Shown here piece after piece: positions 1-64,000 of a stretch of 64,000 nt of DNA. Both the position numbers and the translations under genes were made by a program. The notes under the pieces were generated by a model that was not told the DNA's origin, searched no databases, and worked only from the letters and a program-made list of their open reading frames with translations. Where the stretch lies: NCBI GenBank assembly GCA_030603365.1, contig JAUVXV010000001.1, forward strand, positions 128,001 through 192,000, in the 5' to 3' direction. This DNA is from Candidatus Heimdallarchaeota archaeon (GTDB lineage: Archaea > Asgardarchaeota > Heimdallarchaeia > Heimdallarchaeales > Heimdallarchaeaceae). Every line of letters starts with the position of its first letter. Position 1 is the stretch's first letter.

Positions 1-25
1 AAATATATGTAAATGATGAATCTTG

Positions 26-2503
26 TTATTCGTTGGATCTTCTTTCTTCTTCATATTTTTGTAGAAGCTGCCCAGCTTCATCAATTGTGCTTTTTATTTC
101 ATCTGGATAAAAGGAGTAGAACTGTTCAGCTAACTTGAACCATTTTCTCAATTCACTGAAAGGAATTTCAGTTTGATGAATTAGTAATTTAATTACGAAA
201 TATGGCATTTCACCGCCTTTTTGTGGTAGTTGCTCTCTCAAAGACCAAGCAGTTGTATAATCTTTTAGAGCATATTCAACATTCTCTAATTCTGCATGAA
301 ACTGTGCTCGATTATAATGCACTAATGCATTTTTATCATTTAAAACTAGTATTTTATTAAGCTCGTCAAATGCTTTTTCCTTTTCATCTAAACCCCAAAG
401 TGTAAGTCCCCTATTTAGAATTGCCTCTTCATTCTCTGGTTCTAATTCTATGACTTTTGTAAGTAAATCATGGGATTCTTTAAGTCTTCCCAGCCTTAAT
501 AATAGGGTTCCTTTGTTATTATAAGCTGTTGCATAGTTTGGATTTACTCTTATTGCACTATCATAATCTCTAAGTGCTCTGTTTGAATCTCCGCGTCTAG
601 TATATTCTAGTGCTCTATTATTATAAGGATCCACATATTCAGAATCTAGTTCAATTGCTTTATTGTAGTCTTCCAATGCTCTTTCATACTGTTCTAAATG
701 ATATAACACTCTACCTCTATTGTTGTATGCTATGGGGTCATTTTCATTAAGCTTAATTGCTTTATTATAATCATTTAAAGATTCAGCATGCTTTCCTGTA
801 TCATCTAATACTTTACCACGATTAATATAGGCTTTTGTGAAATTGGGGTCTATTTCTAACGCCTTATTGAAATCATTAAATGCATCATCGTATCTTTTTA
901 GATTTGAATAAACAATGCCTCTGTTGTTGTATGTGCTTGCGTTATTTGGATTTAGTGCAATTGCATTATCACACAATCGTAAAGCTGTTTCCCAATCACC
1001 AGTTCTTATATAAATAACTGATTTATTATTGTAAGGATCAGAGTTACTTGCATCGAGTTCTATAGCTTTATCATAATCTTCAATTGCTGAAGAAATGTTT
1101 CCAGTTTTTTGGTTTGCATTTCCTCTATTGTTGTAAATCCCTGAATTATTAGGATCTAAATCTATTCCTAAATTGTAATCTTCTATTGCTTTGTCAAAAT
1201 CCCCAAGCTTTTCGTATACATATCCTCTGTTGGAATAATAGTATGGAATACCGTCCTCTAAACCTATAGCTTTAGAAAGAACCTCAAGTGCCTTTTCATC
1301 AAAATTCAGTTTTAAGTAAGTAGCTGCCAATGAATTCAAATAATTTGATGATTCTTCTTTCTCAAAAAAAGACACCATAAAATTGAGATCCTCTATTAGA
1401 ACTTGTTTTTCTTCAGGATAATCCCATATTACTCTTTGCAAATAGATTTCAGGTATGATGATTTTTTCATCTTTAACTCTGTAGAAATCAGCAAGTTTTA
1501 GGTCAGTATAAATCTCTCTCCATTGATTTCCAACGGAAAAATGCTCTCTTGCAACTGTAGATAACAAAAGAACTGGAGGATTAAATATATTGGATATAAC
1601 AAAAATCTTTATTGCTTTAAGGAAATTTTTCTGTTTAGAATTCAAATTGTTATATTTCTTCTTTTTTGATACAGTGTCAAATACCAAATCACCAGGTTCT
1701 CCACTGTAATTGTCAATTTCAGTTTTTATTTCTAATAAGTCAGCTAGAATTCTCCATTCTGTTTTTGTTAATTCTGGTATCTCTACTCTATAAGGAAATA
1801 GTTTTTCGATATCGTCTCTTTCATCTAGAAATGCGTCTCTTCTAGCAATTGTTTTACCAGCAAGAAACCACTCTTCTGATTGGCAAGTACATATTAATTG
1901 GATATGACTAGAAATTTTCCTGTATTTCTGAATTACAGCATTTAAACTTGTACCTTCATTCAGAAGTTTTACCGTTATTTTATCTATATCATCAAATAAA
2001 AGAATGATGAAATTCCATTTCTTCATGAAGAAGTTGCGATAGGTTTTTTGATTGAAATCACTATCTTTATTCAATAAAATCAGTTTCGCTTTTTGAAAGC
2101 ATTTTGTTGTATTATCAACTTTCGCTTTATCTATTACTAATTTGCGAATAACTTCAATAGATGTTCTTGTTTTACCTCTAGCAATTGGAGCAACTACTCT
2201 AACATCATTTCCTCTTTTAAGTCTAGAGTATAATTCTCTCTCTCTTTTGTCAATAGAGACATATCTGGAATCCCATTTATCGAAAAACAAGCTAGACAGT
2301 TTTCTTCTGATTCTTTTCTTCTTATCTATTTTCTTCTTGAGATATTTTGTTTTCAAAAAAATACCATTGTTTTTAAATTTAATATAGTTTAAAATGCTTT
2401 TAGTAGGTATTGCTAATAATGGTGTAAAAATAGCACCTAAAATCGATCCTATTATGGTTGATGTCCAGTCTCCCATTCTTGTATCCCTGATTTTGTTATT
2501 CAT
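26..2503 (-). CDS. Membrane-anchored P-loop NTPase-like domain plus ~10-11 TPR repeats
   Basis: N-terminal hydrophobic helix; Walker A-like APIARGKT; Walker B-like ILLFDD; repeated 34-aa units of type YNNRG...A..DY.KAI.LDP. Confidence 0.85.
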   Translation of the reverse strand: MNNKIRDTRMGDWTSTIIGSILGAIFTPLLAIPTKSILNYIKFKNNGIFLKTKYLKKKIDKKKRIRRKLSSLFFDKWDSRYVSIDKRERELYSRLKRGNDVRVVAPIARGKTRTSIEVIRKLVIDKAKVDNTTKCFQKAKLILLNKDSDFNQKTYRNFFMKKWNFIILLFDDIDKITVKLLNEGTSLNAVIQKYRKISSHIQLICTCQSEEWFLAGKTIARRDAFLDERDDIEKLFPYRVEIPELTKTEWRILADLLEIKTEIDNYSGEPGDLVFDTVSKKKKYNNLNSKQKNFLKAIKIFVISNIFNPPVLLLSTVAREHFSVGNQWREIYTDLKLADFYRVKDEKIIIPEIYLQRVIWDYPEEKQVLIEDLNFMVSFFEKEESSNYLNSLAATYLKLNFDEKALEVLSKAIGLEDGIPYYYSNRGYVYEKLGDFDKAIEDYNLGIDLDPNNSGIYNNRGNANQKTGNISSAIEDYDKAIELDASNSDPYNNKSVIYIRTGDWETALRLCDNAIALNPNNASTYNNRGIVYSNLKRYDDAFNDFNKALEIDPNFTKAYINRGKVLDDTGKHAESLNDYNKAIKLNENDPIAYNNRGRVLYHLEQYERALEDYNKAIELDSEYVDPYNNRALEYTRRGDSNRALRDYDSAIRVNPNYATAYNNKGTLLLRLGRLKESHDLLTKVIELEPENEEAILNRGLTLWGLDEKEKAFDELNKILVLNDKNALVHYNRAQFHAELENVEYALKDYTTAWSLREQLPQKGGEMPYFVIKLLIHQTEIPFSELRKWFKLAEQFYSFYPDEIKSTIDEAGQLLQKYEEERRSNE

Positions 2504-2651
2504 ATAATGTTATGGTTTTTTCTTTTAAATATATAGCTTTCAATTCTGCTTTTAGGTTGTCTAAGTATCAATAGAACTTAGTTTGTTTCTATCATAACGA
2601 GAAAAAACTGATTTAAAACAGCACCCTCTATCCTTTCTATACGTATAAGGT

Positions 2652-2698
2652 GGCCGTAGAGGCCGCAAAATGTAAAATCTACATTTTTCACTTTTTTT
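2652..2698 (+). repeat. Degenerate dispersed intergenic repeat, copy 1
   Basis: GGCCGTAGAGGCCGCAAAATGTAAAATCTACATTTTTCACTTTTTTT aligns by eye with 5722-5771. Confidence 0.55.
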
Positions 2699-2761
2699 AT
2701 TTTTTATAGAGTATTATAGGTATCAGTTTTACTTAAAAGCAATGGAAGTGTATACTTCTAT

Positions 2762-3685
2762 ATGTTTGATCAACCAACAAGATTGGATGTTCTAAAAAAA
2801 CTACAAGATTTACAATACCCTTATACTATAGAAAAGATGCTCCAAGAACGTAATGAAAGAATTCAATATTCAAAAAAATATAAGGGACCTTCCGCTAGGC
2901 ATCATTGTTATGAGAGAATAGAAAAATACGAAAAAAATATTGAACTACTAAAAAATATTAGAAACAAGTTCAAAGGAAAAGAAATGCTTTCAATAGCTTT
3001 CTCAGCAAATGAGACCGAAGAGGAGATTTTAAAGAAAGTAAAAAAAATCAAAAAAAGCAGCGGTTCAGAGGAGTCAACGGTTAAAGCAAACGTTTTTCTT
3101 GATAAAAAGAAGAAGACAATTATAAAAAGAGCCTTTGAAATTTCTCTCTATTTCTCCCAAGGGTATGAGATGTACAAAACATCAATTGATATGAATATCA
3201 GTTCTAGTCCGATTATCGAGTATTATGCAATTTTACAAATTATTAAAGCAATTATTCTTCTTGAACTTGATGTAGATTCACACGAATTTTTCGGTGCTCA
3301 TGGATTGGAAAGAAAGAAAAGCAAAGATGGCGGTTCTATATTGCAAGTGAAAACAAAAACCTTTGGAGTTTTTGCATCTTTACTGCTTCGGACTTGTGGT
3401 TTCTCATTTAAAAAAGATGGATCAAAAGAATACGAGCTAGATAAATATTATAATAATTATTATCCTAAATTTGAGGACTTAATTGATAAAGAATCGCTAT
3501 ATCTTAGCACACCTGAAGCATTTATCTTTATATGGATTTTATCAGAAATAGCCAGATACCAACCTGAGAAGTGGAAGGAAATTTGCTCTGGTAGAGACAA
3601 TGACTGGATTAAAACTATAAACAATTTCAGAGAAGAAGGTATTCCCAAATTTTTCTTTGATTTGTTAAACTTTTATTGTAATTAG
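2762..3685 (+). CDS. YaaC-like family protein
   Basis: Motifs PIIEYYAILQIIKA, HGL and LSEIARYQPEKW resemble the YaaC family. Confidence 0.65.
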   Translation: MFDQPTRLDVLKKLQDLQYPYTIEKMLQERNERIQYSKKYKGPSARHHCYERIEKYEKNIELLKNIRNKFKGKEMLSIAFSANETEEEILKKVKKIKKSSGSEESTVKANVFLDKKKKTIIKRAFEISLYFSQGYEMYKTSIDMNISSSPIIEYYAILQIIKAIILLELDVDSHEFFGAHGLERKKSKDGGSILQVKTKTFGVFASLLLRTCGFSFKKDGSKEYELDKYYNNYYPKFEDLIDKESLYLSTPEAFIFIWILSEIARYQPEKWKEICSGRDNDWIKTINNFREEGIPKFFFDLLNFYCN

Positions 3686-3760
3686 ATGAATATGTAATTT
3701 GCTTTGATCATATCCATTAGTAAAGGAATCCAAATTTAATTTCTAAATTTCTTAGATTTG

Positions 3761-4966
3761 TTAATTGTGCTTTCCTTCCACAATGTTGCTTAAATAATCT
3801 GAAATTTGCAATTTATCTTCAGAAGTGAAACTATAGTCTGTGATTTCTAAAAAGAAGTTACACATGTTCTCACTGAAATCTAATGGCTTTGAAAATGGAT
3901 AATCAGAGAGAATATATTTAACCATTTGAGGAGTAATATCAGCGAATCTCTTATCTTTCAAACAAGCAATGATAAAATCCTCAATATTCTTTGCAATTGA
4001 ATTATGGACTTTTTTAACTTTTATCAATTCAATTAGTGCATTATAGAGTCTAACAAATATGCTCAACTCTTCTGATACAATGTAAGGTTTAATTGGAAGA
4101 AATTTTTTCGTTTTATTTTCCTTCTTACCCTTTCCCTCATTCAACAATAAATTCACAATATCTGCTTCTATTTTTAAAGTTGTTTCGTACATTGGTGCAA
4201 ATTGCTTAACTAAGTTATAGAGAAATGAGATCGCTGTCCAATATTTGGCGATAAACTCACCAATTGAAAGTTTTAGCTTATAATTTCTTGACTTGAAGAA
4301 TATTGTACTTTTTGTATAATTTATGTCTAATTCATCATGTTCCAAATCATGATCTATTGCATTTCTTATAACAGGTTTCAAGTATCTCAGATACTCAGGT
4401 ATTGGAGACTGTTTCCAAGCTTCTTTGAAAAATTCAATTAACTTAAAATTACTAATATCCTTGGCTTTTGGATTTTCTTTTATTATCTTATCTAGAACTG
4501 GATTTGTACCAGTAGAGTATCTTTTGATATATTTAGCATAAAGGTTTCTAAGCATCTTATTTACTAGAAATTCAAAATAATCTTTGTAGAAATTGAGGAA
4601 TATTCTTAGCGCCTTGGGTTCAATATCAGTAAAGAGTTTCTTGAAAGGAACAGTCTTTTTTTTATTTTTCTCCTTTTTGTATGAAGGTAAGGACATAATG
4701 TATAATAAATCCCTCATTTTCTCTACATTGCTTTCAATATCTCCTGTTAAATCTCTTGGATCAATATTCTCAACTCCAGAACCCAGTATTTTTTCTATAT
4801 TTCTTTGGAAAAGAGGGGGTGGTGTATAATTCAATCTTTTAAACTCATCAATTATGAATGCAACACTATGAAAGAATTTTTCCAATTCCTCGTCTCGCCA
4901 AATGTCAATTTGCTCAGCTGGAACTCCCTCAAACCTTGAAAATGAAATTTCATATTGTGTTTCCAA
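3761..4966 (-). CDS. Hypothetical protein with HEPN-like RxxxxH motif (start uncertain)
   Basis: 401-aa helical ORF containing IRNAIDH; TTG start. Confidence 0.55.
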   Translation of the reverse strand: METQYEISFSRFEGVPAEQIDIWRDEELEKFFHSVAFIIDEFKRLNYTPPPLFQRNIEKILGSGVENIDPRDLTGDIESNVEKMRDLLYIMSLPSYKKEKNKKKTVPFKKLFTDIEPKALRIFLNFYKDYFEFLVNKMLRNLYAKYIKRYSTGTNPVLDKIIKENPKAKDISNFKLIEFFKEAWKQSPIPEYLRYLKPVIRNAIDHDLEHDELDINYTKSTIFFKSRNYKLKLSIGEFIAKYWTAISFLYNLVKQFAPMYETTLKIEADIVNLLLNEGKGKKENKTKKFLPIKPYIVSEELSIFVRLYNALIELIKVKKVHNSIAKNIEDFIIACLKDKRFADITPQMVKYILSDYPFSKPLDFSENMCNFFLEITDYSFTSEDKLQISDYLSNIVEGKHN

Positions 4967-5161
4967 GCTGAATCTATCTTTATCGATTCTACGTAAGTTT
5001 CCAGGAGTGCATACTGTGAGGGAATAGAGATAATCCTAGTCTGTTTGTTTACTTTTTGTTGCATTTTTAGTGACACTAACTATTTATTTAAAATTAAAAC
5101 TAAATAAACAATTTGTAGAATTTAATAATATTCCATTATACTATACATTAAGTGAATAGAA

Positions 5162-5193
5162 CGTAGAACGCAATTTTACATTTTACATTTTTC
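5162..5193 (+). repeat. Degenerate dispersed intergenic repeat, partial copy 2
   Basis: CGTAGAACGCAA...TACATTTTTCA resembles copy 1. Confidence 0.35.
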
Positions 5194-5256
5194 ATTTTTC
5201 ATTTTTCTTTTGATTTGGTATTATTCTTATATATTGAAATAATCTACCATTTCTCA

Positions 5257-5706
5257 ATGAATCTTGAAATCGATCTTTCTAAGCTCAATTACACATTCCA
5301 TCACAAACCTTTGCTTATAGGTGGAAAAGCTATGGAGTATTATGAACTCCGTAAAGCTGGTAGTGACATTGACTTAGTTTTAGCTCTTGAAGACTATGAA
5401 GGATTAAAAGAGATTTACCCAGAACCAGAGTATCATAGAGATTTATTTGGTGATCTTGGAGTTATAGTTCATGAATTCGAGCTTTGGAAATGTATATGTC
5501 TATTCAATTATGAATTTTTATCCGAGAAAGCAATAGAGAAGGAAGAATATTTAATCGTTTCACTGGAGAAATTACTCTTCTTGAAAGCTTTAGCAATGAA
5601 AGAAGAAAAATATCATAAGGATTTAGAACTTATAGTACAGAAAATCTTGAAAATTCAATATGAAACGGAACTGGATGAGAAATATAAGAAAGACTTGAAA
5701 ATGTAA
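5257..5706 (+). CDS. Minimal nucleotidyltransferase (pol-beta superfamily)
   Basis: LIGGKAM...SDIDLV signature; ATG at 5257 preferred over TTG at 5215. Confidence 0.75.
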   Translation: MNLEIDLSKLNYTFHHKPLLIGGKAMEYYELRKAGSDIDLVLALEDYEGLKEIYPEPEYHRDLFGDLGVIVHEFELWKCICLFNYEFLSEKAIEKEEYLIVSLEKLLFLKALAMKEEKYHKDLELIVQKILKIQYETELDEKYKKDLKM

Positions 5707-5721
5707 ATGCATAAGACAAGC

Positions 5722-5771
5722 GGTTGTAAATGCCGTAGGATGTAGGTTTTCTACAATTTCACTCTTTTTTT
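5722..5771 (+). repeat. Degenerate dispersed intergenic repeat, copy 3 (TGTAG/CTACA hairpin plus T-tract, terminator-like)
   Basis: GGTTGTAAATGCCGTAGGATGTAGGTTTTCTACAATTTCACTCTTTTTTT. Confidence 0.55.
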
Positions 5772-5831
5772 ACTATTAATCATCCCAAAGTTTTTTCTAA
5801 TAGCACTCTTTTCACCTTTTAGGTACCTTCA

Positions 5832-6668
5832 ATGTCTATTGAGAAAATCAAAGAGAATATTTATGCTATAACTGATGGTAGCACTCGAGGCAATGTTGTT
5901 GCATATGTTCTACCTAGTCAGATAGTTTTTGTTGATTCCGGTATGCATATCCCTCTAATAAAGAAATTTAGAGAGCATATTGAGCGAGAAACAGGAAAGA
6001 AAGCTTCTGTTCTCTTTATAACTCACGCTCACGGAGATCATGTTTTCGGTAATCAGATCTTTGAAGATTGTGAAATCATCACTTCTGAGTTAACCCATGA
6101 AGCAATGGTTGATTCACAGAAGAATAATTGGACTCCAGAAGCTTTAGAAGATTGGAAAAAGAATTCAGAAGACCCTTTAGCTTTGGATGGATTAAAGATC
6201 GTTCTTTCTAACAAAACATTTGCAGATGAATATGAGTTAGTAGATGGAGATGTAAAAATTATCGCAAAGAGAACAGGAGGACATACAGAGGGATCTAGTT
6301 ATGTTTACTGTCCCAATTACAAAGTATTATTTGCGGGAGATAACTTATTTAACAAACAGTTTCCTTGGGGTGGGCCACCTTCTGCTAACCCAATTAAGTG
6401 GATAGCTGCACTAAAGGAATATCTCTCTCTTGATGTGGAACATTATATCCCTGGTCACGGTCAAATTTCTGATGAAGAACCGATAGAGGAATTTCTAGAT
6501 TATCTTGAAGAAGTCACATCACTTATGAAAGAGCAAATAGCGACCGGAAAAACAGAAGATGAAATTCTCAAATATGCTGAAAAGATTGAATATTATCCCC
6601 CTCGAGAAGGAAGAGAACAGTGGAAAATTGCTACTTTAAAGAAATGGTATGAAGTCATTGTTAATTAG
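5832..6668 (+). CDS. MBL-fold metallo-hydrolase (cyclase/glyoxalase II-like)
   Basis: THAHGDH, GGHT, AGD and PGHG motifs. Confidence 0.9.
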   Translation: MSIEKIKENIYAITDGSTRGNVVAYVLPSQIVFVDSGMHIPLIKKFREHIERETGKKASVLFITHAHGDHVFGNQIFEDCEIITSELTHEAMVDSQKNNWTPEALEDWKKNSEDPLALDGLKIVLSNKTFADEYELVDGDVKIIAKRTGGHTEGSSYVYCPNYKVLFAGDNLFNKQFPWGGPPSANPIKWIAALKEYLSLDVEHYIPGHGQISDEEPIEEFLDYLEEVTSLMKEQIATGKTEDEILKYAEKIEYYPPREGREQWKIATLKKWYEVIVN

Positions 6669-6740
6669 TTTCTTTTTCCTTTGTTTTTCTTCTTCATTTT
6701 TTAAGATTAATTTATTAATAAAAAAAATTATGTTCAGACA

Positions 6741-7763
6741 ATGAGTAGAGAAAATAAAAGATTCGATTTAGTTGGTTTAGGTTCTTGTACCATGGATATG
6801 ATTTTTTCAGTAGAAGACGTAAGAGAAGTGGAACTTAATGGTAAAAATCATGATGAAAAGAAGTTTATCGCAATCGAATATTCTTCAAAATTAAATGTAA
6901 AAACAGTGAAATTCTTCCCAGGAGGTTCAGCAGCGAATGTAGCTTGTAATTTGTCACATATTGGGTTAAAAACAGCATTCATAGGAGGAGTTGGAGATGA
7001 TATGAATGGAAGAGCTTGTTTGGATGATATGGAGAATCACGGCGTAGATGTTTCTGGAGTAAAGATCTTTAATGATGATACTACAGCGATATCCGTTATT
7101 CTTCTGACACCCTGGGGAAAAGATAGATCTATTTTAGCCTACAAAGGAGCAAATAACCTTTATTCGAAAGAACATATACCTGAACAGATGTTACTCTCCT
7201 CAAAGTGCTTCATCTGGACTTCTTTGACCTCTGATAACGGTTTAGAAGCAATTGAAAGGTGTATCAATCTCTCAAAATCAGTAGATGGACTAATAGCGGG
7301 AGCTCCATCTATTTCCATAATCAAAAATCGATTGGATGAAACTATTGAGCTCATGAAACTCTGTGATATAACAAGTATGAATGAAGAAGAACTCGTAGCT
7401 CTTACTGGAGAAAAAGATATCATCAAAGGAATGAAGTTTCTATTCGGTTGGGGTCTTAAAATTGTGAATATAACTTTTGGTAAAGAGGGTCAATGGCTGA
7501 GTAATGGTAAAATCATTATCAAAACAACCCCTCCTAGAACTTTCCTTGAAGATACTACTGGAGCTGGAGACGCAACAATGAGTGGAATAATCTTTGGAAT
7601 GCTCCTGGAAAAATCGTTACAAGAAACCTCTCAAATCGCAGCCGCATTAAGTGCTATGGAAATTGAAGCTACAGGTGTAAGAGTAGGAACACCAATTCAA
7701 CTCTCTGAACTTGAGGATTTTATGAAGAACCATGAAATTATACAAGAAACTGTTGATTTCTAG
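6741..7763 (+). CDS. PfkB/ribokinase-family carbohydrate kinase
   Basis: PGGSAANVA and DTTGAGD motifs. Confidence 0.92.
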   Translation: MSRENKRFDLVGLGSCTMDMIFSVEDVREVELNGKNHDEKKFIAIEYSSKLNVKTVKFFPGGSAANVACNLSHIGLKTAFIGGVGDDMNGRACLDDMENHGVDVSGVKIFNDDTTAISVILLTPWGKDRSILAYKGANNLYSKEHIPEQMLLSSKCFIWTSLTSDNGLEAIERCINLSKSVDGLIAGAPSISIIKNRLDETIELMKLCDITSMNEEELVALTGEKDIIKGMKFLFGWGLKIVNITFGKEGQWLSNGKIIIKTTPPRTFLEDTTGAGDATMSGIIFGMLLEKSLQETSQIAAALSAMEIEATGVRVGTPIQLSELEDFMKNHEIIQETVDF

Positions 7764-7801
7764 AAAAAACTTAAAGTGATAATTTTACCTTTTGTATTTA
7801 T

Positions 7802-8497
7802 ATGAATACTTCAGATCTTCCTCTAAATGATTTACCAAAGAACTGTATCGCTGATAAAGATTCAAATTGTGTTGAATGTGAGATTGATGGAGAACTGATT
7901 TGTTTTGTAGATAAGAAATTTGCAAATAGATTTACAATAGGTAATATTATCTATCGTGTATTGGCAATTGCAATTTTCATATTCTCAGGTCTTATGATAG
8001 GACATTGGTGGATGCTAATCTTATATGTAGTGGTTGTTATACTAACCTTTACAGTTATAGAACCACGTTTATTGTGTAGTCATTGTCCATTTTATGAAAA
8101 GGAAGGAAAATGTCTCAAATGTTGGGCACTTAGGGGAATGCCAAAATTATGGAAGTATAGACCAGAGCCAATAAGTAAATCGGAGAAAATTCTTATGTTG
8201 ATTTTTGGTAGTTTCATCGATCTATTCCCTTTTGTGGGAGCAGTATGGGGTATAATCTTTTTTGGCTTAAACTATAATGACTACCTATTTGCTGGGATAG
8301 CGATTGTGATTAGTACTTTTCTTTTTATGGTGGTGGCAGGATATTTCTCAAGAATTCTTCTTGGTAATGCGTGTAAAAAGTGTGCTAATTTCTCTTGTTC
8401 AATGAACAAAGTTCCAAAAGAATTAGTTGACAAATTCTTAGAAAAAAATCCTAAAATGAAAGAAGCTTGGATTGCTTGTGGGTGGCAAATAGACTAG
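7802..8497 (+). CDS. Cys-rich integral membrane protein (4 TM)
   Basis: Hydrophobic hairpins with CSHCPFY, CLKC and CKKCANFSC clusters. Confidence 0.7.
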   Translation: MNTSDLPLNDLPKNCIADKDSNCVECEIDGELICFVDKKFANRFTIGNIIYRVLAIAIFIFSGLMIGHWWMLILYVVVVILTFTVIEPRLLCSHCPFYEKEGKCLKCWALRGMPKLWKYRPEPISKSEKILMLIFGSFIDLFPFVGAVWGIIFFGLNYNDYLFAGIAIVISTFLFMVVAGYFSRILLGNACKKCANFSCSMNKVPKELVDKFLEKNPKMKEAWIACGWQID

Positions 8498-8592
8498 ATT
8501 CAATCTTTTAATCGCTTTTCTCAATCTTTTTAAGGAAATATAAAAATCTCATTTTAGTATTAACATCTACTTTCAATAATCAGTTGATTCAT

Positions 8593-9567
8593 ATGGATTC
8601 CCAAGCAAAATTTGATTTAATTCAGCGCAATACAGAAGAGATTGTTACAGAAGAAGAAATGAAAACAATATTGGAAACAAAAACCAAACCTAATGTCTAT
8701 ACTGGTTACGAACCCAGCGGTCCTGTGCATATTGGACATGCCGTTACAGTAATGAAACTCAAAGATATGGAGACAGCAGGATTTCATGTTAAGATTCTGT
8801 TAGCAGATGTTCATGCTCTTCTAAATAAGAAAGGAACAGAGGAAGAGATTGCACAACAATGCGTTCTATGGGAAAAAGCTATGGTTGCCTTAGGATTAAA
8901 GAATCCAGAGATTGTTTTGGGAAGCGATTTTCAATATACAAAGGAGTATATCAGAGAATTGCACAAACTTGCTTTAAGAACATCAATAAAACGGGGGCTT
9001 CGTTCCATGCAAGAGGTTGCTAGAGATATTGAAAATGCTACAGTATCCCAAATGATATACCCTTTAATGCAAACTTTAGATATCAAATATCTTGAGTTAG
9101 ATGCTGCACAAGGTGGAATGGAACAAAGGAAAATCCACATGCTAGCTAGAGAACTATTCCCCTTGGAACTAGAACTTGCATCACCAACCTGTGTTCATAC
9201 ACCTCTAATTTCTGCATTGACAGGCCCAGGTTCGAAGATGTCTTCCTCAGTTCCTGAATCGATGATTTCTGTTACAGATTCTGAACAAGAAATCATGGGA
9301 AAGATGAAGGAAGCTTACTGTCCAGCAAAAATAGTAGAGGATAATCCTGTTCTACAAATTGCTAGATTGATTGTCTTTCCTAACATTCAATCTTTGAAGA
9401 TTGAAAGACCGGAGAAATTTGGTGGAGACATTCAATTCAGTGATTATCAAGAAGTTGAAAGAATTTATGGAGACGGTGGTTTGCATCCACTTGATTTAAA
9501 GAAAGCTGTAGCAAGAGAACTTTCAAATATTTTTGCTCCTGTGAAAACAGTATTTGAGGATCTATAG
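8593..9567 (+). CDS. tyrS: Tyrosine--tRNA ligase, archaeal type
   Basis: YTGYEPSG, HIGH, YPLMQ..D, GGMEQRKIH, KMSSS. Confidence 0.95.
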   Translation: MDSQAKFDLIQRNTEEIVTEEEMKTILETKTKPNVYTGYEPSGPVHIGHAVTVMKLKDMETAGFHVKILLADVHALLNKKGTEEEIAQQCVLWEKAMVALGLKNPEIVLGSDFQYTKEYIRELHKLALRTSIKRGLRSMQEVARDIENATVSQMIYPLMQTLDIKYLELDAAQGGMEQRKIHMLARELFPLELELASPTCVHTPLISALTGPGSKMSSSVPESMISVTDSEQEIMGKMKEAYCPAKIVEDNPVLQIARLIVFPNIQSLKIERPEKFGGDIQFSDYQEVERIYGDGGLHPLDLKKAVARELSNIFAPVKTVFEDL

Positions 9568-9650
9568 AAACTTTCTACTCTTGTTTATTTATTCAGTTTC
9601 AAACATGCCCCCAAAGTGTTTTTAAGTTGTAATTCTTCTTCTCTCTTAGT

Positions 9651-10466
9651 ATGACAAAATCAGTAGATGAAGTTCTGGGTTCATTGCGAAATCTTTGTGA
9701 TAAGGAAGTAAGAAATTCAGAAAATTTTGGTATTGAATTTGGGACATTCTCAGTTCACAAGTTAAAAGCTACAAACGTTAAATGTATTGTTACATCTCCA
9801 CTAATGAATCTCAAACTTGTGCATTTCATGAAAGAAAATAGTGCTGCACTTGCCATAACTCTCCTTCCTCTCTCAATTACTAAAACAAATTTTCCTCTGT
9901 CTGAAAGAGATTTTGAGTTACTTAAAGCATTAATTACCAATAACATCAAAACCATAAGGTTACCAGCTGAATGGTTATATTCACTAAAAGGTAGTTTTGC
10001 CTATTTCTTACAAACTCTCGGCCTTACAAATGCAAATAACTCAGAAATGACAGGGATTGTTGATGTACCTCTTATAAACTGGATAATTCAATCAATGAAC
10101 TTCAATGATTTTCTAACTAATTTGGGTCACTTGAATAAGAAATGGCTAGCGTATTCATTTGCTGCTGAAAATCTAGATGTATCTTTTGTCTTGGAAAAAG
10201 GTGATTTTTCATCTAAGGAATTAGAACTTCTTCATAAAGAGGGGGTAAACACTATTGTGAGTTTTAAAGTAGATTCGGAGAAAATCCCCTTATATCAACG
10301 AAATAAGATGAATCTTATCTATCTTCCTTATATCGACTACTGTAACATAGCTCTACGAAAATTCGCTCAAGTTTTACAACTTGAAGTAGGTGAACAGGTC
10401 TTATTCCAACCCTTTGAGACCAAAGAAGGGATAAACTATAATGATCATCAAGGTAAAACATCATAA
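9651..10466 (+). CDS. Divergent Nif3/YbgI-like protein lacking metal-binding His residues
   Basis: Pattern ENFG...VKCIVTS...ALAITLLP matches Nif3 DN.G...V..I...D.IITHHP; similar length. Confidence 0.5.
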   Translation: MTKSVDEVLGSLRNLCDKEVRNSENFGIEFGTFSVHKLKATNVKCIVTSPLMNLKLVHFMKENSAALAITLLPLSITKTNFPLSERDFELLKALITNNIKTIRLPAEWLYSLKGSFAYFLQTLGLTNANNSEMTGIVDVPLINWIIQSMNFNDFLTNLGHLNKKWLAYSFAAENLDVSFVLEKGDFSSKELELLHKEGVNTIVSFKVDSEKIPLYQRNKMNLIYLPYIDYCNIALRKFAQVLQLEVGEQVLFQPFETKEGINYNDHQGKTS

Positions 10467-10509
10467 CGTATAAAATCGTTATTCAAACTAGAAAATAAGG
10501 GGCTCCTAT

Positions 10510-11841
10510 ATGCATAATCTGGTTCCATTAGTTCTTAGTGCTCTAAAGAGAATTGAAGAAGGAAAATCAATAAGAGTCACACTTAGATTGATCGTTGAGA
10601 ATAATAATATAACAAAAGAAGAGGAATCTATTCTCTATTACTATGTTTTTGAAATTTATCGTAAACTAAATCTAATTGATTTATACATCAAAACTAGCTC
10701 TTCTTCTTATTCTCTAAAAAAAATTAGTTGTGTAAATAGGGGACTGCTCAGATTAGCTACTCATCTGCTGAAAATTGAAAATAAACCTTTTGGTGATGTT
10801 TTTCAACTTTTGGAACAGTACTACACAGGAATTGATGATTTAGAATTATCTTTTCTTCTGCTCGCAATTAAGGCTGTATCAGAAGAACAACTATATGAAA
10901 ATCGAGATGATCACCCCTCAAAACTCTCTTTACAATTCTATCTTCCTACATGGATTGTTAGGAAATTCATAGATCAATGGGGAGAAGATTTTACTGAAGC
11001 TCTTTTACCCTCGCTTCTTACGAATCCTCCTACTTACATTAGAGTTAACACTCTCATATCAAATATTAAGGAAATTAAGAAATCTTTCGTAGATCAAAAT
11101 ATCGTATATTCAGAGGTTAAAGAAATTAAAAACCTTCTTAAGATTCAGGATACTCCAATTCCTATACCTCGTACAAAGGAATATCTTGAAGGTAAAATTG
11201 TTATTCAACAAAAAGCATCAGCTGCTGTTTCTCTTATTCTAAATCCTCAAAAAAATGAAAAAATACTAGATATGTGTGCATCTCCTGGGGGTAAAACATC
11301 TCACATTGCTGCTCTTATTGGAGATGGTAAAGGAATAACAGCAGTAGATATTAACGATGAAAGAACTAAAATTCTGAGACAAAGGTTAAAGTTATTGGAT
11401 GTTCAGAATATTGAGATTATACAAACTGATGCAAGAGAACTCCATAAGAAGTTTGATTTCATGTTTGATAAAATACTTGTTGATCCACCTTGCTCTGGCT
11501 CAGGTACATATTCATCAAGACCTGAAAATAGGTGGAGACTAAAACCAAGAGATCTCCGTTGGTACGTAAATTTACAGAAGGATTTACTCTATGAAGCTTC
11601 ATTATTAACCAAAAAAAATGGTAGTATAATCTACTCAACTTGCTCTCTATTTTATGATGAAAATATTAACATGATTGATTCTTTTTTAGCAGAAAATACT
11701 GATTTCTATTTAGAGAAAACCTCTCCAAATGTTGGTATTCAAACTACAACTAATAACGGTATCGTGCAAGAAGTTTTTCCACATATTCATGAAACTGAGG
11801 GATTTTTCATTGTAAAAATAAGAAGAAAAAATAGAGATTGA
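10510..11841 (+). CDS. RsmB/NOL1/NOP2 (Fmu) RNA m5C methyltransferase with NusB-like N-terminus
   Basis: RVNTL, LDMCASPGGKT, DPPCSGSG, YSTCS, EGFF. Confidence 0.93.
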   Translation: MHNLVPLVLSALKRIEEGKSIRVTLRLIVENNNITKEEESILYYYVFEIYRKLNLIDLYIKTSSSSYSLKKISCVNRGLLRLATHLLKIENKPFGDVFQLLEQYYTGIDDLELSFLLLAIKAVSEEQLYENRDDHPSKLSLQFYLPTWIVRKFIDQWGEDFTEALLPSLLTNPPTYIRVNTLISNIKEIKKSFVDQNIVYSEVKEIKNLLKIQDTPIPIPRTKEYLEGKIVIQQKASAAVSLILNPQKNEKILDMCASPGGKTSHIAALIGDGKGITAVDINDERTKILRQRLKLLDVQNIEIIQTDARELHKKFDFMFDKILVDPPCSGSGTYSSRPENRWRLKPRDLRWYVNLQKDLLYEASLLTKKNGSIIYSTCSLFYDENINMIDSFLAENTDFYLEKTSPNVGIQTTTNNGIVQEVFPHIHETEGFFIVKIRRKNRD

Positions 11842-11878
11842 TTCTTTTTCAATGTGCTTTCTTTGGTATGGTTTCTTA

Positions 11879-12508
11879 TTACTCATACATTCTGTCCAGA
11901 AAATCATCAATTTTCTTTATTAATTCGCTCTTTAGTGTATGTCTAGGAGGTTTGCTCACATTTTTTAGATTCTCAATTTTGGTATCAAAAAGAATTTTTG
12001 ATGCAAAAGCTTTCACTACCTCCTCTACATCATATGACATGGAATTAATACTGTTCTCTATTTGATTTATTTCTTTTTTAATTTCGTTTATTTTTCTAGG
12101 CTCTTCAATAAAATCAGTTTTTGCCTCAATTGGCCTTGATCTTGGGATAGTTTTTTCACCATAAACATAAGCTTGTGTTGGTAAATAATCCCTTGATGAT
12201 GTTGAAATCTCCTCATATGATTCTGATTCCATTTTTCTTAATAGTTCAGGCAAAACCCTATCTCTTTCCTCATGTTCTATATTGACAACACTATATTTCG
12301 ATCCCTTACTTGTTCTCAGATTAGTAGCAGCTCTACCTGCCGAATAGGAAAGAATACTTGAAATCCCATCTTTTCTATAAACATAAATTCTTTTTTCAAA
12401 CCTATCAATTATTAGATAAGCTCCATTTCCGTCAAGAAAACTTTCTTTTATTGCTGGTACTTCACTATAGCTTCCATCGTTTCTTACTGAAAAAACACGT
12501 AGTCCCAT
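11879..12508 (-). CDS. Single gelsolin-homology domain protein with helical C-terminal extension
   Basis: EVP...FLDGNGAYLIID....IYVY..G.S.....A...A..L....G.....V.IE.EE follows the gelsolin repeat consensus. Confidence 0.7.
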   Translation of the reverse strand: MGLRVFSVRNDGSYSEVPAIKESFLDGNGAYLIIDRFEKRIYVYRKDGISSILSYSAGRAATNLRTSKGSKYSVVNIEHEERDRVLPELLRKMESESYEEISTSSRDYLPTQAYVYGEKTIPRSRPIEAKTDFIEEPRKINEIKKEINQIENSINSMSYDVEEVVKAFASKILFDTKIENLKNVSKPPRHTLKSELIKKIDDFLDRMYE

Positions 12509-12528
12509 GTTAACACCCCAGTGTTAAC
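12509..12528. promoter_or_regulatory. Perfect 8-bp inverted repeat over the RBS of the gelsolin-like gene
   Basis: GTTAACAC-CCCA-GTGTTAAC abutting the ATG. Confidence 0.4.
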
Positions 12529-12560
12529 GTTATGTCCTTTCACACATAAAAGTATTCTTT

Positions 12561-13280
12561 TCAGTTTTGATATTTAGTGGGGTCTGTTTTTTTAGCTATT
12601 TTGAAAGCTCTTTTTCTTCTTTGACAGGATTCACATGAACCACAATGAATAGGGTAACCTTCATCTGACCACTGTTTTACTTGATAACATGACGAAGAAA
12701 ATTCTATTTTTGCTTCCTTCTCATCAAGATATTCAACAATATCCTTTTTTTGATAATCATGAAATGGTGCAACTACCTTAATTTTATTCATACATCCAAG
12801 TTTTATTGCATCATTCATTCGGTTTACAAATTCTAAAGTATTATCCGGAAAAGTGTTACCTTCCTCCTCATTGGCTCCAAAGAGAATATCGACGGGGGCA
12901 TCAAAACTATCAGCAAAAGACGCAGCGATAGAAATGAACAATATATTTCTCCCTGGAACCCAAACTGCTTTTGCAGAATGTTTTGTTAATTCTTCAGAAT
13001 CAAGTTCTTCAATTTTATTTATCTTAGGAGGATTTTTTCCTAATTGAGAAAGACTAGAACCTGATTTTTGAGCAAAATTACCTAAAAATGGCAATTCAAT
13101 AATTTCGCTTTCTATTCCAAGAAAAGATGAAAATCGTTTATTGATTTTAGTGATGGTTGTATCTTCTTTACTCTCATAAAGAAAACTTAGCAAAATAATC
13201 TTCTCATATTTCTCTAAAGCCCAATAAAGACATGCTGTCGAATCTAACCCTCCTGAGAATAGGACTATTGCGGTCTTCAT
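12561..13280 (-). CDS. queC: 7-cyano-7-deazaguanine synthase
   Basis: SGGLDS, VPGRN, FPDN, SCY...CGSCESC. Confidence 0.93.
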   Translation of the reverse strand: MKTAIVLFSGGLDSTACLYWALEKYEKIILLSFLYESKEDTTITKINKRFSSFLGIESEIIELPFLGNFAQKSGSSLSQLGKNPPKINKIEELDSEELTKHSAKAVWVPGRNILFISIAASFADSFDAPVDILFGANEEEGNTFPDNTLEFVNRMNDAIKLGCMNKIKVVAPFHDYQKKDIVEYLDEKEAKIEFSSSCYQVKQWSDEGYPIHCGSCESCQRRKRAFKIAKKTDPTKYQN

Positions 13281-13341
13281 TTTGATTCTTCTCTATTTAA
13301 AGTGTAATTTCACGTATTATCTGTGTATTATTTTCTTTTTC

Positions 13342-13803
13342 TTATTCGGTATATGAAACAATACTTGTGGGTGTTTCTGCCATTGTAACTGTAATTTTGA
13401 ATTGGGGATATTTCTTTTTTAGTTTATCATGTAAGAATTTTGAGAGCAGTTCAACTGTAGTTGCTTCTAATGGAACAAGTACAACATCTTCCTTGGGGAA
13501 ACGATAAAACTTTCCATCACAAGTTGAGATTTTGTATTGTTTTTGATCCAATTCTATGTCAAGATTTGGATTATTTTCAGGAAGTAAGATTCTATGATCC
13601 AGCTCTTTTACTATCTTACCAACACTTGTTTTGAATGGTCCAAAATCAATTAACATGTTATTTTCGTCAAGATCGCCTTCAATCTCTACTTCTATTTCAT
13701 AATTGTGTCCATGAAGACGGGCACATTTATCGTGTTTGATTAGCATATGTGCTGAGGCTAATGTCAATTTATCTCCAGAGATTTTTAATTTCATCTTTAT
13801 CAC
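13342..13803 (-). CDS. queD: 6-carboxytetrahydropterin synthase
   Basis: SAH, CARLHGHNY, LDH, TTVE, ET. Confidence 0.9.
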   Translation of the reverse strand: MIKMKLKISGDKLTLASAHMLIKHDKCARLHGHNYEIEVEIEGDLDENNMLIDFGPFKTSVGKIVKELDHRILLPENNPNLDIELDQKQYKISTCDGKFYRFPKEDVVLVPLEATTVELLSKFLHDKLKKKYPQFKITVTMAETPTSIVSYTE

Positions 13804-14436
13804 TCAAATTGGTCTTGTTTTTGAAACATCCTCTTTTATTTTTGTTATCTCATGTGAATAATGCTGCGCTATAACCATAGCAATTTTTTCTAGCTCTTCT
13901 TCTTTTATTCCTAACTCAAGAAGCCCTATTGCTTCTACATGAGAAGGAAAACCTGTACTAGCAATATTTATGCCCAAATGAATTTTGCTGCTTGACACAC
14001 TTATTGTAGCAATTGCAACATTCAATTTTCTGTTGTTTACGTACATGTCTGTTCCTTTTCTTATAATATCTATCCCCTTGTCTTTTAGAACCTCTATTAC
14101 TATCTGAGTTAAAACTTGCAGTCTATAATACTCCATTTCCATGTTTGGAGGTTGGGTGTCAAATTCTTCGATTATAAAATGTAATGAATCATCTGAGCTT
14201 ATCAGAATCTTGTTTAGATGTGCTTCTCGAATTATATCTTTTATATCTACCATTTCTTCAGGAGATAATTTCATCCCACCTCGAAAAATAAGTATTGTCT
14301 CCCCAAAAATACCATACTTCTCTGTAGTATAATGATTTGCTATTTGGGAACCATCATATATCTCAGAATTTGAGAAATCTTTTACGATTATGTTATAATG
14401 ATGTTTTTTAAAATTCTTCATCATTTTCAAGACCAT
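13804..14436 (-). CDS. DUF366 family protein (biotin/lipoate ligase-like fold)
   Basis: YDGSQI, MVDIKD, HFIIE, GTDMYV..RKL.VAIAT, HLGIN. Confidence 0.8.
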   Translation of the reverse strand: MVLKMMKNFKKHHYNIIVKDFSNSEIYDGSQIANHYTTEKYGIFGETILIFRGGMKLSPEEMVDIKDIIREAHLNKILISSDDSLHFIIEEFDTQPPNMEMEYYRLQVLTQIVIEVLKDKGIDIIRKGTDMYVNNRKLNVAIATISVSSSKIHLGINIASTGFPSHVEAIGLLELGIKEEELEKIAMVIAQHYSHEITKIKEDVSKTRPI

Positions 14437-15376
14437 TTAATTGTTCTTTTAATTTTAGTAAAGTTGTTTTCACTTCCGCAACAGCATTATGTTGATGAAT
14501 GCTCTCGTAATTAATTTGTTTAACACATATATGTGTCTCAGGGGGTTGATTATTATATTTAAGCGCTACCTGCTTAAGAATGGTACGAACCACGTCTTCT
14601 ACAAAAACTGGGTTTTGATGTGCATATATGACTACTGCCTGTTCATCTTTTCTTTTGAGCACTTCGTGTGTAGGAGCACTCATAGAATTTTCAAGTATTA
14701 CAATTACATCCTCTAATTCGATTCTTTCAGCGTTTCTAGGTTGTTCAAACACTAGTATAGACTTAGATCTTTGATTGTGAGATGCTAAAGGCATATCTTC
14801 TAGAACTAAATCAATCTGTTCTTTTGTAAATCCCTTTTCAGCAAGTTTCTCTTGTGCAAAATCTCTAGATAATTCCTGAGAACAAGGGCAGACTGTGGTT
14901 CCTTCTACTTCTGCTCCTATGATTTTTGTGACTACTATTTTTTCGCCGTTTTTCTTTGCACGAGCACCTGCGATTAGTTTATGAACTCCTGATTTTTCAC
15001 TTTTTATAGCTTCGGAATAAGTTTTCAACTCGTAATCAGCAGTTAGATTAACTTCCGAATTTGTAGCACCAGGTTGAGCTAAAAGAACCTTTTCTGCTAT
15101 TTGTGAACATAATTCTTCACAATCTGAAATTACTTCACCAGTAAGAGTTGCTATTACTTCATTTATTGCTTCTATATTACGTGACATATGAATGCCTCGT
15201 TTTGAAGGAAGTAAATCAACATACACATCTATTTTGGCTGAAAGTTCATTAAACTCACCAAATCTTTTACGTTTAATGATTTTGGGAATATCACACACTC
15301 CTACTCTTCGAATACCAATTTGAATTTTAGAATCATCAGACTGAACATCCGATAGTGCTTTACTGTTTAGTTTCAT
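14408..15376 (-). CDS. mptA: GTP cyclohydrolase FolE2/MptA family
   Basis: GIHMSR, TVCPCS, HNQRS, LKRKDE, FVEDVVR, ESIHQHNA. Confidence 0.88.
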   Translation of the reverse strand: MKLNSKALSDVQSDDSKIQIGIRRVGVCDIPKIIKRKRFGEFNELSAKIDVYVDLLPSKRGIHMSRNIEAINEVIATLTGEVISDCEELCSQIAEKVLLAQPGATNSEVNLTADYELKTYSEAIKSEKSGVHKLIAGARAKKNGEKIVVTKIIGAEVEGTTVCPCSQELSRDFAQEKLAEKGFTKEQIDLVLEDMPLASHNQRSKSILVFEQPRNAERIELEDVIVILENSMSAPTHEVLKRKDEQAVVIYAHQNPVFVEDVVRTILKQVALKYNNQPPETHICVKQINYESIHQHNAVAEVKTTLLKLKEQLNGLENDEEF

Positions 15377-15386
15377 GTTTTGTCAC

Positions 15387-16196
15387 CTATAGGATTTCTA
15401 CGGCTTTGTGCATTTGAATTGAGATTCCAATTTTGTTAGCGGGAAGATATTTACCGGCAATTTGAGTAAATTTGTTAACTTGATTCCAAGTAGGTTTTTC
15501 AACTTTTGATTCTTTAGTTGGAGTAACAAATTGAATTACTATCGGAATATCAATTTTTCCACATTTCCTTGCTATTATCTCAAAATCTTCGTCTTTTGAG
15601 GATTTAGTTATTACAGTTTTTGCGAAAACCTTAGTACCTGATTTTTGAAGAATTTTACTCATTAATATTTCTTGTTCTATTAATTCATCCCAATCTAATG
15701 CGGCTTCAGAACTCCTGTCTTTGATGTCCACACAAGCATAATCTATGTCTTTAGCTATTTTTTCAAGAAACTCAAAGTTGTCTGTAAAGGCAGTTTCTAG
15801 ATATATTTTGTAACCATTTGACTTGAGAAGCTTAATTGATTCTTCAAGAAATGATTCTTGAAATAAAGGTTCCCCTCCTGTAAAACTTACTGAGTGTAAA
15901 TCATTCGTTGTAAGTTTTTTGATAATTGCTAACACATCTTCAGAAGTTAAAGGATTTTCATATTCCTTAAATTCTTGACTCCCCGGTTTAGTTTCAATAA
16001 TGCACTTCTCTGGTGTTGCACTCCAAGATTTAGGGGAATCACACCAAATACAACCTTTTGTTCCATGAACACCTAAAGCTAAAGGACAACCAGAGAATCT
16101 AATGAAAATCTGCCTTAATCCGTAACAACTTCCATTGACGGCAGCTCCTTCTCCTTGGAAACTAGAGAAAATTTCTTGGATATATCCCTGAGACAT
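15387..16196 (-). CDS. queE: 7-carboxy-7-deazaguanine synthase (radical SAM) with CX11CX2C motif
   Basis: EIFSSFQGEG, FIRFSGC...CIWCD, TGGEP, QMHK; que context. Confidence 0.9.
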   Translation of the reverse strand: MSQGYIQEIFSSFQGEGAAVNGSCYGLRQIFIRFSGCPLALGVHGTKGCIWCDSPKSWSATPEKCIIETKPGSQEFKEYENPLTSEDVLAIIKKLTTNDLHSVSFTGGEPLFQESFLEESIKLLKSNGYKIYLETAFTDNFEFLEKIAKDIDYACVDIKDRSSEAALDWDELIEQEILMSKILQKSGTKVFAKTVITKSSKDEDFEIIARKCGKIDIPIVIQFVTPTKESKVEKPTWNQVNKFTQIAGKYLPANKIGISIQMHKAVEIL

Positions 16197-16263
16197 CGAA
16201 ATACGATTTTCCTAATTCTAAATAAGAATTGCTTATGTTGTTAAAAAAATATAAAAAGAAAAA

Positions 16264-16731
16264 CTAGAGACCATATCTACCTATCTGTTCGAAAGTTGCG
16301 AATTTTTCTACATATTCTTTAACTTTGCGAGCATATTCTTTTGGATCTCTCTTCATTAGATTGGCAGCAGTTGAATTTAAAGGGTCATCTGGATTTGGAT
16401 TACATAAAATAAATCTGATTGATTCAATAATATCAACTAGGTTATTTGCTGGTGTCCAATCAACGCCTAGAACTCCCACGCATATTCGAGTGTCAAAGAC
16501 ATTAGCATGAAATACTTTTGTTAACATTTTTACTTTTGGAGGTTTAAATGGATATTCTCTCGGAATTTCTATATCCAATACGAAAACACCTCCTTCATAT
16601 AATCCTGCACCAAAGATGAATCCTCGCCATGATAGAGTATTTCCGTCAATTGGTTTGAAAGTAGGTAATTCCTTTTTCAACTCATTTGCTTCTATCGCAA
16701 TTCTAGGCCAGAATTCTTCTTCAGATAACAT
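16264..16731 (-). CDS. Ubiquitin-conjugating enzyme E2
   Basis: YEGG.F, EYPFKPP, FHANV....IC (catalytic Cys), WTP, PNPDDPLN. Confidence 0.93.
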   Translation of the reverse strand: MLSEEEFWPRIAIEANELKKELPTFKPIDGNTLSWRGFIFGAGLYEGGVFVLDIEIPREYPFKPPKVKMLTKVFHANVFDTRICVGVLGVDWTPANNLVDIIESIRFILCNPNPDDPLNSTAANLMKRDPKEYARKVKEYVEKFATFEQIGRYGL

Positions 16732-16769
16732 TTCATATCCCTTGCATTTTTGATTTTTGAATTTATTTG

Positions 16770-16934
16770 CTAATATCCTCCAGTGCTCTTGTTCTGCATT
16801 TCAAGTAATATCATAAGTACTGCAGCAATTAATCCCTTTTGATCTCCTGCAATTCTTTTAAATTCTTCCCTCTCTAACATCATCGATATAGAACGCCATC
16901 TAACAAGTAATTCTACTATATCTCTTTCACTCAT
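16770..16934 (-). CDS. Unannotated 54-aa ORF ending ...STGGY
   Basis: Manual translation MSERDIVELLVRWRSISMMLEREEFKRIAGDQKGLIAAVLMILLEMQNKSTGGY*; ATG preceded by GAAGG; fills the gap upstream of the E2. Confidence 0.65.
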   Translation of the reverse strand: MSERDIVELLVRWRSISMMLEREEFKRIAGDQKGLIAAVLMILLEMQNKSTGGY

Positions 16935-17087
16935 TAGCCTTCATTTAAGAAAAGTTGGCTTAGCTTTATTAAGATTATGTCTCTCCTAATGAGATTGAAA
17001 GTTTTTGATAAATTTTGAGCTATTTTATAATACGCCTAAGCCACAAATTTTTTTAAATTTAAATTATTATTATATTTGTGAATATTA

Positions 17088-17753
17088 ATGAGTAACCCAG
17101 AGGAAATGTTAGTGCAATTAATTAATTCGATTAACAAACTATCTACATTAGTTCAAAACGTTAATGATTCAATTGCTAAATTATCTACCCAAATATCTCA
17201 ATTAGAAACTAAGATGGCTAGTTTTTCAAATGTTGAAACTCAAGTATCAGAAGTTGGTCTTAAACTTGGAGAAATCCCTGGAATAAAAGACATGATTTCT
17301 AATTTAAATGCAAAAATTGATGGGTTAGGAACTGTCGTGAGCGCTTCTACAGCTCAAGCTTCTGAGGCTAAGTCTAAGCCAGTAAAGAAGAAAAAGCAAG
17401 AAGAGTATGTTTCTCCTGCTTTGGTTGAAGAAGAACCCACTATTGGTGCATCTTCTGAAGCAGATTCTGCATTTACTGCTGTTTCAGCAAAATTTAATCA
17501 TATAACACAAATGGTTAGTCCCAACTCGAGTTGTGGAAATATCGAAAAAATGCTTGTTGAACTTAGAGATGAAGTTGAAACTCAAGTTGGGATGTCTCCA
17601 ATGCTGTATGAACTAAACTCTTGGGTACAACGAGTTTCTAAAATGCCAGAATCAGATGTTCTTCTTCCAGAAATTCATAGCGAGCTTCTTGAAAAATTAG
17701 ATGATTGGCTTACCCGGGTAACAAAAGCTATCCACTTAAAGTATCAAGAGTGA
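17088..17753 (+). CDS. Hypothetical protein: N-terminal coiled coil, linker, helical C-domain
   Basis: Heptad pattern over residues ~5-80. Confidence 0.7.
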   Translation: MSNPEEMLVQLINSINKLSTLVQNVNDSIAKLSTQISQLETKMASFSNVETQVSEVGLKLGEIPGIKDMISNLNAKIDGLGTVVSASTAQASEAKSKPVKKKKQEEYVSPALVEEEPTIGASSEADSAFTAVSAKFNHITQMVSPNSSCGNIEKMLVELRDEVETQVGMSPMLYELNSWVQRVSKMPESDVLLPEIHSELLEKLDDWLTRVTKAIHLKYQE

Positions 17754-17847
17754 TAGATTTACTCTTTTTTTTTCTTAAGGTAATACCCACGTCCATACTG
17801 ATATAATACTAATTTTTTAACCTAATGAGTTACATGATTAACATGTT

Positions 17848-18483
17848 ATGATGAATCTTAGTGATGTAAAGGGCGTTATAGAGATAAATGGCACATCTTA
17901 TGATCCAAAAAACGTAATTAAAGCTCTCCTTGAACAGGGGTTGAAGATTCATCCACTTAATGGTTCATTATTAATTGGACGAACATTTGTTGATCCCACA
18001 CCAAATCTACAATATAGTACAACTTCCTGTCCTATTTCAGATCATTGTAAGATTTTTGATAAGCTGTATCTACAAAAACCAGGGGAAGTAAATTCATCTT
18101 CAGATGACCAAAATCAAACCTCTCCTTCAGTTGATTTTTATTCCAATCCCTTTAAGACACCTTCTGATCGATTTTACACTGACCCTATTCAGATTGATAT
18201 AGATGATCTCGATATTACAAATCTTTTCTCTGATTCAACAAAAAGAACTCCCTCAATTGATGAACATGAAAGCACTAGTCCCCTAGATTCAGATTTTAGA
18301 AGAGATTTAGATTCTGATCCTTCTGAAATGATGGGTTTATCACCTGTAACACGTTATGGGTTAACATCAAACATTAAGGAATCAATTGTCCCTGCGGAAT
18401 ATAGGGGAAGGTGCACTTACTGTAATTCAACAGTCAATATAAGATGGAAATATTGTGGAAGTTGTGGGACTTCCATAAACTAA
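17848..18483 (+). CDS. Hypothetical protein with low-complexity middle and C-terminal zinc ribbon
   Basis: C-terminal CTYC...YCGSCG. Confidence 0.7.
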   Translation: MMNLSDVKGVIEINGTSYDPKNVIKALLEQGLKIHPLNGSLLIGRTFVDPTPNLQYSTTSCPISDHCKIFDKLYLQKPGEVNSSSDDQNQTSPSVDFYSNPFKTPSDRFYTDPIQIDIDDLDITNLFSDSTKRTPSIDEHESTSPLDSDFRRDLDSDPSEMMGLSPVTRYGLTSNIKESIVPAEYRGRCTYCNSTVNIRWKYCGSCGTSIN

Positions 18484-18491
18484 AATAATTT

Positions 18492-19808
18492 TTATACTGT
18501 TCCTTCCACATCAACACAGCCTTCTGGAGTAATAGCAAAAACTGCTTCTGTTTCAGGTAAGTAAGGTGAGTCATAAATTCTTATGATTCTTTTTTCTCCT
18601 TTAGATTTTCTTAAGTAGAAACGGGTTATTGCCCAATGTCCTAGAATATTACCACCTATAGCTTGTGTTGGATCTCCAAAAAATGCTGCAGGATTTGATT
18701 GAACTTGATTTGTTATTGCTACTGCAACATCATATGTATCAGCTAACCGTCCTAATATGCCTAAATGATGATTTATTGTTTGTTGCCGTTCAGCAAGAGT
18801 ACCTCTTCCTGCATATTCTGATCTAAAGTGTGCTGTTGCTGAATCAAGTGCTACCAAACCATATTCATCTTTGCGGTTATAGAATAATTCCAGAAGTTTT
18901 TCAACTAAGGTCATTTGATGATCTGAATTATATGCTCTTGCATAAGTGATGTCTCTAAGAACATCCTCAAAACTCTTCTCCCAACCTAGGTCTTTCTGTA
19001 ATTTAGTATGGACAGCTTTTATTCTACTTGGTGAGAATGTCCCTTCTGTATCAATGAAAACAGCTTTTTTACCGACACCACCTAGTTCTGGAGGAAGTTG
19101 GACAGTTACACATAATTGGTGACATATTTGAGATTTTCCAGATCGAAATGGGCCAAAGAGCTCTATTGTTTCTCCAAGTCTAACACCCGAGACACCTAGT
19201 TCATCAATAGTTGTTAGAGCATCTAAAGCTTTTATACCATAAGTAAAAGCAGGCGAACCCTTTTGTTTTTCCATTATATCAAATGCATTGATAAACTCTA
19301 TTCCCCCTCTTATCTCTCTAAGAGCTTCCTTGTATTTCTTAGCTGCACTAGCTGTTATTCCGTATTTTTCTTCTAATTCCCTGATGGGTGTTGTTCCAAG
19401 TAGGTAGACATTTAATCCTTTTTCTCTCAGCATATCAGCTGTAGCTTTTCCAACTCCAGGAAGATCTTCTAAGCCTATTTCTTCTTTGAAGAATTTATAC
19501 TTAGCAATTGAACTTGAAATTTCTTCACGAATTTTTTTTGCTGTTGCTCTTTGAATTCCCAATGCTTGGAGTTTAATAAGACGTGTAGTCATCAATTCTT
19601 CAATTTGAGTAATGTTATTTTCATTCAAAATATCCAACGTTTTTTTTCCTAAACCAGGTACGTCTTCTAATTTTTGATACGCCGATTTTTTAGCTTTTTT
19701 TGAGGTTTCCTTCTCGGCAAGTTCTATAAGGTGTTCTTCATATTGTTCCTCTATTTTTTTTGTATCGGTTTCAGTAGCTTCTTCCTGTATCTCGGTCTCT
19801 TTACTCAT
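18492..19808 (-). CDS. radA: RadA recombinase with duplicated N-terminal HhH domain
   Basis: GPFRSGKSQ, IDTEGTF, RAYNSDHQ, GRGTLAERQQ, TNQV; two LED.PG.G repeats. Confidence 0.93.
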   Translation of the reverse strand: MSKETEIQEEATETDTKKIEEQYEEHLIELAEKETSKKAKKSAYQKLEDVPGLGKKTLDILNENNITQIEELMTTRLIKLQALGIQRATAKKIREEISSSIAKYKFFKEEIGLEDLPGVGKATADMLREKGLNVYLLGTTPIRELEEKYGITASAAKKYKEALREIRGGIEFINAFDIMEKQKGSPAFTYGIKALDALTTIDELGVSGVRLGETIELFGPFRSGKSQICHQLCVTVQLPPELGGVGKKAVFIDTEGTFSPSRIKAVHTKLQKDLGWEKSFEDVLRDITYARAYNSDHQMTLVEKLLELFYNRKDEYGLVALDSATAHFRSEYAGRGTLAERQQTINHHLGILGRLADTYDVAVAITNQVQSNPAAFFGDPTQAIGGNILGHWAITRFYLRKSKGEKRIIRIYDSPYLPETEAVFAITPEGCVDVEGTV

Positions 19809-19830
19809 TACTTTACACCACTACTATTAG

Positions 19831-19903
19831 TTCGAAGAGGTTAGAGTATTTAAAGGTAATACTTAATCAGACAGTAGTCTTACCTTAATTTAACTTCTTC
19901 GGA
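19831..19903. promoter_or_regulatory. Nested inverted repeats around the radA promoter
   Basis: TTCGAAGAGGTTA / TAACTTCTTCGGA (11 of 13) enclosing AAGGTAA / TTACCTT and a TTTAAA box. Confidence 0.45.
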
Positions 19904-19967
19904 GGGAGACTCTACTTCAAAAGTAAAAAACTAATTTTCTGAGATTCTAGTAAACTATAACTCATCC

Positions 19968-20477
19968 CTAATAATCAATTCCTCTTCTAGCTGTAATTCC
20001 CCTACTAAAGGGATGTTTAATCTCATCAATATTGATTATTTTATCAGCTTTATCTTTTATTTCTTCAGGAATCTTTCTCCCTGTTATGATAACTTCCTCT
20101 TTTACTCTATTTATAATAACACTAAGATCTTCCCATTTTACTAAATCATAAGCTAAAGCTAAACCTAACTCATCTAGTAATAAGATGTCTGTTTTGGATT
20201 TCATTAGTTCACTTTTGAGCTCTTCTACTCCTTCGTTTAAGATATCTCTGTACTCTTCTTGTTGTTTTTCTGAGTGGTAGAATTCCTCTTTGCCAAAGCA
20301 AAACCATCGTATTTTATTGTCCTTTTCTAAAAACTTACATTCACCACAATTTTTACCAGTTTTTAAGAATTGAGCAACTAAAATCTCTTTTTCCTTTTGA
20401 CGTTCCAAATAAATGTGTCCTAGAGCTGTGGAAGTTTTACCCCTTCCCTCACCTGTAATAAGAGTAAGTTTTACCAT
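19968..20477 (-). CDS. cobO: Cob(I)alamin adenosyltransferase, CobA/CobO/BtuR type
   Basis: TGEGRGKT, QFLK, LLDE, ITGR, KHPF..G..ARRGIDY. Confidence 0.88.
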   Translation of the reverse strand: MVKLTLITGEGRGKTSTALGHIYLERQKEKEILVAQFLKTGKNCGECKFLEKDNKIRWFCFGKEEFYHSEKQQEEYRDILNEGVEELKSELMKSKTDILLLDELGLALAYDLVKWEDLSVIINRVKEEVIITGRKIPEEIKDKADKIINIDEIKHPFSRGITARRGIDY

Positions 20478-20566
20478 TGTAAACTTTGTGCATTTAATCT
20501 TTTTAAATCTTAATGATTAAGAAGGAATAATTATATTTGGAATATAGGTAGTTTTACCATTGTGAT

Positions 20567-21034
20567 TTAGGTGTCCTGCTCTGTTTTGATCTCATCAGAA
20601 ATTGTTTGTTCTGTGTTTTCGTTTTCTTTTGTTTCTACTTGTTTTTTCTTCTCTTCTTCCCAAATTTTTTCTCCCTTATTGTACATTTTTCCTGTCCCCT
20701 TACATACTGAACATACCTCTTTTCTCGCATCTTGTTTTAAACCAGCATCAACATATCCAGTACCATAACATAATGGACAATTTGTTCCAATAACCCTAGC
20801 ACCTGTTCTTGCATAGATATACGAAAAAACTACAAAAATTAGTCCTAATGATAATAAAATGAATCCTGCTATTTCTAATCCTCTAGCATCAGGTAAAGAT
20901 GGATCCTCTGAAACACTTGCTCCATAATCATACATGTAGATACCTGCAATGAAAAGAACCCCACCAAGTAGAAAAATAGCATACTGAGTTACGTATATTC
21001 GTATATTTGAAACTCTTCGTATTTTTTTGCTCAT
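20567..21034 (-). CDS. 2-TM membrane protein with DnaJ-type zinc finger
   Basis: Two TM helices then CPLCYGTG and CSVCKGTG. Confidence 0.75.
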   Translation of the reverse strand: MSKKIRRVSNIRIYVTQYAIFLLGGVLFIAGIYMYDYGASVSEDPSLPDARGLEIAGFILLSLGLIFVVFSYIYARTGARVIGTNCPLCYGTGYVDAGLKQDARKEVCSVCKGTGKMYNKGEKIWEEEKKKQVETKENENTEQTISDEIKTEQDT

Positions 21035-21125
21035 TATTCATTTCAACACTTAAACGCTGAAAAATCTTGTGTTAAATGTTTAGCATCATTACTAAAAGTA
21101 AATTACCATCCTAAGATATTCTGAC

Positions 21126-21683
21126 TTATCTACCTGCAAGTTTGTATCTGTTATTCTGGTCTTGTATTGCACTTACAATAAGTGCTTTTAAAAGGTCAGT
21201 TACACCATCACCTGTTAAAGCGGATGTTTCGAGATATCTACAGCCTAATCGTCGAGCTATTCTTTCGGCATCGTTTCGTTGAACTTCTCTTGCTACATCT
21301 GTTTTGTTACCAACTATAGTTATGTCCAGTTCAATATTTTCATGTCGCAATTCTCTGATCCAATCTGCACATTTTTTGAAAGAAGCTCTATCAGAAACAT
21401 CGTAAATTATAGCAGCAGCATTCGTACCAGGATAAAGGAGTTTTCTAACAACTCCAAATCTTTTCTGACCTGCCATATCATAAAAAAGAGCAACAGCTTT
21501 TCCTTTTTTTGTATTGAATGAGTAAGTATGAAATTCTGCTCCAACAGTTGGTTTGTATTTTTTCAAGAATATATTTTCACTAATTCTTTTACAAATTGTT
21601 GTCTTTCCAGACCTACCTGGACCACATATGGCTAGCTTATAAATATCATAATCGCGAAATTTAACCTCAACTATAGAGCCCAT
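21126..21683 (-). CDS. Rab-like small GTPase
   Basis: GPGRSGKT, PTVGAEF, DMAGQ, NKTD, ETSA. Confidence 0.92.
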   Translation of the reverse strand: MGSIVEVKFRDYDIYKLAICGPGRSGKTTICKRISENIFLKKYKPTVGAEFHTYSFNTKKGKAVALFYDMAGQKRFGVVRKLLYPGTNAAAIIYDVSDRASFKKCADWIRELRHENIELDITIVGNKTDVAREVQRNDAERIARRLGCRYLETSALTGDGVTDLLKALIVSAIQDQNNRYKLAGR

Positions 21684-21829
21684 ATCTGAGGAGCACCAAT
21701 TAAAAACTCAGAAAAATCAATAAAAGGCGATGTAATACCTAACAGTTACGAGAACCCATATGTGTTGATTGTTGGAATTCACACACACTGCTGAATTTTT
21801 AAATATCACCAAGCTTAAATTTGATTAGG

Positions 21830-22684
21830 ATGAGTTCTGAATTCGAAAGAGTAGCTGTTATTGGTTCAGGAATAATGGGTAGTGGTATTGCTCTTGTTTT
21901 AGCTAAAGCTGGAATAGCTGTAAATATAGTAGATGTTGACCAAAAATATCTTGATTCTGGTTCGCAAAATATTGAGGACTTTCTGAATAACAGCATAAAA
22001 AAAGGAAAAATAACTGATAAAGAAGTGAACAGTCTGAAGAATAATATTCATCCATTACTAAGTTTAAATGAAGCAACCAAGGACATACAACTTGTTATAG
22101 AAGCTATCACTGAGGATGAGAATGCAAAGAAACAGTTATTCGAAGAACTAGATCCTATGTGTGAAAGTAGCGTTATTTTTGCAACTAACACTTCTGCTAT
22201 CAATATTTCAGAACTTGCAATGGCTACAAAGCGTTCTGATAAATTTTTAGGGATGCATTTCTTCAACCCTCCAGCTTTGATGAATCTAGTAGAAGTTATA
22301 GAAGGTGAAAAAACAAGTACAGAAACCATTGAGAAAATAATTTCTCTGTGCACGTTCCTTGGGAAAACTCCTGTTCCTTCGAAAGAAGCTCCAGGTTTTA
22401 TTGTTAATAGATTGTTATGGATGTTCTTGAATGAAGCATACAAGCTGTTAGAAAATGAAATTGCAGCAAAAGAACATATAGATAAAGCAATCAAATTGGG
22501 TTTAAATCATCCTATGGGACCTTTTGAGCTTTCTGATTATATTGGTCTAGATGTTGTATTGGATATAGGTAAGTATATTGAAAATCAGCTGGGTGGAGAA
22601 TATAAACCTGCTAATTTGCTCCGAAAGATGGTTAAAGAGGGTAAATTGGGTAGAAAAACTAGTAAGGGTTTTTACGATTACTGA
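21830..22684 (+). CDS. 3-hydroxyacyl-CoA (3-hydroxybutyryl-CoA) dehydrogenase
   Basis: GSGIMGSG, EAITE, TNTS, GMHFFNP, PGFIVNR, PMGPF. Confidence 0.93.
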   Translation: MSSEFERVAVIGSGIMGSGIALVLAKAGIAVNIVDVDQKYLDSGSQNIEDFLNNSIKKGKITDKEVNSLKNNIHPLLSLNEATKDIQLVIEAITEDENAKKQLFEELDPMCESSVIFATNTSAINISELAMATKRSDKFLGMHFFNPPALMNLVEVIEGEKTSTETIEKIISLCTFLGKTPVPSKEAPGFIVNRLLWMFLNEAYKLLENEIAAKEHIDKAIKLGLNHPMGPFELSDYIGLDVVLDIGKYIENQLGGEYKPANLLRKMVKEGKLGRKTSKGFYDY

Positions 22685-22718
22685 AAATAGATAAATTGAG
22701 AAGATGTTGTAAAAAAAC

Positions 22719-23408
22719 TTACCTTCTTCTGAAGTATAATACGAGACCTGCTAACATTGCGATTACAGCAGGTACAATTCCATAAATTACCCAAGCCCAA
22801 CCTTCTGATAATACATTTCCTATATCCCATTGTGGTAGATTAGTATCAATCACAGGTATTCCAGAAACAAAACTAAGTATGAACCTATTTTGACTTCTTA
22901 CACTCTCTTGTAAGTCGGTCCAGTTATCATAAAATGACATATAAACCCAAGGTACCTGAGAATCACTTATTGTATCAGATGTAACATTATATTTGAAAAT
23001 CATTTTTTCATTTGGTTTAATTTCTGTTATATTGTACTCTAAATAACTTTCAGTCAGTAATAAATCTGATATATTTACTGGGGTAAATTCGTTTATAACA
23101 GGCGATGTCATTGTCTCGTTGAGTGTAATATTATCTCCACTTAAAACTCCAAATGAACATCCTGTAAGTCTGAGTTGGTTTATGTCAGTAAGATTCAGTG
23201 AAACTGTAATATTTGTTATTGTATAATTTAGGAAGTTTTTAATAAAAATACCCACAGTTATATTGTCACCAACAACTGTTTCTCTGTCAAATGCTACTTG
23301 ATCAAATATTAATGATTCTTCTTCTGGAATAAAACTTACAGTTGAGTAAGTATAACCTAGCATAGTTATTAGCAAAGTTATGAAGAGTATTTGACTAAGT
23401 TTTCTCAT
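22719..23408 (-). CDS. Type I membrane glycoprotein, probable TRAP-beta (SSR2)-like
   Basis: Signal peptide, Ig-like beta domain with many N-x-S/T sequons, C-terminal TM and RRR tail. Confidence 0.55.
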   Translation of the reverse strand: MRKLSQILFITLLITMLGYTYSTVSFIPEEESLIFDQVAFDRETVVGDNITVGIFIKNFLNYTITNITVSLNLTDINQLRLTGCSFGVLSGDNITLNETMTSPVINEFTPVNISDLLLTESYLEYNITEIKPNEKMIFKYNVTSDTISDSQVPWVYMSFYDNWTDLQESVRSQNRFILSFVSGIPVIDTNLPQWDIGNVLSEGWAWVIYGIVPAVIAMLAGLVLYFRRR

Positions 23409-23489
23409 AGTGTTGTCTCCTTCAGACCATAAAAAGTGATAATGTTTTTAACTTTAACTCTTTGTGAGCCATTTAATATCCTAAGTTGT

Positions 23490-24203
23490 TCATATTAAAT
23501 CTAGCGTATTTTGATATGCTCTTACAATATCAATATTTTCTATTACAGAAGATTTAGCAACAATTTCGGGTAGTTGTTGATTTACCCAATTCATTGCATC
23601 CTCCATTTTTTTACGCATAGTTGGATCTGTTTTTCTAAATATATCTACTAAATTATCAAAATCGATACTTTGTTCGTTTTCCAATAACTCAAGCCATGCT
23701 TTAAGAGTTGCAATTCTTTGAGAAGGCAGTATAAATTCTACTGTTTTTGCAATTTTATTTGCTACAACAACTCCTTTAATCTTTACAGGCATTAATGCTA
23801 GAAACTGTCCACCGAGTTGAGATCTAAAAAACATAGACAGTATCTTTGTTTTATCTGTAATTCTTAATCTATTATAGAGTAAATCGTAGTTTACCAGTGT
23901 TGTACCAAAAAAGATTCTTGTATCTCCATGTTCAATATTCAGAGCTGAATTAGATTCTAGTTTTGCATTCAAATCTGTAGTTCTGAATTTTATCCCTATT
24001 ACTATTGGAAGATCTTCAGAAAGTTTTGCTAGAACCTTATCTATTTCCCCCTCAATTACTAGGTCATCTCCTGAATGTGAAAAACGTGGATCAAATATTC
24101 TTTTAATGGTTACCTCTTCCTCTTCAAGGGCTGAATATAAATCATTTAAGCTTTCAATGTTCAGAGATTTTTGTGAAATTCTTATCATAACAGTTTCAGG
24201 CAT
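23490..24203 (-). CDS. Hypothetical protein immediately downstream of polB
   Basis: 237-aa ORF, 16-nt gap with GAGGTG RBS. Confidence 0.7.
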   Translation of the reverse strand: MPETVMIRISQKSLNIESLNDLYSALEEEEVTIKRIFDPRFSHSGDDLVIEGEIDKVLAKLSEDLPIVIGIKFRTTDLNAKLESNSALNIEHGDTRIFFGTTLVNYDLLYNRLRITDKTKILSMFFRSQLGGQFLALMPVKIKGVVVANKIAKTVEFILPSQRIATLKAWLELLENEQSIDFDNLVDIFRKTDPTMRKKMEDAMNWVNQQLPEIVAKSSVIENIDIVRAYQNTLDLI

Positions 24204-24219
24204 CTAGCACACCTCATGT

Positions 24220-27003
24220 CTACTTAAACCAATTATCAAGTGATTTCTGACCCTCAATTGATTCATCCCATGAGATACCAATTGTGTCCAGTAATTGTAT
24301 CAAAGTAGATTTTAGTAGTTCTTTAACTTTCGGTATATCTACGTCAGTTTTCTTAGCTAATTGAAGTGGTTTGACAGAACACTCACTACTACCAGTAATT
24401 TTGTCAGATAGTTTAATTGAATGTGATATTCTAAACGGTTTGGTTTTGATAAAACTAATAAAACTTCCAATGGTGGGTTTTTCGCCATCAGGAGAATTGA
24501 TTATTAGTTGAATTGCTGCCTGAAGTGGTTGAGTCCAACTCTCGTATTGATCTATTTTCTTAGATAATGTAACAGTAATAGCTAGGTCCTCTAATTCAAA
24601 CTCTTTCTTTGAAATCTTCTGAACAACTCTCTGAATTGTTTTGATAATACCAGATTTTGCGTTTTCAAGTTCTTTTGGAGTTTGAACGTCTGTTAAAATC
24701 TCCAGAGCTTTCTCAAAAGGTTTTTTAGCTAATTCAGGCGTATTCTTCTTTTTACCCATCAACCCTTTAACTATAGGAATACCCTTTGTTGTTATTCCAA
24801 AATAGTTTTTCTTTCTGTCTGAAAGGCAACAATATCTGAAAATATAGTCAGTACCAAGTTCAATTTGAAAGGTGTCCATGCTCCATTGCTCTAGTTCTTT
24901 AATGTTCTCGGGTGTTGGTTTATGAACAAATATACTGTCAGTATCACCATAAAGAACATTTAAACCTAATTTCTCTTCAGTATATTGCTTGGTTTTTGAT
25001 ATTGCTTCTCGTGCAAAAGCTGCAGTTGATTCTGCTACAGGAGGACAATACAACGCAAAATTATCTGAACCAAATACACCATAGGAAGCGTTTAGTAAAA
25101 CTTTTAGTGAGGATTGGATTACATCACTCAAATTTCTCTCTTCTTTACTTAAAGTTGAATCTTTCACTCTATCTTTGAACCAATAGACCCTAATATCTCG
25201 AATAAATCCAACAAGCATAGAACTTATTCCAACCTGTTTTTCACAAATCCAATGGTTTGTCTCTGGGATTTTGTTTTTCTTACACTCAGGGTGTTTACAA
25301 TTAATAGTTTCATAAGATAGATTTCTTGTTTTTATAATTGACGGATAAAGACTTGCAAAATCGAGAGTATAAACATTCCACCATATTCCTGCTTTAGGTT
25401 CTATAACTATTGCACCTTGATACTTCTTCCCTTTTATAATCGCTTCTGTAGAAGTATCTCCTTTAAGTAGCAAAATATCTTCTCTTCTAGGGATTAAATT
25501 ATTTCTGATTCTGTGCTCATAATACATCCAATTCTGAATCCATATACTAATGCTTGCTCTGGTAAAGTCATCAATTGGCATTTTTGTGATTCTTGAAAGC
25601 ATAATGATGAGTTCTATTACTTGATTGTTGTTGAAACTTGTTAATTCAAATGTTATTTCAGCATCACGGGCATTATATTCTATAAGTTCTTCAAGTTCTA
25701 AATCCCAAATTTCCTTTTCATGTTTTAGCTTTTCTTTTCCTAGCAATGTTCTTCCTAGCTCATCGAGAGTGTTGCGGTCATATGCACCTCCAAACGCGTA
25801 AATGCGAATTGCTGGTTGTCTGAAGAATCTATACAAATCAAGATGGATTCCATTTACTAGATAAACATCTTGTGTTCTTGTTCTAATAAATGGAATTAAG
25901 CTTTCTTTTATTTCCAATCTTTTTGCACGGCTGTCTAAATATAGAAAATCAAAGCTATCTCCATTAAATGTAGCAACAATCGGATATTTGCTTATTTCTT
26001 TGAAAACCGCAATTAACAAATCCGCTTCATTATCGAATTCCTTTATCTTCTTAGTTATTAAATTTCTATCAATCTGCTTCTTTTTCTCATTTAAAACATA
26101 TACACAAGTTTCTCCTTTCTCCTTAGTTATACCGATAGAAATGACTTTTTGCTTTGCTACATGAGGATCAGGTATTTTGTTCTTTTCACTTTCCACTTCT
26201 ATGTCTACAGAACATCGTTTTAATGAAGGAATAGGTGCAAAAAATATTGGTAGGTATTGTTCTACAAGTTCTAAAATTTCTGAAGATTGTCCCTTGAAAA
26301 TCTCAAGTATGTTATTCTTAACAGTGTCTTCTATTTTGGGTTCTTTTCTAACAAGTTTATTGTCTTTAATTTCATAGAAAAGTCCAGGAACTAGAGCATT
26401 GTCATAAATATAATTCAAATGATATCTTATATTTGCTTCAAAAGCGGGAGTTATTTTTTCTCTAAAACTGTTATCTCTTCCTCCAACTGCTAGAGGATTT
26501 GTTGCTAAGACTTTTGTTAATGACAACTCTTTTTCATTCAACCGACTATATTTCTTTACAACTTCACATCCAACAAATTCCTTTTGATTCTTTAGTGTAT
26601 TTTCTACATCTGTTTTTTTCATAGTTGTTAATAAATAAGGAAGATGATTTGTTGAATCATACCATCTATAGACTTTTTCATCATCAGGATTATACAATTT
26701 AACATAAGCCTTCTCGCTTTTTCCATGATATTTAACATCAATTAAGTAAGAAGCAGAAAGATTTTCAGGAGCCAGAATAACAAAATCACTACCTTTCTCT
26801 TCTAAAATCTGTTCAGTTTTATCAAAAACCTCCTCCTTCTCAAACCCATTACTTTCATTATTCTGCTGATTTTTACTTTCTACTTTTTTGTTTAAATCCG
26901 TATTTTCAGATTTGCTAGACTGTGAATTTTTGTTTTGAGGATTTTTAATAAAACTCATTAAATCTCTATCATTTTGATTGTCTTTTTTGTTATTTTGGCT
27001 CAA
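24220..27003 (-). CDS. polB: Family B DNA polymerase, PolB1-like
   Basis: Exo DIE and FNGDSFD; DFASLYPS, K...NASYG, YGDTDS, KKNYFG; C-terminal PIP box QKSLDNWF. Confidence 0.95.
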   Translation of the reverse strand: MSQNNKKDNQNDRDLMSFIKNPQNKNSQSSKSENTDLNKKVESKNQQNNESNGFEKEEVFDKTEQILEEKGSDFVILAPENLSASYLIDVKYHGKSEKAYVKLYNPDDEKVYRWYDSTNHLPYLLTTMKKTDVENTLKNQKEFVGCEVVKKYSRLNEKELSLTKVLATNPLAVGGRDNSFREKITPAFEANIRYHLNYIYDNALVPGLFYEIKDNKLVRKEPKIEDTVKNNILEIFKGQSSEILELVEQYLPIFFAPIPSLKRCSVDIEVESEKNKIPDPHVAKQKVISIGITKEKGETCVYVLNEKKKQIDRNLITKKIKEFDNEADLLIAVFKEISKYPIVATFNGDSFDFLYLDSRAKRLEIKESLIPFIRTRTQDVYLVNGIHLDLYRFFRQPAIRIYAFGGAYDRNTLDELGRTLLGKEKLKHEKEIWDLELEELIEYNARDAEITFELTSFNNNQVIELIIMLSRITKMPIDDFTRASISIWIQNWMYYEHRIRNNLIPRREDILLLKGDTSTEAIIKGKKYQGAIVIEPKAGIWWNVYTLDFASLYPSIIKTRNLSYETINCKHPECKKNKIPETNHWICEKQVGISSMLVGFIRDIRVYWFKDRVKDSTLSKEERNLSDVIQSSLKVLLNASYGVFGSDNFALYCPPVAESTAAFAREAISKTKQYTEEKLGLNVLYGDTDSIFVHKPTPENIKELEQWSMDTFQIELGTDYIFRYCCLSDRKKNYFGITTKGIPIVKGLMGKKKNTPELAKKPFEKALEILTDVQTPKELENAKSGIIKTIQRVVQKISKKEFELEDLAITVTLSKKIDQYESWTQPLQAAIQLIINSPDGEKPTIGSFISFIKTKPFRISHSIKLSDKITGSSECSVKPLQLAKKTDVDIPKVKELLKSTLIQLLDTIGISWDESIEGQKSLDNWFK

Positions 27004-27207
27004 AATTGTTATACCTCTTTAGACTTATGCAACCTTAATTGATATTCCTGTTCTAGCTTAATTTTTATCAAGTCTTCATACATATCAATATATCGCTTTC
27101 CTATTAAATTTCACTGAATGGTTACCTATTCTAAATACTAACTGATTTTTTTATTAATAAATCCATCAAATTTTTCTTTTCCCGCTAATTTTATTTATGA
27201 TGACATA

Positions 27208-27654
27208 TTGGAATTATATATGAAATCAAAGACTGATCAATTGGTTAAAGTACACTACCTAAGATTGATGAAGGGAGAAGATTTACTAGCAAGTATAATT
27301 ACCTATTGTAAAGACAAAGACATTTCTTCTGGTTCAGTGCATGGTATTGGTGCCATAGGTAATCCCTCACTTGGATATTTTGATTTAGAAACTCAAACTT
27401 ATCAGACAAATAATTATGATTTCAATGCAGAACTAGTTAACTGCACCGGGAACATTGCAAAAAATAGAGAAACAGGGGAAATAATTGCCCATTTGCACAT
27501 GGTTGTAGGTGATTCTAAAGGTAAAACATATGGGGGGCATGTTATGCCCAATAACAAGATAAGTGTAACAGGAGAATTTGTTATCTTTGAAACAGCAATT
27601 GGTAATTACCGTACTCTTGATGAAGATTTCCAATTACTTCTACTAGATTTGTGA
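27208..27654 (+). CDS. PPC/DUF296 domain protein
   Basis: GIGA, ELVNCTGN, HLH, GGH. Confidence 0.88.
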   Translation: MELYMKSKTDQLVKVHYLRLMKGEDLLASIITYCKDKDISSGSVHGIGAIGNPSLGYFDLETQTYQTNNYDFNAELVNCTGNIAKNRETGEIIAHLHMVVGDSKGKTYGGHVMPNNKISVTGEFVIFETAIGNYRTLDEDFQLLLLDL

Positions 27655-27797
27655 TTAGACTAATGGATCTCATTTCTATTTCTTCTTCCCGTTAATTGTA
27701 ATTATCAATTCAACAGAAGCTTTTCTTCTAATAAATTAAAATCCTCTAACAAACTTTTAATAAGGTAAAAAGTGTTTATCATATCAAAAGCAACATC

Positions 27798-28811
27798 GTG
27801 GTCATAGTGACAGATATACTACAAACTATCCTTGAAAGTGGAGCAATTCTAGTGATTGATCCAACAGTTATTCAAACAAACCCTGATGATTTTCTAGATC
27901 ATTATGGACATATTTTAGATGTGATTGCACTCGTTGCAAAAGGTAAATCTGGATTTACTTTCTATCAAAGCAACAGTGCTCCACGAGATAAGACAAATGG
28001 AGTATTTTTCCATTCCTTCTGTACAATAGCAGATAATATGGGAATAAAAGTAGATGCGATTGTTAATTCTTATAGCGATAATTTTCTATCACAAAATGCT
28101 GATTTTCAAGTAGTAAGCAGTGATGGAGCTACTATTTCTTCATTTGCATGCCCAAGTCAAGAGAGTTTCAGCCGGTATTTGGCTTCCATTTCCTATGAAG
28201 TAGCTCACTATCCAATAGACGGATTAATTCTTGATGATTTAATGCTCCCTAATAAAAAAACATGTTTCTGTGATAGGTGTCGTCGATTGTTTGCTAGTAA
28301 ATGGAACATTGAACGTGATTTCAGTTTTGAATATCTAGAATCTAAGGATTTATTGACAAATTGGAATGATGAACGATCTACTTACATAAATCAAACTCTA
28401 AAAGAAGTTACTGATACAGTTAAAGGGTTGAAAAACATCGATATTTCCATAATAATGAAAACAGATAAAGAAACTGAATCTTTAATCGGTTCTCATGATC
28501 ATTTCGGTCAGAATATTGTTGAATTAGCGAAAATTACAAGTAATTTGATATTACATGTAAACCCTTGGAGCGAGATTTCTCCCTCTAAGACTGATCCTGG
28601 ATATCAACAATTACTAACTTCTTTATCAGTACTGAGTGAATACTCAGGAACAGGAATTAAACCCTCACTTTATTTCTGGAATATCACAACACCTGAGAAA
28701 GTCGAAACCGCAATACAACTAAAAGATGATTTAAAAGCAGAAAAATTGTATATCGATTCATCTTTACCACATGATTTTACAAAAAGAAGGACTATCAATC
28801 TAGGGTTTTAA
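27798..28811 (+). CDS. Divergent glycoside-hydrolase-like TIM barrel protein
   Basis: ACPS, YPIDGLILDD and CFCDRC resemble GHL10/GH42-like proteins. Confidence 0.55.
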   Translation: MVIVTDILQTILESGAILVIDPTVIQTNPDDFLDHYGHILDVIALVAKGKSGFTFYQSNSAPRDKTNGVFFHSFCTIADNMGIKVDAIVNSYSDNFLSQNADFQVVSSDGATISSFACPSQESFSRYLASISYEVAHYPIDGLILDDLMLPNKKTCFCDRCRRLFASKWNIERDFSFEYLESKDLLTNWNDERSTYINQTLKEVTDTVKGLKNIDISIIMKTDKETESLIGSHDHFGQNIVELAKITSNLILHVNPWSEISPSKTDPGYQQLLTSLSVLSEYSGTGIKPSLYFWNITTPEKVETAIQLKDDLKAEKLYIDSSLPHDFTKRRTINLGF

Positions 28812-28813
28812 CA

Positions 28814-30205
28814 ATGTCTCTTGAAAAAGCTATAGAAGAAATTAAGAAAATGTTTTGGGGAGTATTAAAGGGTCAATTTAATCCTGAAGAAGAAGAAGAT
28901 GTTAAAACTCATCTTATAACAAATTTGGCTACTTTAACTTCTTATGCCAAAACTTGTTTACCTCCAGATCAAAAGAAAGAATATGAAAAACACTTCTCTA
29001 AGGCGAAAAATATTCTCCTGAAATTCGATAGTGCAGGTCCATGGTTTAGAGAACTTCCTGAAATGATTGATACTGTTTATAATGTCATAACATATGCAAA
29101 TATGCTCCAAATCGAATATCACCGCTTTAATGGTACAGAAAATGATACTATACAGTATATTTATACAAAATTAGAAACTTTGGAAATGCAAGTTAATTCA
29201 CTTATTGAAGATTTAAAGAAAATTAAGAGTCTAAAGTCAACCTCAATTCCAGCTGATCAACCCATATCTATTGATGAACCTCTAAAGGAAACCGTCGAGA
29301 TAGAAGAACAATTAGAACTTGAACCTGAAGAAGTTCAAGTGTTTGACGAACCTATAGAAGAAACCCCTATCGAAATAAAGGAAATTGAGAAAGAAACAAA
29401 AGTTGTATCGCAAATTGATTCTGAAATAATTGAGGATGTTGAAATTCCTGAAGAAGAAGAAGTTCTAGAAGAGCCTGAAGTAATGGAAGATGATGCACAG
29501 GATTTGATAGAAGGTATAGAACTCGCATCTCAATATGAATTTGAACAAGAACCCTTTATGCAAACTATAGAATCTGAACAGGAAGCCTTGAAACAACTAG
29601 CTAATTTACTTTCAGCTCTTGATCCTGGTGACGACATCGTAATTTCTCCACTTACAGAGAAATTGATGACTATAGGTGAGGATGCTGCAGAAGATGTGGA
29701 AGAGATTCCATCGATTGAAGGTAGTGTCATTGTTGAAGAGGGTTTAAGTGACGAAGAAATAGCTGAAGTACATGAATTCCGTTCTTCCGTATCACGTTTA
29801 ACTCATGTTCTGACAACTCCACAGGAAACTGAAGATGCTGCTGAATTTGTTTCTTCAATTAAGAAAACTATCGCAGATGTTTCAAAGGATAAAGATCTTG
29901 AAGATGGTGAAAAATCCCCACTTACTAAATTGATCGAGGCCGAAACAGGAGAAGTAGGAGAAATAGAAACACCTCCAGTTCAATCAGAGGACATTGAAAA
30001 TGTCGTTAAACATCTTGAAACTCGAAGACAAAAAGCACTAGAAAGAATACAACAATTGGAAGAAGCTCTTAATTCTGAAAAAATCGATGAAGAAGAATGG
30101 CAAGAACTTCGAATAAAAGCTGAGAAACATATGCTAAGAGTCGAGGACACATTAGATGGATACAGGAGATATTTAGCTAAGTTACAGACTAAATCTACGG
30201 ACTAA
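28814..30205 (+). CDS. Highly acidic protein with helical N- and C-terminal domains
   Basis: Long Glu-rich disordered centre; terminal coiled coils. Confidence 0.7.
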   Translation: MSLEKAIEEIKKMFWGVLKGQFNPEEEEDVKTHLITNLATLTSYAKTCLPPDQKKEYEKHFSKAKNILLKFDSAGPWFRELPEMIDTVYNVITYANMLQIEYHRFNGTENDTIQYIYTKLETLEMQVNSLIEDLKKIKSLKSTSIPADQPISIDEPLKETVEIEEQLELEPEEVQVFDEPIEETPIEIKEIEKETKVVSQIDSEIIEDVEIPEEEEVLEEPEVMEDDAQDLIEGIELASQYEFEQEPFMQTIESEQEALKQLANLLSALDPGDDIVISPLTEKLMTIGEDAAEDVEEIPSIEGSVIVEEGLSDEEIAEVHEFRSSVSRLTHVLTTPQETEDAAEFVSSIKKTIADVSKDKDLEDGEKSPLTKLIEAETGEVGEIETPPVQSEDIENVVKHLETRRQKALERIQQLEEALNSEKIDEEEWQELRIKAEKHMLRVEDTLDGYRRYLAKLQTKSTD

Positions 30206-30209
30206 GACG

Positions 30210-30647
30210 ATGATCATGAAAGAAGTCTTCCTTACTCATTACTACTACGGTGATAGATTAACAACTTTCAAGACTGGTTTAGGTACTGTAATTCGAACTA
30301 AAGGTCATTCAATGAATGTCAAAACAGTCATAGTGAATGACTCATTTCACTGGTTAGAAAATCAAAATCAATTTGAAGCTTTTAATCCCATTTTACTAGA
30401 TGTTAACAAAAATAAAGAGATATTAGTTGTTCTTCGAGAGTTAGTTGGTTCTCTAGAAGAAACTGTTTTTCTAATTGCTAATTTTGATTTAATAATCGAG
30501 AAAGGAATTATTAGTTTGGAAAATTTTATTGATCTTCTAAAAGAAAAAAATGAATCTACTGAAATTCTCTTGACTGGCGAAATTGATTACCCTGAATTAA
30601 GAACAATAGCAGATTATGTAAGTTGTATTCAATCAGTTGAAAACTAA
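30210..30647 (+). CDS. Degenerate CobA/CobO-like protein with broken P-loop
   Basis: HYYYGDRLTTFKTGLG..IR.KGHSM.V and EILLTG...PEL..IADYVS.I match CobO except at GKGKT. Confidence 0.6.
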   Translation: MIMKEVFLTHYYYGDRLTTFKTGLGTVIRTKGHSMNVKTVIVNDSFHWLENQNQFEAFNPILLDVNKNKEILVVLRELVGSLEETVFLIANFDLIIEKGIISLENFIDLLKEKNESTEILLTGEIDYPELRTIADYVSCIQSVEN

Positions 30648-31427
30648 ATCAATTGCTCTATGTGCTACTCTTGGTGCTAGCCATCTAATTAATCTTGATG
30701 ATTCTATCTGAAAGTTGGATGAAATTTGACTTCTATTCAGAATCTCGTCAACTCTATTTTCAAATGTTTGATTATTTATTTCCTTATTTGATGTTTTTTC
30801 AGTTATTTGCCAGTGGATATTACCCTTACCATTTTTCAATGCTTTGTATGCAATCGGAAGTGATTTTTCTGCTTCAAGCGGTAAGGGAAGTAAGATTCTG
30901 TCCATCTTGTTGTTGAATAATTTAGGAACAACATTGAACGCGTCCCCTAGATAAGCTTCTACTCTACCAACGCACTTGTTTAACTCAATATTTCTTACAA
31001 GATACTGATATGCGTTTGTATTTAATTCAATACTGTACACAATACAATCATTACAGTTCGTAGCAATTGCTATACTAAAGGGACCTACACCAGAAAAGAA
31101 ATTTAATATTTTTTCTCCTTTTGTCACCAATTTTGCGATTCTTTGTCTTTCAAAACTTAACCTTGGAGAGAAGAATGAAGTTGAAATATCAACTAGGTAA
31201 CTATTTCCATATTCCTTGTAAACTGTTTCGAATGTCTTATTTCCCATGAAATGCTCAAGTTTTCTAGTTCTCTCGAATCCCCCAACTTTAGATGTTTGAA
31301 GAGTTACTGTGCTAATACTAGGGTACTTTTGCATCATTCTATTTGAGAATTCTGTTAGTTTTGATTCATCAGTTTGCTCTCTTATGATAAGTATGCTTCC
31401 TATGATTTCATACACTATATCTTTCAT
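30633..31427 (-). CDS. Trm5/Taw2-family SAM-dependent tRNA-modifying transferase (no D1 domain)
   Basis: FFSPRL..ER, FFSGVGPF, ELN, GDA; ATG 31427 with GGAGA RBS avoids overlap. Confidence 0.85.
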   Translation of the reverse strand: MKDIVYEIIGSILIIREQTDESKLTEFSNRMMQKYPSISTVTLQTSKVGGFERTRKLEHFMGNKTFETVYKEYGNSYLVDISTSFFSPRLSFERQRIAKLVTKGEKILNFFSGVGPFSIAIATNCNDCIVYSIELNTNAYQYLVRNIELNKCVGRVEAYLGDAFNVVPKLFNNKMDRILLPLPLEAEKSLPIAYKALKNGKGNIHWQITEKTSNKEINNQTFENRVDEILNRSQISSNFQIESSRLIRWLAPRVAHRAIDLVFN

Positions 31428-31452
31428 ACTTATCTCCAAAGGAAATTTTAGC

Positions 31453-33606
31453 TTATTCTGTAATTTCTCGGATTGCTGGCCCCTTATATATTGCTTTGTC
31501 AAAAGCGATTCTTCTCATCTGAGGTTGAGTACTAATCTCTTCATAATAGTGAGCAGTTAATCCTGCAGTTCTTCCGAAGACAAAAACAGCTTTAGCCAAC
31601 TTGGGATCTATTTCCATGTCTGCAATAATAGCTCCAATTACACCATCTACATTGATTGGAAGATTCATCCCTCTAACTCTATAGAAAGAATCGCTTATAA
31701 TTCTTGAAACTTCTACACATTCTTTTGCGTATCCTGCTTTTTTCGCAAAATCCCAAAGGACATCTCTTCTAGGATCTTGTGTATGGATTCTATGACCTAA
31801 TCCTTCAATACGTTTCCCAGCTTTAATAGTTTCTTTGATTAATTCGAACGTTGTTTCTTGAAGATCTGTTGCTGTTTCTTTTGATTTCTTCACTACCGAG
31901 AGCATGAATTCTGCAGCTTTTTGACCTGCTCCTCCATGTACGTCCGTTATAGCTTGGATACCAGCTGAAATTGCTACTTCATAGTTAGCTCGGGTCGATG
32001 CTAAAATAAGTGTAGCTTGTGTTGATGGTGGTGTAACACCGTGGTCAACACAGGCAGTTATAATTGCTTCTAGTAGTTTTATTTTCATTTTATCTTCTGG
32101 TAATTCACCTACCAGACATAAGTAAATTAAATCTGAAAAAGAAAGCTGGTCTTGATTATGATTATCAAGTTTTTGCGAGTTTCCAAAATAAATAGAAAGG
32201 TATCTTAGAACTCTTCCCAAAGAATATGCTGCAACTCTAGACGGATCTTTCTCTGAGTTAGCGAAATTTGATAATTTTTTATCAAGCAAAAGGAACGTTC
32301 CTATGATTTTCGAAACATCAGATTCTTCAGGATTTTTATCGAGATGAAGAAATTCTTCCTTAGCTGCATTAATAGCAATTTTCTCGAGCCCTAACAGTTC
32401 ATTCTTGGGAAACTCACCTTTTGTAAGTAGGTATGTTGTTTCTAATAACCCCTTTTTTGCAATGATATCCTGTAGGCTGTATCCTTTGATTACAAGATTA
32501 TTAGGTAAAACTTTAGTTATGAGTGTACCCCAAGTGGGTTCCGGAGATTTAGCATCCCATTTCTTCTTCATCCTTTCATAATAATCTTCCACTCTGAAGT
32601 ATGTTTGATTAAGTTTAGATTTTACAGCTTTAATCAGATCATGTTGGTGGTTTACAACAATAGCTCCTGCTTTTTCTAGAAGTTCTTTCTTAGAATTAAA
32701 GGTACCGTATTTCTGGCCTGGAGTTATTACTGCTCCTGCATGTCCCATAGTTTTTCCTTCAGGTGCATTAGCTCCTGAAATAAGTGCAACTAAAGGTTTG
32801 GAATATTTTTTGGGGTGTTCAATCATATCTTGAGCCAATAATTCTTCTTGCATTCCTCCTATTTCTCCGGCAACAACCACCAAGTCAGTATTTTCGTAAT
32901 TCATTACTAAGGAGACAAGGTCAACAAATCTTGAACCTATGGCACCATCTCCTCCAACTCCTAATACACCATTTTGAGCTATCCCTGCACTAGCTAGAGC
33001 ATCGGACATATGATATAGAATTGCACCGCTTCTTGATAGAATAGTGACTCCTTTTGGTCCAATTCCTCCTTCGTCAGTAATCTGTGCTTGGAAAATATCT
33101 GGGAGCATTCCAATTTTTATTCCTTCGGGCGGAAAGATTATTCCTGGTGTATTTCCTCCAAATAAGATGGTTTTATGTTTTCGTGCTTCCACCAAAATAT
33201 CTCTGACATCTTTTAATGGAATGAACTCAGAGATTAGGACGATTATAGGAACTCCTGATCTTATTACTTCAATTGTTGCATCCTTAGCTGTTGAATAATG
33301 TCTCCAGATACTAGCAACTGCAATATTAGGGTGGTTCATGACAGCTTCTTCTGCTGAGGCATATACTGGAATTGTTTCATGTACCTTTGTTCCACTTCTA
33401 CCTGGTGCAACTCCGCAAGTTACATTTGTACCATATTCCATCATCAGCTGAGCGTGTCTTGTACCTTGTCTTCCTAGTCCTACAATCATCGTTTCTATTG
33501 ATTTTGACTGATCTATTTTTTCTGCTAGTTCTGGTCTTACATGTTTTATAAGATAATCGAGCAATCCTTGATTTGCTTCTAGCTTCTCCTTCTTCATTTC
33601 ACTCAT
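31453..33606 (-). CDS. ATP-citrate-lyase alpha-like: SucD-like CoA ligase fused to citryl-CoA lyase domain
   Basis: GGNTPG, SRSG, MGHAGA phospho-His; DHGVTPPST, HGGAG, GLGHRIH..DPR, NVDG. Confidence 0.85.
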   Translation of the reverse strand: MSEMKKEKLEANQGLLDYLIKHVRPELAEKIDQSKSIETMIVGLGRQGTRHAQLMMEYGTNVTCGVAPGRSGTKVHETIPVYASAEEAVMNHPNIAVASIWRHYSTAKDATIEVIRSGVPIIVLISEFIPLKDVRDILVEARKHKTILFGGNTPGIIFPPEGIKIGMLPDIFQAQITDEGGIGPKGVTILSRSGAILYHMSDALASAGIAQNGVLGVGGDGAIGSRFVDLVSLVMNYENTDLVVVAGEIGGMQEELLAQDMIEHPKKYSKPLVALISGANAPEGKTMGHAGAVITPGQKYGTFNSKKELLEKAGAIVVNHQHDLIKAVKSKLNQTYFRVEDYYERMKKKWDAKSPEPTWGTLITKVLPNNLVIKGYSLQDIIAKKGLLETTYLLTKGEFPKNELLGLEKIAINAAKEEFLHLDKNPEESDVSKIIGTFLLLDKKLSNFANSEKDPSRVAAYSLGRVLRYLSIYFGNSQKLDNHNQDQLSFSDLIYLCLVGELPEDKMKIKLLEAIITACVDHGVTPPSTQATLILASTRANYEVAISAGIQAITDVHGGAGQKAAEFMLSVVKKSKETATDLQETTFELIKETIKAGKRIEGLGHRIHTQDPRRDVLWDFAKKAGYAKECVEVSRIISDSFYRVRGMNLPINVDGVIGAIIADMEIDPKLAKAVFVFGRTAGLTAHYYEEISTQPQMRRIAFDKAIYKGPAIREITE

Positions 33607-34910
33607 CCCCGTATCTCCTGTTGTTTCTTAATTTTGAAGCCGTATTCAATTCCATCTCTAATTACATCAGCCATTATTTTTTGATTTCCTACAACTATAT
33701 GCAAGTCTTCTAATGGGTCTGGAGTTTCCTTTTTTGCCTTTTCAAGATACTCTCTTGCAGCTGCTAAATCAGTTCCAACCATCCTACCAAACACAGGAAT
33801 CATTCTTCTTTTTTGCAAATGCCTATCTCTCAGAGCCATAATTAGACCACGGATGAAAATATCACAACTTGAAATTCCACCAAATCTACTAGTTATGATT
33901 AGACCAGTTGTTGGATGATCCATGAGCAGATGAAACATATCAGCTACTTTGCTTAGAGAAGGGCCTCCTCCACTATCCATGAAGTTTATGGGTACTACTT
34001 TTCCTTCGAAATATCTATCACCGACATTCACAACCTCATCAATTGAAAAGATCCCATACCCCGCTCCTCCTGGTACTAAAGCAACATATAGCTTATCCTT
34101 TTCTTTAACAAAATTCTCTGGGTTTTCTAATAAGTCAAGATATGGGAATCCAATTTTATATGCTTTCGCTTCAAAAATCGTTTGTTCTGATACATCGTGT
34201 CTTTTGCTTTGGGGATCAATACCTATAGATTTCAACAAAGGTTCTTGTCTGTATAAACTATTATCATCCAGTACTATTTTAGCATCGGCAGCAATTATTT
34301 GATTATTAGAAGTAAGAATTAATGGATTTATTTCACATATTTTAGCTTCTATATTTTGAAACGCGGAATAAAGTGATTTTATTGCGTTTTTCAACTGATT
34401 TTTAATTTCTGGTTTATCTGAAAAATTCTTTGATAAGAAATCAACAGCTTCTTCTGCAACAGTATCTTCTAACTCTTTTGCATTATCAAAAATTGTTTTT
34501 TTCCAGATTAATTCAGGATTAGTTTTAGCCACTTCTTCTATATCTATACCACCACTAGCAGAGGCTACTACAACTATATCAAATGTAGCAGGATCTGTTG
34601 TTACTGCTAGGTATATCTCATTGGAAATATCTACAGCTTCTTCTAGCAAAATTTTCTCAATCGGATATCCACGGATTGAGGATTGAAGCATCTTTCTAAT
34701 AATCTCTTTTGCTTCATCTATGCTATTTGGTTTTTTGATGCCTCCGGCCTTTCCTCTTCCTCCAATTAGAACCATTGCTTTAACCATTAGAGGAAACGAT
34801 AATGACATCTTTTCAATTTCCTCTAGTTTTTCAATTACTCCTAATTGCTTGGGAATTTTCAATCCAAATTTGTCAAAAATTTGTTTAGCTTCATACTCAT
34901 ATAATTTCAT
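33603..34910 (-). CDS. ATP-citrate-lyase beta / SucC-like ATP-grasp subunit
   Basis: MKLYEYEAK, GGRGKAGG, GGIDIEE, EINPL, DAK, GGAG, NFMDSGGG. Confidence 0.87.
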   Translation of the reverse strand: MKLYEYEAKQIFDKFGLKIPKQLGVIEKLEEIEKMSLSFPLMVKAMVLIGGRGKAGGIKKPNSIDEAKEIIRKMLQSSIRGYPIEKILLEEAVDISNEIYLAVTTDPATFDIVVVASASGGIDIEEVAKTNPELIWKKTIFDNAKELEDTVAEEAVDFLSKNFSDKPEIKNQLKNAIKSLYSAFQNIEAKICEINPLILTSNNQIIAADAKIVLDDNSLYRQEPLLKSIGIDPQSKRHDVSEQTIFEAKAYKIGFPYLDLLENPENFVKEKDKLYVALVPGGAGYGIFSIDEVVNVGDRYFEGKVVPINFMDSGGGPSLSKVADMFHLLMDHPTTGLIITSRFGGISSCDIFIRGLIMALRDRHLQKRRMIPVFGRMVGTDLAAAREYLEKAKKETPDPLEDLHIVVGNQKIMADVIRDGIEYGFKIKKQQEIRG

Positions 34911-34921
34911 TCTTTCACGCT

Positions 34922-36775
34922 CTAAGATGAATACAGTTGTTGATAATAGTTGATTAATCCCCCGGCATTAAAGATTTTTAATAATTCTTCTGGTAGCTTG
35001 GGAAATGTGTAATCTTGATCTCCATTCGAAATTGTACCAGTTTCTAGATTAATATCGACAGGATTTTCTGAATTGAAGTTATTGACAAACTCAGAATGAA
35101 CAATGATTGGTAATCCTTGATTAATCGCTGATCTGTAAAATATTCTAGCTACAGATTTTACAATGACAGCTTTTACACCTGCAGAAGCAAGCCCTACTGC
35201 AGGATGTTCTCTAGATGATCCACATCCAAAGTTCTCTCCACCTACGATTACATCCCCTTCTTTAACTCTAGCTGCAAAAGATTCATCTAAGCCTTTGAAT
35301 AAATGTGGTACAATCTTCTCTCCCTCTGATGACTTGATATCATAAGTTAATCCACCTGCAAACATTTGATCTGTATTAAAATCATTGACATCTTTATAGT
35401 CCCATACATTATGTTTGCGTCTATTATCATCTGGTGTAATTGTAAGAATTTTTGTTTCAATATCTCTTTTTCTTAACTCTATAGGGTTTTTCCCTTCTAT
35501 AACTTCAAGTGACAGGTACTTTCTTGGATCTACTATTCTTCCTTCTATTACAGAAGCAGCAACAGTAGCTGGAGATGATAAATAAACTGAGGATTTCTTA
35601 TTTCCCATTCTTCCTAAGAAATTTCTATTTGCAGTGGATATGACATTCCACCCGTCAGCAGGAATGCCTTGACCTTTGCCCAAACATGGACCACAACTAC
35701 ACGAAAGAATTGTTGCTCCTGCACTAACAAGAGTTTCAATTATACCTTTTTCTAGTGCTTTTTGATATATTTCTGTGGAAGCTGGAGCAACTAGAAATAC
35801 TACTCCTTGTTTAATTTTTTTACCTTTCAAGATTGAAGCGGCTATTTCTAAATCGTCCAATCGTGCATTTGTACATGTTCCAAGAAATGCCTGATGTATT
35901 TCAATTTCATCAAGATTTTTAGCATATTCTTCATTATCCACTTGGTGAGGTACTGCAACTAAAGGTTCCAAATCATTCAGTTGTAGCGTTACTTCAGAAC
36001 TAAAACTTGCATCCTTATCTGACCAGAACATTTCTTCTTTGTTCAAGAGTTTTTTATTGCCATGTTTTTCTTTCAACCACTCTATAAGAATCTCGTCTGG
36101 AGGGAAAATAGCTGTTTTTGCCCCCATTTCAGAAGCTAGATTGGCAAGTGTCATTCTTTCTGAGACAGAAAGTGTCTTAACTCCATTTCCATGGAATTCA
36201 ATCGCTTGGTATGTTGCACCTGATGCTCCAACTCTGTTCATTAACCATAGAGCTATATCTTTAGCATAGATTCCTGGAGATAATTTTCCATGCAAAATTA
36301 CCTTAATTGTTTCCGGAATTCTGAACCAGGTTTTACCTGTTAACCATAAACCAGCTGTTTCTGTTCTATCAATACCTGCTGCAAATGTAGCAAACGCACC
36401 ACTTGTACAAGTGTGGGAATCAGAACCGACGACCAACATATTTGGAAGTGCATGATTTGACATTAACTGATGGCATATTCCTCTTCCTTCGTCATAGAAA
36501 TTTGTAACATTATGCCGTATCACTAATTCTCTAATGCTCTTGTGATCATTGGCAATCTGTACACTTGTGGGGGGTGAATCATGATCAAGAACAATAACTA
36601 AACGATTAGGATATTTAATTTCTGTTCCACCCATTTTTTGGAATGTTTTTACAATAGATGCTGAATTATCGTGTGAAAGGATCAAATCAGGTTCTGCATA
36701 AACAATCGTTCCTGCTTTGACATCCATTCCTGATTTAAATGAAAAGAGTTTTTCTGAAAATGTTTTTCCTCCCAT
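34922..36775 (-). CDS. Fused large+small aconitase-family hydro-lyase (homoaconitase-like)
   Basis: SHDN, LDH, GICHQ, DSHT, GTCTN, CGPCLG, NRNF; C-terminal swivel domain with NTDQ and FGCGSSRE. Confidence 0.9.
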   Translation of the reverse strand: MGGKTFSEKLFSFKSGMDVKAGTIVYAEPDLILSHDNSASIVKTFQKMGGTEIKYPNRLVIVLDHDSPPTSVQIANDHKSIRELVIRHNVTNFYDEGRGICHQLMSNHALPNMLVVGSDSHTCTSGAFATFAAGIDRTETAGLWLTGKTWFRIPETIKVILHGKLSPGIYAKDIALWLMNRVGASGATYQAIEFHGNGVKTLSVSERMTLANLASEMGAKTAIFPPDEILIEWLKEKHGNKKLLNKEEMFWSDKDASFSSEVTLQLNDLEPLVAVPHQVDNEEYAKNLDEIEIHQAFLGTCTNARLDDLEIAASILKGKKIKQGVVFLVAPASTEIYQKALEKGIIETLVSAGATILSCSCGPCLGKGQGIPADGWNVISTANRNFLGRMGNKKSSVYLSSPATVAASVIEGRIVDPRKYLSLEVIEGKNPIELRKRDIETKILTITPDDNRRKHNVWDYKDVNDFNTDQMFAGGLTYDIKSSEGEKIVPHLFKGLDESFAARVKEGDVIVGGENFGCGSSREHPAVGLASAGVKAVIVKSVARIFYRSAINQGLPIIVHSEFVNNFNSENPVDINLETGTISNGDQDYTFPKLPEELLKIFNAGGLINYYQQLYSS

Positions 36776-36787
36776 AGTTTAACCTCC

Positions 36788-37294
36788 TTAAAATCTTCCA
36801 CCCAATTTTAATAATCCCCCAGCATTCATTATATCTAATACTGGCTGAGGAATCTTCTTGCATTTCATTTGTGCATTTTTAGTTTTGTTTAACAATACAG
36901 ATTGAGAGATATCTATTTCTAACTCGTCATCTACATCTATCACAAAATCTGCAATATCAGGAACCTCAACAAGAAGTAATCCTGCATTTACGGCATTACT
37001 ATAATATATGGGACCAAATGATTCACCAATTATAGCTTTAATTTTATGCGCTAGAAATCCTGTTACTGCCTGCTGTCGAGTAGAACCTTTGCCGAAATTC
37101 TTACCTACCACTAGAATTTTATTTGAATTGTCCTCTTTACCAAAATTCTCAAACCCTTCTAGATTGCCAAAAATATGCGGTTTGATTTCTTCTGGATTGT
37201 GGATTGTTAACAATGATTGATGGAAGATTTGATCTGTATCGATATCATCAACTCGAACTAATGTCACGTCTCCACTAATGTTTTCTTTGCTCAT
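36788..37294 (-). CDS. LeuD/HacB-like small subunit, divergent
   Basis: DDIDTDQI, NFGKGSTRQQA, NAVNAG. Confidence 0.85.
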   Translation of the reverse strand: MSKENISGDVTLVRVDDIDTDQIFHQSLLTIHNPEEIKPHIFGNLEGFENFGKEDNSNKILVVGKNFGKGSTRQQAVTGFLAHKIKAIIGESFGPIYYSNAVNAGLLLVEVPDIADFVIDVDDELEIDISQSVLLNKTKNAQMKCKKIPQPVLDIMNAGGLLKLGGRF

Positions 37295-38559
37295 TTTTCT
37301 TCACTAACCTTGGGGATTGCTATTTTACCTTCTATTGCCGTCGCAGCAGCTATCGCAGGACTTGCTAAATAAACGTCTGCTGGTCCAATTTTACCTTGAG
37401 TATTACGATTGCCTGTAGTCAATGTAACAGCTGTTTTTCCACCAGTTAAACCATATTGTCCCTTTGCACAAGTGGAACAACCAGTACCAAAGAAATTACC
37501 TCCTGCCTCTAAGATTACAGACATATCCCCCTCAGAATTTATTGTGACAAAATCTTCTCTAGTTGCAGGAACGATACCAAAACGGACATTTGGGTCAACC
37601 TTTCTACCTTTTAGAACTCTTGCTACTTCATGAATGTCTGTATAACTTCCGTTTGTACATGAACCCACAACAATTGAACTTATTGGAGTGTCCACGACTT
37701 CTTCAATGGGTTTAACATTGTGCGGATGAGGAGGACATGCTATATACATTCCTAGATCTTCAATATCTATTGTTAATTCTGATGAATAATTTGCATTATC
37801 ATCTGCAGTAATAGTTTCAATCTCTATTCCGAGTTTCTTATAATAATCAGCTGTAATTGAATCTTGAGGAACAAAGCCTATCATACCTGAAGCTTCTGTT
37901 ATGAGAGAGCAAAGAGTTACTCTGTCTTCTATTGATAACTTAGAAATGATGTTACCATAAAACTCAACTGACTTTCCTGTTATCCCATATTCATGTAGTT
38001 GTTTGAGAACATAAAGAGCTAAATCTTTAGATGATGTTGGCCAACTATAATCTCCTTCCAAGTAAATTTTAACTGTTTCTGGAATTTTGATCCATGCTTT
38101 CCCAGTCTTCATTGCAAAAGCAAGCATAACATCACCTGCCCCCAGACCTAAAATGCCTAAAGCTCCAAGTATATTATAATGGCTATCTGCACCAAAAGCA
38201 ATATCTCCTGGTTTCGAAAATCCTCTTCGGAATAATAGATGAGAACCTATCCCAGAACCTAAATCAGTAACCTTAATATTATGTTCTTTTGCAAAAACCC
38301 TTATTTTTTCTTGATCTACGGCGTGTTTTGGGTCATTGCCATAGGGATAACAATCGGGTGTGAAAATTATTTTATTACTGTTAAAAACCTTGGAATCAGG
38401 ATAATTTTTTTGAAATAAATCAACAACTTGAGGACCTGCATAATCTCTTGCGGTAACTAAATCTAGATTTATCCATACAATATTTCCAGGAAAGATTTCC
38501 TCTTCTGATGCTGTAGTATGTGATTTGATGATTTTTTCTACAAGCGTAAACCCTTTCAT
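37291..38559 (-). CDS. LeuC/HacA-like large subunit, divergent
   Basis: DSH, KDLAL, GSCTNG, CSTC, GNRN, YLASP. Confidence 0.88.
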   Translation of the reverse strand: MKGFTLVEKIIKSHTTASEEEIFPGNIVWINLDLVTARDYAGPQVVDLFQKNYPDSKVFNSNKIIFTPDCYPYGNDPKHAVDQEKIRVFAKEHNIKVTDLGSGIGSHLLFRRGFSKPGDIAFGADSHYNILGALGILGLGAGDVMLAFAMKTGKAWIKIPETVKIYLEGDYSWPTSSKDLALYVLKQLHEYGITGKSVEFYGNIISKLSIEDRVTLCSLITEASGMIGFVPQDSITADYYKKLGIEIETITADDNANYSSELTIDIEDLGMYIACPPHPHNVKPIEEVVDTPISSIVVGSCTNGSYTDIHEVARVLKGRKVDPNVRFGIVPATREDFVTINSEGDMSVILEAGGNFFGTGCSTCAKGQYGLTGGKTAVTLTTGNRNTQGKIGPADVYLASPAIAAATAIEGKIAIPKVSEEK

Positions 38560-38633
38560 TTATGTCAATTTCATCGATTAAAAGGGAAGTAATAAGGATA
38601 TCTCTATGTATTGTTAAATAGAGACTCACTTCA

Positions 38634-39767
38634 TTACAACATCTTTATTTTATCACAAATACCTCTTGCCATTTCAGAAGTAGTAGTGCTTCCACCCATG
38701 TCATATGTGCGATATTTTCCTTCTGCAATTACAGCAGCTACAGCTTCCTCTATTTTTTGTGCCATTTCTTTTTCTCCCAACCAATCTAACATCATTTTAG
38801 CTGCTAATATTTGTGCTATAGGATTGACTTTATTCATGCCTACATACTTTGGTGCAGATCCATGAGTAGGTTCGAAAACAGCAAATTTCTCCCCAATATT
38901 ACCTGAACATGCGAATCCTAATCCACCAATTAACTGAGCAGCTAAATCAGAAACAATGTCACCAAACATGTTGGAAGAGACTAAAATACCATAATTCTGA
39001 GGGTTCTTAACAAGCCACATAGCCATCGCATCTATGTTTGCTTCCCATAATTCTATTCCTTCATATTCCTGTATTAGTTTGCGAGCTTCTCTCACCATCA
39101 AACCACTTGTTTCTCTGATAACATTTGGTTTTTCAACAACTGTAACTGTAGGATAATCAAATTCTTTGGCGTAATTCATGCTTGCTTTAAGAATGCGTCG
39201 TACCCCTTTTCTAGTAAATATTCGAGTGGATATAGCAATGTCTTCAAGGTTGGTATCAGCAAACTTTTTCGCTTTAGGATGATGTTTAATAAAAGTTTCC
39301 ATTACCTCATCTGGAACGGGATGCCATTCAATTCCTACATAAAGCCCCTCAGTATTTTCTCTAAATACTACTAAATCAATATCATCTCTGTAGTTAAGAG
39401 AATTGCCTGGATAAGCTTTACAAGGGCGTAAGTTAACATATAAATCAAATAATTGTCTTAATCTAACAATTGGACTGAAGTAAATCAGTCCCTTTCCTTG
39501 TAATTCAGGTACAAGTTCTTTCTCAGCTTCTTCTTTAGGTTTAGATGTAATTGCTGAAAATAAACAACAATCTGAATTCTTCAATAATTCTATCGTTCTG
39601 TCTGGAAGGGGATTTCCTTCTTTGCACCAGAATTCCCAACCTATATCTCCGTGTGTGTATTCTGCTATTTCACTGAATCCAACAGCATCTAAAACATTCA
39701 TTGCTGCTTCAGTGACATCTATACCCACGCCATCTCCTGGTAAAACTGCTATTTTGTATTTCTTCAT
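38634..39767 (-). CDS. Beta-decarboxylating dehydrogenase (isocitrate/homoisocitrate/IPM family), NADP-type motif
   Basis: PGDGVG, SPIVRLR, RENTEGLY, NMFGDI.SD, EPTHGSAPKY. Confidence 0.92.
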   Translation of the reverse strand: MKKYKIAVLPGDGVGIDVTEAAMNVLDAVGFSEIAEYTHGDIGWEFWCKEGNPLPDRTIELLKNSDCCLFSAITSKPKEEAEKELVPELQGKGLIYFSPIVRLRQLFDLYVNLRPCKAYPGNSLNYRDDIDLVVFRENTEGLYVGIEWHPVPDEVMETFIKHHPKAKKFADTNLEDIAISTRIFTRKGVRRILKASMNYAKEFDYPTVTVVEKPNVIRETSGLMVREARKLIQEYEGIELWEANIDAMAMWLVKNPQNYGILVSSNMFGDIVSDLAAQLIGGLGFACSGNIGEKFAVFEPTHGSAPKYVGMNKVNPIAQILAAKMMLDWLGEKEMAQKIEEAVAAVIAEGKYRTYDMGGSTTTSEMARGICDKIKML

Positions 39768-39794
39768 TGTTTTATGCCTCTTGTATATTTTTTG

Positions 39795-40358
39795 TCAGTT
39801 TTTTTCGAATATTTTCTTTATTGGGGAGAAACAGAGGAAATCAACACGGTGAATTATATCAACTTCAGGTAAACGGTTAATTTTATCTCCTTCTTTGCTG
39901 TGAAAAACTATGGCCTGTCTTACAACGATTGGAAGGTTAAATTCACTTACTATTTCTAAACCCATTGCTGGATGACGAATACGATTGCCTTCCTCAGTCT
40001 GTATTATTTTTCCCGATGAATCTCTTTCATATTCTGTGAATTTTCCAACATCGTGAAGTAAGGCCCCCGCTATTAATTCATCTCTGTTTAATTTGTCCCC
40101 TAAACCTAATTTAACATATGTATCGTAAGTAGAAATGCACATCTGTGTGACAGCTCTTATATGATCTACTAGACTTATCTGTGCGACTTGGTCATCCGAA
40201 ATCAGCTCAGGAATTAACAATGTAGCTGGAATGTACTTAAAATCATCTTCAGTCCATTCACCAAGAGTAATCGCTTTCTCAAGCGATTTTTCCACTTTAT
40301 TACGTAGATCTTCACTATTAATTTCATCAAGTTCTGGAAATAGGTTCCTAATCTCCAT
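39795..40358 (-). CDS. HD-domain protein
   Basis: DH...V, LLHDVGK, RH...G, HS. Confidence 0.85.
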   Translation of the reverse strand: MEIRNLFPELDEINSEDLRNKVEKSLEKAITLGEWTEDDFKYIPATLLIPELISDDQVAQISLVDHIRAVTQMCISTYDTYVKLGLGDKLNRDELIAGALLHDVGKFTEYERDSSGKIIQTEEGNRIRHPAMGLEIVSEFNLPIVVRQAIVFHSKEGDKINRLPEVDIIHRVDFLCFSPIKKIFEKN

Positions 40359-40465
40359 TTTTTATGCCCCATTATATTTTTAATTCTGATTCAATTGAGA
40401 TTGTTAACAGTACCTCAAAGAACAATCAATATATTATTTTCTGTATGTATTGAGTCTTTTTGTGA

Positions 40466-40852
40466 CTATACATAACCAAAAAGTGATAATCTATTTTTTC
40501 CGTGGAGAGAGATAACAGAGATTCCCCTTCCCCTTAACTTTAGTCTAAGTTCTTTATCATTGGTTGCTACAATTGCATTATGTTCCAATGCTAATCTAAG
40601 GATTTCTTCATCAGTATGAATTTCATCTCGTGATTCTAGAATAGTAAAGGTCTTAGCTAAATCTAAAGCAAAACTCGCTTTTCTAGTAGTTACACTGCTA
40701 GCACTTCCAAGAAGTACAGTAAGTTCATTTATTACAATTTTTGGAACTACAATTTCATAAGATCTTGGAATAATTCGTTCAATTTCCGAGGAAAGATTGA
40801 TTCTCTTCTCTAACGGGAGTATCAACATACTTGAATCGAGAATGATAAACAT
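40466..40852 (-). CDS. PIN-domain protein (Fcf1/Utp24-like)
   Basis: ILDSS, V..EL, TDE.I, VATNDKEL; adjacent to aIF2-gamma. Confidence 0.88.
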   Translation of the reverse strand: MFIILDSSMLILPLEKRINLSSEIERIIPRSYEIVVPKIVINELTVLLGSASSVTTRKASFALDLAKTFTILESRDEIHTDEEILRLALEHNAIVATNDKELRLKLRGRGISVISLHGKNRLSLFGYV

Positions 40853-40870
40853 TCGATCCTCTCTCTTAAT

Positions 40871-42142
40871 TTATTCTTTAATAGTACCAACACCAATCAA
40901 ACGAAATCGTCCTGATACTCTTCTTGAGATAGCCACTTTACTACTTGTGCTTGTTGCTACATCTCTACTAAGCTTAATTTTCACATCTTCTCCTTTGATC
41001 TCTATAATTGTTCCAGCTGTTTTAGCGGTTCCAACATTTAACATCAAGGTTTCTCCTTGAGCCAGAGGTTGTACTTTTGTTATTTCTTCAGAACCTACTA
41101 CAAATTCCATGAGATGAACAATAAGTGACAACTCTGCACGAACTGGTGGCGCATTATCAGGTGATGTGACAATATTACCCGCCATTTTATCTGCTTTAAC
41201 AAAAGCGGGGTCTAACTCTGTTCCTAAGGCAACTAATCCTCCAGAATGAGCTTTATCCACGAGACCTTGTTCCCCAATAGAAATACTCACTACTTTTGTT
41301 TTAATTGGGGTATAAACAGTTTTATTTCCCTTTTTGATTGCAATGCCTGGTACAATCTCTATTTCTTCTCCCTTAGTGATTTGTCCTTTAATTATCGTTC
41401 CCCCCAGTGTTCCTCCTTTGAGTTTTTCAGGAACAGTTCCTGGTCGATTAATATCAAATGAACGAGCTACATGCATCTCTAAAGGACTTTCTACATCTAA
41501 ATCAGGAGTTGGAATGTTTTTTTCAATTTCACAAATTAAAATGTCTAGATTTGCTTTATGCATAGCACTAATTGGAATAATAGGTGCATTTTCTGCTATT
41601 GTTCCTTTAACAAAATCCTGTATCTCTTTGTAGTTTCTCTTAGCCTCTTCCTCAGAAACTAATTCAATCTTATTTTGGGCAATAACAATGTTTGGAATTT
41701 GAAGAATTTCCATTGCTGCAAGATGTTCTCGAGTTTGTGGTTGAGGGCACTTAGAATTTGCTGCAACCAATAATATTGCACCATTCATAAGTGTAGCACC
41801 AGAGAGTAATGTTGCCATAAGTACTTCATGCCCTGGACAGTCTACAAAAGAAACTCTTCGAAGTAATTCAGAAGGTGATCCACATTTTGGACATGTTTTT
41901 TCTATAGTATACGCCTCAGGTTCTGGACATTTTGGACATTTGCGGAACTCTGTGTCTGCATAACCCAATCTTATAGAAATCCCTCTTTTTAATTCCTCAG
42001 AATGATCATCTGGGAATTTACCAGTAAGAGCTTGCACAAGTGTAGATTTACCATTATCTACATGACCTATTGTACCTATATTGACAACTGGTTGTATGAT
42101 TTCTTTTTTTTCCTTTTTTTCGGGAGAATCTGTTTGACTCAT
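40871..42142 (-). CDS. eif2g: Translation initiation factor aIF2 gamma
   Basis: GHVDNGKS, RGISIRLGYA, DCPGHE, PQPQT.EH, RSFDIN.PG. Confidence 0.96.
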   Translation of the reverse strand: MSQTDSPEKKEKKEIIQPVVNIGTIGHVDNGKSTLVQALTGKFPDDHSEELKRGISIRLGYADTEFRKCPKCPEPEAYTIEKTCPKCGSPSELLRRVSFVDCPGHEVLMATLLSGATLMNGAILLVAANSKCPQPQTREHLAAMEILQIPNIVIAQNKIELVSEEEAKRNYKEIQDFVKGTIAENAPIIPISAMHKANLDILICEIEKNIPTPDLDVESPLEMHVARSFDINRPGTVPEKLKGGTLGGTIIKGQITKGEEIEIVPGIAIKKGNKTVYTPIKTKVVSISIGEQGLVDKAHSGGLVALGTELDPAFVKADKMAGNIVTSPDNAPPVRAELSLIVHLMEFVVGSEEITKVQPLAQGETLMLNVGTAKTAGTIIEIKGEDVKIKLSRDVATSTSSKVAISRRVSGRFRLIGVGTIKE

Positions 42143-42414
42143 TAATTTTTCCTCTATAATGATACTTTCGTTTTATAGTCTACTTTTTAGGAGGTATTAA
42201 TGATTATTCATTAAATACTGTTTTTGTGCTATATACATACATCAAAAACTTTACGTTTAGTTGATTTTGGTTTAAATCAAATGATGTTTTTTATTCGAAT
42301 TATATTGAAAGGGTTTTGGGAGAAGAAATTAGAGGAAAAAAATATTTGATATAAGTATCTTTAAAAATAATGGGAAAGAACCAGCAATGAAGAAGAAAGA
42401 GAGATGACATTATC

Positions 42415-42990
42415 GTGTATTATGGTGTTAATGTAAAAGATACACTGCGTGTTCCTCCAAATAGGTTCGATGAAGATCTTACCCAAGTTCTAGCAGAGAT
42501 TGCTAGAGAAAGCTTTGAGGGTAAAATTGATCCAGATTTGGGTTTCATAGTTGCTGTAACTGATATTGCAAAAATATATCAAGGAAAACTAATCTCAGGT
42601 GATGGAGGGGCATATTATGAAACAGATTTCGGGCTACTGTGCTATCTACCGGAAATTGATGAGATAGTATCTGGGGAAGTTGTTGAATGTGTTGATTTTG
42701 GAGCTTTTATTAGAATCGGCACAATAGATGCACTTTGTCATGTTTCTCAAATCGCTGATGATTACTTTCGATACATACCTAAAAATGCTCTTCTAAGAGG
42801 GGATAAGTCTAAACTAGATTTATTAATTAATACTAAGGTTCGAGCCAGAGTAATCGCAGTAAGTATTGGTAAAACTGCAATTCGTGTTGGTTTAACCATG
42901 AGACAAGATGCGCTTGGTTCGCTTGATTGGGTGGAAGAGTGGAAGAAGGGATTAAAAACCCCAGCTAAAGCAACAGAGGAGGCTTCATAA
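42415..42990 (+). CDS. rpoE1: RNA polymerase subunit Rpo7 (E')
   Basis: RVPP, GDGGAY, S1 domain FGAF..IG..DAL.HVSQ, LTMRQ. Confidence 0.93.
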   Translation: MYYGVNVKDTLRVPPNRFDEDLTQVLAEIARESFEGKIDPDLGFIVAVTDIAKIYQGKLISGDGGAYYETDFGLLCYLPEIDEIVSGEVVECVDFGAFIRIGTIDALCHVSQIADDYFRYIPKNALLRGDKSKLDLLINTKVRARVIAVSIGKTAIRVGLTMRQDALGSLDWVEEWKKGLKTPAKATEEAS

Positions 42991-42991
42991 G

Positions 42992-43180
42992 ATGTCCAAA
43001 GCGTGTAGAGTGTGCCATATGATTCATGAAAAAACAGCAAATATGTGTACAAACTGTAAAACACAAGACCTTTCTTCAGAGTATACTGGTGAGATATTTA
43101 TAATTAACCCAGAAGATAGTGAAGTAGCAAAAAGAATGAAAATAAACAAGCAAGGACATTATGCATTAAGAGTCCGGTGA
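42992..43180 (+). CDS. spt4: Transcription elongation factor Spt4 (RpoE'')
   Basis: KACRVC...CTNC, SEVAK, G.YALRVR. Confidence 0.93.
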   Translation: MSKACRVCHMIHEKTANMCTNCKTQDLSSEYTGEIFIINPEDSEVAKRMKINKQGHYALRVR

Positions 43181-43737
43181 AACTTGTGGATTCTTCTAAA
43201 ATCGGTTATTTTTTCCTTCCAGAAGAAGAAAGAAAACATTTCAAACAACCTTTAGATGTTTTATACAAATCTGAATCTGAAATTCTAGCTCTAATATCTC
43301 ATTTAAAAGAAGATAAATCTATTCCAAAGATTATTACAGTGGGGGATGTATGTACTCAAACCCTAATTGATCATTCTATTGTTCCTGATTTGGCAATAAT
43401 TGATAACTATGTTCAAAGAAAAAAATCCTCTTTGGTAGACCTATCACATTTTACAGTTTTACAAGCCTCAAATCCAGCCGGCACAATTACTCTTGAAGCT
43501 TGGGAAACGATTCGTCAAGCTGTGAAAATAGATGATAACAAAATAATTATAAAAATAACTGGGGAAGAGGACTTACTGGTGCTCCCAGTAATAAGTGAAA
43601 CACCTTACAATTCAAAAGTCTTATATGGACAACCAAATGAAGGATTAGTAAGCGTCACGGTTACACACAAAATAAAAACAAAAATCCAAAGTTTAATTCA
43701 AAAAATGGTGAAGATTAATGAAAATTACAATCGCTAA
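43177..43737 (+). CDS. GTP-dependent dephospho-CoA kinase (DUF359)
   Basis: VGD, NPAGTI, GEEDLL, YGQP.EG; conserved context. Confidence 0.88.
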   Translation: MKLVDSSKIGYFFLPEEERKHFKQPLDVLYKSESEILALISHLKEDKSIPKIITVGDVCTQTLIDHSIVPDLAIIDNYVQRKKSSLVDLSHFTVLQASNPAGTITLEAWETIRQAVKIDDNKIIIKITGEEDLLVLPVISETPYNSKVLYGQPNEGLVSVTVTHKIKTKIQSLIQKMVKINENYNR

Positions 43738-44014
43738 CAAAACTGAAAACAAACTTCTTGAAAGGATAGAAATCGAAGTAGAGATTGATCACCAAGGTGA
43801 GGCTGTTCCTACAAGAGATTCAGTTTTATCTAAAGTTGCTGCTCAGGTTAATAGAGATAGGAATCAAGTAGTATTAATTAAAATGGAAGCTAAATTTGGA
43901 ATAGGTATAAGTAATGCACTCATCCATGCTTATGAATCTCATGAAAGAGCTATACTAGTTGAAAAAGAACATCTTTTGAAAAGATCAGGACTTATTGAAG
44001 AGAAGAAGGAATAA
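43718..44014 (+). CDS. rps24e: 30S ribosomal protein eS24
   Basis: N.LL.R.E, P.R, FG.G; context. Confidence 0.9.
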   Translation: MKITIANKTENKLLERIEIEVEIDHQGEAVPTRDSVLSKVAAQVNRDRNQVVLIKMEAKFGIGISNALIHAYESHERAILVEKEHLLKRSGLIEEKKE

Positions 44015-44027
44015 TAACGGTGAAAAA

Positions 44028-44198
44028 ATGAGCGAAACACACAAAAAATACAAGATTGAAGGTAACAAAGTTACTCGTGTAAAGAAAGTTTGTGAGAGAT
44101 GTGGGGATGCAGTTTATATGGCAGAGCATCCTGACCGACAAACTTGTGGAAAATGTGGATTTACTATTTATAAAAGAGGACGTAAAGCTTCTGTTTAA
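44028..44198 (+). CDS. rps27ae: 30S ribosomal protein eS31 (S27ae), no ubiquitin fusion
   Basis: CERCG..MAEH.DR..CGKC; ATG 44028 after GGTGA RBS. Confidence 0.92.
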   Translation: MSETHKKYKIEGNKVTRVKKVCERCGDAVYMAEHPDRQTCGKCGFTIYKRGRKASV

Positions 44199-44249
44199 CA
44201 TTCTTTTCTTATAGAAAAATTTAAACCGTAGTATTTTCTAGTTACTATT

Positions 44250-44320
44250 AGGCGAATGACTGATTGAGACGGCTTAGATGTGCCTTCACACACATGATAT
44301 AAAAACTCAAAGGACGCCCT
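44250..44320 (+). ncRNA. Putative double kink-turn (box C/D-like) small RNA
   Basis: Terminal K-turn GGCG-AAT-GA-CT / AG-GA-CGCC; internal K-turn TA-GA-TGTG / CACA-CAT-GA-TA; BRE/TATA (AGAAAAATTTAAA) ~25 nt upstream. Confidence 0.6.
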
Positions 44321-44421
44321 ATTACATCTCCTTCTCAGATTTAATGTGTTCTCTAACCTAATAACAAAGATTTAAATCATAGTTGAAGAATTGACTCACG
44401 TAAATATTCGCTAAAGGTGTT

Positions 44422-44907
44422 ATGCAAATGAAATCTCTTGAAATGGAAATCTCAGAAAAACTATCTGAGTATATACAGAAGTTTGTAGATGAAGGGATTT
44501 TTGAATCAGTTGAAGCTTTTGCTAAACATTCTATTTATTGGTTAGCAGAACTTTATGGTTTTGGAGAACAATATGAAGGAAAAAGCCTGAGTTCATTAAT
44601 TGCAGAAATTATTGGTTCAAAAGTTAAAGTGCCTGCTAGCCAGGTTCAAGAAGTTAAAACAGAAGTAAAAACGGTCGTTAAAGACTTCAAAATACCAAAT
44701 AAAGACCTTATTCTTGAATCCTATAGTTCATCCAAGTTTATGTTTGAAGACGCGATTTTTGCTGCATGTCAATTTGCAGCTTTAAAACAAGGAAATCCTC
44801 CAATATCAAAAGAAGAATTCGCTAAATCATTGGATCAGATGGCAGAAGCTGGAATTCTTACCAGAATTCAGAAAGGCGAAAAGATAATGTGGAAAAGAAA
44901 TGAGTAA
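44422..44907 (+). CDS. Protein with N-terminal ribbon-helix-helix-like and C-terminal winged-helix-like domains
   Basis: CopG-like pattern V.EG.F.S...F; C-terminal L..M.EAGIL....G. Confidence 0.55.
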   Translation: MQMKSLEMEISEKLSEYIQKFVDEGIFESVEAFAKHSIYWLAELYGFGEQYEGKSLSSLIAEIIGSKVKVPASQVQEVKTEVKTVVKDFKIPNKDLILESYSSSKFMFEDAIFAACQFAALKQGNPPISKEEFAKSLDQMAEAGILTRIQKGEKIMWKRNE

Positions 44908-44925
44908 ATTTTTTTTCTCTTCCTT

Positions 44926-45606
44926 TTATTTCTTTAAAGCATATGCCATCTGTTGAAGTACTTCTTTTGGATCTTTTGCTTTAACAAATCCTGAAGCAAG
45001 AAGAACTCCTTGGGCACCCATTTGAACAGCTTCAGCAACATCATTGGATGTTGTGACACCAGCTCCAACCAAAGGTTGAACAGCACTACTTATTTCTTTT
45101 ATTGCGGATAATGTTTGTATTACTAATTCTGGCTTTGTTGTTACAGAAACACCACTTCCAATTAACTCAGGTGGCTCCATAGCACATGCTGCAGGTTCTA
45201 AGGAAGCAATAGCTTTACTAGTTTGGATATTATTTGAACAAACACATGTATAGAAATCTAATTTTTTAGATTTTTGAATTACACTTTCAATATCTGCAAG
45301 TTTTAATCTGTGTTCTGAATGGTTTACTAAAGAGCCTATTGCCCCGGCTTCTTTTAATGTCTCTATAAGATTGTTCCCGGTATAACTACCTGTATTATTG
45401 GCATCAACATGTTGAGCTAAAACAGGTATGTCTACTTCTTGAGCAATTAAATAAATATCAGCAGTTTGTGGACAAACAGCTATTGAAATTCCAGATTCAA
45501 TAGCTACCTCTTCTGCAATCTTAGATAATGCTAATCCCCTTCTGCCTATGGTCTGCTCATAATTTTTGTAGTTTAAGATTATGACTGGATAACTGATTTT
45601 TGACAT
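44926..45606 (-). CDS. tpiA: Triosephosphate isomerase, archaeal type
   Basis: NYK, AQH, NHSE, EPPELIG, GAG, LLASG. Confidence 0.95.
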   Translation of the reverse strand: MSKISYPVIILNYKNYEQTIGRRGLALSKIAEEVAIESGISIAVCPQTADIYLIAQEVDIPVLAQHVDANNTGSYTGNNLIETLKEAGAIGSLVNHSEHRLKLADIESVIQKSKKLDFYTCVCSNNIQTSKAIASLEPAACAMEPPELIGSGVSVTTKPELVIQTLSAIKEISSAVQPLVGAGVTTSNDVAEAVQMGAQGVLLASGFVKAKDPKEVLQQMAYALKK

Positions 45607-45738
45607 AAAGAAGAATTTTCACGACCTGTTTAAAAACGTTGCTCAATAATAACTAGTACGACTACAGCTGTTGAAATCTTTAAATACATTAAACAATAAA
45701 TAATCAATAAGAGATGTCTAAAACACTTGGTGATTTGC

Positions 45739-46248
45739 TTGTATGGTGCTGATCAAATAAATACAATTCTTCATGAGATTATAACAAGTGATGCTAATAT
45801 TAATCATGTAATATTAGCTGATAAAACAGGTTTAACACTAGCTTATTCCTCACGATTTGCCTTTGATGAGTTTGAAACAGAGGCGTTAGGTGCTATTGCT
45901 AGTGCAGTCTATTTAGCTAGTGAACAACAAGGAACAAATGTAGGTCTAGCGGAACTAGACATTATCATATCAGAATTTTCTGATGGTCTAATTTTAGTAG
46001 CGAGTTGTGGAAGTACTGTTTTGTGTCTGATTACAGACACTGGAGTAGCTTTAGGTATGGTTAGAAGAACCATGAAAATAGCAGCCGAGAAAATTAGAAA
46101 TATATTGGATGTTGAAGCTAAGCCAGTTACTACACCTGAAGCTCAACCTGTTGTAACACCGCAACCAGTTGTTGCAGAGGAAAAGAAAGTTCAAGATGAG
46201 TTCATCTCCGATTTAGAATTAGCTTTAAGGGAATTAGAACAATTTTAA
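45739..46248 (+). CDS. Roadblock/LC7 (MglB-like) domain protein with Pro-rich linker and helical tail
   Basis: VILAD..GL, ALGAIASA, E...G, LG.V; TTG 45739 after GGTGA RBS. Confidence 0.85.
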   Translation: MYGADQINTILHEIITSDANINHVILADKTGLTLAYSSRFAFDEFETEALGAIASAVYLASEQQGTNVGLAELDIIISEFSDGLILVASCGSTVLCLITDTGVALGMVRRTMKIAAEKIRNILDVEAKPVTTPEAQPVVTPQPVVAEEKKVQDEFISDLELALRELEQF

Positions 46249-46271
46249 ACACACTAAAAGTGTAAGGATGT

Positions 46272-47108
46272 TTGATGAATATGGCTGCTCCTACTGGAGG
46301 AATAGAGAAAATAGGAAAGAAAGACGAATCCAAAGATTCAAGGGGTGAATTGATTTTAACAGGAATTCGCTCTTTAGATCAGAAACTTGGTATGGAAATG
46401 GCAAAAAGAAGAGGTATACCTCAAGGATCTTTTATTCTTGTTAGTTACCCTTCTGATACAGTTATTCCCACTTTGTTCATCCAGAGAATTCTTCTAAACT
46501 GGGCTAAAAAATCTAGTGATAATGTGATTTTCTATGTTCATAGTGGTCGTCCCTATGATCATGTTCAAAGCTCATTTAAAGCATATAATTGGGATGTAAA
46601 ACCCTTTGAAGGAAAAAACTGGTACTTTGAAAATATGTTTGATTTATCTAGTACATCAATGACTTCTGCTTTAAAACTAGGAAGGATTGAAGTTAAGAGA
46701 AAGACCTATGTAAATAGAATTATTGACCGCATGTATCACGTAAAAGAATCTCAAAATAAACAGTGTTTCAGTGTTTTTGATGATTTACTCTGGATGAAAG
46801 AAGATCAATTGGATGAAGATTCGAATGCATTAATAACTTTCCTTAAAAGTACTTTAATGAGTCTTACTAAAATAGGTGGAGTACATTTCTTTTTACTTCC
46901 TCAGGGTGTTTTAGACCCAGTAGCTGAAAGAATAATCATGAATGCTGCTCAAGGAATATTCCACTTTACGAGAAATTCTGTGGGTAGTAGAATTAAAGAT
47001 ACTTTTGCGATAACTAAACTCATGGGAGTAGCTTTTGTTAGTGAAACCTTGGATATCACTCCATCAGAATCAGAAGGTTTCAAAATAGAATCAACAGCTA
47101 AAATATAG
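46272..47108 (+). CDS. KaiC/RAD55-like RecA-fold protein with degenerate Walker A
   Basis: TGI.SLD..L..GIPQGS.ILV then SYPSDTVIPT in place of GxxGxGKT; VFDD; GIFHF; ITKLMG. Confidence 0.75.
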   Translation: MMNMAAPTGGIEKIGKKDESKDSRGELILTGIRSLDQKLGMEMAKRRGIPQGSFILVSYPSDTVIPTLFIQRILLNWAKKSSDNVIFYVHSGRPYDHVQSSFKAYNWDVKPFEGKNWYFENMFDLSSTSMTSALKLGRIEVKRKTYVNRIIDRMYHVKESQNKQCFSVFDDLLWMKEDQLDEDSNALITFLKSTLMSLTKIGGVHFFLLPQGVLDPVAERIIMNAAQGIFHFTRNSVGSRIKDTFAITKLMGVAFVSETLDITPSESEGFKIESTAKI

Positions 47109-47903
47109 ATGATATTAATGGAAGGTTATGAGAAAAAAACAACTGAAGAAGAACCTGAACTTATAGATATAGCATCTGAAATTTCAAAGCTTTCTGATGA
47201 AGTCAATGAGTTAAAAGATAATATGAAATCTCCAAAAAGGAGGGGAAAAAGCGAAAAATCCTCTAGATTCAATGACACTTCCAAAATTGAACTATCTCCA
47301 GCAATTGAATATGTAAACGAGTTATTAGAAAATTCTTCAGAAGCCATTATTTCTGAAATGAAATCAGAATTTTTCAGATTATTTAATTTTATCTCAAGTA
47401 TGTTCTCTGTAACACCATATCAATCAATAAACAGAACTATTCAAAAAGAAGAAGATTCTGATGATGAATTAACAGCTGATGATGTCATATTAGTATCAGA
47501 ATTTCGAAAGGAAAAAGAGATGTTACAACTTCTTCTTGATGAACGTGAATCATTAATTTACGAACTATCAGATCAAATTGTTGCTATTGAAGCTGAAAAG
47601 AAAGTGTTAGAAGATAAAATAGAAGAGATTGACACAGATAAAACAAAATGGTTAAAACAAAAGAATGTCCTCGAAAGAATTGTAACTTCAGATCCAAGGT
47701 TTAATATTATAACACTTCTAAGAAGAATGGGTGTAATAGCGCCTATACAACTATCTTTCGTTCTTGGAGTTTCTCTCTCACAAACCAGACGTTATATCTC
47801 TGAATTGGAACAACTGAAAATCCTTCAAGTAAAAGAAGATGGAACAGTTTCTCTACATACTGATTTTGACGAAGATACTATGAATATTAAAATTCAAGAG
47901 TGA
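47109..47903 (+). CDS. Coiled-coil protein with C-terminal winged HTH
   Basis: Heptads ~135-190; QLSFVLGVSLSQTRRYISELEQLKIL. Confidence 0.75.
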   Translation: MILMEGYEKKTTEEEPELIDIASEISKLSDEVNELKDNMKSPKRRGKSEKSSRFNDTSKIELSPAIEYVNELLENSSEAIISEMKSEFFRLFNFISSMFSVTPYQSINRTIQKEEDSDDELTADDVILVSEFRKEKEMLQLLLDERESLIYELSDQIVAIEAEKKVLEDKIEEIDTDKTKWLKQKNVLERIVTSDPRFNIITLLRRMGVIAPIQLSFVLGVSLSQTRRYISELEQLKILQVKEDGTVSLHTDFDEDTMNIKIQE

Positions 47904-47939
47904 TAAAATAATAATAAAATAAAAAAAAGGATTTTGGGT

Positions 47940-48530
47940 TTATTGTTGAGCATAGAGTTTCTCATAGAAGAGAACGATATTTTTCAGTAAGGTTTTGAAA
48001 GCTTCATCAACATTCTCACCAGTCTTAGCAGAAGTTTCTATGTAAGGTACAGTAAATCCTGACCAGGCAGAAAGAGATCTAGCATATTCTTCTGATTGTT
48101 CTCTCATGATTGGATCTTTCGCAGTTGCTCGCAAATCAGATTTATTTCCAATCAAAACAATTGGAACAACTCTGTTACTATTATTTTTAAGAAGTTCAGC
48201 TATCCACGAAGGAATATTCTCAAAACTTGATCTTCTGGATATGTCAAAAACCAATAAACATCCAGAAGTACCGCGGTAATAAACTTCTCGAACAGCTGAA
48301 AATCTTTGCTGTCCTGCAAGATCCCAGATCTGTGCAACAAAATCTTGATCGTCTATACGTAATCGTTTAACAGCAAAATCTGCCCCTATAGTCATAGAGT
48401 ATCCGTCTTTAAAGCCCTCACCTAAATAGGTTTTACGAAGGCTTGTCTTACCTACGGCACCATCGCCTAGTAGGGTGATTTTGAAGATTTTCCGTTGTCC
48501 GGCGCCCATTTTATGTTCCCCTTTATACAA
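47940..48530 (-). CDS. Rab-like small GTPase
   Basis: GDGAVGKT, TIGADF, WDLAGQQRF, YYRG, NKSD, ETSAK. Confidence 0.95.
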   Translation of the reverse strand: MYKGEHKMGAGQRKIFKITLLGDGAVGKTSLRKTYLGEGFKDGYSMTIGADFAVKRLRIDDQDFVAQIWDLAGQQRFSAVREVYYRGTSGCLLVFDISRRSSFENIPSWIAELLKNNSNRVVPIVLIGNKSDLRATAKDPIMREQSEEYARSLSAWSGFTVPYIETSAKTGENVDEAFKTLLKNIVLFYEKLYAQQ

Positions 48531-48700
48531 TTTATTTATTCTCTCGGATACTATTTAAATTATTTGTTATTTCTCGTTTAGCAATGTTTACCCTTTTTTG
48601 GATAATAGAATCCTTACTTTGGTTTTTTGTCATATAATTTAATTGCTTCTTTTATCATCGGAAATATAAATTAAAAAATGGAAAAGAAGGTTTACTCTAC

Positions 48701-49261
48701 TTAGTGCTCGTGTAGATTAAAAACATCGATCCAAGGATCTACAAATGAGAACAATATAAATATGAAGATAGATATGATAATTATTCCAATTATAATGATT
48801 TTTACAGATAGATTGAATTCCAATTTTTCTGTATTCTTATCAACTATTGACACAACAACACCTGTGATTAATACAACTAGTAAAACCCATGTTAATTCCC
48901 ATCCAAAGGATAAAGGTAATCCAATAATAGCTGGAGCTAAGTACCAAACTAGGAATATAATCCATGGTACCAATAAACTTGATAGTAATCTAGAAAAAAC
49001 AAATGAGTTTTTGTTTTCTATCTTCTTTCTAACCACTAAATAATCAATTCCAATTAAAAACAGGTAACCGAAAAATCCCATTTTCAAGTGTTGGAAGACT
49101 GATTCATCTTTCCCAGAAATTGCTTGAAAGAACGGATTATTATTCCAATAATAAAGATAATGGAGAATCGCAAAGAGAGCAACGAAAATTAAGCTTTTTA
49201 AGGCTATATACCCTATTTCTTTCCATTGATCTTTAGTTAATGTTTCAGTGATTTTTTTCAT
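48701..49261 (-). CDS. Membrane protein, DUF6512-like
   Basis: LHYLY.W and ESVFQHLKM; ~5 TM helices. Confidence 0.7.
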   Translation of the reverse strand: MKKITETLTKDQWKEIGYIALKSLIFVALFAILHYLYYWNNNPFFQAISGKDESVFQHLKMGFFGYLFLIGIDYLVVRKKIENKNSFVFSRLLSSLLVPWIIFLVWYLAPAIIGLPLSFGWELTWVLLVVLITGVVVSIVDKNTEKLEFNLSVKIIIIGIIIISIFIFILFSFVDPWIDVFNLHEH

Positions 49262-49387
49262 TTAATCATCTCAGAATTTTCATCCTAACTTACAACTTTG
49301 GATACTTAAAATTTCTCAAATTGCACAAAATATTTTCTTTCTTTACAGTTCAAAAAATATAAAATAGAGATATTATTCTTTTTCATA

Positions 49388-50038
49388 ATGAATCCACTTG
49401 ATGAGAAGAAGAATATGAAAATTCTTGATCTCTTAGAAGAACATTATACTAAATTTAGAGGAGGTTTAGCAAACTACTCCTCTCCTTTCCAATTGCTTAT
49501 TGCAACTATTCTAAGTGCACAGAGCACAGATAAACAAGTTAACTCAATTACTAAGAAACTTTTCTCAAATTATCCGGAACCAAGTTCTTTTGCGACAGCA
49601 ACACTAGAGGAAATAGAAAAAGCAATTTCAAAAGTTGGATTGTATAGAAATAAAGCAAAAACGATTTCCATCGTATCAAAAACGATTATCTCTGATTATA
49701 ACTCAGAGGTACCAACATCTCTAGGTGAACTGGTTAAATTGCCAGGAATAGGTCGAAAAACAGCTAATGTCCTTCTTAACGATTGGTTTGAAATCCATGA
49801 TGGGATTGCGGTCGATACACATGTAAAACGCATCTCATATCGATTGGGTTTTACAGAAAAGACTATTCCTGATAAAATCGAATTTGATCTTATGAAGATA
49901 ATCCCACAGGATAAATGGGGACGAATTACTCATCTTTTCATTTCACATGGTAGAGCAATATGTAAAGCTCAGAACCCTAAATGTCAAGAATGCTTTCTGT
50001 TGGAATATTGCCCTAGGGCCGGGGTTGATGTGGATTAA
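49388..50038 (+). CDS. nth: Endonuclease III
   Basis: LSAQSTD, LPGIGRKTA, VDTHV, C......C..C.....C Fe-S motif. Confidence 0.95.
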   Translation: MNPLDEKKNMKILDLLEEHYTKFRGGLANYSSPFQLLIATILSAQSTDKQVNSITKKLFSNYPEPSSFATATLEEIEKAISKVGLYRNKAKTISIVSKTIISDYNSEVPTSLGELVKLPGIGRKTANVLLNDWFEIHDGIAVDTHVKRISYRLGFTEKTIPDKIEFDLMKIIPQDKWGRITHLFISHGRAICKAQNPKCQECFLLEYCPRAGVDVD

Positions 50039-50156
50039 TCTATAAAAATACTTCTTTGCCTTTTGTATATTCTTTTTAAGTTGATTTTCTTAACTCTTTA
50101 ATGTAACAAAATTTATGTAGTAAACAACTACCTAGTAAAATCAAGAAAAATAAAGA

Positions 50157-52463
50157 ATGATTAAAATGTCAAAAATTGATATTCTTCCGCCTTTGTTAAC
50201 TCGTATTGGTTTTAGTGAAACTGATATCAAAGTTTATTCAGCTACACTAGGTCTTGGAAAGGTTACAATTGGTGAATTACTTGTTGTAACTGGGATAGAT
50301 CCTTTAACTCTTATTCAATCAGTAAAAAATCTAGAAGAGTTAGGTTTTCTAAAGAAAATAGCGGGTAAAACACCACAATATTTCGGAATGTTACCGTTTC
50401 TTAAGGAATATATAATTATTGAAAAAGATGCTCTTTATTCTCTAGATAGCGTAATTAATGCTCTAAAAGGATCCAAAGAGGAATATAAGCAAAAGAAAAC
50501 AAAATTTGGGGGAACTTTGGAATTAACAGGAGAAGGAACTGTTTTCGATATACATGTGGTCAGTGGTTTAATAAAACAAGTCGTAGATGCATTATCTCAA
50601 AATTATATTGATTATAGTGATCAAGCTGAATCTACAGCTTCTGAATTTGTAGGAGAAAGCTGTGCAGAAATCGAAGGGTATCTGTCGAAAGTGATGGATC
50701 AGCCTTTTGTATTTTCCACACAACTTGAAACATTTGTTCAAGAATTAAATGCTTTTGTTAAGCAATTTCATTATACTGCTAAACAAAATAATGATGTGCT
50801 TATTAAAGCAACAGATGAGAAACTAAAGTCTGCTTTTAGTAACGTTTCACAGATTATTTCAAATGGTTTGGATGCTCACACAGAAAATCACAGTGAGTTT
50901 CTAGAAAAATTGGCACCTGAACTTGATAATGTTCTCAAAGAATTAGTAAATCAAGTGACAAAGACACAAGAGTCTTTTATTGATAATTACAACAACATTT
51001 GGCAAGAAGCTTACAATTCTTGGACTTCAGAATCTAAAAAGGTTATTGAAGAATTATCAAACGAGGTAAATAACCTGTTTTCTGAGCAAATAAAACAAAC
51101 ACAAGAGCTTCGAAGAAGTGTTGAGCAGATTGACAGACAAACAAACTTTCTCTCATCAAAAATCGCCGAGGCAATAAATTCTATTGATACATCAACAGTT
51201 CTAAAATTAGGTAAAGCTCGAAAACAAATTGAATCACCATTGACTGATGCACGTGATACTGTGAGAAATCTAGCAAATGATCTGAATGAAAGTGGATTAC
51301 AACTAATAGATCAGCATGTTCTTTCACTAAACGATGTTAGAGATGCAATTCGTTCAAAGTTGGATCGTTTCCAAATTGCTGGTGAAACTACAATAAGAAC
51401 AAAGAAAAACGAACTTACTGATACCACAATTGAAAAAATAGACTTATTACCAAGTGAATTGCTTGAATTAATCCAAACTCAAGTTGAGAAATATGCTTCT
51501 TCTTCATATGATTCATGTTTAGAAGTCACTGAACAACTCAAACAAACCACAAATGAACAAATTTCTTCTACAAAAGAACAAATCTTACAAGATTTCGGTT
51601 CTCATGATGTTGGAAAGACTCAGATAATTGATAAAATTCAGAATGACACAATAAAGGAGCTAGAAAAATCACAACAAGATGTTGAAAAAATGGGTCTTGA
51701 ATTGAAAGAGAAAATTCAAAACTCTTTAGACATGTTCAAACAACGAACTACAGATAAGCAAAACCAACTGGCAACGCAGTTAACTGATGCAAAACAACAT
51801 CTGAAGGATTACAAGGATGAACAAAAAGATCAGATTGTCAAACAGATAACTGACGGTGAAGAAATACAAATTAACACACTAGTATCCCAAGTTGCATCTG
51901 TAATTAAAGATGTAGATGAAATTCTGGTGTCACAACTCGATTCACTTATGGCAAAAGCTATGACCTTTTATCAAGTTATTAATACTCGAGAGGATGAACT
52001 TCGGCAAATAGATACTGCCGCATCATCCTATTCCTTGGAAGGGCAATATAATACATCAATTATTGTTGGCGAGGAAGCAATCAAAGCAAGTATAACTGAT
52101 ATCGCCATGCGATCCAAATATGAACTTCTTCTTGTTACACCTGATGTTGATGAAGATCTTCTTAAAGAAATGATGCAATATACAAAAGCACAAAGGATTA
52201 CATTAGTCTCTTATTTTGATAAAAGGCATCAGCCTCTTCTTAGACCTCTTGCAGAAAGGTTTACTGGATTGAAACTTAAGCATTATGAAAAGAAGGATGT
52301 ATATTGTGCAATATTAGATGGAAATCATGAAGCTATCTTTGCTTTCTTAACTTCTGAAGGTGTTCCCATTGCTATCAGAACCACAAATGATTTGCTTTTA
52401 GGTCTCTTCAAATCTGCAATAAACAGAGATGTATTATTCCATTCAAGCGATGTAGAAGTCTAA
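50157..52463 (+). CDS. TrmB-like regulator: N-terminal wHTH, long helical insert, C-terminal effector-type domain
   Basis: IGFSETDIKVY...L..LEELGF...Y...P N-terminus; C-terminal I.G...I...I..A.YELL.VTP and AILDG..E. Confidence 0.7.
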   Translation: MIKMSKIDILPPLLTRIGFSETDIKVYSATLGLGKVTIGELLVVTGIDPLTLIQSVKNLEELGFLKKIAGKTPQYFGMLPFLKEYIIIEKDALYSLDSVINALKGSKEEYKQKKTKFGGTLELTGEGTVFDIHVVSGLIKQVVDALSQNYIDYSDQAESTASEFVGESCAEIEGYLSKVMDQPFVFSTQLETFVQELNAFVKQFHYTAKQNNDVLIKATDEKLKSAFSNVSQIISNGLDAHTENHSEFLEKLAPELDNVLKELVNQVTKTQESFIDNYNNIWQEAYNSWTSESKKVIEELSNEVNNLFSEQIKQTQELRRSVEQIDRQTNFLSSKIAEAINSIDTSTVLKLGKARKQIESPLTDARDTVRNLANDLNESGLQLIDQHVLSLNDVRDAIRSKLDRFQIAGETTIRTKKNELTDTTIEKIDLLPSELLELIQTQVEKYASSSYDSCLEVTEQLKQTTNEQISSTKEQILQDFGSHDVGKTQIIDKIQNDTIKELEKSQQDVEKMGLELKEKIQNSLDMFKQRTTDKQNQLATQLTDAKQHLKDYKDEQKDQIVKQITDGEEIQINTLVSQVASVIKDVDEILVSQLDSLMAKAMTFYQVINTREDELRQIDTAASSYSLEGQYNTSIIVGEEAIKASITDIAMRSKYELLLVTPDVDEDLLKEMMQYTKAQRITLVSYFDKRHQPLLRPLAERFTGLKLKHYEKKDVYCAILDGNHEAIFAFLTSEGVPIAIRTTNDLLLGLFKSAINRDVLFHSSDVEV

Positions 52464-52513
52464 TTTAACTTCTCTTTTTTCTCTTTTTATCAAATAAAGA
52501 ATTGTTGATTTAT

Positions 52514-52759
52514 CTAATCAACATAAAATTTGCATGATCGCATATCAAGTAAATGAGGAAGTTTTTGTATTAATTCCGCACGTACTAAAAGTTTTAGTCC
52601 ATGACGAACAGTTCTTGGTGCTAAGCTGCACAAATCTACAATTTCACTGCTAGTGATAGGTCCTTTTCCAATGACTATCTTATAAATTGTCACAGCACTA
52701 GGTGGTAAACCAGTTAAAAGACCTTGATTTATAGTCGGATTTTCCAAAGCTACTGCCAC
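52514..52759 (-). CDS. Small winged-HTH DNA-binding protein
   Basis: LPPSA..IY....GP.T..EI.....LAPRTVRHGL..L....D.R...Y. Confidence 0.8.
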   Translation of the reverse strand: MAVALENPTINQGLLTGLPPSAVTIYKIVIGKGPITSSEIVDLCSLAPRTVRHGLKLLVRAELIQKLPHLLDMRSCKFYVD

Positions 52760-52963
52760 TTAAATCATTTCCTTGCTTGGTTAACAACAATCGACAAGTT
52801 CTCTTTTTAAACTTATTTAAAATTGGTTTCAAGTAAGACTCTTGATTTGTTGAATTTCAAGCCTTTTTCACTAATTTTTAAGCTCCCAAGACAAACATAC
52901 AAAAAAAACATAATCTTTTCGTGTGAGTTTATATTTTTGCACTTTATCTTTCTAATTTGCTTC

Positions 52964-53015
52964 TGAGATAATTCAGGGAATTGTGTCTCCTATACAATTC
53001 TTCTGATTTTTCTCA
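52964..53015. other. Long imperfect hairpin in a 526-bp AT-rich intergenic region
   Basis: Stacked stems TGAGA/TCTCA, TCAG/CTGA and GAATTGT/ACAATTC. Confidence 0.45.
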
Positions 53016-53285
53016 AATTCACTTTTTTTTAGCAATAACATGTATGATTTATATTTATTTTTTTATTAAAGAAACATGAGAATTCTTTAATTCTAACTAA
53101 TATACATCTGTTATTTAATATGAAATTCTATTACAAAAATATGAGTAACTAACGAAAAAATAACCGTGAAATTTAATTTGTTTAGTTTTTTGCCGAAACT
53201 AACAGATTATCTGGACGTAATATATCGAAATATTTGAAAATAGTTTGTGGTGAAAATATAATCTAATATGAATACAGATAATATT

Positions 53286-53945
53286 CTAAGTAGAGCTTTC
53301 CTTGAATTTAGCAGCTAATAAATGAGCATATTGTTGGGGTATAGGTAATTTAAAATTGTTTGAACGTAGCTCTTTGATAACATTATAAGAAGATTCAAAG
53401 GAGATCTTATTACCTGGAGAAATATAAATTGGATTCCACTTTTTTGTGAAACGTTGCCTGAATCCCACATGCTTTTGATAGAGATAAATTTTATCGAGAT
53501 TGCTCTGATTGGTATCTTTATAGGTAAATGATTTCAAAGGTTTTTTAGCTACACCAATAGTTGGCATATCTGTAATAACACCAAAAATCGTTGCTGACCC
53601 TGCTACCCTTGGATGTGCAATACCATGACCATCAATTATGATAACATCGGGTATAACTGATAGCTTATCGAATAAAGATAGAAAAGAGGGAACTTCTCTT
53701 AAGAAAAGGTATGTTGGTATATACGGGAATTTCACTGTTTCCTTAACAGTTGTCTCTTCAATAATTTTTCTTTCTCTAAAATCATAAATAATTCCCGCTG
53801 CAAAAGCGTTATTCTTTTTGTAAGCTATATCAAAAGCTCCAACTGTTTTTATCTCAGAAAAATCATCTGTGAGTAACACTTTCTCTGCTAAAATTTCCTG
53901 ATATTTTCTCGCTTCTTTAATATTTGTTGGAAATTTCCTTGTCAT
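53286..53945 (-). CDS. nfi: Endonuclease V
   Basis: AFDIAY, FPYIP..L..RE, DGHG.AHPR, IGVAK, YISPG; ATG 53945 after GGAGG. Confidence 0.92.
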   Translation of the reverse strand: MTRKFPTNIKEARKYQEILAEKVLLTDDFSEIKTVGAFDIAYKKNNAFAAGIIYDFRERKIIEETTVKETVKFPYIPTYLFLREVPSFLSLFDKLSVIPDVIIIDGHGIAHPRVAGSATIFGVITDMPTIGVAKKPLKSFTYKDTNQSNLDKIYLYQKHVGFRQRFTKKWNPIYISPGNKISFESSYNVIKELRSNNFKLPIPQQYAHLLAAKFKESST

Positions 53946-53982
53946 TTTTTTATTCCTCCAAATATGAAAATGTGAATATTGA

Positions 53983-55599
53983 TTATTCATTACAATCTAT
54001 TTCTTGATTATATCTTTTATAAGCTGCAATTAAAGCATTTTTCTGAGGTACTTTGAGTATATTATCCCAAGGTAGAGAGTCTTCAGTCTTGTATTTCCAA
54101 ACAGCTTCTTGGTCCAAATTACTATCACTTTGTTTCAATACTTTTTTCCAATTTCCGATTGTATTTCCTAACTCTGATACTTTTTTTACTACTGGGAAAT
54201 ATTCCGAACCTCTCAGAGATAAGATTCTTTGTATAATTGCCCATTCAGGACCGTATAATGATACTTGTACATTCTTTATTTGATATAATTGGCTGCGATA
54301 CCATTTCTGTAGTAGTTTGGAATCTTTTACAGGAATCATTGGTGAAAACTGTAATGGAGTTTGTGCTTTTGTAATGAATTGATTCATAGATATGTTTATC
54401 TTGCCTGTTGGAAAATGATTTTTTCTGATTTGTGAGATAAAATCTTCTGTTAAATCCTTAGTTTCTAGAGGCTCACAGGGAAAACCATAGATCATATAGA
54501 GTTTTAGTTGTCTGAACCCTGCTTCCCAAGAGAGTTTTAGTGCTTCAAAAATTGATTCATCAGTCATCCTTTTGTTTAAAGCTAATCGTAGCCTCTCATC
54601 ACCAGTTTCAGGAGCCAAAGCTAGGGTTCTTTGCTTTCCCTTCTTTAATGCCTTAAGCAATCCTTCCGTTAAATAATCTGTTCTGATAGAAGAACATGAA
54701 ACTTGATAGTTTTTGGATACAATGTGTTCAATTAAATCTTCAAGATCATCAGACTGAGCAATTGCACTCCCATAAAGAACAACCTTATCGAAATCGTTAA
54801 CTTCACTTGCTTTATCTATAATCTTAATCAATGAATCTAAATCTCTAGAAGCTCTTGGAAAACGACAATGGCCCACAAAACAGAACATACATCTTTCGGA
54901 ACATCCCCTATCTGTTTCTAGATAAAATGATTTGCCAAAAATGGGTTCATTCTTTGTTCCTTTAACACCTTCTGGAATAATTTGTTTAATTGGGTAGAAC
55001 CCCTTTGAAAGATTTTTCAGTTTAACACTCTGTTTAGATTCTCCTATCCACTTTCCTTTATTATCATAATGGTGACCATATGCAATAATTCCTCGAACTG
55101 ATGCCAGTTCATCCCTCCTACCTTTCTTATTTTCATTTTGAAGCGCAATCATGAATTCATCAATAATTGGTTCAATATCTCCTAGAAAGAACGCATCTCC
55201 TAAAAACAAAACAGGAAAAGGATTGGCAGTTACAGAAGGACCCCCGCAAATGATGATTGGATCATCTTCTTTTCGTTTACGAATGTCGGGCTCAATTCCC
55301 CCTTTGATTAGTAATTCAATAGCTTGAATATAATCATGTTCAAATTGGCATGAAATTGCTAGAACATCAAAATCGGAAAGACTTTTCTGGTTCTCTAGAG
55401 AATAGGGTGCAATGTTTGGATTTAAAGGCTTGAAAATGCGTTCGCAAATGAAATTTTCCCAACTATTGAAAAGAAAATAAAGCAATTGAACTCCTAAACT
55501 GGTCATTGCTACTCTGTAAGTGTTTGGATACACTAATCCAATCTTTATCTTCTCTGGGGTCCAAGATTTTCTAATGGCATTCTGTTCTTTAATCTGCAT
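53983..55599 (-). CDS. B12-binding-domain radical SAM protein
   Basis: YPNTY...SLG, GGP, RGCSERCMFC, APETG, KLYMIYG.P. Confidence 0.88.
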   Translation of the reverse strand: MQIKEQNAIRKSWTPEKIKIGLVYPNTYRVAMTSLGVQLLYFLFNSWENFICERIFKPLNPNIAPYSLENQKSLSDFDVLAISCQFEHDYIQAIELLIKGGIEPDIRKRKEDDPIIICGGPSVTANPFPVLFLGDAFFLGDIEPIIDEFMIALQNENKKGRRDELASVRGIIAYGHHYDNKGKWIGESKQSVKLKNLSKGFYPIKQIIPEGVKGTKNEPIFGKSFYLETDRGCSERCMFCFVGHCRFPRASRDLDSLIKIIDKASEVNDFDKVVLYGSAIAQSDDLEDLIEHIVSKNYQVSCSSIRTDYLTEGLLKALKKGKQRTLALAPETGDERLRLALNKRMTDESIFEALKLSWEAGFRQLKLYMIYGFPCEPLETKDLTEDFISQIRKNHFPTGKINISMNQFITKAQTPLQFSPMIPVKDSKLLQKWYRSQLYQIKNVQVSLYGPEWAIIQRILSLRGSEYFPVVKKVSELGNTIGNWKKVLKQSDSNLDQEAVWKYKTEDSLPWDNILKVPQKNALIAAYKRYNQEIDCNE

Positions 55600-56890
55600 C
55601 TTTTCTTTTCCTTCTCAAAGTATAATTTTGTGTTCCGAAATATATTGATTCAGCAGGTACATTTTCGTTTATTATTGTACCTGCCCCTATCCAGGAATTA
55701 TGACCTATTTTTATTCCTGGCATTATTAAAACACCAATACCTGTTTCAACACCTTCACCAACAATCGCACCCAGCTTTCTTTTACCACTATCTTCCCTTT
55801 TTTCTTTGATAATTACTGGTATGCTTTTCTTATCCAATCGTAGATTTGCTGTAATAGTTCCAGCACCAAAATTGCAGTTTTCATCAATTATTGAATCACC
55901 AATATAAGATAAGTGTGCAGCATGCGTATTGTCTCCTAGAATTGAATTCTTAATTTCACAACCGTTCCCTACTCTTGATTTCTTTCCGAAATAAGAGTAT
56001 TTTCTGATATAGCAGTTTGGACCTATATCTGATCCTTCATCAAAGAATGCTGGACCCTCAATGTATGTGCCACTTCGTAAAATAGCATTCTTTTTCAGGA
56101 TTATTTTACCTTTTATTTGAACATTGTTTTCAATTGTTCCTTCAATTTCTTCTTCGATTCGGGATAGAAGTGTCTTTGTTGCCTCTGATAGGGACCAAGG
56201 ACGACCAAGATCAAACCAATAGTCATCTTCTTCTAACTTTACCAAACGCTTCTTATACTGATTATCTTCCAGTAGAATATTTACTGCATCTGGTATCTCA
56301 TATTCTCCTCTAGGTGAGATTTCATTATTCTCCTCTTGTTCCATGAGAATTTTGAATATATCCTTGTTTAGTGAATAGATCCCTATGTTTGCAAAACCTT
56401 CTGATATTTCACCATTGCTTGGTTTTTCAATTATTCTTCTTGGTATTCCTTCCTTCTCTTCCAGTATTATACCAAAATTTTCAATATCTTTAGTGAGTTT
56501 TCCACCAACAGAAATAATACCTTCCTTAGCAGCTGCAACCGTTTGTGTAATTAGGGATTCTGAATACAAACAATCACCATTAACACCAATAAAGTAATTT
56601 TCTGATATATGGCTCTTGGCTAGAAGAAGCGCATTCCCAGTGCCTTTAATTTCTTCTTGATGAACATAAGAAATATCTGCAGTTGGAAAATGATTAGCTA
56701 AGAAGCTTTTGATTTTTTCTTCCAAATAATTTGTAACAATAACAAACGAATTTACATCACTTCTGAGAAAAGAATCAATTAATCTTTTCAAAATAGGTAC
56801 TCCTAAGACTTTCAGGAGAGGTTTTGGGACATTATCTGTTAAAGGTCGTAACCTTACTCCTTCTCCAGCAGCTAGTATGACAGCTTTCAT
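55589..56890 (-). CDS. glmU: Bifunctional sugar-1-phosphate nucleotidylyltransferase/acetyltransferase (archaeal GlmU-like)
   Basis: LAAGEG.RL.PLT...PK, RGEYE, hexapeptide repeats, HLSY.GDS. Confidence 0.88.
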   Translation of the reverse strand: MKAVILAAGEGVRLRPLTDNVPKPLLKVLGVPILKRLIDSFLRSDVNSFVIVTNYLEEKIKSFLANHFPTADISYVHQEEIKGTGNALLLAKSHISENYFIGVNGDCLYSESLITQTVAAAKEGIISVGGKLTKDIENFGIILEEKEGIPRRIIEKPSNGEISEGFANIGIYSLNKDIFKILMEQEENNEISPRGEYEIPDAVNILLEDNQYKKRLVKLEEDDYWFDLGRPWSLSEATKTLLSRIEEEIEGTIENNVQIKGKIILKKNAILRSGTYIEGPAFFDEGSDIGPNCYIRKYSYFGKKSRVGNGCEIKNSILGDNTHAAHLSYIGDSIIDENCNFGAGTITANLRLDKKSIPVIIKEKREDSGKRKLGAIVGEGVETGIGVLIMPGIKIGHNSWIGAGTIINENVPAESIYFGTQNYTLRRKRKDAD

Positions 56891-56917
56891 TCGTTATTGT
56901 CACCTTTGAAAAGTGGT

Positions 56918-57259
56918 TTACACTTCAAAAACTTCTTCATCAACAGTCTCTTCAACGGCAGATATTCTTGTTTTTCTTATATCATTTATACTCTTAATTA
57001 GATCATGAGCTTTTTCGTTATTGAAAATATCTTTGAATGCTACCCACTGTTCAAGAGAAGTGATGAATAGACCTTTACCTCTTCTTTTCAAAGGAATTCC
57101 TTCTTCATTTACTGGAATAATCTCTAGTCCAAAACTATCTTCATCACCTTTACTTGGTAATTTTACAATAGTTACACCTAATACGCTTGTTTTTTTCTTA
57201 TCCCAATCTTTCATTTCTTTACCAAAATCTTTCAATCGATCTACTAAACCTGATGTCAT
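56918..57259 (-). CDS. Conserved archaeal hypothetical protein
   Basis: 113-aa ORF with MKDW.K...GV.IVKLP...LEI.P motif. Confidence 0.7.
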   Translation of the reverse strand: MTSGLVDRLKDFGKEMKDWDKKKTSVLGVTIVKLPSKGDEDSFGLEIIPVNEEGIPLKRRGKGLFITSLEQWVAFKDIFNNEKAHDLIKSINDIRKTRISAVEETVDEEVFEV

Positions 57260-57384
57260 AAGCTTTCACTGAAGATAAACAGTTAATTTAATTTTTAAAC
57301 CCTCCCCTCTTTGAGGTTCTAGTATAAAGAATACTCATCTAGCAAGGAATCCATTTAAAAAATACTATGAAAGAGATTAATTAG

Positions 57385-58602
57385 ATGAATTACGCGATTA
57401 AGAATGGGAAAATTTACACAGTAAATAAAAATGAAACTGTAATTGATAAAGGAACTATCCTGATTAAAGACGGGAAAATTGAAAATATAAATGAAGGAGA
57501 CTCCACAATACCTGAAGGTTATGAAGTAATTGAAGCAGAAGGAAAATATGTTTTTCCTGGTTTTATAGATACTCATACTCACCAAGGTCTTTTTGATGGT
57601 AGTATAGGTTGGGCTGGATTTGATGGAAATGAAATGACTGATCCAACAACTGCCTATGTAAGAGCACTAGATGCAATCAATCCTGAGGATCCTGGGCTTG
57701 AGGAAGCTAGAATGGGTGGTGTAACAACGATTCAAACAGGTCCTGGAAGTGGAAATGTCATCGGTGGAACTGATACAATAATTAAAACATTTAGTAAAAG
57801 CAAAATATTAGACGAAATGATTGTTAAAACACCTTCTTCAATGAAAGCTGCTCTGGGAGAAAATCCTAAGAGAGTGTATGGAACTGACAAAAAGCAACCC
57901 TCTACACGTATGGGTACTGCAGCAATATTTCGTAAAGCATTTGTTGATGCCCAGAACTACGAGAAGAAATGGAAAGATTATGAAAATAAAAAGAAATACG
58001 CAGAAGAAAAAAATGAATTAGATAAGATACCTTCTGAACCTGAAAGAGATATTGGTAAAGAAGTGTTAGTTAAAGTGCTAAACAAAGAAATTCCTTTGAA
58101 TTTCCATTGTCATCAAGCTAATGATATTCAAACCGCCATTCGTTTGTCAGAAGAATTTGATATTGATCTTATGCTTGTTCATGCTACTGAAGGACACAAG
58201 ATTGCTGATTACATAGCAAAGAAAGGTGTTCCTGTTTCTGTTGGTCCCTCTCTTGTAGGTTTCGAAAAAGTAGAGCTTCGCAATATATCTTTTGAGACAC
58301 CTGCAATTCTTTGGAAAGCTGGTGTTAAGATTTCAATTCAAAGTGATTCTTTTACTCGATTAAAGCATTTCCAAGTTTTACCTTGTATGGCAATAAAATA
58401 TGGTCTTCCTGTTAATGAGGCACTTAAGGCTATAACAATTAATGCTGCAGAGATGATAGGTGTTGGAGATCGTTTAGGTAGTATTGAAGTAGGTAAGGAT
58501 GCCGATATTGTAATTTGGTCAAAACACCCATTAGAAGACTTCTATGCTGAAAATCAAATCACTCTCATAAATGGTGAAATCGCACATAAGAAAGAAGAAT
58601 AG
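57385..58602 (+). CDS. Amidohydrolase (imidazolonepropionase-like)
   Basis: PGFIDTHTH, KAALGENP, FHCH, GSIEVGKDAD. Confidence 0.9.
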   Translation: MNYAIKNGKIYTVNKNETVIDKGTILIKDGKIENINEGDSTIPEGYEVIEAEGKYVFPGFIDTHTHQGLFDGSIGWAGFDGNEMTDPTTAYVRALDAINPEDPGLEEARMGGVTTIQTGPGSGNVIGGTDTIIKTFSKSKILDEMIVKTPSSMKAALGENPKRVYGTDKKQPSTRMGTAAIFRKAFVDAQNYEKKWKDYENKKKYAEEKNELDKIPSEPERDIGKEVLVKVLNKEIPLNFHCHQANDIQTAIRLSEEFDIDLMLVHATEGHKIADYIAKKGVPVSVGPSLVGFEKVELRNISFETPAILWKAGVKISIQSDSFTRLKHFQVLPCMAIKYGLPVNEALKAITINAAEMIGVGDRLGSIEVGKDADIVIWSKHPLEDFYAENQITLINGEIAHKKEE

Positions 58603-58684
58603 GACTGTTTCTTCTTTCTCCAACTTTCTTTTTTTCCTTTAAATTTAATGAAAAAACAGCAATTAAGTTTTATTACAGAACAAA

Positions 58685-59038
58685 TTAAAATCTTTCATAA
58701 TATCCGGGTTTTCTATGCTCACCAAAGGATTCCAGTCCTTCATCCTTAAGTTGTCTTTTTAGTTCTTTTGCATAATCTTCGGTAATATCTCCCTTGTTAA
58801 ACATATACTCAATTATTTCAAATGCCTCGTCTTCCGTAGAGCAACGGCAAATGAAATCTATTGCACTTGGAGTATGACCTTTAAATTTTCTCAATAATTT
58901 TGAACCAGTAGTAGTTCTTATTTCTTCTTCCTCTAGTATCTGTTCTCCTTCTGACAATTCTTTAATAATTGATGGAAAATGTTCTCGGAAGTTGTCTTCG
59001 TTATCTTCTGATTCTATAGGCTGTTTCTTTTTTCCCAT
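58685..59038 (-). CDS. DUF2095 family protein
   Basis: P.AIDFI.RC.T.DEA.EII.Y....GDI, SFG..R.PGYY. Confidence 0.8.
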   Translation of the reverse strand: MGKKKQPIESEDNEDNFREHFPSIIKELSEGEQILEEEEIRTTTGSKLLRKFKGHTPSAIDFICRCSTEDEAFEIIEYMFNKGDITEDYAKELKRQLKDEGLESFGEHRKPGYYERF

Positions 59039-59151
59039 GAGGTTCTTCTGAATTATTCCCTAAAAAAGATTAGGTTTTCATAGCAATATAAGTAGTAAAG
59101 AATCAGTTTGTATCCAAAAAGTCTTTATTTCTGAACTCCACCTACGCACTG

Positions 59152-60351
59152 ATGTTAGTAGGAATAGTGGGTAAACCAAGTTGTGGCAAGAGTACTTTTC
59201 TTAATGCTTTGACAATGGTAAATGCAAAAGTTGGTGATTACCCTTTTACAACAACAAAACCAAATCGAGGTACAGCTTACGTTAGCAGTCCTTGTGTGTG
59301 TAAGAAATACGATGTTATAGATAATCCAAAGAACTCTCTATGTGAAGATGGAATACGTTATCTTCCAATTAGTTTTTTAGATGTCGCTGGACTAGTTCCA
59401 GGGGCTTCAGAAGGTAGAGGGATGGGGAATCAATTTCTCGATGATTTACGGCAAGCTGATGTTCTAATTCATGTCATAGACGCCAGTGGTTCTCTTGATG
59501 CAGAAGGTAATCAAATAGATAAAGGCAGTTGGGATCCTTTGAAAGATGTTAGTTTTCTAGAGGAAGAAATAGATGCTTGGATTAAATCTATAATCATGCG
59601 AGACTATGTAGCAATGATGAAAAAAGCAGCAGCAGAAAAACTTCGCTTTTCTGTTTTATTACATGACAAACTAACTGGGCTAGCAATTAAGAAACATCTG
59701 ATTGAAGCATCGATACGAGAAGTAGGAATTATTGATGATGATTTCAATACTTGGGATGAGAATATTGATGCTCTCATAACAACCATTCGAAGAAAATCTA
59801 AACCCATTGTTATTGTAGCGAATAAAATCGATCAACCTACTTCAGAAGAGCATTTTACAAAACTACAAGACAAACTCGATATCACTGTGTTTCCAGTCTC
59901 TGCTTTAGCAGAAGTTTTTCTGAGAACTGAACAAGAAGCTCACACAATCAAATACAAACAGGGTGATTCAGACTTCACTATAATTGATGATGATAATTTA
60001 GGAGATAGTAAAAAACAGCTTCTTAAGAAAATAAAAACTGATTTGTTGGATAAATATGGATCAACAGGAGTTCAAGATGTTTTATCAAATGTAGTATTCG
60101 ATTTACTTAATATGATTGTAGTTTATCCTGTTGAAGATGTTTCAAAACTTTCGGATAAATCAGGAAACATTCTGCCTGATGCATATTTGGTTCCTAAAGG
60201 TACAACAGCCATTGAATTAGCAGGAAAAGTACATACAGATTTTGCAAAAAATTTCATACATGGTACATTAGCTCCATCAGGAAGACGAGTAGGAGCAGAT
60301 TATGAACTTCAAAATGATGATATAATAAAAATAGTCTCTGCTGCCAAATAA
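59152..60351 (+). CDS. ychF: YchF/Obg-family GTPase/ATPase, archaeal type
   Basis: GKPSCGKST, YPFTT, DVAGLV, NKID, TGS domain. Confidence 0.92.
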   Translation: MLVGIVGKPSCGKSTFLNALTMVNAKVGDYPFTTTKPNRGTAYVSSPCVCKKYDVIDNPKNSLCEDGIRYLPISFLDVAGLVPGASEGRGMGNQFLDDLRQADVLIHVIDASGSLDAEGNQIDKGSWDPLKDVSFLEEEIDAWIKSIIMRDYVAMMKKAAAEKLRFSVLLHDKLTGLAIKKHLIEASIREVGIIDDDFNTWDENIDALITTIRRKSKPIVIVANKIDQPTSEEHFTKLQDKLDITVFPVSALAEVFLRTEQEAHTIKYKQGDSDFTIIDDDNLGDSKKQLLKKIKTDLLDKYGSTGVQDVLSNVVFDLLNMIVVYPVEDVSKLSDKSGNILPDAYLVPKGTTAIELAGKVHTDFAKNFIHGTLAPSGRRVGADYELQNDDIIKIVSAAK

Positions 60352-60395
60352 AGCACTACAAAGAATAAAAAAAAAGTAGATAATTGAGACTTAAA

Positions 60396-61037
60396 TTATG
60401 TTACAGCTGAAACTGTCTTAGTTTTAGTTTCTGGTAATAGTAGAACTTTGCTTTTTCTAACTTCTACAAGAACTGTTGGGAAGATTTTTGTTACTTCTGC
60501 CTTTAATTCAGAAGCAATCTCTCCATTTACCATATTACGTGCATATTCAACAAAAGATTGCTCTCTAGCTCTAGCTCTGACTATATCAACAATTGTTTTT
60601 CTAACTACTTTCTGTGTGCTTGTTCCACATCTCATTGGAGTGATAACAATAGATGAAACTCTTAATCTTGCTTTATCCTTTGTAATAACATTTTGAATTG
60701 CTTCTATCTTCGTACGATTTCTTCTGATTTGAGATCTGATCTGTTCCTTAGCAATTTCATGACCATCAAATTCGGTCCCGCAAATATTGCCCACAACATT
60801 TGTAATACGAAATCGTATTTTTAGATTAATATCATAGAAAATATCATCGGCAACTCCAAGTCTAGCCATCTCTATAACTCTACCATATAGTTTTTCTGGC
60901 TCGCTTGCCGGAGTTTGTCCTAAGGATTTCTCAACAATGTAATTTGCTGCGTTTACCTCATACCAGGATTTTTCTTTCCATTTATCTACAACTTTAGTTT
61001 TTCCTTTAGTTTTTCTGGTTGGTCTTCGAGATGACAA
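60396..61037 (-). CDS. rps3ae: 30S ribosomal protein eS1 (S3Ae)
   Basis: DKWK.K.WY.V.A, GR..E, T.F.GH, IFP...VE.RK. Confidence 0.92.
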   Translation of the reverse strand: MSSRRPTRKTKGKTKVVDKWKEKSWYEVNAANYIVEKSLGQTPASEPEKLYGRVIEMARLGVADDIFYDINLKIRFRITNVVGNICGTEFDGHEIAKEQIRSQIRRNRTKIEAIQNVITKDKARLRVSSIVITPMRCGTSTQKVVRKTIVDIVRARAREQSFVEYARNMVNGEIASELKAEVTKIFPTVLVEVRKSKVLLLPETKTKTVSAVT

Positions 61038-61139
61038 AGGTTATACCTCAATTATGTTGTTTTCCTTCTTCTTTAATCGAGTTTTAAATATTATGTTTGG
61101 ATAGAATTTGGGATAAAGAGATTTTTGAGTATATTTATA

Positions 61140-61406
61140 TCAGTTTTTCTTTCTTTTTACAGTTTTGTATATGCTTTCGCTAGTACTAATGGTATTAATT
61201 ATATCATCTACAGTTTTTCTAATGGTAGGTAAAGGAGAAGAAGAAGATAGTTTTATGGTTAATATACGATTTTCAAGTATCATTTCTATATTACTTTTAT
61301 CATCAAGTTGACTGTTTTCTGGTTCCAATGATTTTGAGATAATTTCTGCAAAATTCTCATCTGAGCATTCTATAGATATTGTGATGATAACTGATTCTGA
61401 TGGCAT
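61140..61406 (-). CDS. pcc1: KEOPS complex subunit Pcc1
   Basis: A.II.KSL.PE...L.I.......R...; conserved rps15-GAN-pcc1-rps3ae order. Confidence 0.75.
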   Translation of the reverse strand: MPSESVIITISIECSDENFAEIISKSLEPENSQLDDKSNIEMILENRILTIKLSSSSPLPTIRKTVDDIINTISTSESIYKTVKRKKN

Positions 61407-61424
61407 TTGGAAAACCTTGTGTGT

Positions 61425-62921
61425 TTAATCCTTTATTGTATTTTTCCCTTTGTGATGATAAGCCAAAACCTTATCCAATTCATTAAGAACAGGTTCTAAT
61501 TCTTCTTCTTTAATAGTTGTGTGAAAGAATTCAATGTCTCCTTTGATTACCGATTCTTTAATAATTTCATCCTTTCTAAAATCCTGAAAAATTTGAAAAG
61601 ATAAGTAACCCTTTTTCATGTGGACAGGGGAATCATGGACAAAAAGATAGTTCTCATTATTTTCATTGATTAGTAGAATAAGGGGTTTGTCGATTGGTAT
61701 AATATTACTTTCAACTAGCGCTTTTACTACTAGTGGAGCTGATTCCAAATCAAAAAAATCTTGATTACGGATCAACCGGTAGTATTTCTGATCCTCTGTA
61801 ATATCTGGGTTTTGAATAATCTCTTGAATGATAGTGGTAGCTTTGCCATGATAATTACTTAATTCTCTTAGAAGTTTATCAAATAAGTTTGTTCTATCTC
61901 CAAGAACAACTGCAAGCGCTAAACCGTATTTGTGTAATTGTATTGCACCCTCAAGTAACCATAGATATTCTTCAATATTTCGAGTTTGATTCTTTTTGGT
62001 TTCAGTTTCTAAAATGTAAATTGGTCCTATTAATTTCGAGATTTCTGTTAACGGTTGACCCTTTTCTCCCATTAAAAGGGAAATCAACCCATCATTCAAT
62101 TTTTTGGTTTCTTCTGATGTAAGAGAGGAAATTGTTCTATAATTACCTTCATCGTCTTCCATCAATATCCCTAATTTTGAGATAAAAGATGTGCACTCAC
62201 TCTTATTACCTGTTAATCCTGGAAAAAATGGGTTGGTTGAATATTGTAGTGCTAAATGAAGGGGCTGACTTTCTCTTCCTGGAATTCTTGTTCCCGTTGT
62301 CTCTTTTAGAATGTGATTTTCCTTACCTTCCTTCAGAATGATTCGGTTGATTCCAATTAATTTCTGATTTTTTGGATTTATCTGTTTTCTTGCTAAACCA
62401 CCTAATATTGCCAATCCTGCAAATTTGTAGTAATTCTCGTTGAAACTACTAGCTATAAGATATGCCAAACCAGAATTCGATAATAAATTACTTGATAGAT
62501 CAAAAGATTTCAATGACAAAATTTGAATGTCTTCCCAAGGAATTTTAATTCGTTTATCTAATATAAAATCGTGATTAATTAGAATGATATTCTTTTCTTC
62601 ATCTTTCATTAGTTTATTTGGTAATTCTTTGGATTCATAGCCTATAAAGATAAAAGTTGAATAATTAAAATTCTTAATTCTATCTTCTATATTTGCTGAG
62701 TTATCAGTTAGAATAGCATGACAGCCCATATCTAGTTTTCTTAAGCAAGATATGAGAATACCTGTAGCTCCTATATTATCTGGATGAGCTTTCGCTATAA
62801 TAACAATATTATCCTCACTATTTCTCAGAAATTCTGCTATTTTAGCTGATTCTTCTTTAAGTTTAGAATATTTTTCGAAAGGAACTTCAGATTTTGACAT
62901 TAGATTTTCACTATTATACAA
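61425..62921 (-). CDS. RecJ/DHH-family GAN (Cdc45 homolog) with degenerate catalytic motifs
   Basis: GINR.IL.EG, GRE..PL..AL.YS..PF.PGLTG; conserved neighbourhood; DADG and DHH motifs replaced. Confidence 0.75.
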   Translation of the reverse strand: MYNSENLMSKSEVPFEKYSKLKEESAKIAEFLRNSEDNIVIIAKAHPDNIGATGILISCLRKLDMGCHAILTDNSANIEDRIKNFNYSTFIFIGYESKELPNKLMKDEEKNIILINHDFILDKRIKIPWEDIQILSLKSFDLSSNLLSNSGLAYLIASSFNENYYKFAGLAILGGLARKQINPKNQKLIGINRIILKEGKENHILKETTGTRIPGRESQPLHLALQYSTNPFFPGLTGNKSECTSFISKLGILMEDDEGNYRTISSLTSEETKKLNDGLISLLMGEKGQPLTEISKLIGPIYILETETKKNQTRNIEEYLWLLEGAIQLHKYGLALAVVLGDRTNLFDKLLRELSNYHGKATTIIQEIIQNPDITEDQKYYRLIRNQDFFDLESAPLVVKALVESNIIPIDKPLILLINENNENYLFVHDSPVHMKKGYLSFQIFQDFRKDEIIKESVIKGDIEFFHTTIKEEELEPVLNELDKVLAYHHKGKNTIKD

Positions 62922-62958
62922 TATAAATGGAAGCTAAAAAATAAAAGAATATCGTATC

Positions 62959-63411
62959 TTATAAAAGAAGACCAGCAGTTTTGGGGTCATATTTCCAATT
63001 TGTTGGAAAGATACCTTTCCTTTTGTAATACTTGGCTAAACGTCTGATTTTAGCCTCTATTAGCTGTAAACCTCGTTTACTATGAAGGTCTTTTCTGTTA
63101 TCCTCTAAATGCCTTCGAAGGCTTGAAGCTTTTCTAACCAGATTTACTAGGTCTTCAGGATATTTTGGTTTTAAATCCAGTTCTTCAACTATTTTGGAAA
63201 CCTTTATTCCTAAGACTTCTTTTAGATTTGGAATTCCATATTGATCACGAAGGATAACTCCAATCATAGCAGTTGATTGACCTTGTCTTCTCATTTCTTC
63301 TATCTTCTTTGTTATAAACTTCTTATCATGAACCATCCATTCTGGAGCTTGATTCCTATATGGTCTAGTTGAACTAGCTTGACCTTTTCTTCTTGCATGT
63401 ATTCTTGCCAT
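62959..63411 (-). CDS. rps15: 30S ribosomal protein uS15 (S15P/S13e)
   Basis: MARIHARRKG, ILRDQYG, PEDL, IEAKIRRL.KYYK. Confidence 0.96.
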   Translation of the reverse strand: MARIHARRKGQASSTRPYRNQAPEWMVHDKKFITKKIEEMRRQGQSTAMIGVILRDQYGIPNLKEVLGIKVSKIVEELDLKPKYPEDLVNLVRKASSLRRHLEDNRKDLHSKRGLQLIEAKIRRLAKYYKRKGIFPTNWKYDPKTAGLLL

Positions 63412-63432
63412 TTGTTACACCAGTTTAATGTT

Positions 63433-63999
63433 TTAAGCGAAGGCGGTTAATGAGGTGAATAATTCTCGAAGTGACTTTTGGCGGTGAGAATATAAATTCT
63501 TGGTTGTAAGTGTCATTTCAGCGAAAGTTTCATCACATTCACTTGGTTTAAAAATAGGGTCAAAACCAAAACCATCATGTCCTTGTTTTGAATCTGTGAT
63601 TTTTCCTTTTGTTATTCCTTTATATAATTTTATTTCATTATTTGCATAAAATGCTATAACTGATTTAAAAAAAGCTGTTCTATTTTCTTTGTTCTCCATA
63701 AGCTTCAGAATACCATCATTTCCTATTGTTTTATAGACATACGATGAGTATGGTCCAGGGAATCTATTTAATGAATCAATAAACAAACCAGCATCTTCAA
63801 GGAAGAAAACTAGGTTTGCAAGAGTTAGGTCTTTTTCCAAGATCTTGATACAACTCTTCTCAGCTATAATTTCTAATGTATCTCCTTGAGGTTCTTCATA
63901 TTCAATATTCTTCCAATTCATTGTTAAACTGAAGTTATTTGCTAGTTCTGAAGCTTCTTCAAATTTGGATGAGTTATGTGTAATAAAATAAATTTCCAT
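63433..63999 (-). CDS. rdgB: XTP/dITP diphosphatase (Ham1/RdgB)
   Basis: T.N..KF.E, EDAGL, FPGPYS, GFGFDPIF, KN..SHR. Confidence 0.93.
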   Translation of the reverse strand: MEIYFITHNSSKFEEASELANNFSLTMNWKNIEYEEPQGDTLEIIAEKSCIKILEKDLTLANLVFFLEDAGLFIDSLNRFPGPYSSYVYKTIGNDGILKLMENKENRTAFFKSVIAFYANNEIKLYKGITKGKITDSKQGHDGFGFDPIFKPSECDETFAEMTLTTKNLYSHRQKSLRELFTSLTAFA

Positions 64000-64000
64000 T

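Follow-up and report, generated by a model that had tools for sequence, protein, structure and literature searches.

In Asgard archaea and in Caldiarchaeum, operons are known that carry the genes for ubiquitin (Ub), E1, E2 and a small RING E3. An E1-E2-RING ubiquitin cascade has been demonstrated in Helarchaeia (10.1101/2023.07.25.550441). Hatano et al. 2022 (PMC9192718) count HeimAB125_07740, of the Heimdallarchaeota-labelled genome AB_125, among the E2s and give it a putative catalytic Cys. The locus described here lies in a stretch of 64,000 nucleotides, hereafter the window, and its E2 is orthologous to the E2 of the operons. The window E2, however, is located outside such an operon and beside a small helical gene, whereas the Ub-E1-UEV/Vps23/Vps28-ESCRT cluster of the same genome has no catalytic E2. 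The AB_125 pair HeimAB125_07740/07750 resembles it most. The window E2 shares a 90% cluster with OLS32550.1, the AB_125 E2, to which the locus tag HeimAB125_07740 was assigned from adjacency, and the small ORF is orthologous to OLS32551.1, one accession away. Of this pair, only the E2 was found in the literature searched; its small neighbour was not found mentioned there, and no Pfam or NCBIfam family fits it. The original prediction had termed the small ORF unannotated. This is correct for the ORF track on which it was based, but public gene calls do hold the protein, as the annotated hypothetical HeimAB125_07750 / OLS32551.1 of AB_125. The features of the locus are listed in the Table.

Table. 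Features of the small gene-E2 locus and its surroundings (positions in the window)
Feature	Position	Strand	Description
Queuosine/archaeosine-type cluster	12561-16196		QueC-, QueD-like, DUF366, GCHY-1, QueE-like radical SAM
T-rich tract	16243..16263	(-)	directly after E2 stop; possible archaeal terminator
Ubiquitin-conjugating enzyme E2 (UBE2D-like), 155 aa	16264..16731	(-)	Pfam UQ_con, His75-Ala-Asn77, catalytic Cys84
38-nt A-rich spacer	16732..16769	(-)	purine-rich, Shine-Dalgarno-like stretch ahead of E2 start; without T-run
Small gene, 54 aa	16770..16934	(-)	one helix-hairpin unit (residues ~2-48) and genus-specific Gly/Ser-rich tail ending Tyr/Phe
Tail of small ORF	16770-16787		last residue Tyr/Phe in all 24 tailed genus copies, GG variable
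TATA-like box (TTAATAAA)	16965..16972	(-)	38 nt upstream of small gene; probable two-gene promoter
221-aa coiled-coil protein	17088-17753		divergent from small gene; kept adjoining across the family
211-aa protein	17848-18483		zinc ribbon at end; convergent with RadA/Rad51
RadA/Rad51, 438 aa	18492-19808		acidic N-terminal extension, two helix-hairpin-helix regions

The E2 by itself is known and ordinary. It scores 116 bits against Pfam UQ_con (cut-off 27; E 1.3e-33), and its top PDB matches are UBE2D1-3 (E 4e-28). His75, Asn77 and Cys84 are invariant in 33 E2 orthologues, with A, P or V as the middle residue. The HAN in place of HPN that had been pointed out is present and proves to be a variant limited to two genera; the other orthologues have HPN or HVN, the latter in Hodarchaeales. 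Many other Asgard families have orthologues of this E2 within a Ub-E1-E2-small RING operon (L126-L145; E down to 1e-61). The E2 tree has one clade (support 98/92), comprising Heimdallarchaeia and families f32 and f33, whose E2 genes lie outside the Ub operon. Thus, the E2 that had been called stand-alone is most simply the displaced E2 of an ordinary ubiquitin system. Tandem duplicate E2 genes are seen in genome G042 (L115:3012-4000), and a Borrarchaeum-family genome, G307, carries two orthologous copies (L146, L147).

The rest of this system is encoded elsewhere in the genome. Ub and E1, correctly reported as missing from the window, were located ~140 kb from the small ORF on the same contig, in an operon of pro-ubiquitin (ending GG-S), E1, a UEV-Vps23-Vps28 fusion and ESCRT genes. 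The same genome (G000) also has a second catalytic E2 adjoining JAB protease and membrane RING genes (C17:26750-27280), and a UEV-Vps23-like gene divergent from RLI (C1:211491-212147). The Heimdallarchaeia searched yielded no short RING of the operon type. The idea that the small protein substitutes for the small RING E3 was dropped, since both co-occur in the f32 genome G397, where the Ub cluster contains a RING gene of 112 aa and the small gene is linked to the E2, and in Borrarchaeum.

The small ORF is a genuine gene. As had been described, it ends in STGGY and its stop lies 38 nt ahead of the E2 ATG on the same strand. Its conservation, on which the original prediction was made to depend, is complete among the 30 other genomes of its own family (30/30). 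In 23 full-length genus copies the pN/pS of the core (residues 2-48) is 0.084 vs 0.074 for the E2, so the core is under purifying selection like that of the E2; the value for the tail (residues 49-54) is 0.56. The near relatives are in Heimdallarchaeota-labelled genomes, including AB_125, and in Ca. Heimdallarchaeum, which assigns the window to an Asgard archaeon of Heimdallarchaeaceae type. Sequence searches of PDB, Pfam, NCBIfam and the ESM Atlas gave no usable match to the protein, no paper naming it was found in the literature searched, and the family appears to be undescribed there. The 19-residue hydropathy maximum is 1.4 (0.7-1.9 over the family); with maxima this low, a membrane protein is unlikely.

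The Gly-Gly-Tyr end had led to the proposal of a modifier without the ubiquitin fold, whose GG-Y precursor would be processed before the adjacent E2 is charged with it. The window copy does end GG-Y after a flexible linker, ahead of an intact E2, and like Ub, SAMP, Urm1, ThiS/MoaD and Pup it is small, with GG plus one residue at its end. The terminal GG, however, is not conserved. Among 25 genus genomes, 10 copies end GGY, 5 GGF, 6 GVY and 3 RGY, and 1 is tail-less. In the other genera of the family, each of the six copies ends ahead of such a tail, and distant members are tail-less too. GG-X is therefore found in 15 of the 70 genomes that carry the family, all of one genus. Such an end is also no more than chance would produce, a possibility of which the original prediction had warned: this genome has GG or GG-X at the end of 31 ORFs of 45-140 aa. 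The all-helical AlphaFold2 models differ from the beta-grasp fold of the ubiquitin-like modifiers; Pup is disordered, acidic and ends GG-Q/E, in contrast to the ordered helices, net charge of 0 and Y/F or absent tail of the small protein. The tail is the least constrained part, a canonical pro-ubiquitin is present in a Ub-E1 operon complete but for the E2, and a search of the genome (89% complete) returned no Pup ligase PafA/Dop (PF03136), the control being positive. These results largely refute the modifier proposal, which is now very improbable. The aromatic last residue of the tail may be a genus-specific docking end; an HbYX motif was ruled out for it, as the aromatic is terminal.

Linkage of the small gene to the E2 extends far beyond this locus. 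The family was detected in 70 of the 400 Asgard genomes searched, and in 63 of these carriers the gene directly adjoins the orthologue of this E2, in tandem upstream of it in 29 and head-to-head in 34. By lineage, the E2-linked carriers are 31/31 in its own family, 10/10 in f6, 21/22 in Hodarchaeales and 1/1 in f32; four further assembly loci likewise have the small gene beside the E2. What else lies nearby varies: queuosine genes at this locus and in f32, MetRS in f5 and f6, RLI in L173, and also a GTPase. Divergent order is found in Ca. Heimdallarchaeum and the outer lineages, which suggests that head-to-head order is ancestral and that, in its own family, the small gene was inverted to form an operon with the E2. 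In family f33, a gene that resembles that of the 221-aa coiled-coil protein, by appearance only, is divergent from the E2 (L192:13308-14195).

Linkage is not universal. Four Borrarchaeum genomes, f29 and one Hodarchaeales genome, G076 (71% complete), have a small gene without linkage to the E2. In G076, a two-unit gene (L187:3749-4045) has no adjoining E2 and no E2 orthologue was found; one genome of f7, a two-unit carrier, is among the 70 and outside the 63. Families f3, f4 and f33 and the operon-type lineages all have the E2, but no small gene was detected in them; the E2 thus does not need the small protein. No clear set of E2 residues distinguishes linked from partner-less E2s of the same clade, and no fusion of the small protein to the E2 was seen, which is a weak test; the search for longer or fused forms, weak in the same way, returned one truncated or chimeric protein only. 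Since the linked cases all belong to a single E2 clade and kin are not independent, the linkage may represent one ancestral event that was then retained. The small gene could accordingly encode an unrelated small housekeeping protein, held by the E2 through a compact shared promoter or an old syntenic block. This is the main rival to a partnership with the E2 and a serious possibility, though tentative. The unlinked copies in Borrarchaeum and f29 and the loss in f3, f4 and f33 are in line with it, as are the greater frequency of divergent over operon order and the presence of queuosine genes and the GTPase in the same old block in several lineages (the queuosine cluster adjoins the E2 orthologue in f1, f32 and f33; L072, L176, L192). 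It accounts less well for the small gene being the sole neighbour kept over f1, f5, f6, f32 and the L173 lineage, and for the single TATA-like box common to the two genes in most of the own family.

This box, TTAATA[AT]A, is positioned at -36 to -39 of the small gene in 29/29 tandem loci, and no TATA-like box is present at the corresponding position before the E2. The spacers between the genes are 28-66 nt long, with one of 109 nt, and a run of 5 T is absent from all 29. The one box before the pair, the lack of one before the E2 and the spacer without a T-run point to a single transcript for the small gene and the E2 here. A run of at least 5 T follows the E2 in 15/29 loci only, so that conservation of this element is weak.

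The divergent loci raise another possibility, that of a small dimeric DNA-binding regulator which controls the E2 gene from the shared promoter. Head-to-head order in 34 of the 63 linked genomes would fit this, as one member of a conserved divergent gene pair is often a regulator, and the two-unit members of the family are mildly basic (pI ~9). The one-unit members, however, are neutral (net charge 0, pI 6.2), the models contain neither a helix-turn-helix nor a ribbon strand, and none of 13 intergenic regions tested had a palindrome above shuffled background. A regulator of this type is therefore improbable.

The helical appearance noted from the sequence was borne out by AlphaFold2, which predicts a two-helix hairpin (helices 3-19 and 23-51, pLDDT 92) with no strand and a tail of low confidence. 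Profile searches define a family unit of ~45 residues, made of a Trp helix, a loop and a hydrophobic G-[LI]-I-A-A helix. One-unit proteins (49-57 aa) are found in the own family, Borrarchaeum, f29 and the L173 lineage, and two-unit tandem proteins (86-103 aa) in f6, Hodarchaeales, one f7 genome and f32. The two-unit relatives are modelled as a four-helix chain without strand (pLDDT 94, pTM 0.82), which suggests that the one-unit proteins may dimerise. The Hodarchaeales members were first spotted beside the E2; a bridging protein, P0091, then connected them with the family (hhalign probability 87.7, E 3.4e-6). Direct comparison of the f6/f32 and Hodarchaeales alignments was weak (E 0.09), and homology is drawn from this bridge together with the common repeat layout and identical gene position. 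Weak profile matches in f20 (135 genomes) were set aside as PadR-like or otherwise unrelated proteins. In fold searches the one-unit model matched best the dimer helices of P5C reductase (Z 6.3, rmsd 2.5 over 50 residues), and the two-unit model AAA+ helical lids (Z 6.5-6.7) and, in the atlas, part of a DUF4003 repeat protein (TM 0.71); Foldseek gave no match to the two-unit model at E up to 0.001. These matches are generic, none is outstanding, and none proves the fold to be new.

The C-terminal half of the protein is reminiscent of CUE/UBA helices, a likeness that serves as a lead only. Together with the linkage to the E2, this could point to a dedicated substrate of the pathway or a ubiquitin-binding module, UBA/CUE-like or similar to steadiness boxes, which in Asgard archaea are ubiquitinated helical hairpins (10.1101/2023.07.25.550441). 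Yet the family alignment has no invariant lysine, the model has two helices per unit and not a three-helix bundle, and hhalign against the C-terminal hairpins (steadiness boxes) of Asgard Vps23 gave a probability of 0.3% over 7 columns, a value that still leaves room for very remote kinship. No match to UBA/CUE Pfam families was obtained for 52 small-family members at E up to 1. Such a role appears as improbable as that of a DNA-binding regulator, if not slightly more so.

The original prediction had offered a small E2 partner or adaptor as its other option. This suggestion agrees with the strong gene linkage across distant Asgard lineages and is plausible from gene context. We infer a dimer, co-transcription and a physical or functional role at the E2; from gene linkage only, the probability that the small protein acts non-covalently and probably as a dimer, whether as partner of the E2 or as its regulator, is put at roughly 0.45. 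Counted in favour are an adjacency (63/70) that survives both gene orders, one TATA-like box before every tandem pair, a core constraint equal to that of the E2 and the confident four-helix model of the two-unit relatives. Counted against are the unlinked copies, the E2s without the small gene, the lack of separating E2 residues or of a fusion, and the queuosine genes, which likewise remain next to the E2 in three lineages although nothing evident connects them with it functionally. Complex prediction with two small-protein copies (residues 1-50) and the E2, with alignments for each, scored 0.00 and carries no weight either way.

In such a partnership, the soluble helix-hairpin protein would most likely pair with itself into a four-helix bundle, its relatives having fused two hairpin units in a single chain. 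It would be co-expressed with a canonical ubiquitin E2, sharing a transcript with it at this locus and lying in head-to-head order in most of the other lineages. It would probably bind the E2 or its pathway non-covalently as an adaptor, stabiliser or activity regulator, acting via the conserved helical core (Trp13 and the G-[LI]-I-A-A helix) and not via the tail. In eukaryotes, the short helical modules Cue1 U7BR, gp78 G2BR and Pex22 dock on E2s and tune them. They may serve as a working analogy, but they are parts of larger membrane proteins, whereas the small protein is free, of one or two units, and has no detected sequence link to them.

The stronger proposal, that the family is a dedicated, physically bound E2 cofactor or adaptor which arose, as the E2 moved out of the Ub operon, in the clade holding Heimdallarchaeia with Hodarchaeales among them, is somewhat unlikely. 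If it is true, ubiquitin transfer in these archaea, which are close relatives of eukaryotes, would have a non-RING regulator that is as yet undescribed. Any action of the small protein on the E2 would mean one more component in the archaeal ubiquitin cascade of the lineages nearest eukaryotes, and would make the regulation of E2s by small helical partners older than eukaryotes; failing such action, it would be another conserved hypothetical protein. The role is cheap to test, since E. coli has served before as host for the expression of ubiquitin, E1, E2 and E3 proteins from Asgard archaea. Families f3 and f4, in which no small gene was detected, often have another helical protein, of 118-125 aa, next to the E2 (L110:3533-3889, L116:2414-2791, L117:2460-2816), followed by a gene of ~850 aa.

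Follow-up and report, generated by a model that had tools for sequence, protein, structure and literature searches.

The window, that is, the whole 64,000-nucleotide stretch of the Candidatus Heimdallarchaeota archaeon contig that was analysed, carries seven genes that all lie on the minus strand (Table 1). A preliminary description of this DNA had placed these seven co-oriented genes here, and all open reading frames, their order and their domains were confirmed with Pfam and NCBIfam models. The intergenic gaps, in the order G-F-E-D-C-B-A, are 27, 74, -4, 12, 11 and -4 nt. The same gene set is linked, in varying order, in other Asgard archaea, in Thermoplasmatota-like loci and in anaerobic bacteria, and this repeated linkage takes the arrangement far beyond chance; counts across related genomes, as given below, are not independent samples. 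A Trm5-like gene located downstream was rejected as a module member, since its linkage is seen in close relatives only. A plasmid search with A found no full-length homologue, and a scan of named genomes with A returned mostly SucD, together with seven members of the A family.

Table 1. Genes of the operon, with their positions in the window.
Gene	Product	Length (aa)	Position	Strand	Match or feature
G	HD-domain protein	187	39795..40358	-	PF01966
F	Beta-decarboxylating dehydrogenase	377	38634..39767	-	Best PDB matches are homoisocitrate dehydrogenases
E	Aconitase-family hydro-lyase, large subunit	422	37291..38559	-	Own clade, rebuilt active site
D	Small subunit of E	168	36788..37294	-	PF00694
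C	Fused large and small LeuCD/homoaconitase-family hydro-lyase	617	34922..36775	-	TIGR01343
B	ATP-grasp CoA-ligase beta subunit, own family	435	33603..34910	-	PF08442
A	SucD-like ligase alpha domain fused to long citryl-CoA-lyase-like domain	717	31453..33606	-	

The preliminary description had assigned A and B to the ATP-citrate lyase (ACL) architecture. The subunits do match those of AclAB from Chlorobium (6hxj) and Methanothrix (6hxi), namely, an ATP-grasp beta subunit, and a CoA-binding, phospho-histidine alpha subunit fused to a lyase of the citrate-synthase fold. The AclAB catalytic residues are retained in A, where the phospho-histidine H289 and the lyase residues H522, H557, H605, R614, D654, R679 and R698 are found in 79-80 of 80 homologues, and the lyase part has the catalytic His/His/Asp and the substrate arginines of citrate synthase. 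However, the assignment does not extend to descent. First, A is about 25% identical to Asgard AclA, and the module coexists with true ACL. Second, the citrate-binding domain PF16114 had no match in the source genome (G000) or in 28 genomes of the host's family, and the citrate loop of ACL (GIANFT) is absent from B in the alignment. Third, in a tree with long branches B forms its own clade (support 100/100), apart from AclB and SucC, on the SucC side. Since the closest PDB relatives of the N-terminal part of A and of the whole of B are SucD and SucC, both tree and structural matches bear out the earlier remark that the beta subunit resembles SucC more than AclB.

The C-terminal part of A has as its top match the citryl-CoA lyase (Ccl) of Hydrogenobacter (6hxp), with 127 bits versus 41-43 for AclA, which makes Ccl its best structural relative by sequence. 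The CcsAB plus Ccl system of Hydrogenobacter thermophilus (6hxq, 6hxp) differs, however, in that here the lyase is fused to the alpha subunit, in that SucCD gives better scores than CcsAB for both halves of the ligase, and in that the lyase domain falls under every Ccl cut-off (NCBIfam PRK06224, 213.5 versus 245 and 209.6 versus 212 bits). A and B are also below the equivalog cut-offs for succinyl-CoA synthetase (244 versus 370 and 209 versus 336 bits). The NIFGGI-type substrate loop of the latter enzyme is absent from B, with Ser-Arg replacing Asn-Ile, and R342 and R376 are invariant among 91 B homologues. As judged from sequence, the A/B pair is a separate SucC-derived ligase together with an independent SucD plus Ccl fusion, and not an ACL by descent. 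Across the module loci the end step is taken by A/B, by a split ligase with a long Ccl (the pairing of stand-alone long lyase and split ligase occurs in two bacteria), or by CitDEF, all of which activate and then cleave by design.

Of the two hydro-lyases, C has a conventional active site. It scores 488 bits with TIGR01343, above the cut-off of 386, and 344 bits with the fungal homoaconitase model TIGR00139, below the cut-off of 530; it has the HDN motif in common with a true homoaconitase, with which its grouping in the tree is not firm. The fused subunits had been taken as a feature of fungal homoaconitase, a sign that we rejected, since the fusion in C is local, its homologues elsewhere are split, and E and D are themselves fused in bacteria and Thermoplasmatota-like loci. 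We propose C as a putative hydro-lyase from homoisocitrate to cis-homoaconitate. E, in turn, forms its own clade (support 100/100) and reaches 353 bits, against a cut-off of 385, with the LeuC/homoaconitase/aconitase model. Its three cluster cysteines are retained, and at three conserved motifs it shows His-to-Arg, His-to-Cys and a shifted His; in every E row Asp-Cys replaces the Asp-His catalytic pair, with the next His shifted. D retains the catalytic Ser, with RQQA replacing REH. The predicted structure of a fused E/D homologue has the aconitase fold, with poorly modelled active-site loops. E/D is a distinct aconitase-family hydro-lyase, which we propose as a putative hydratase converting cis-homoaconitate into (S)-homocitrate.

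The distribution of these enzymes bears on the stereochemistry. E/D was not found in Bipolaricaulales (0/61 genomes), where a PrpD-family gene, scoring far below the PrpD cut-offs, comes after F in 30/30 loci; PrpD was not found in G000. PrpD works on the acyl-CoA-derived arm of the product of a citrate-synthase-fold enzyme. The replacement of E/D by PrpD, and of A/B by CitDEF or the split enzymes, forms a pattern that fits (S)-homocitrate, which should be the enantiomer expected for a lyase of the citrate-synthase fold. 2-Methylisocitrate is a tertiary alcohol that cannot be oxidised; 2-methylcitrate was rejected as the module's substrate because it offers no oxidisable alcohol and the module is without PrpB. 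The 2-methylcitrate cycle of PrpC, PrpD and AcnB is alike in that its citrate-synthase-fold enzyme depends on a further dehydratase that handles the acyl-CoA-derived arm, a part for which the PrpD-family gene substitutes for E/D in Bipolaricaulales, and it differs in that the module has a dehydrogenase in place of PrpB (PMC5690661, PMC3556520). Aconitases work on the oxaloacetate-derived arm (PMC5690661), and homocitrate isomerisation takes two enzymes in fungi and Thermus (PMC3556520).

The SPIVxLR motif reported for the dehydrogenase is indeed present in F, and its SPIV-[LM]RQ core is invariant among 61 homologues. At the loop Asn position of solved isocitrate dehydrogenases (ICDHs) all of these (61/61) have Ile, and the Ser-x-Asn-Val loop is not found. 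Like the homoisocitrate dehydrogenase of Thermus, F has a Thr-Ser pair, but it has Val where that enzyme has Arg85. The functional meaning of these loop residues, including the Arg85 position, we take to be that of the Thermus and yeast homoisocitrate dehydrogenases; a literature search found no Arg85 data for the Thermus enzyme. The cofactor signature is of the NADP type (K307-Y308, 61/61), the NAD-type Asp-Ile/Leu being absent. A relative of F, 43% identical and with the same loop, has the NAD-type Asp and sits in a complete LysW lysine operon, flanked by a homoaconitase and a homocitrate synthase that score over their cut-offs. F and this enzyme share one group of 28 rows, away from the ICDH and LeuB rows (SH-aLRT 94), in a quick tree whose careful search is unfinished and which contains no characterised enzyme. 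By its substrate loop F looks like a homoisocitrate-type dehydrogenase, with an NADP-type cofactor signature.

The HD protein, G, is linked to the module in 58 loci, and its di-metal ligands H66, H102, D103, H129, H153 and D173 are conserved at 98-100% in 76 homologues. Searches of the PDB and the Atlas suggested no function for it. G may be a repair enzyme or, more likely, a hydrolase, and it is tempting to speculate that it removes a side product, for instance homocitrate lactone. The preliminary description did not mention that the HD gene is constantly linked, that the active site of E/D is rebuilt, or that (R)- and (S)-homocitrate pose a stereochemical problem.

Any explanation has to account for the make-up and conservation of the gene set, for catalytic residues that are intact, for parts that replace one another, and for the coexistence with canonical citrate enzymes that is described below. 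We give a probability of about 0.5 to a reading in which the operon runs from 2-oxoadipate to acetyl-CoA and 2-oxoglutarate via (S)-homocitrate, downstream of lysine 6-aminotransferase, and in which all substrates, the stereochemical course, the direction of the reactions and the connection with lysine are our inference. It would be 2-oxoacid chain elongation in reverse, starting with the six-carbon 2-oxoacid that forms when lysine is broken down. F would reductively carboxylate 2-oxoadipate with CO2 and NADPH to homoisocitrate, which C would dehydrate to cis-homoaconitate. E/D would form (S)-homocitrate by hydrating C3 on the face opposite to that used by ordinary aconitases. With ATP, B and the N-terminal portion of A would then convert this into (S)-homocitryl-CoA, which the C-terminal portion of A would cleave into acetyl-CoA and 2-oxoglutarate. 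A fermenter with such a route could get rid of 2-oxoadipate and would not need glutaryl-CoA dehydrogenase to do so. Both homocitrate cleavage by reversed aminoadipate chemistry and a citrate branch had been put forward earlier; the former is now the better supported, and the latter is weakened. The term CO2-fixing holds for one carboxylation step inside a catabolic route, and nothing indicates autotrophy.

The lysine context is as follows. Lysine 6-aminotransferase occurs in G000, in G306 and in 23/28 genomes of the host's family, but it was rejected as a specific marker of the module because it also occurs without it, in two closed genomes and in 11/11 of a sister family. It also counts against the lysine link that G079, which has both the module and LysX, showed neither lysine-entry enzyme. 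Saccharopine dehydrogenase homologues are found in G263, G304 and 56/61 Bipolaricaulales, and in G345 CitDE-CitF-HD-C has an LOR/SDH pair three genes upstream, on the same strand. Two other neighbours, ornithine carbamoyltransferase (just before CitDE in 8/8 Bipolaricaulales loci) and 2-oxoacid:ferredoxin oxidoreductase (before F in three loci from bacteria), fit 2-oxoglutarate equally well. Our literature search, which covered subscription journals thinly, found no described homocitrate-cleaving route; published work mentions homologues of ACL in Asgard archaea, and fusions of SucD and CS in Methanosarcinales, but not the A-G module.

A citrate branch with a split aconitase, running between 2-oxoglutarate and acetyl-CoA plus oxaloacetate through isocitrate, cis-aconitate and citrate in either direction, or a double function in which citrate predominates as substrate in the host's family, we consider rather unlikely. 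In G000 the only ICDH-, aconitase- and citrate-synthase-family genes are those of the operon; of the canonical genes whose presence elsewhere the preliminary description had raised, only a separate SucCD pair was found. The module's dehydrogenase and citrate-synthase-fold gene are likewise the only ones found in the host's family (Heimdallarchaeaceae), and no other ICDH or aconitase was found in G304 (one 4.1 Mb contig), so that in these genomes the module may act on citrate, alone or in addition to homocitrate. The NADP-type signature of F is common among ICDHs, the lyase residues of A match Ccl, CitF homologues score above the citrate lyase alpha cut-off, and G000 has a gene resembling PEP carboxykinase. 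Moreover, a PrpD-type enzyme could form citrate too, since the free acid is achiral. However, G263 (one contig) and G306 each have an AclAB-isocitrate dehydrogenase-aconitase cluster with the module at a separate site, where a citrate branch would be redundant, and G079 has AcnA and ICDH in addition to the module. This coexistence in three genomes weakens the citrate reading; PF16114 and the A family occur together in eight genomes of one genus. Also against it stand the missing loop Asn of F (61/61), the missing citrate loop of B, and two closed genomes of the host's family without any such genes. Finally, malate dehydrogenase was not found in G000, G007, G043 and G304 (PF00056, no match); as to the reductive TCA cycle, the incomplete source genome has fumarase-, Sdh/Frd-, SucCD- and Kor-like genes.

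Forward homocitrate chemistry, in which A/B would be an ATP-yielding homocitrate synthase replacing the HMGL type, and 2-oxoadipate would serve lysine synthesis or be oxidised to glutaryl-CoA, is in our view distinctly unlikely. The earlier statement that no (homo)citrate or isopropylmalate synthase is present agrees with our searches, as no HMGL-like synthase was found in G000 (89% complete) or in G263, and for LysW-type lysine biosynthesis neither homocitrate synthase nor LysX was found in G000. Ligase-lyase chemistry is reportedly reversible, for example in the ACL of Desulfobacter postgatei; G079 has LysX together with the module, and the 2-oxoacid oxidoreductase adjoins F in three loci. 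However, LysX was not found in four module-bearing genomes (G000, G263, G304 and G306), F has exchanged the NAD-type signature, which its biosynthetic relative carries, for the NADP type, and the end step in Bipolaricaulales is taken by CitDEF, which to our knowledge acts as a cleaving enzyme only. The module does resemble the first half of the alpha-aminoadipate pathway (homocitrate synthase, aconitase plus homoaconitase, homoisocitrate dehydrogenase; PMC3556520) in its dehydrogenase loop, in its two hydro-lyases and in that a close relative of F sits in a LysW operon. It differs in being without HMGL-type synthase and LysX, in a C-C step that is ATP-linked and of the citrate-synthase fold, in its NADP-type F, and in a second hydro-lyase that is either the putative new subfamily or PrpD.

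Shortening of another 2-oxoacid via an (S)-alkylmalate, for instance 2-oxobutyrate to pyruvate and acetyl-CoA through (S)-citramalate, would follow the same stereochemical logic, and C scores well with isopropylmalate isomerase models; (S)-citramalate lyase is, moreover, a CitDEF-type complex. We nevertheless find it improbable, because F shares its Thr-Ser pair with the homoisocitrate dehydrogenase of Thermus and is placed apart from the LeuB rows, and because the two invariant arginines at the substrate loop of B would fit a third carboxylate. That A/B is a second succinyl-CoA synthetase, clustered without pathway meaning, is scarcely credible despite its closeness to SucD and SucC in the PDB, given the separate SucCD pair in G000, the fused and intact lyase domain, and a gene set retained across domains despite changes in order.

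The genes of the module are named 'citrate/2-methylcitrate synthase' and '3-isopropylmalate dehydratase' in databases, and current annotation treats the module as citrate synthase, leucine enzymes or rTCA markers. In metabolic reconstructions of the Asgard archaea, relatives of eukaryotes, these genes should not be taken as markers of the TCA cycle, the rTCA cycle or leucine synthesis. There is an even chance, in our estimate, that Heimdallarchaeia and many sediment anaerobes share an undescribed, widespread anaerobic route for 2-oxoadipate, with an NADPH-dependent carboxylation, a new Fe-S hydro-lyase subfamily making (S)-homocitrate, and the first ATP-homocitrate lyase. If true, the ACL design would have arisen a second time, from SucCD and Ccl; two enzyme activities would be new, ATP-homocitrate lyase and a homoaconitate hydratase with (S) specificity; and these organisms would have a new anaerobic lysine breakdown that consumes CO2 and reducing power and bypasses glutaryl-CoA dehydrogenase.

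The operon that the preliminary description had read from the sequence, with the co-oriented order G (HD protein), F (beta-decarboxylating dehydrogenase), E and D (LeuC-like and LeuD-like, one hydro-lyase), C (fused LeuCD-like), B (SucC-like ATP-grasp) and A (SucD::Ccl-like fusion), was found as given, with intergenic gaps of -4 to 74 nt. Pfam and NCBIfam confirmed the domains of all seven proteins, A, B, D, E and F scoring below all listed NCBIfam cut-offs; among named homologues, the one closest to A is a Candidatus Heimdallarchaeaceae protein. The lack of a (homo)citrate or IPM synthase also held genome-wide, as no HMGL-like synthase was found in the source genome (3.65 Mb, 89% complete). 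As to canonical acn, icd and sucCD genes elsewhere, BLAST recovered a SucCD pair on a separate contig and no aconitase- or ICDH-family gene outside the operon, which also holds the sole citrate-synthase-fold gene; searches of this genome for LysX, canonical ACL, monomeric ICDH and malate dehydrogenase found none. Across 31 family genomes, the dehydrogenase and the citrate-synthase-fold gene occur once each wherever the module is present, and both are absent from two closed genomes. The methyltransferase gene next to A is linked to it in close relatives only, and the other flanking genes of the window, identified from translations only, are typical of Asgard archaea.

Coordinates of the operon, its flanks and related loci
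Stretch	Position	Feature
Window	31453-40358	Seven-gene operon, minus strand
Window	30633-31502	Trm5/TYW2-type methyltransferase, same strand, 50-nt overlap with end of A
Window	24220-27003	Family B DNA polymerase
Window	40871-42142	aIF2-gamma
Window	45727-46248	Roadblock-like protein
Window	47940-48530	Small Rab/Ras-like GTPase
L344	3123-12541	Bacterial LysW operon: fungal-type fused homoaconitase (TIGR00139 over cut-off), F-like dehydrogenase
L244 (G306, Thermoplasmatota)	8915-12497	F, ~1.3 kb from opposite-strand saccharopine-dehydrogenase-family gene
L358 (Bipolaricaulales)	4063-6569	Ornithine-carbamoyltransferase-like gene before CitDE
L137	11878-14629	B, A, CitF-like transferase, second stand-alone lyase
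L187	4962-7443	As L137
L016 (Borrarchaeum)	5791-7281	Opposite-strand PLP-dependent gene, cysteine-synthase fold, splitting the module
L212	18690-21806	Benzoyl-CoA-reductase-like genes (HGD-D, BcrAD) just downstream of the module

The module is a conserved set with exchangeable parts. Gene order is constant within the family of the source genome, and bacterial loci run F, G, fused E/D, split C and an end step (the presumed final activation and C-C cleavage). This is encoded by B and A, or by a stand-alone long lyase, 48% identical to the end of A, alongside a split ligase of another kind; some loci have no adjoining end-step gene. In Thermoplasmatota-like loci the order is G-B-A, and fused E/D often comes next. 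The 301 Asgard genomes have E and F mostly in one shared set of four families (24/28, 16 and 13/21, 10/11, 2/5); both are absent from the three largest others, save four weak E matches that are probably other LeuC types. A is present in a subset, and where it is patchy a CitF-like gene adjoins A/B or F-G. Among 61 Bipolaricaulales genomes, F is present in 49, and searches for an E-type gene gave no match above 40% identity and so none of that type; all 30 loci read have a PrpD-family gene after F, and CitDE, CitF, HD and C form one operon. L137 and L187 have two activation routes side by side. The source genome keeps a homologue (70%) of the Borrarchaeum PLP-dependent gene elsewhere on contig C1. 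At L212, on the same contig as L159, a 2-oxoacid:ferredoxin oxidoreductase lies upstream of the module, and a connection by way of glutaryl-CoA is conceivable.

Dehydrogenase F has Ile100 where the ICDH loop has Asn and Val101 aligned with Arg85 of the Thermus homoisocitrate dehydrogenase, and it retains the Thr-Ser pair. We take Val in place of Arg85 to mark homoisocitrate-specific enzymes. Independent support for this substrate comes from a relative of F (43% identity, identical loop) inside a LysW-LysX-LysY-LysZ-LysK operon, flanked by homoaconitase and homocitrate synthase, both over cut-off; in a quick tree it clusters with F, away from the ICDH and LeuB rows. The active site of C is normal, and C has a motif in common with the LysW-operon homoaconitase, its position in the tree being poorly settled. 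P0244, P0249, P0250, P0251, P0254 and P0263 (~720-760 aa), a sister group of F, are fused to a molybdopterin-binding/CinA-like domain, and another relative, P0258, to an RraA-like aldolase domain.

Citrate-synthase-fold enzymes act on (3S)-citryl-CoA, and ordinary aconitases yield (R)-homocitrate. With 2-oxoglutarate instead of oxaloacetate in a (3S)-citryl-CoA-type reaction, the corresponding compound would be (S)-homocitrate, and from this established chemistry we infer a stereochemical need for a second hydro-lyase. E/D is a distinct subfamily, with catalytic histidines replaced or shifted and the cluster cysteines and serine base retained, a pattern compatible with hydration at the opposite face of C3; E/D would convert homoaconitate to (S)-homocitrate. 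That homocitrate-homoisocitrate conversion can take two hydro-lyases, as previously suggested, is borne out for fungi and Thermus, whose homoaconitases perform the homoaconitate-homoisocitrate half only (PMC3556520). PrpD dehydrates a (3S) tricarboxylate towards the acyl-CoA-derived arm and aconitases do not (PMC5690661, PMC3556520); a PrpD-family gene appears to stand in for E/D in Bipolaricaulales.

The E/D pattern falls short of proof, because free citrate is achiral and the split aconitase of a citrate branch would look alike. We consider that branch unlikely, since in three genomes canonical enzymes for citrate accompany the module. First, one cluster of the single-contig genome G263 holds AclB, AclA, ICDH, aconitase, fumarase and Sdh/Frd, the module lying at a separate place; second, the two are likewise separate in G306; third, G079 has the module plus AcnA plus ICDH with the usual loop. 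The proposed likeness of A and B to ACL stood as a design but not in its details: B forms its own clade, lacking the ACL citrate loop and having two invariant arginines of its own. A conserves every catalytic residue. Hydrogenobacter Ccl rather than AclA is the nearest relative of the lyase end of A, so this design was reached independently. The module substrate is probably not citrate, as judged from these sequences.

We give a joint probability of about 0.52 to the reading that the substrate is homocitrate, the route running from 2-oxoadipate through homoisocitrate, homoaconitate and (S)-homocitrate to acetyl-CoA and 2-oxoglutarate, and that it is catabolic, cleaving and fed from lysine. The three end-step designs (A/B, split ligase with long lyase, CitDEF) all activate, then cleave, CitDEF being known as a cleaving enzyme; the cofactor signature of F is NADP-type, whereas that of its biosynthetic relative is NAD-type. 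Searches of four genomes with the module gave no LysX; G079 has it together with the module. Catabolic enzymes for lysine entry are common, though counts over related genomes are not independent. Lysine 6-aminotransferase is present in the source genome (over cut-off), G306 and 23/28 of the family, and also in genomes without the module. The source genome has two saccharopine-dehydrogenase-family genes, G263 and G304 an LOR/SDH pair, and 56/61 Bipolaricaulales SDH homologues; in G345 an LOR/SDH pair lies three genes upstream of CitDE on the same strand. The ornithine-carbamoyltransferase-like gene precedes CitDE in 8/8 Bipolaricaulales loci (L358-L365), three with an amidohydrolase-like gene, and its product might act on ornithine or lysine/homocitrulline.

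G goes with the module throughout the lineages seen, and its di-metal ligand set is complete. PDB and Atlas searches found no characterised relative, and our best guess is a hydrolase clearing a lactone or other side product. A literature search found no paper on the module or on homocitrate cleavage. Every module enzyme is a member of a known superfamily; that together they make up an undescribed catabolic pathway has, in our judgement, about even odds.
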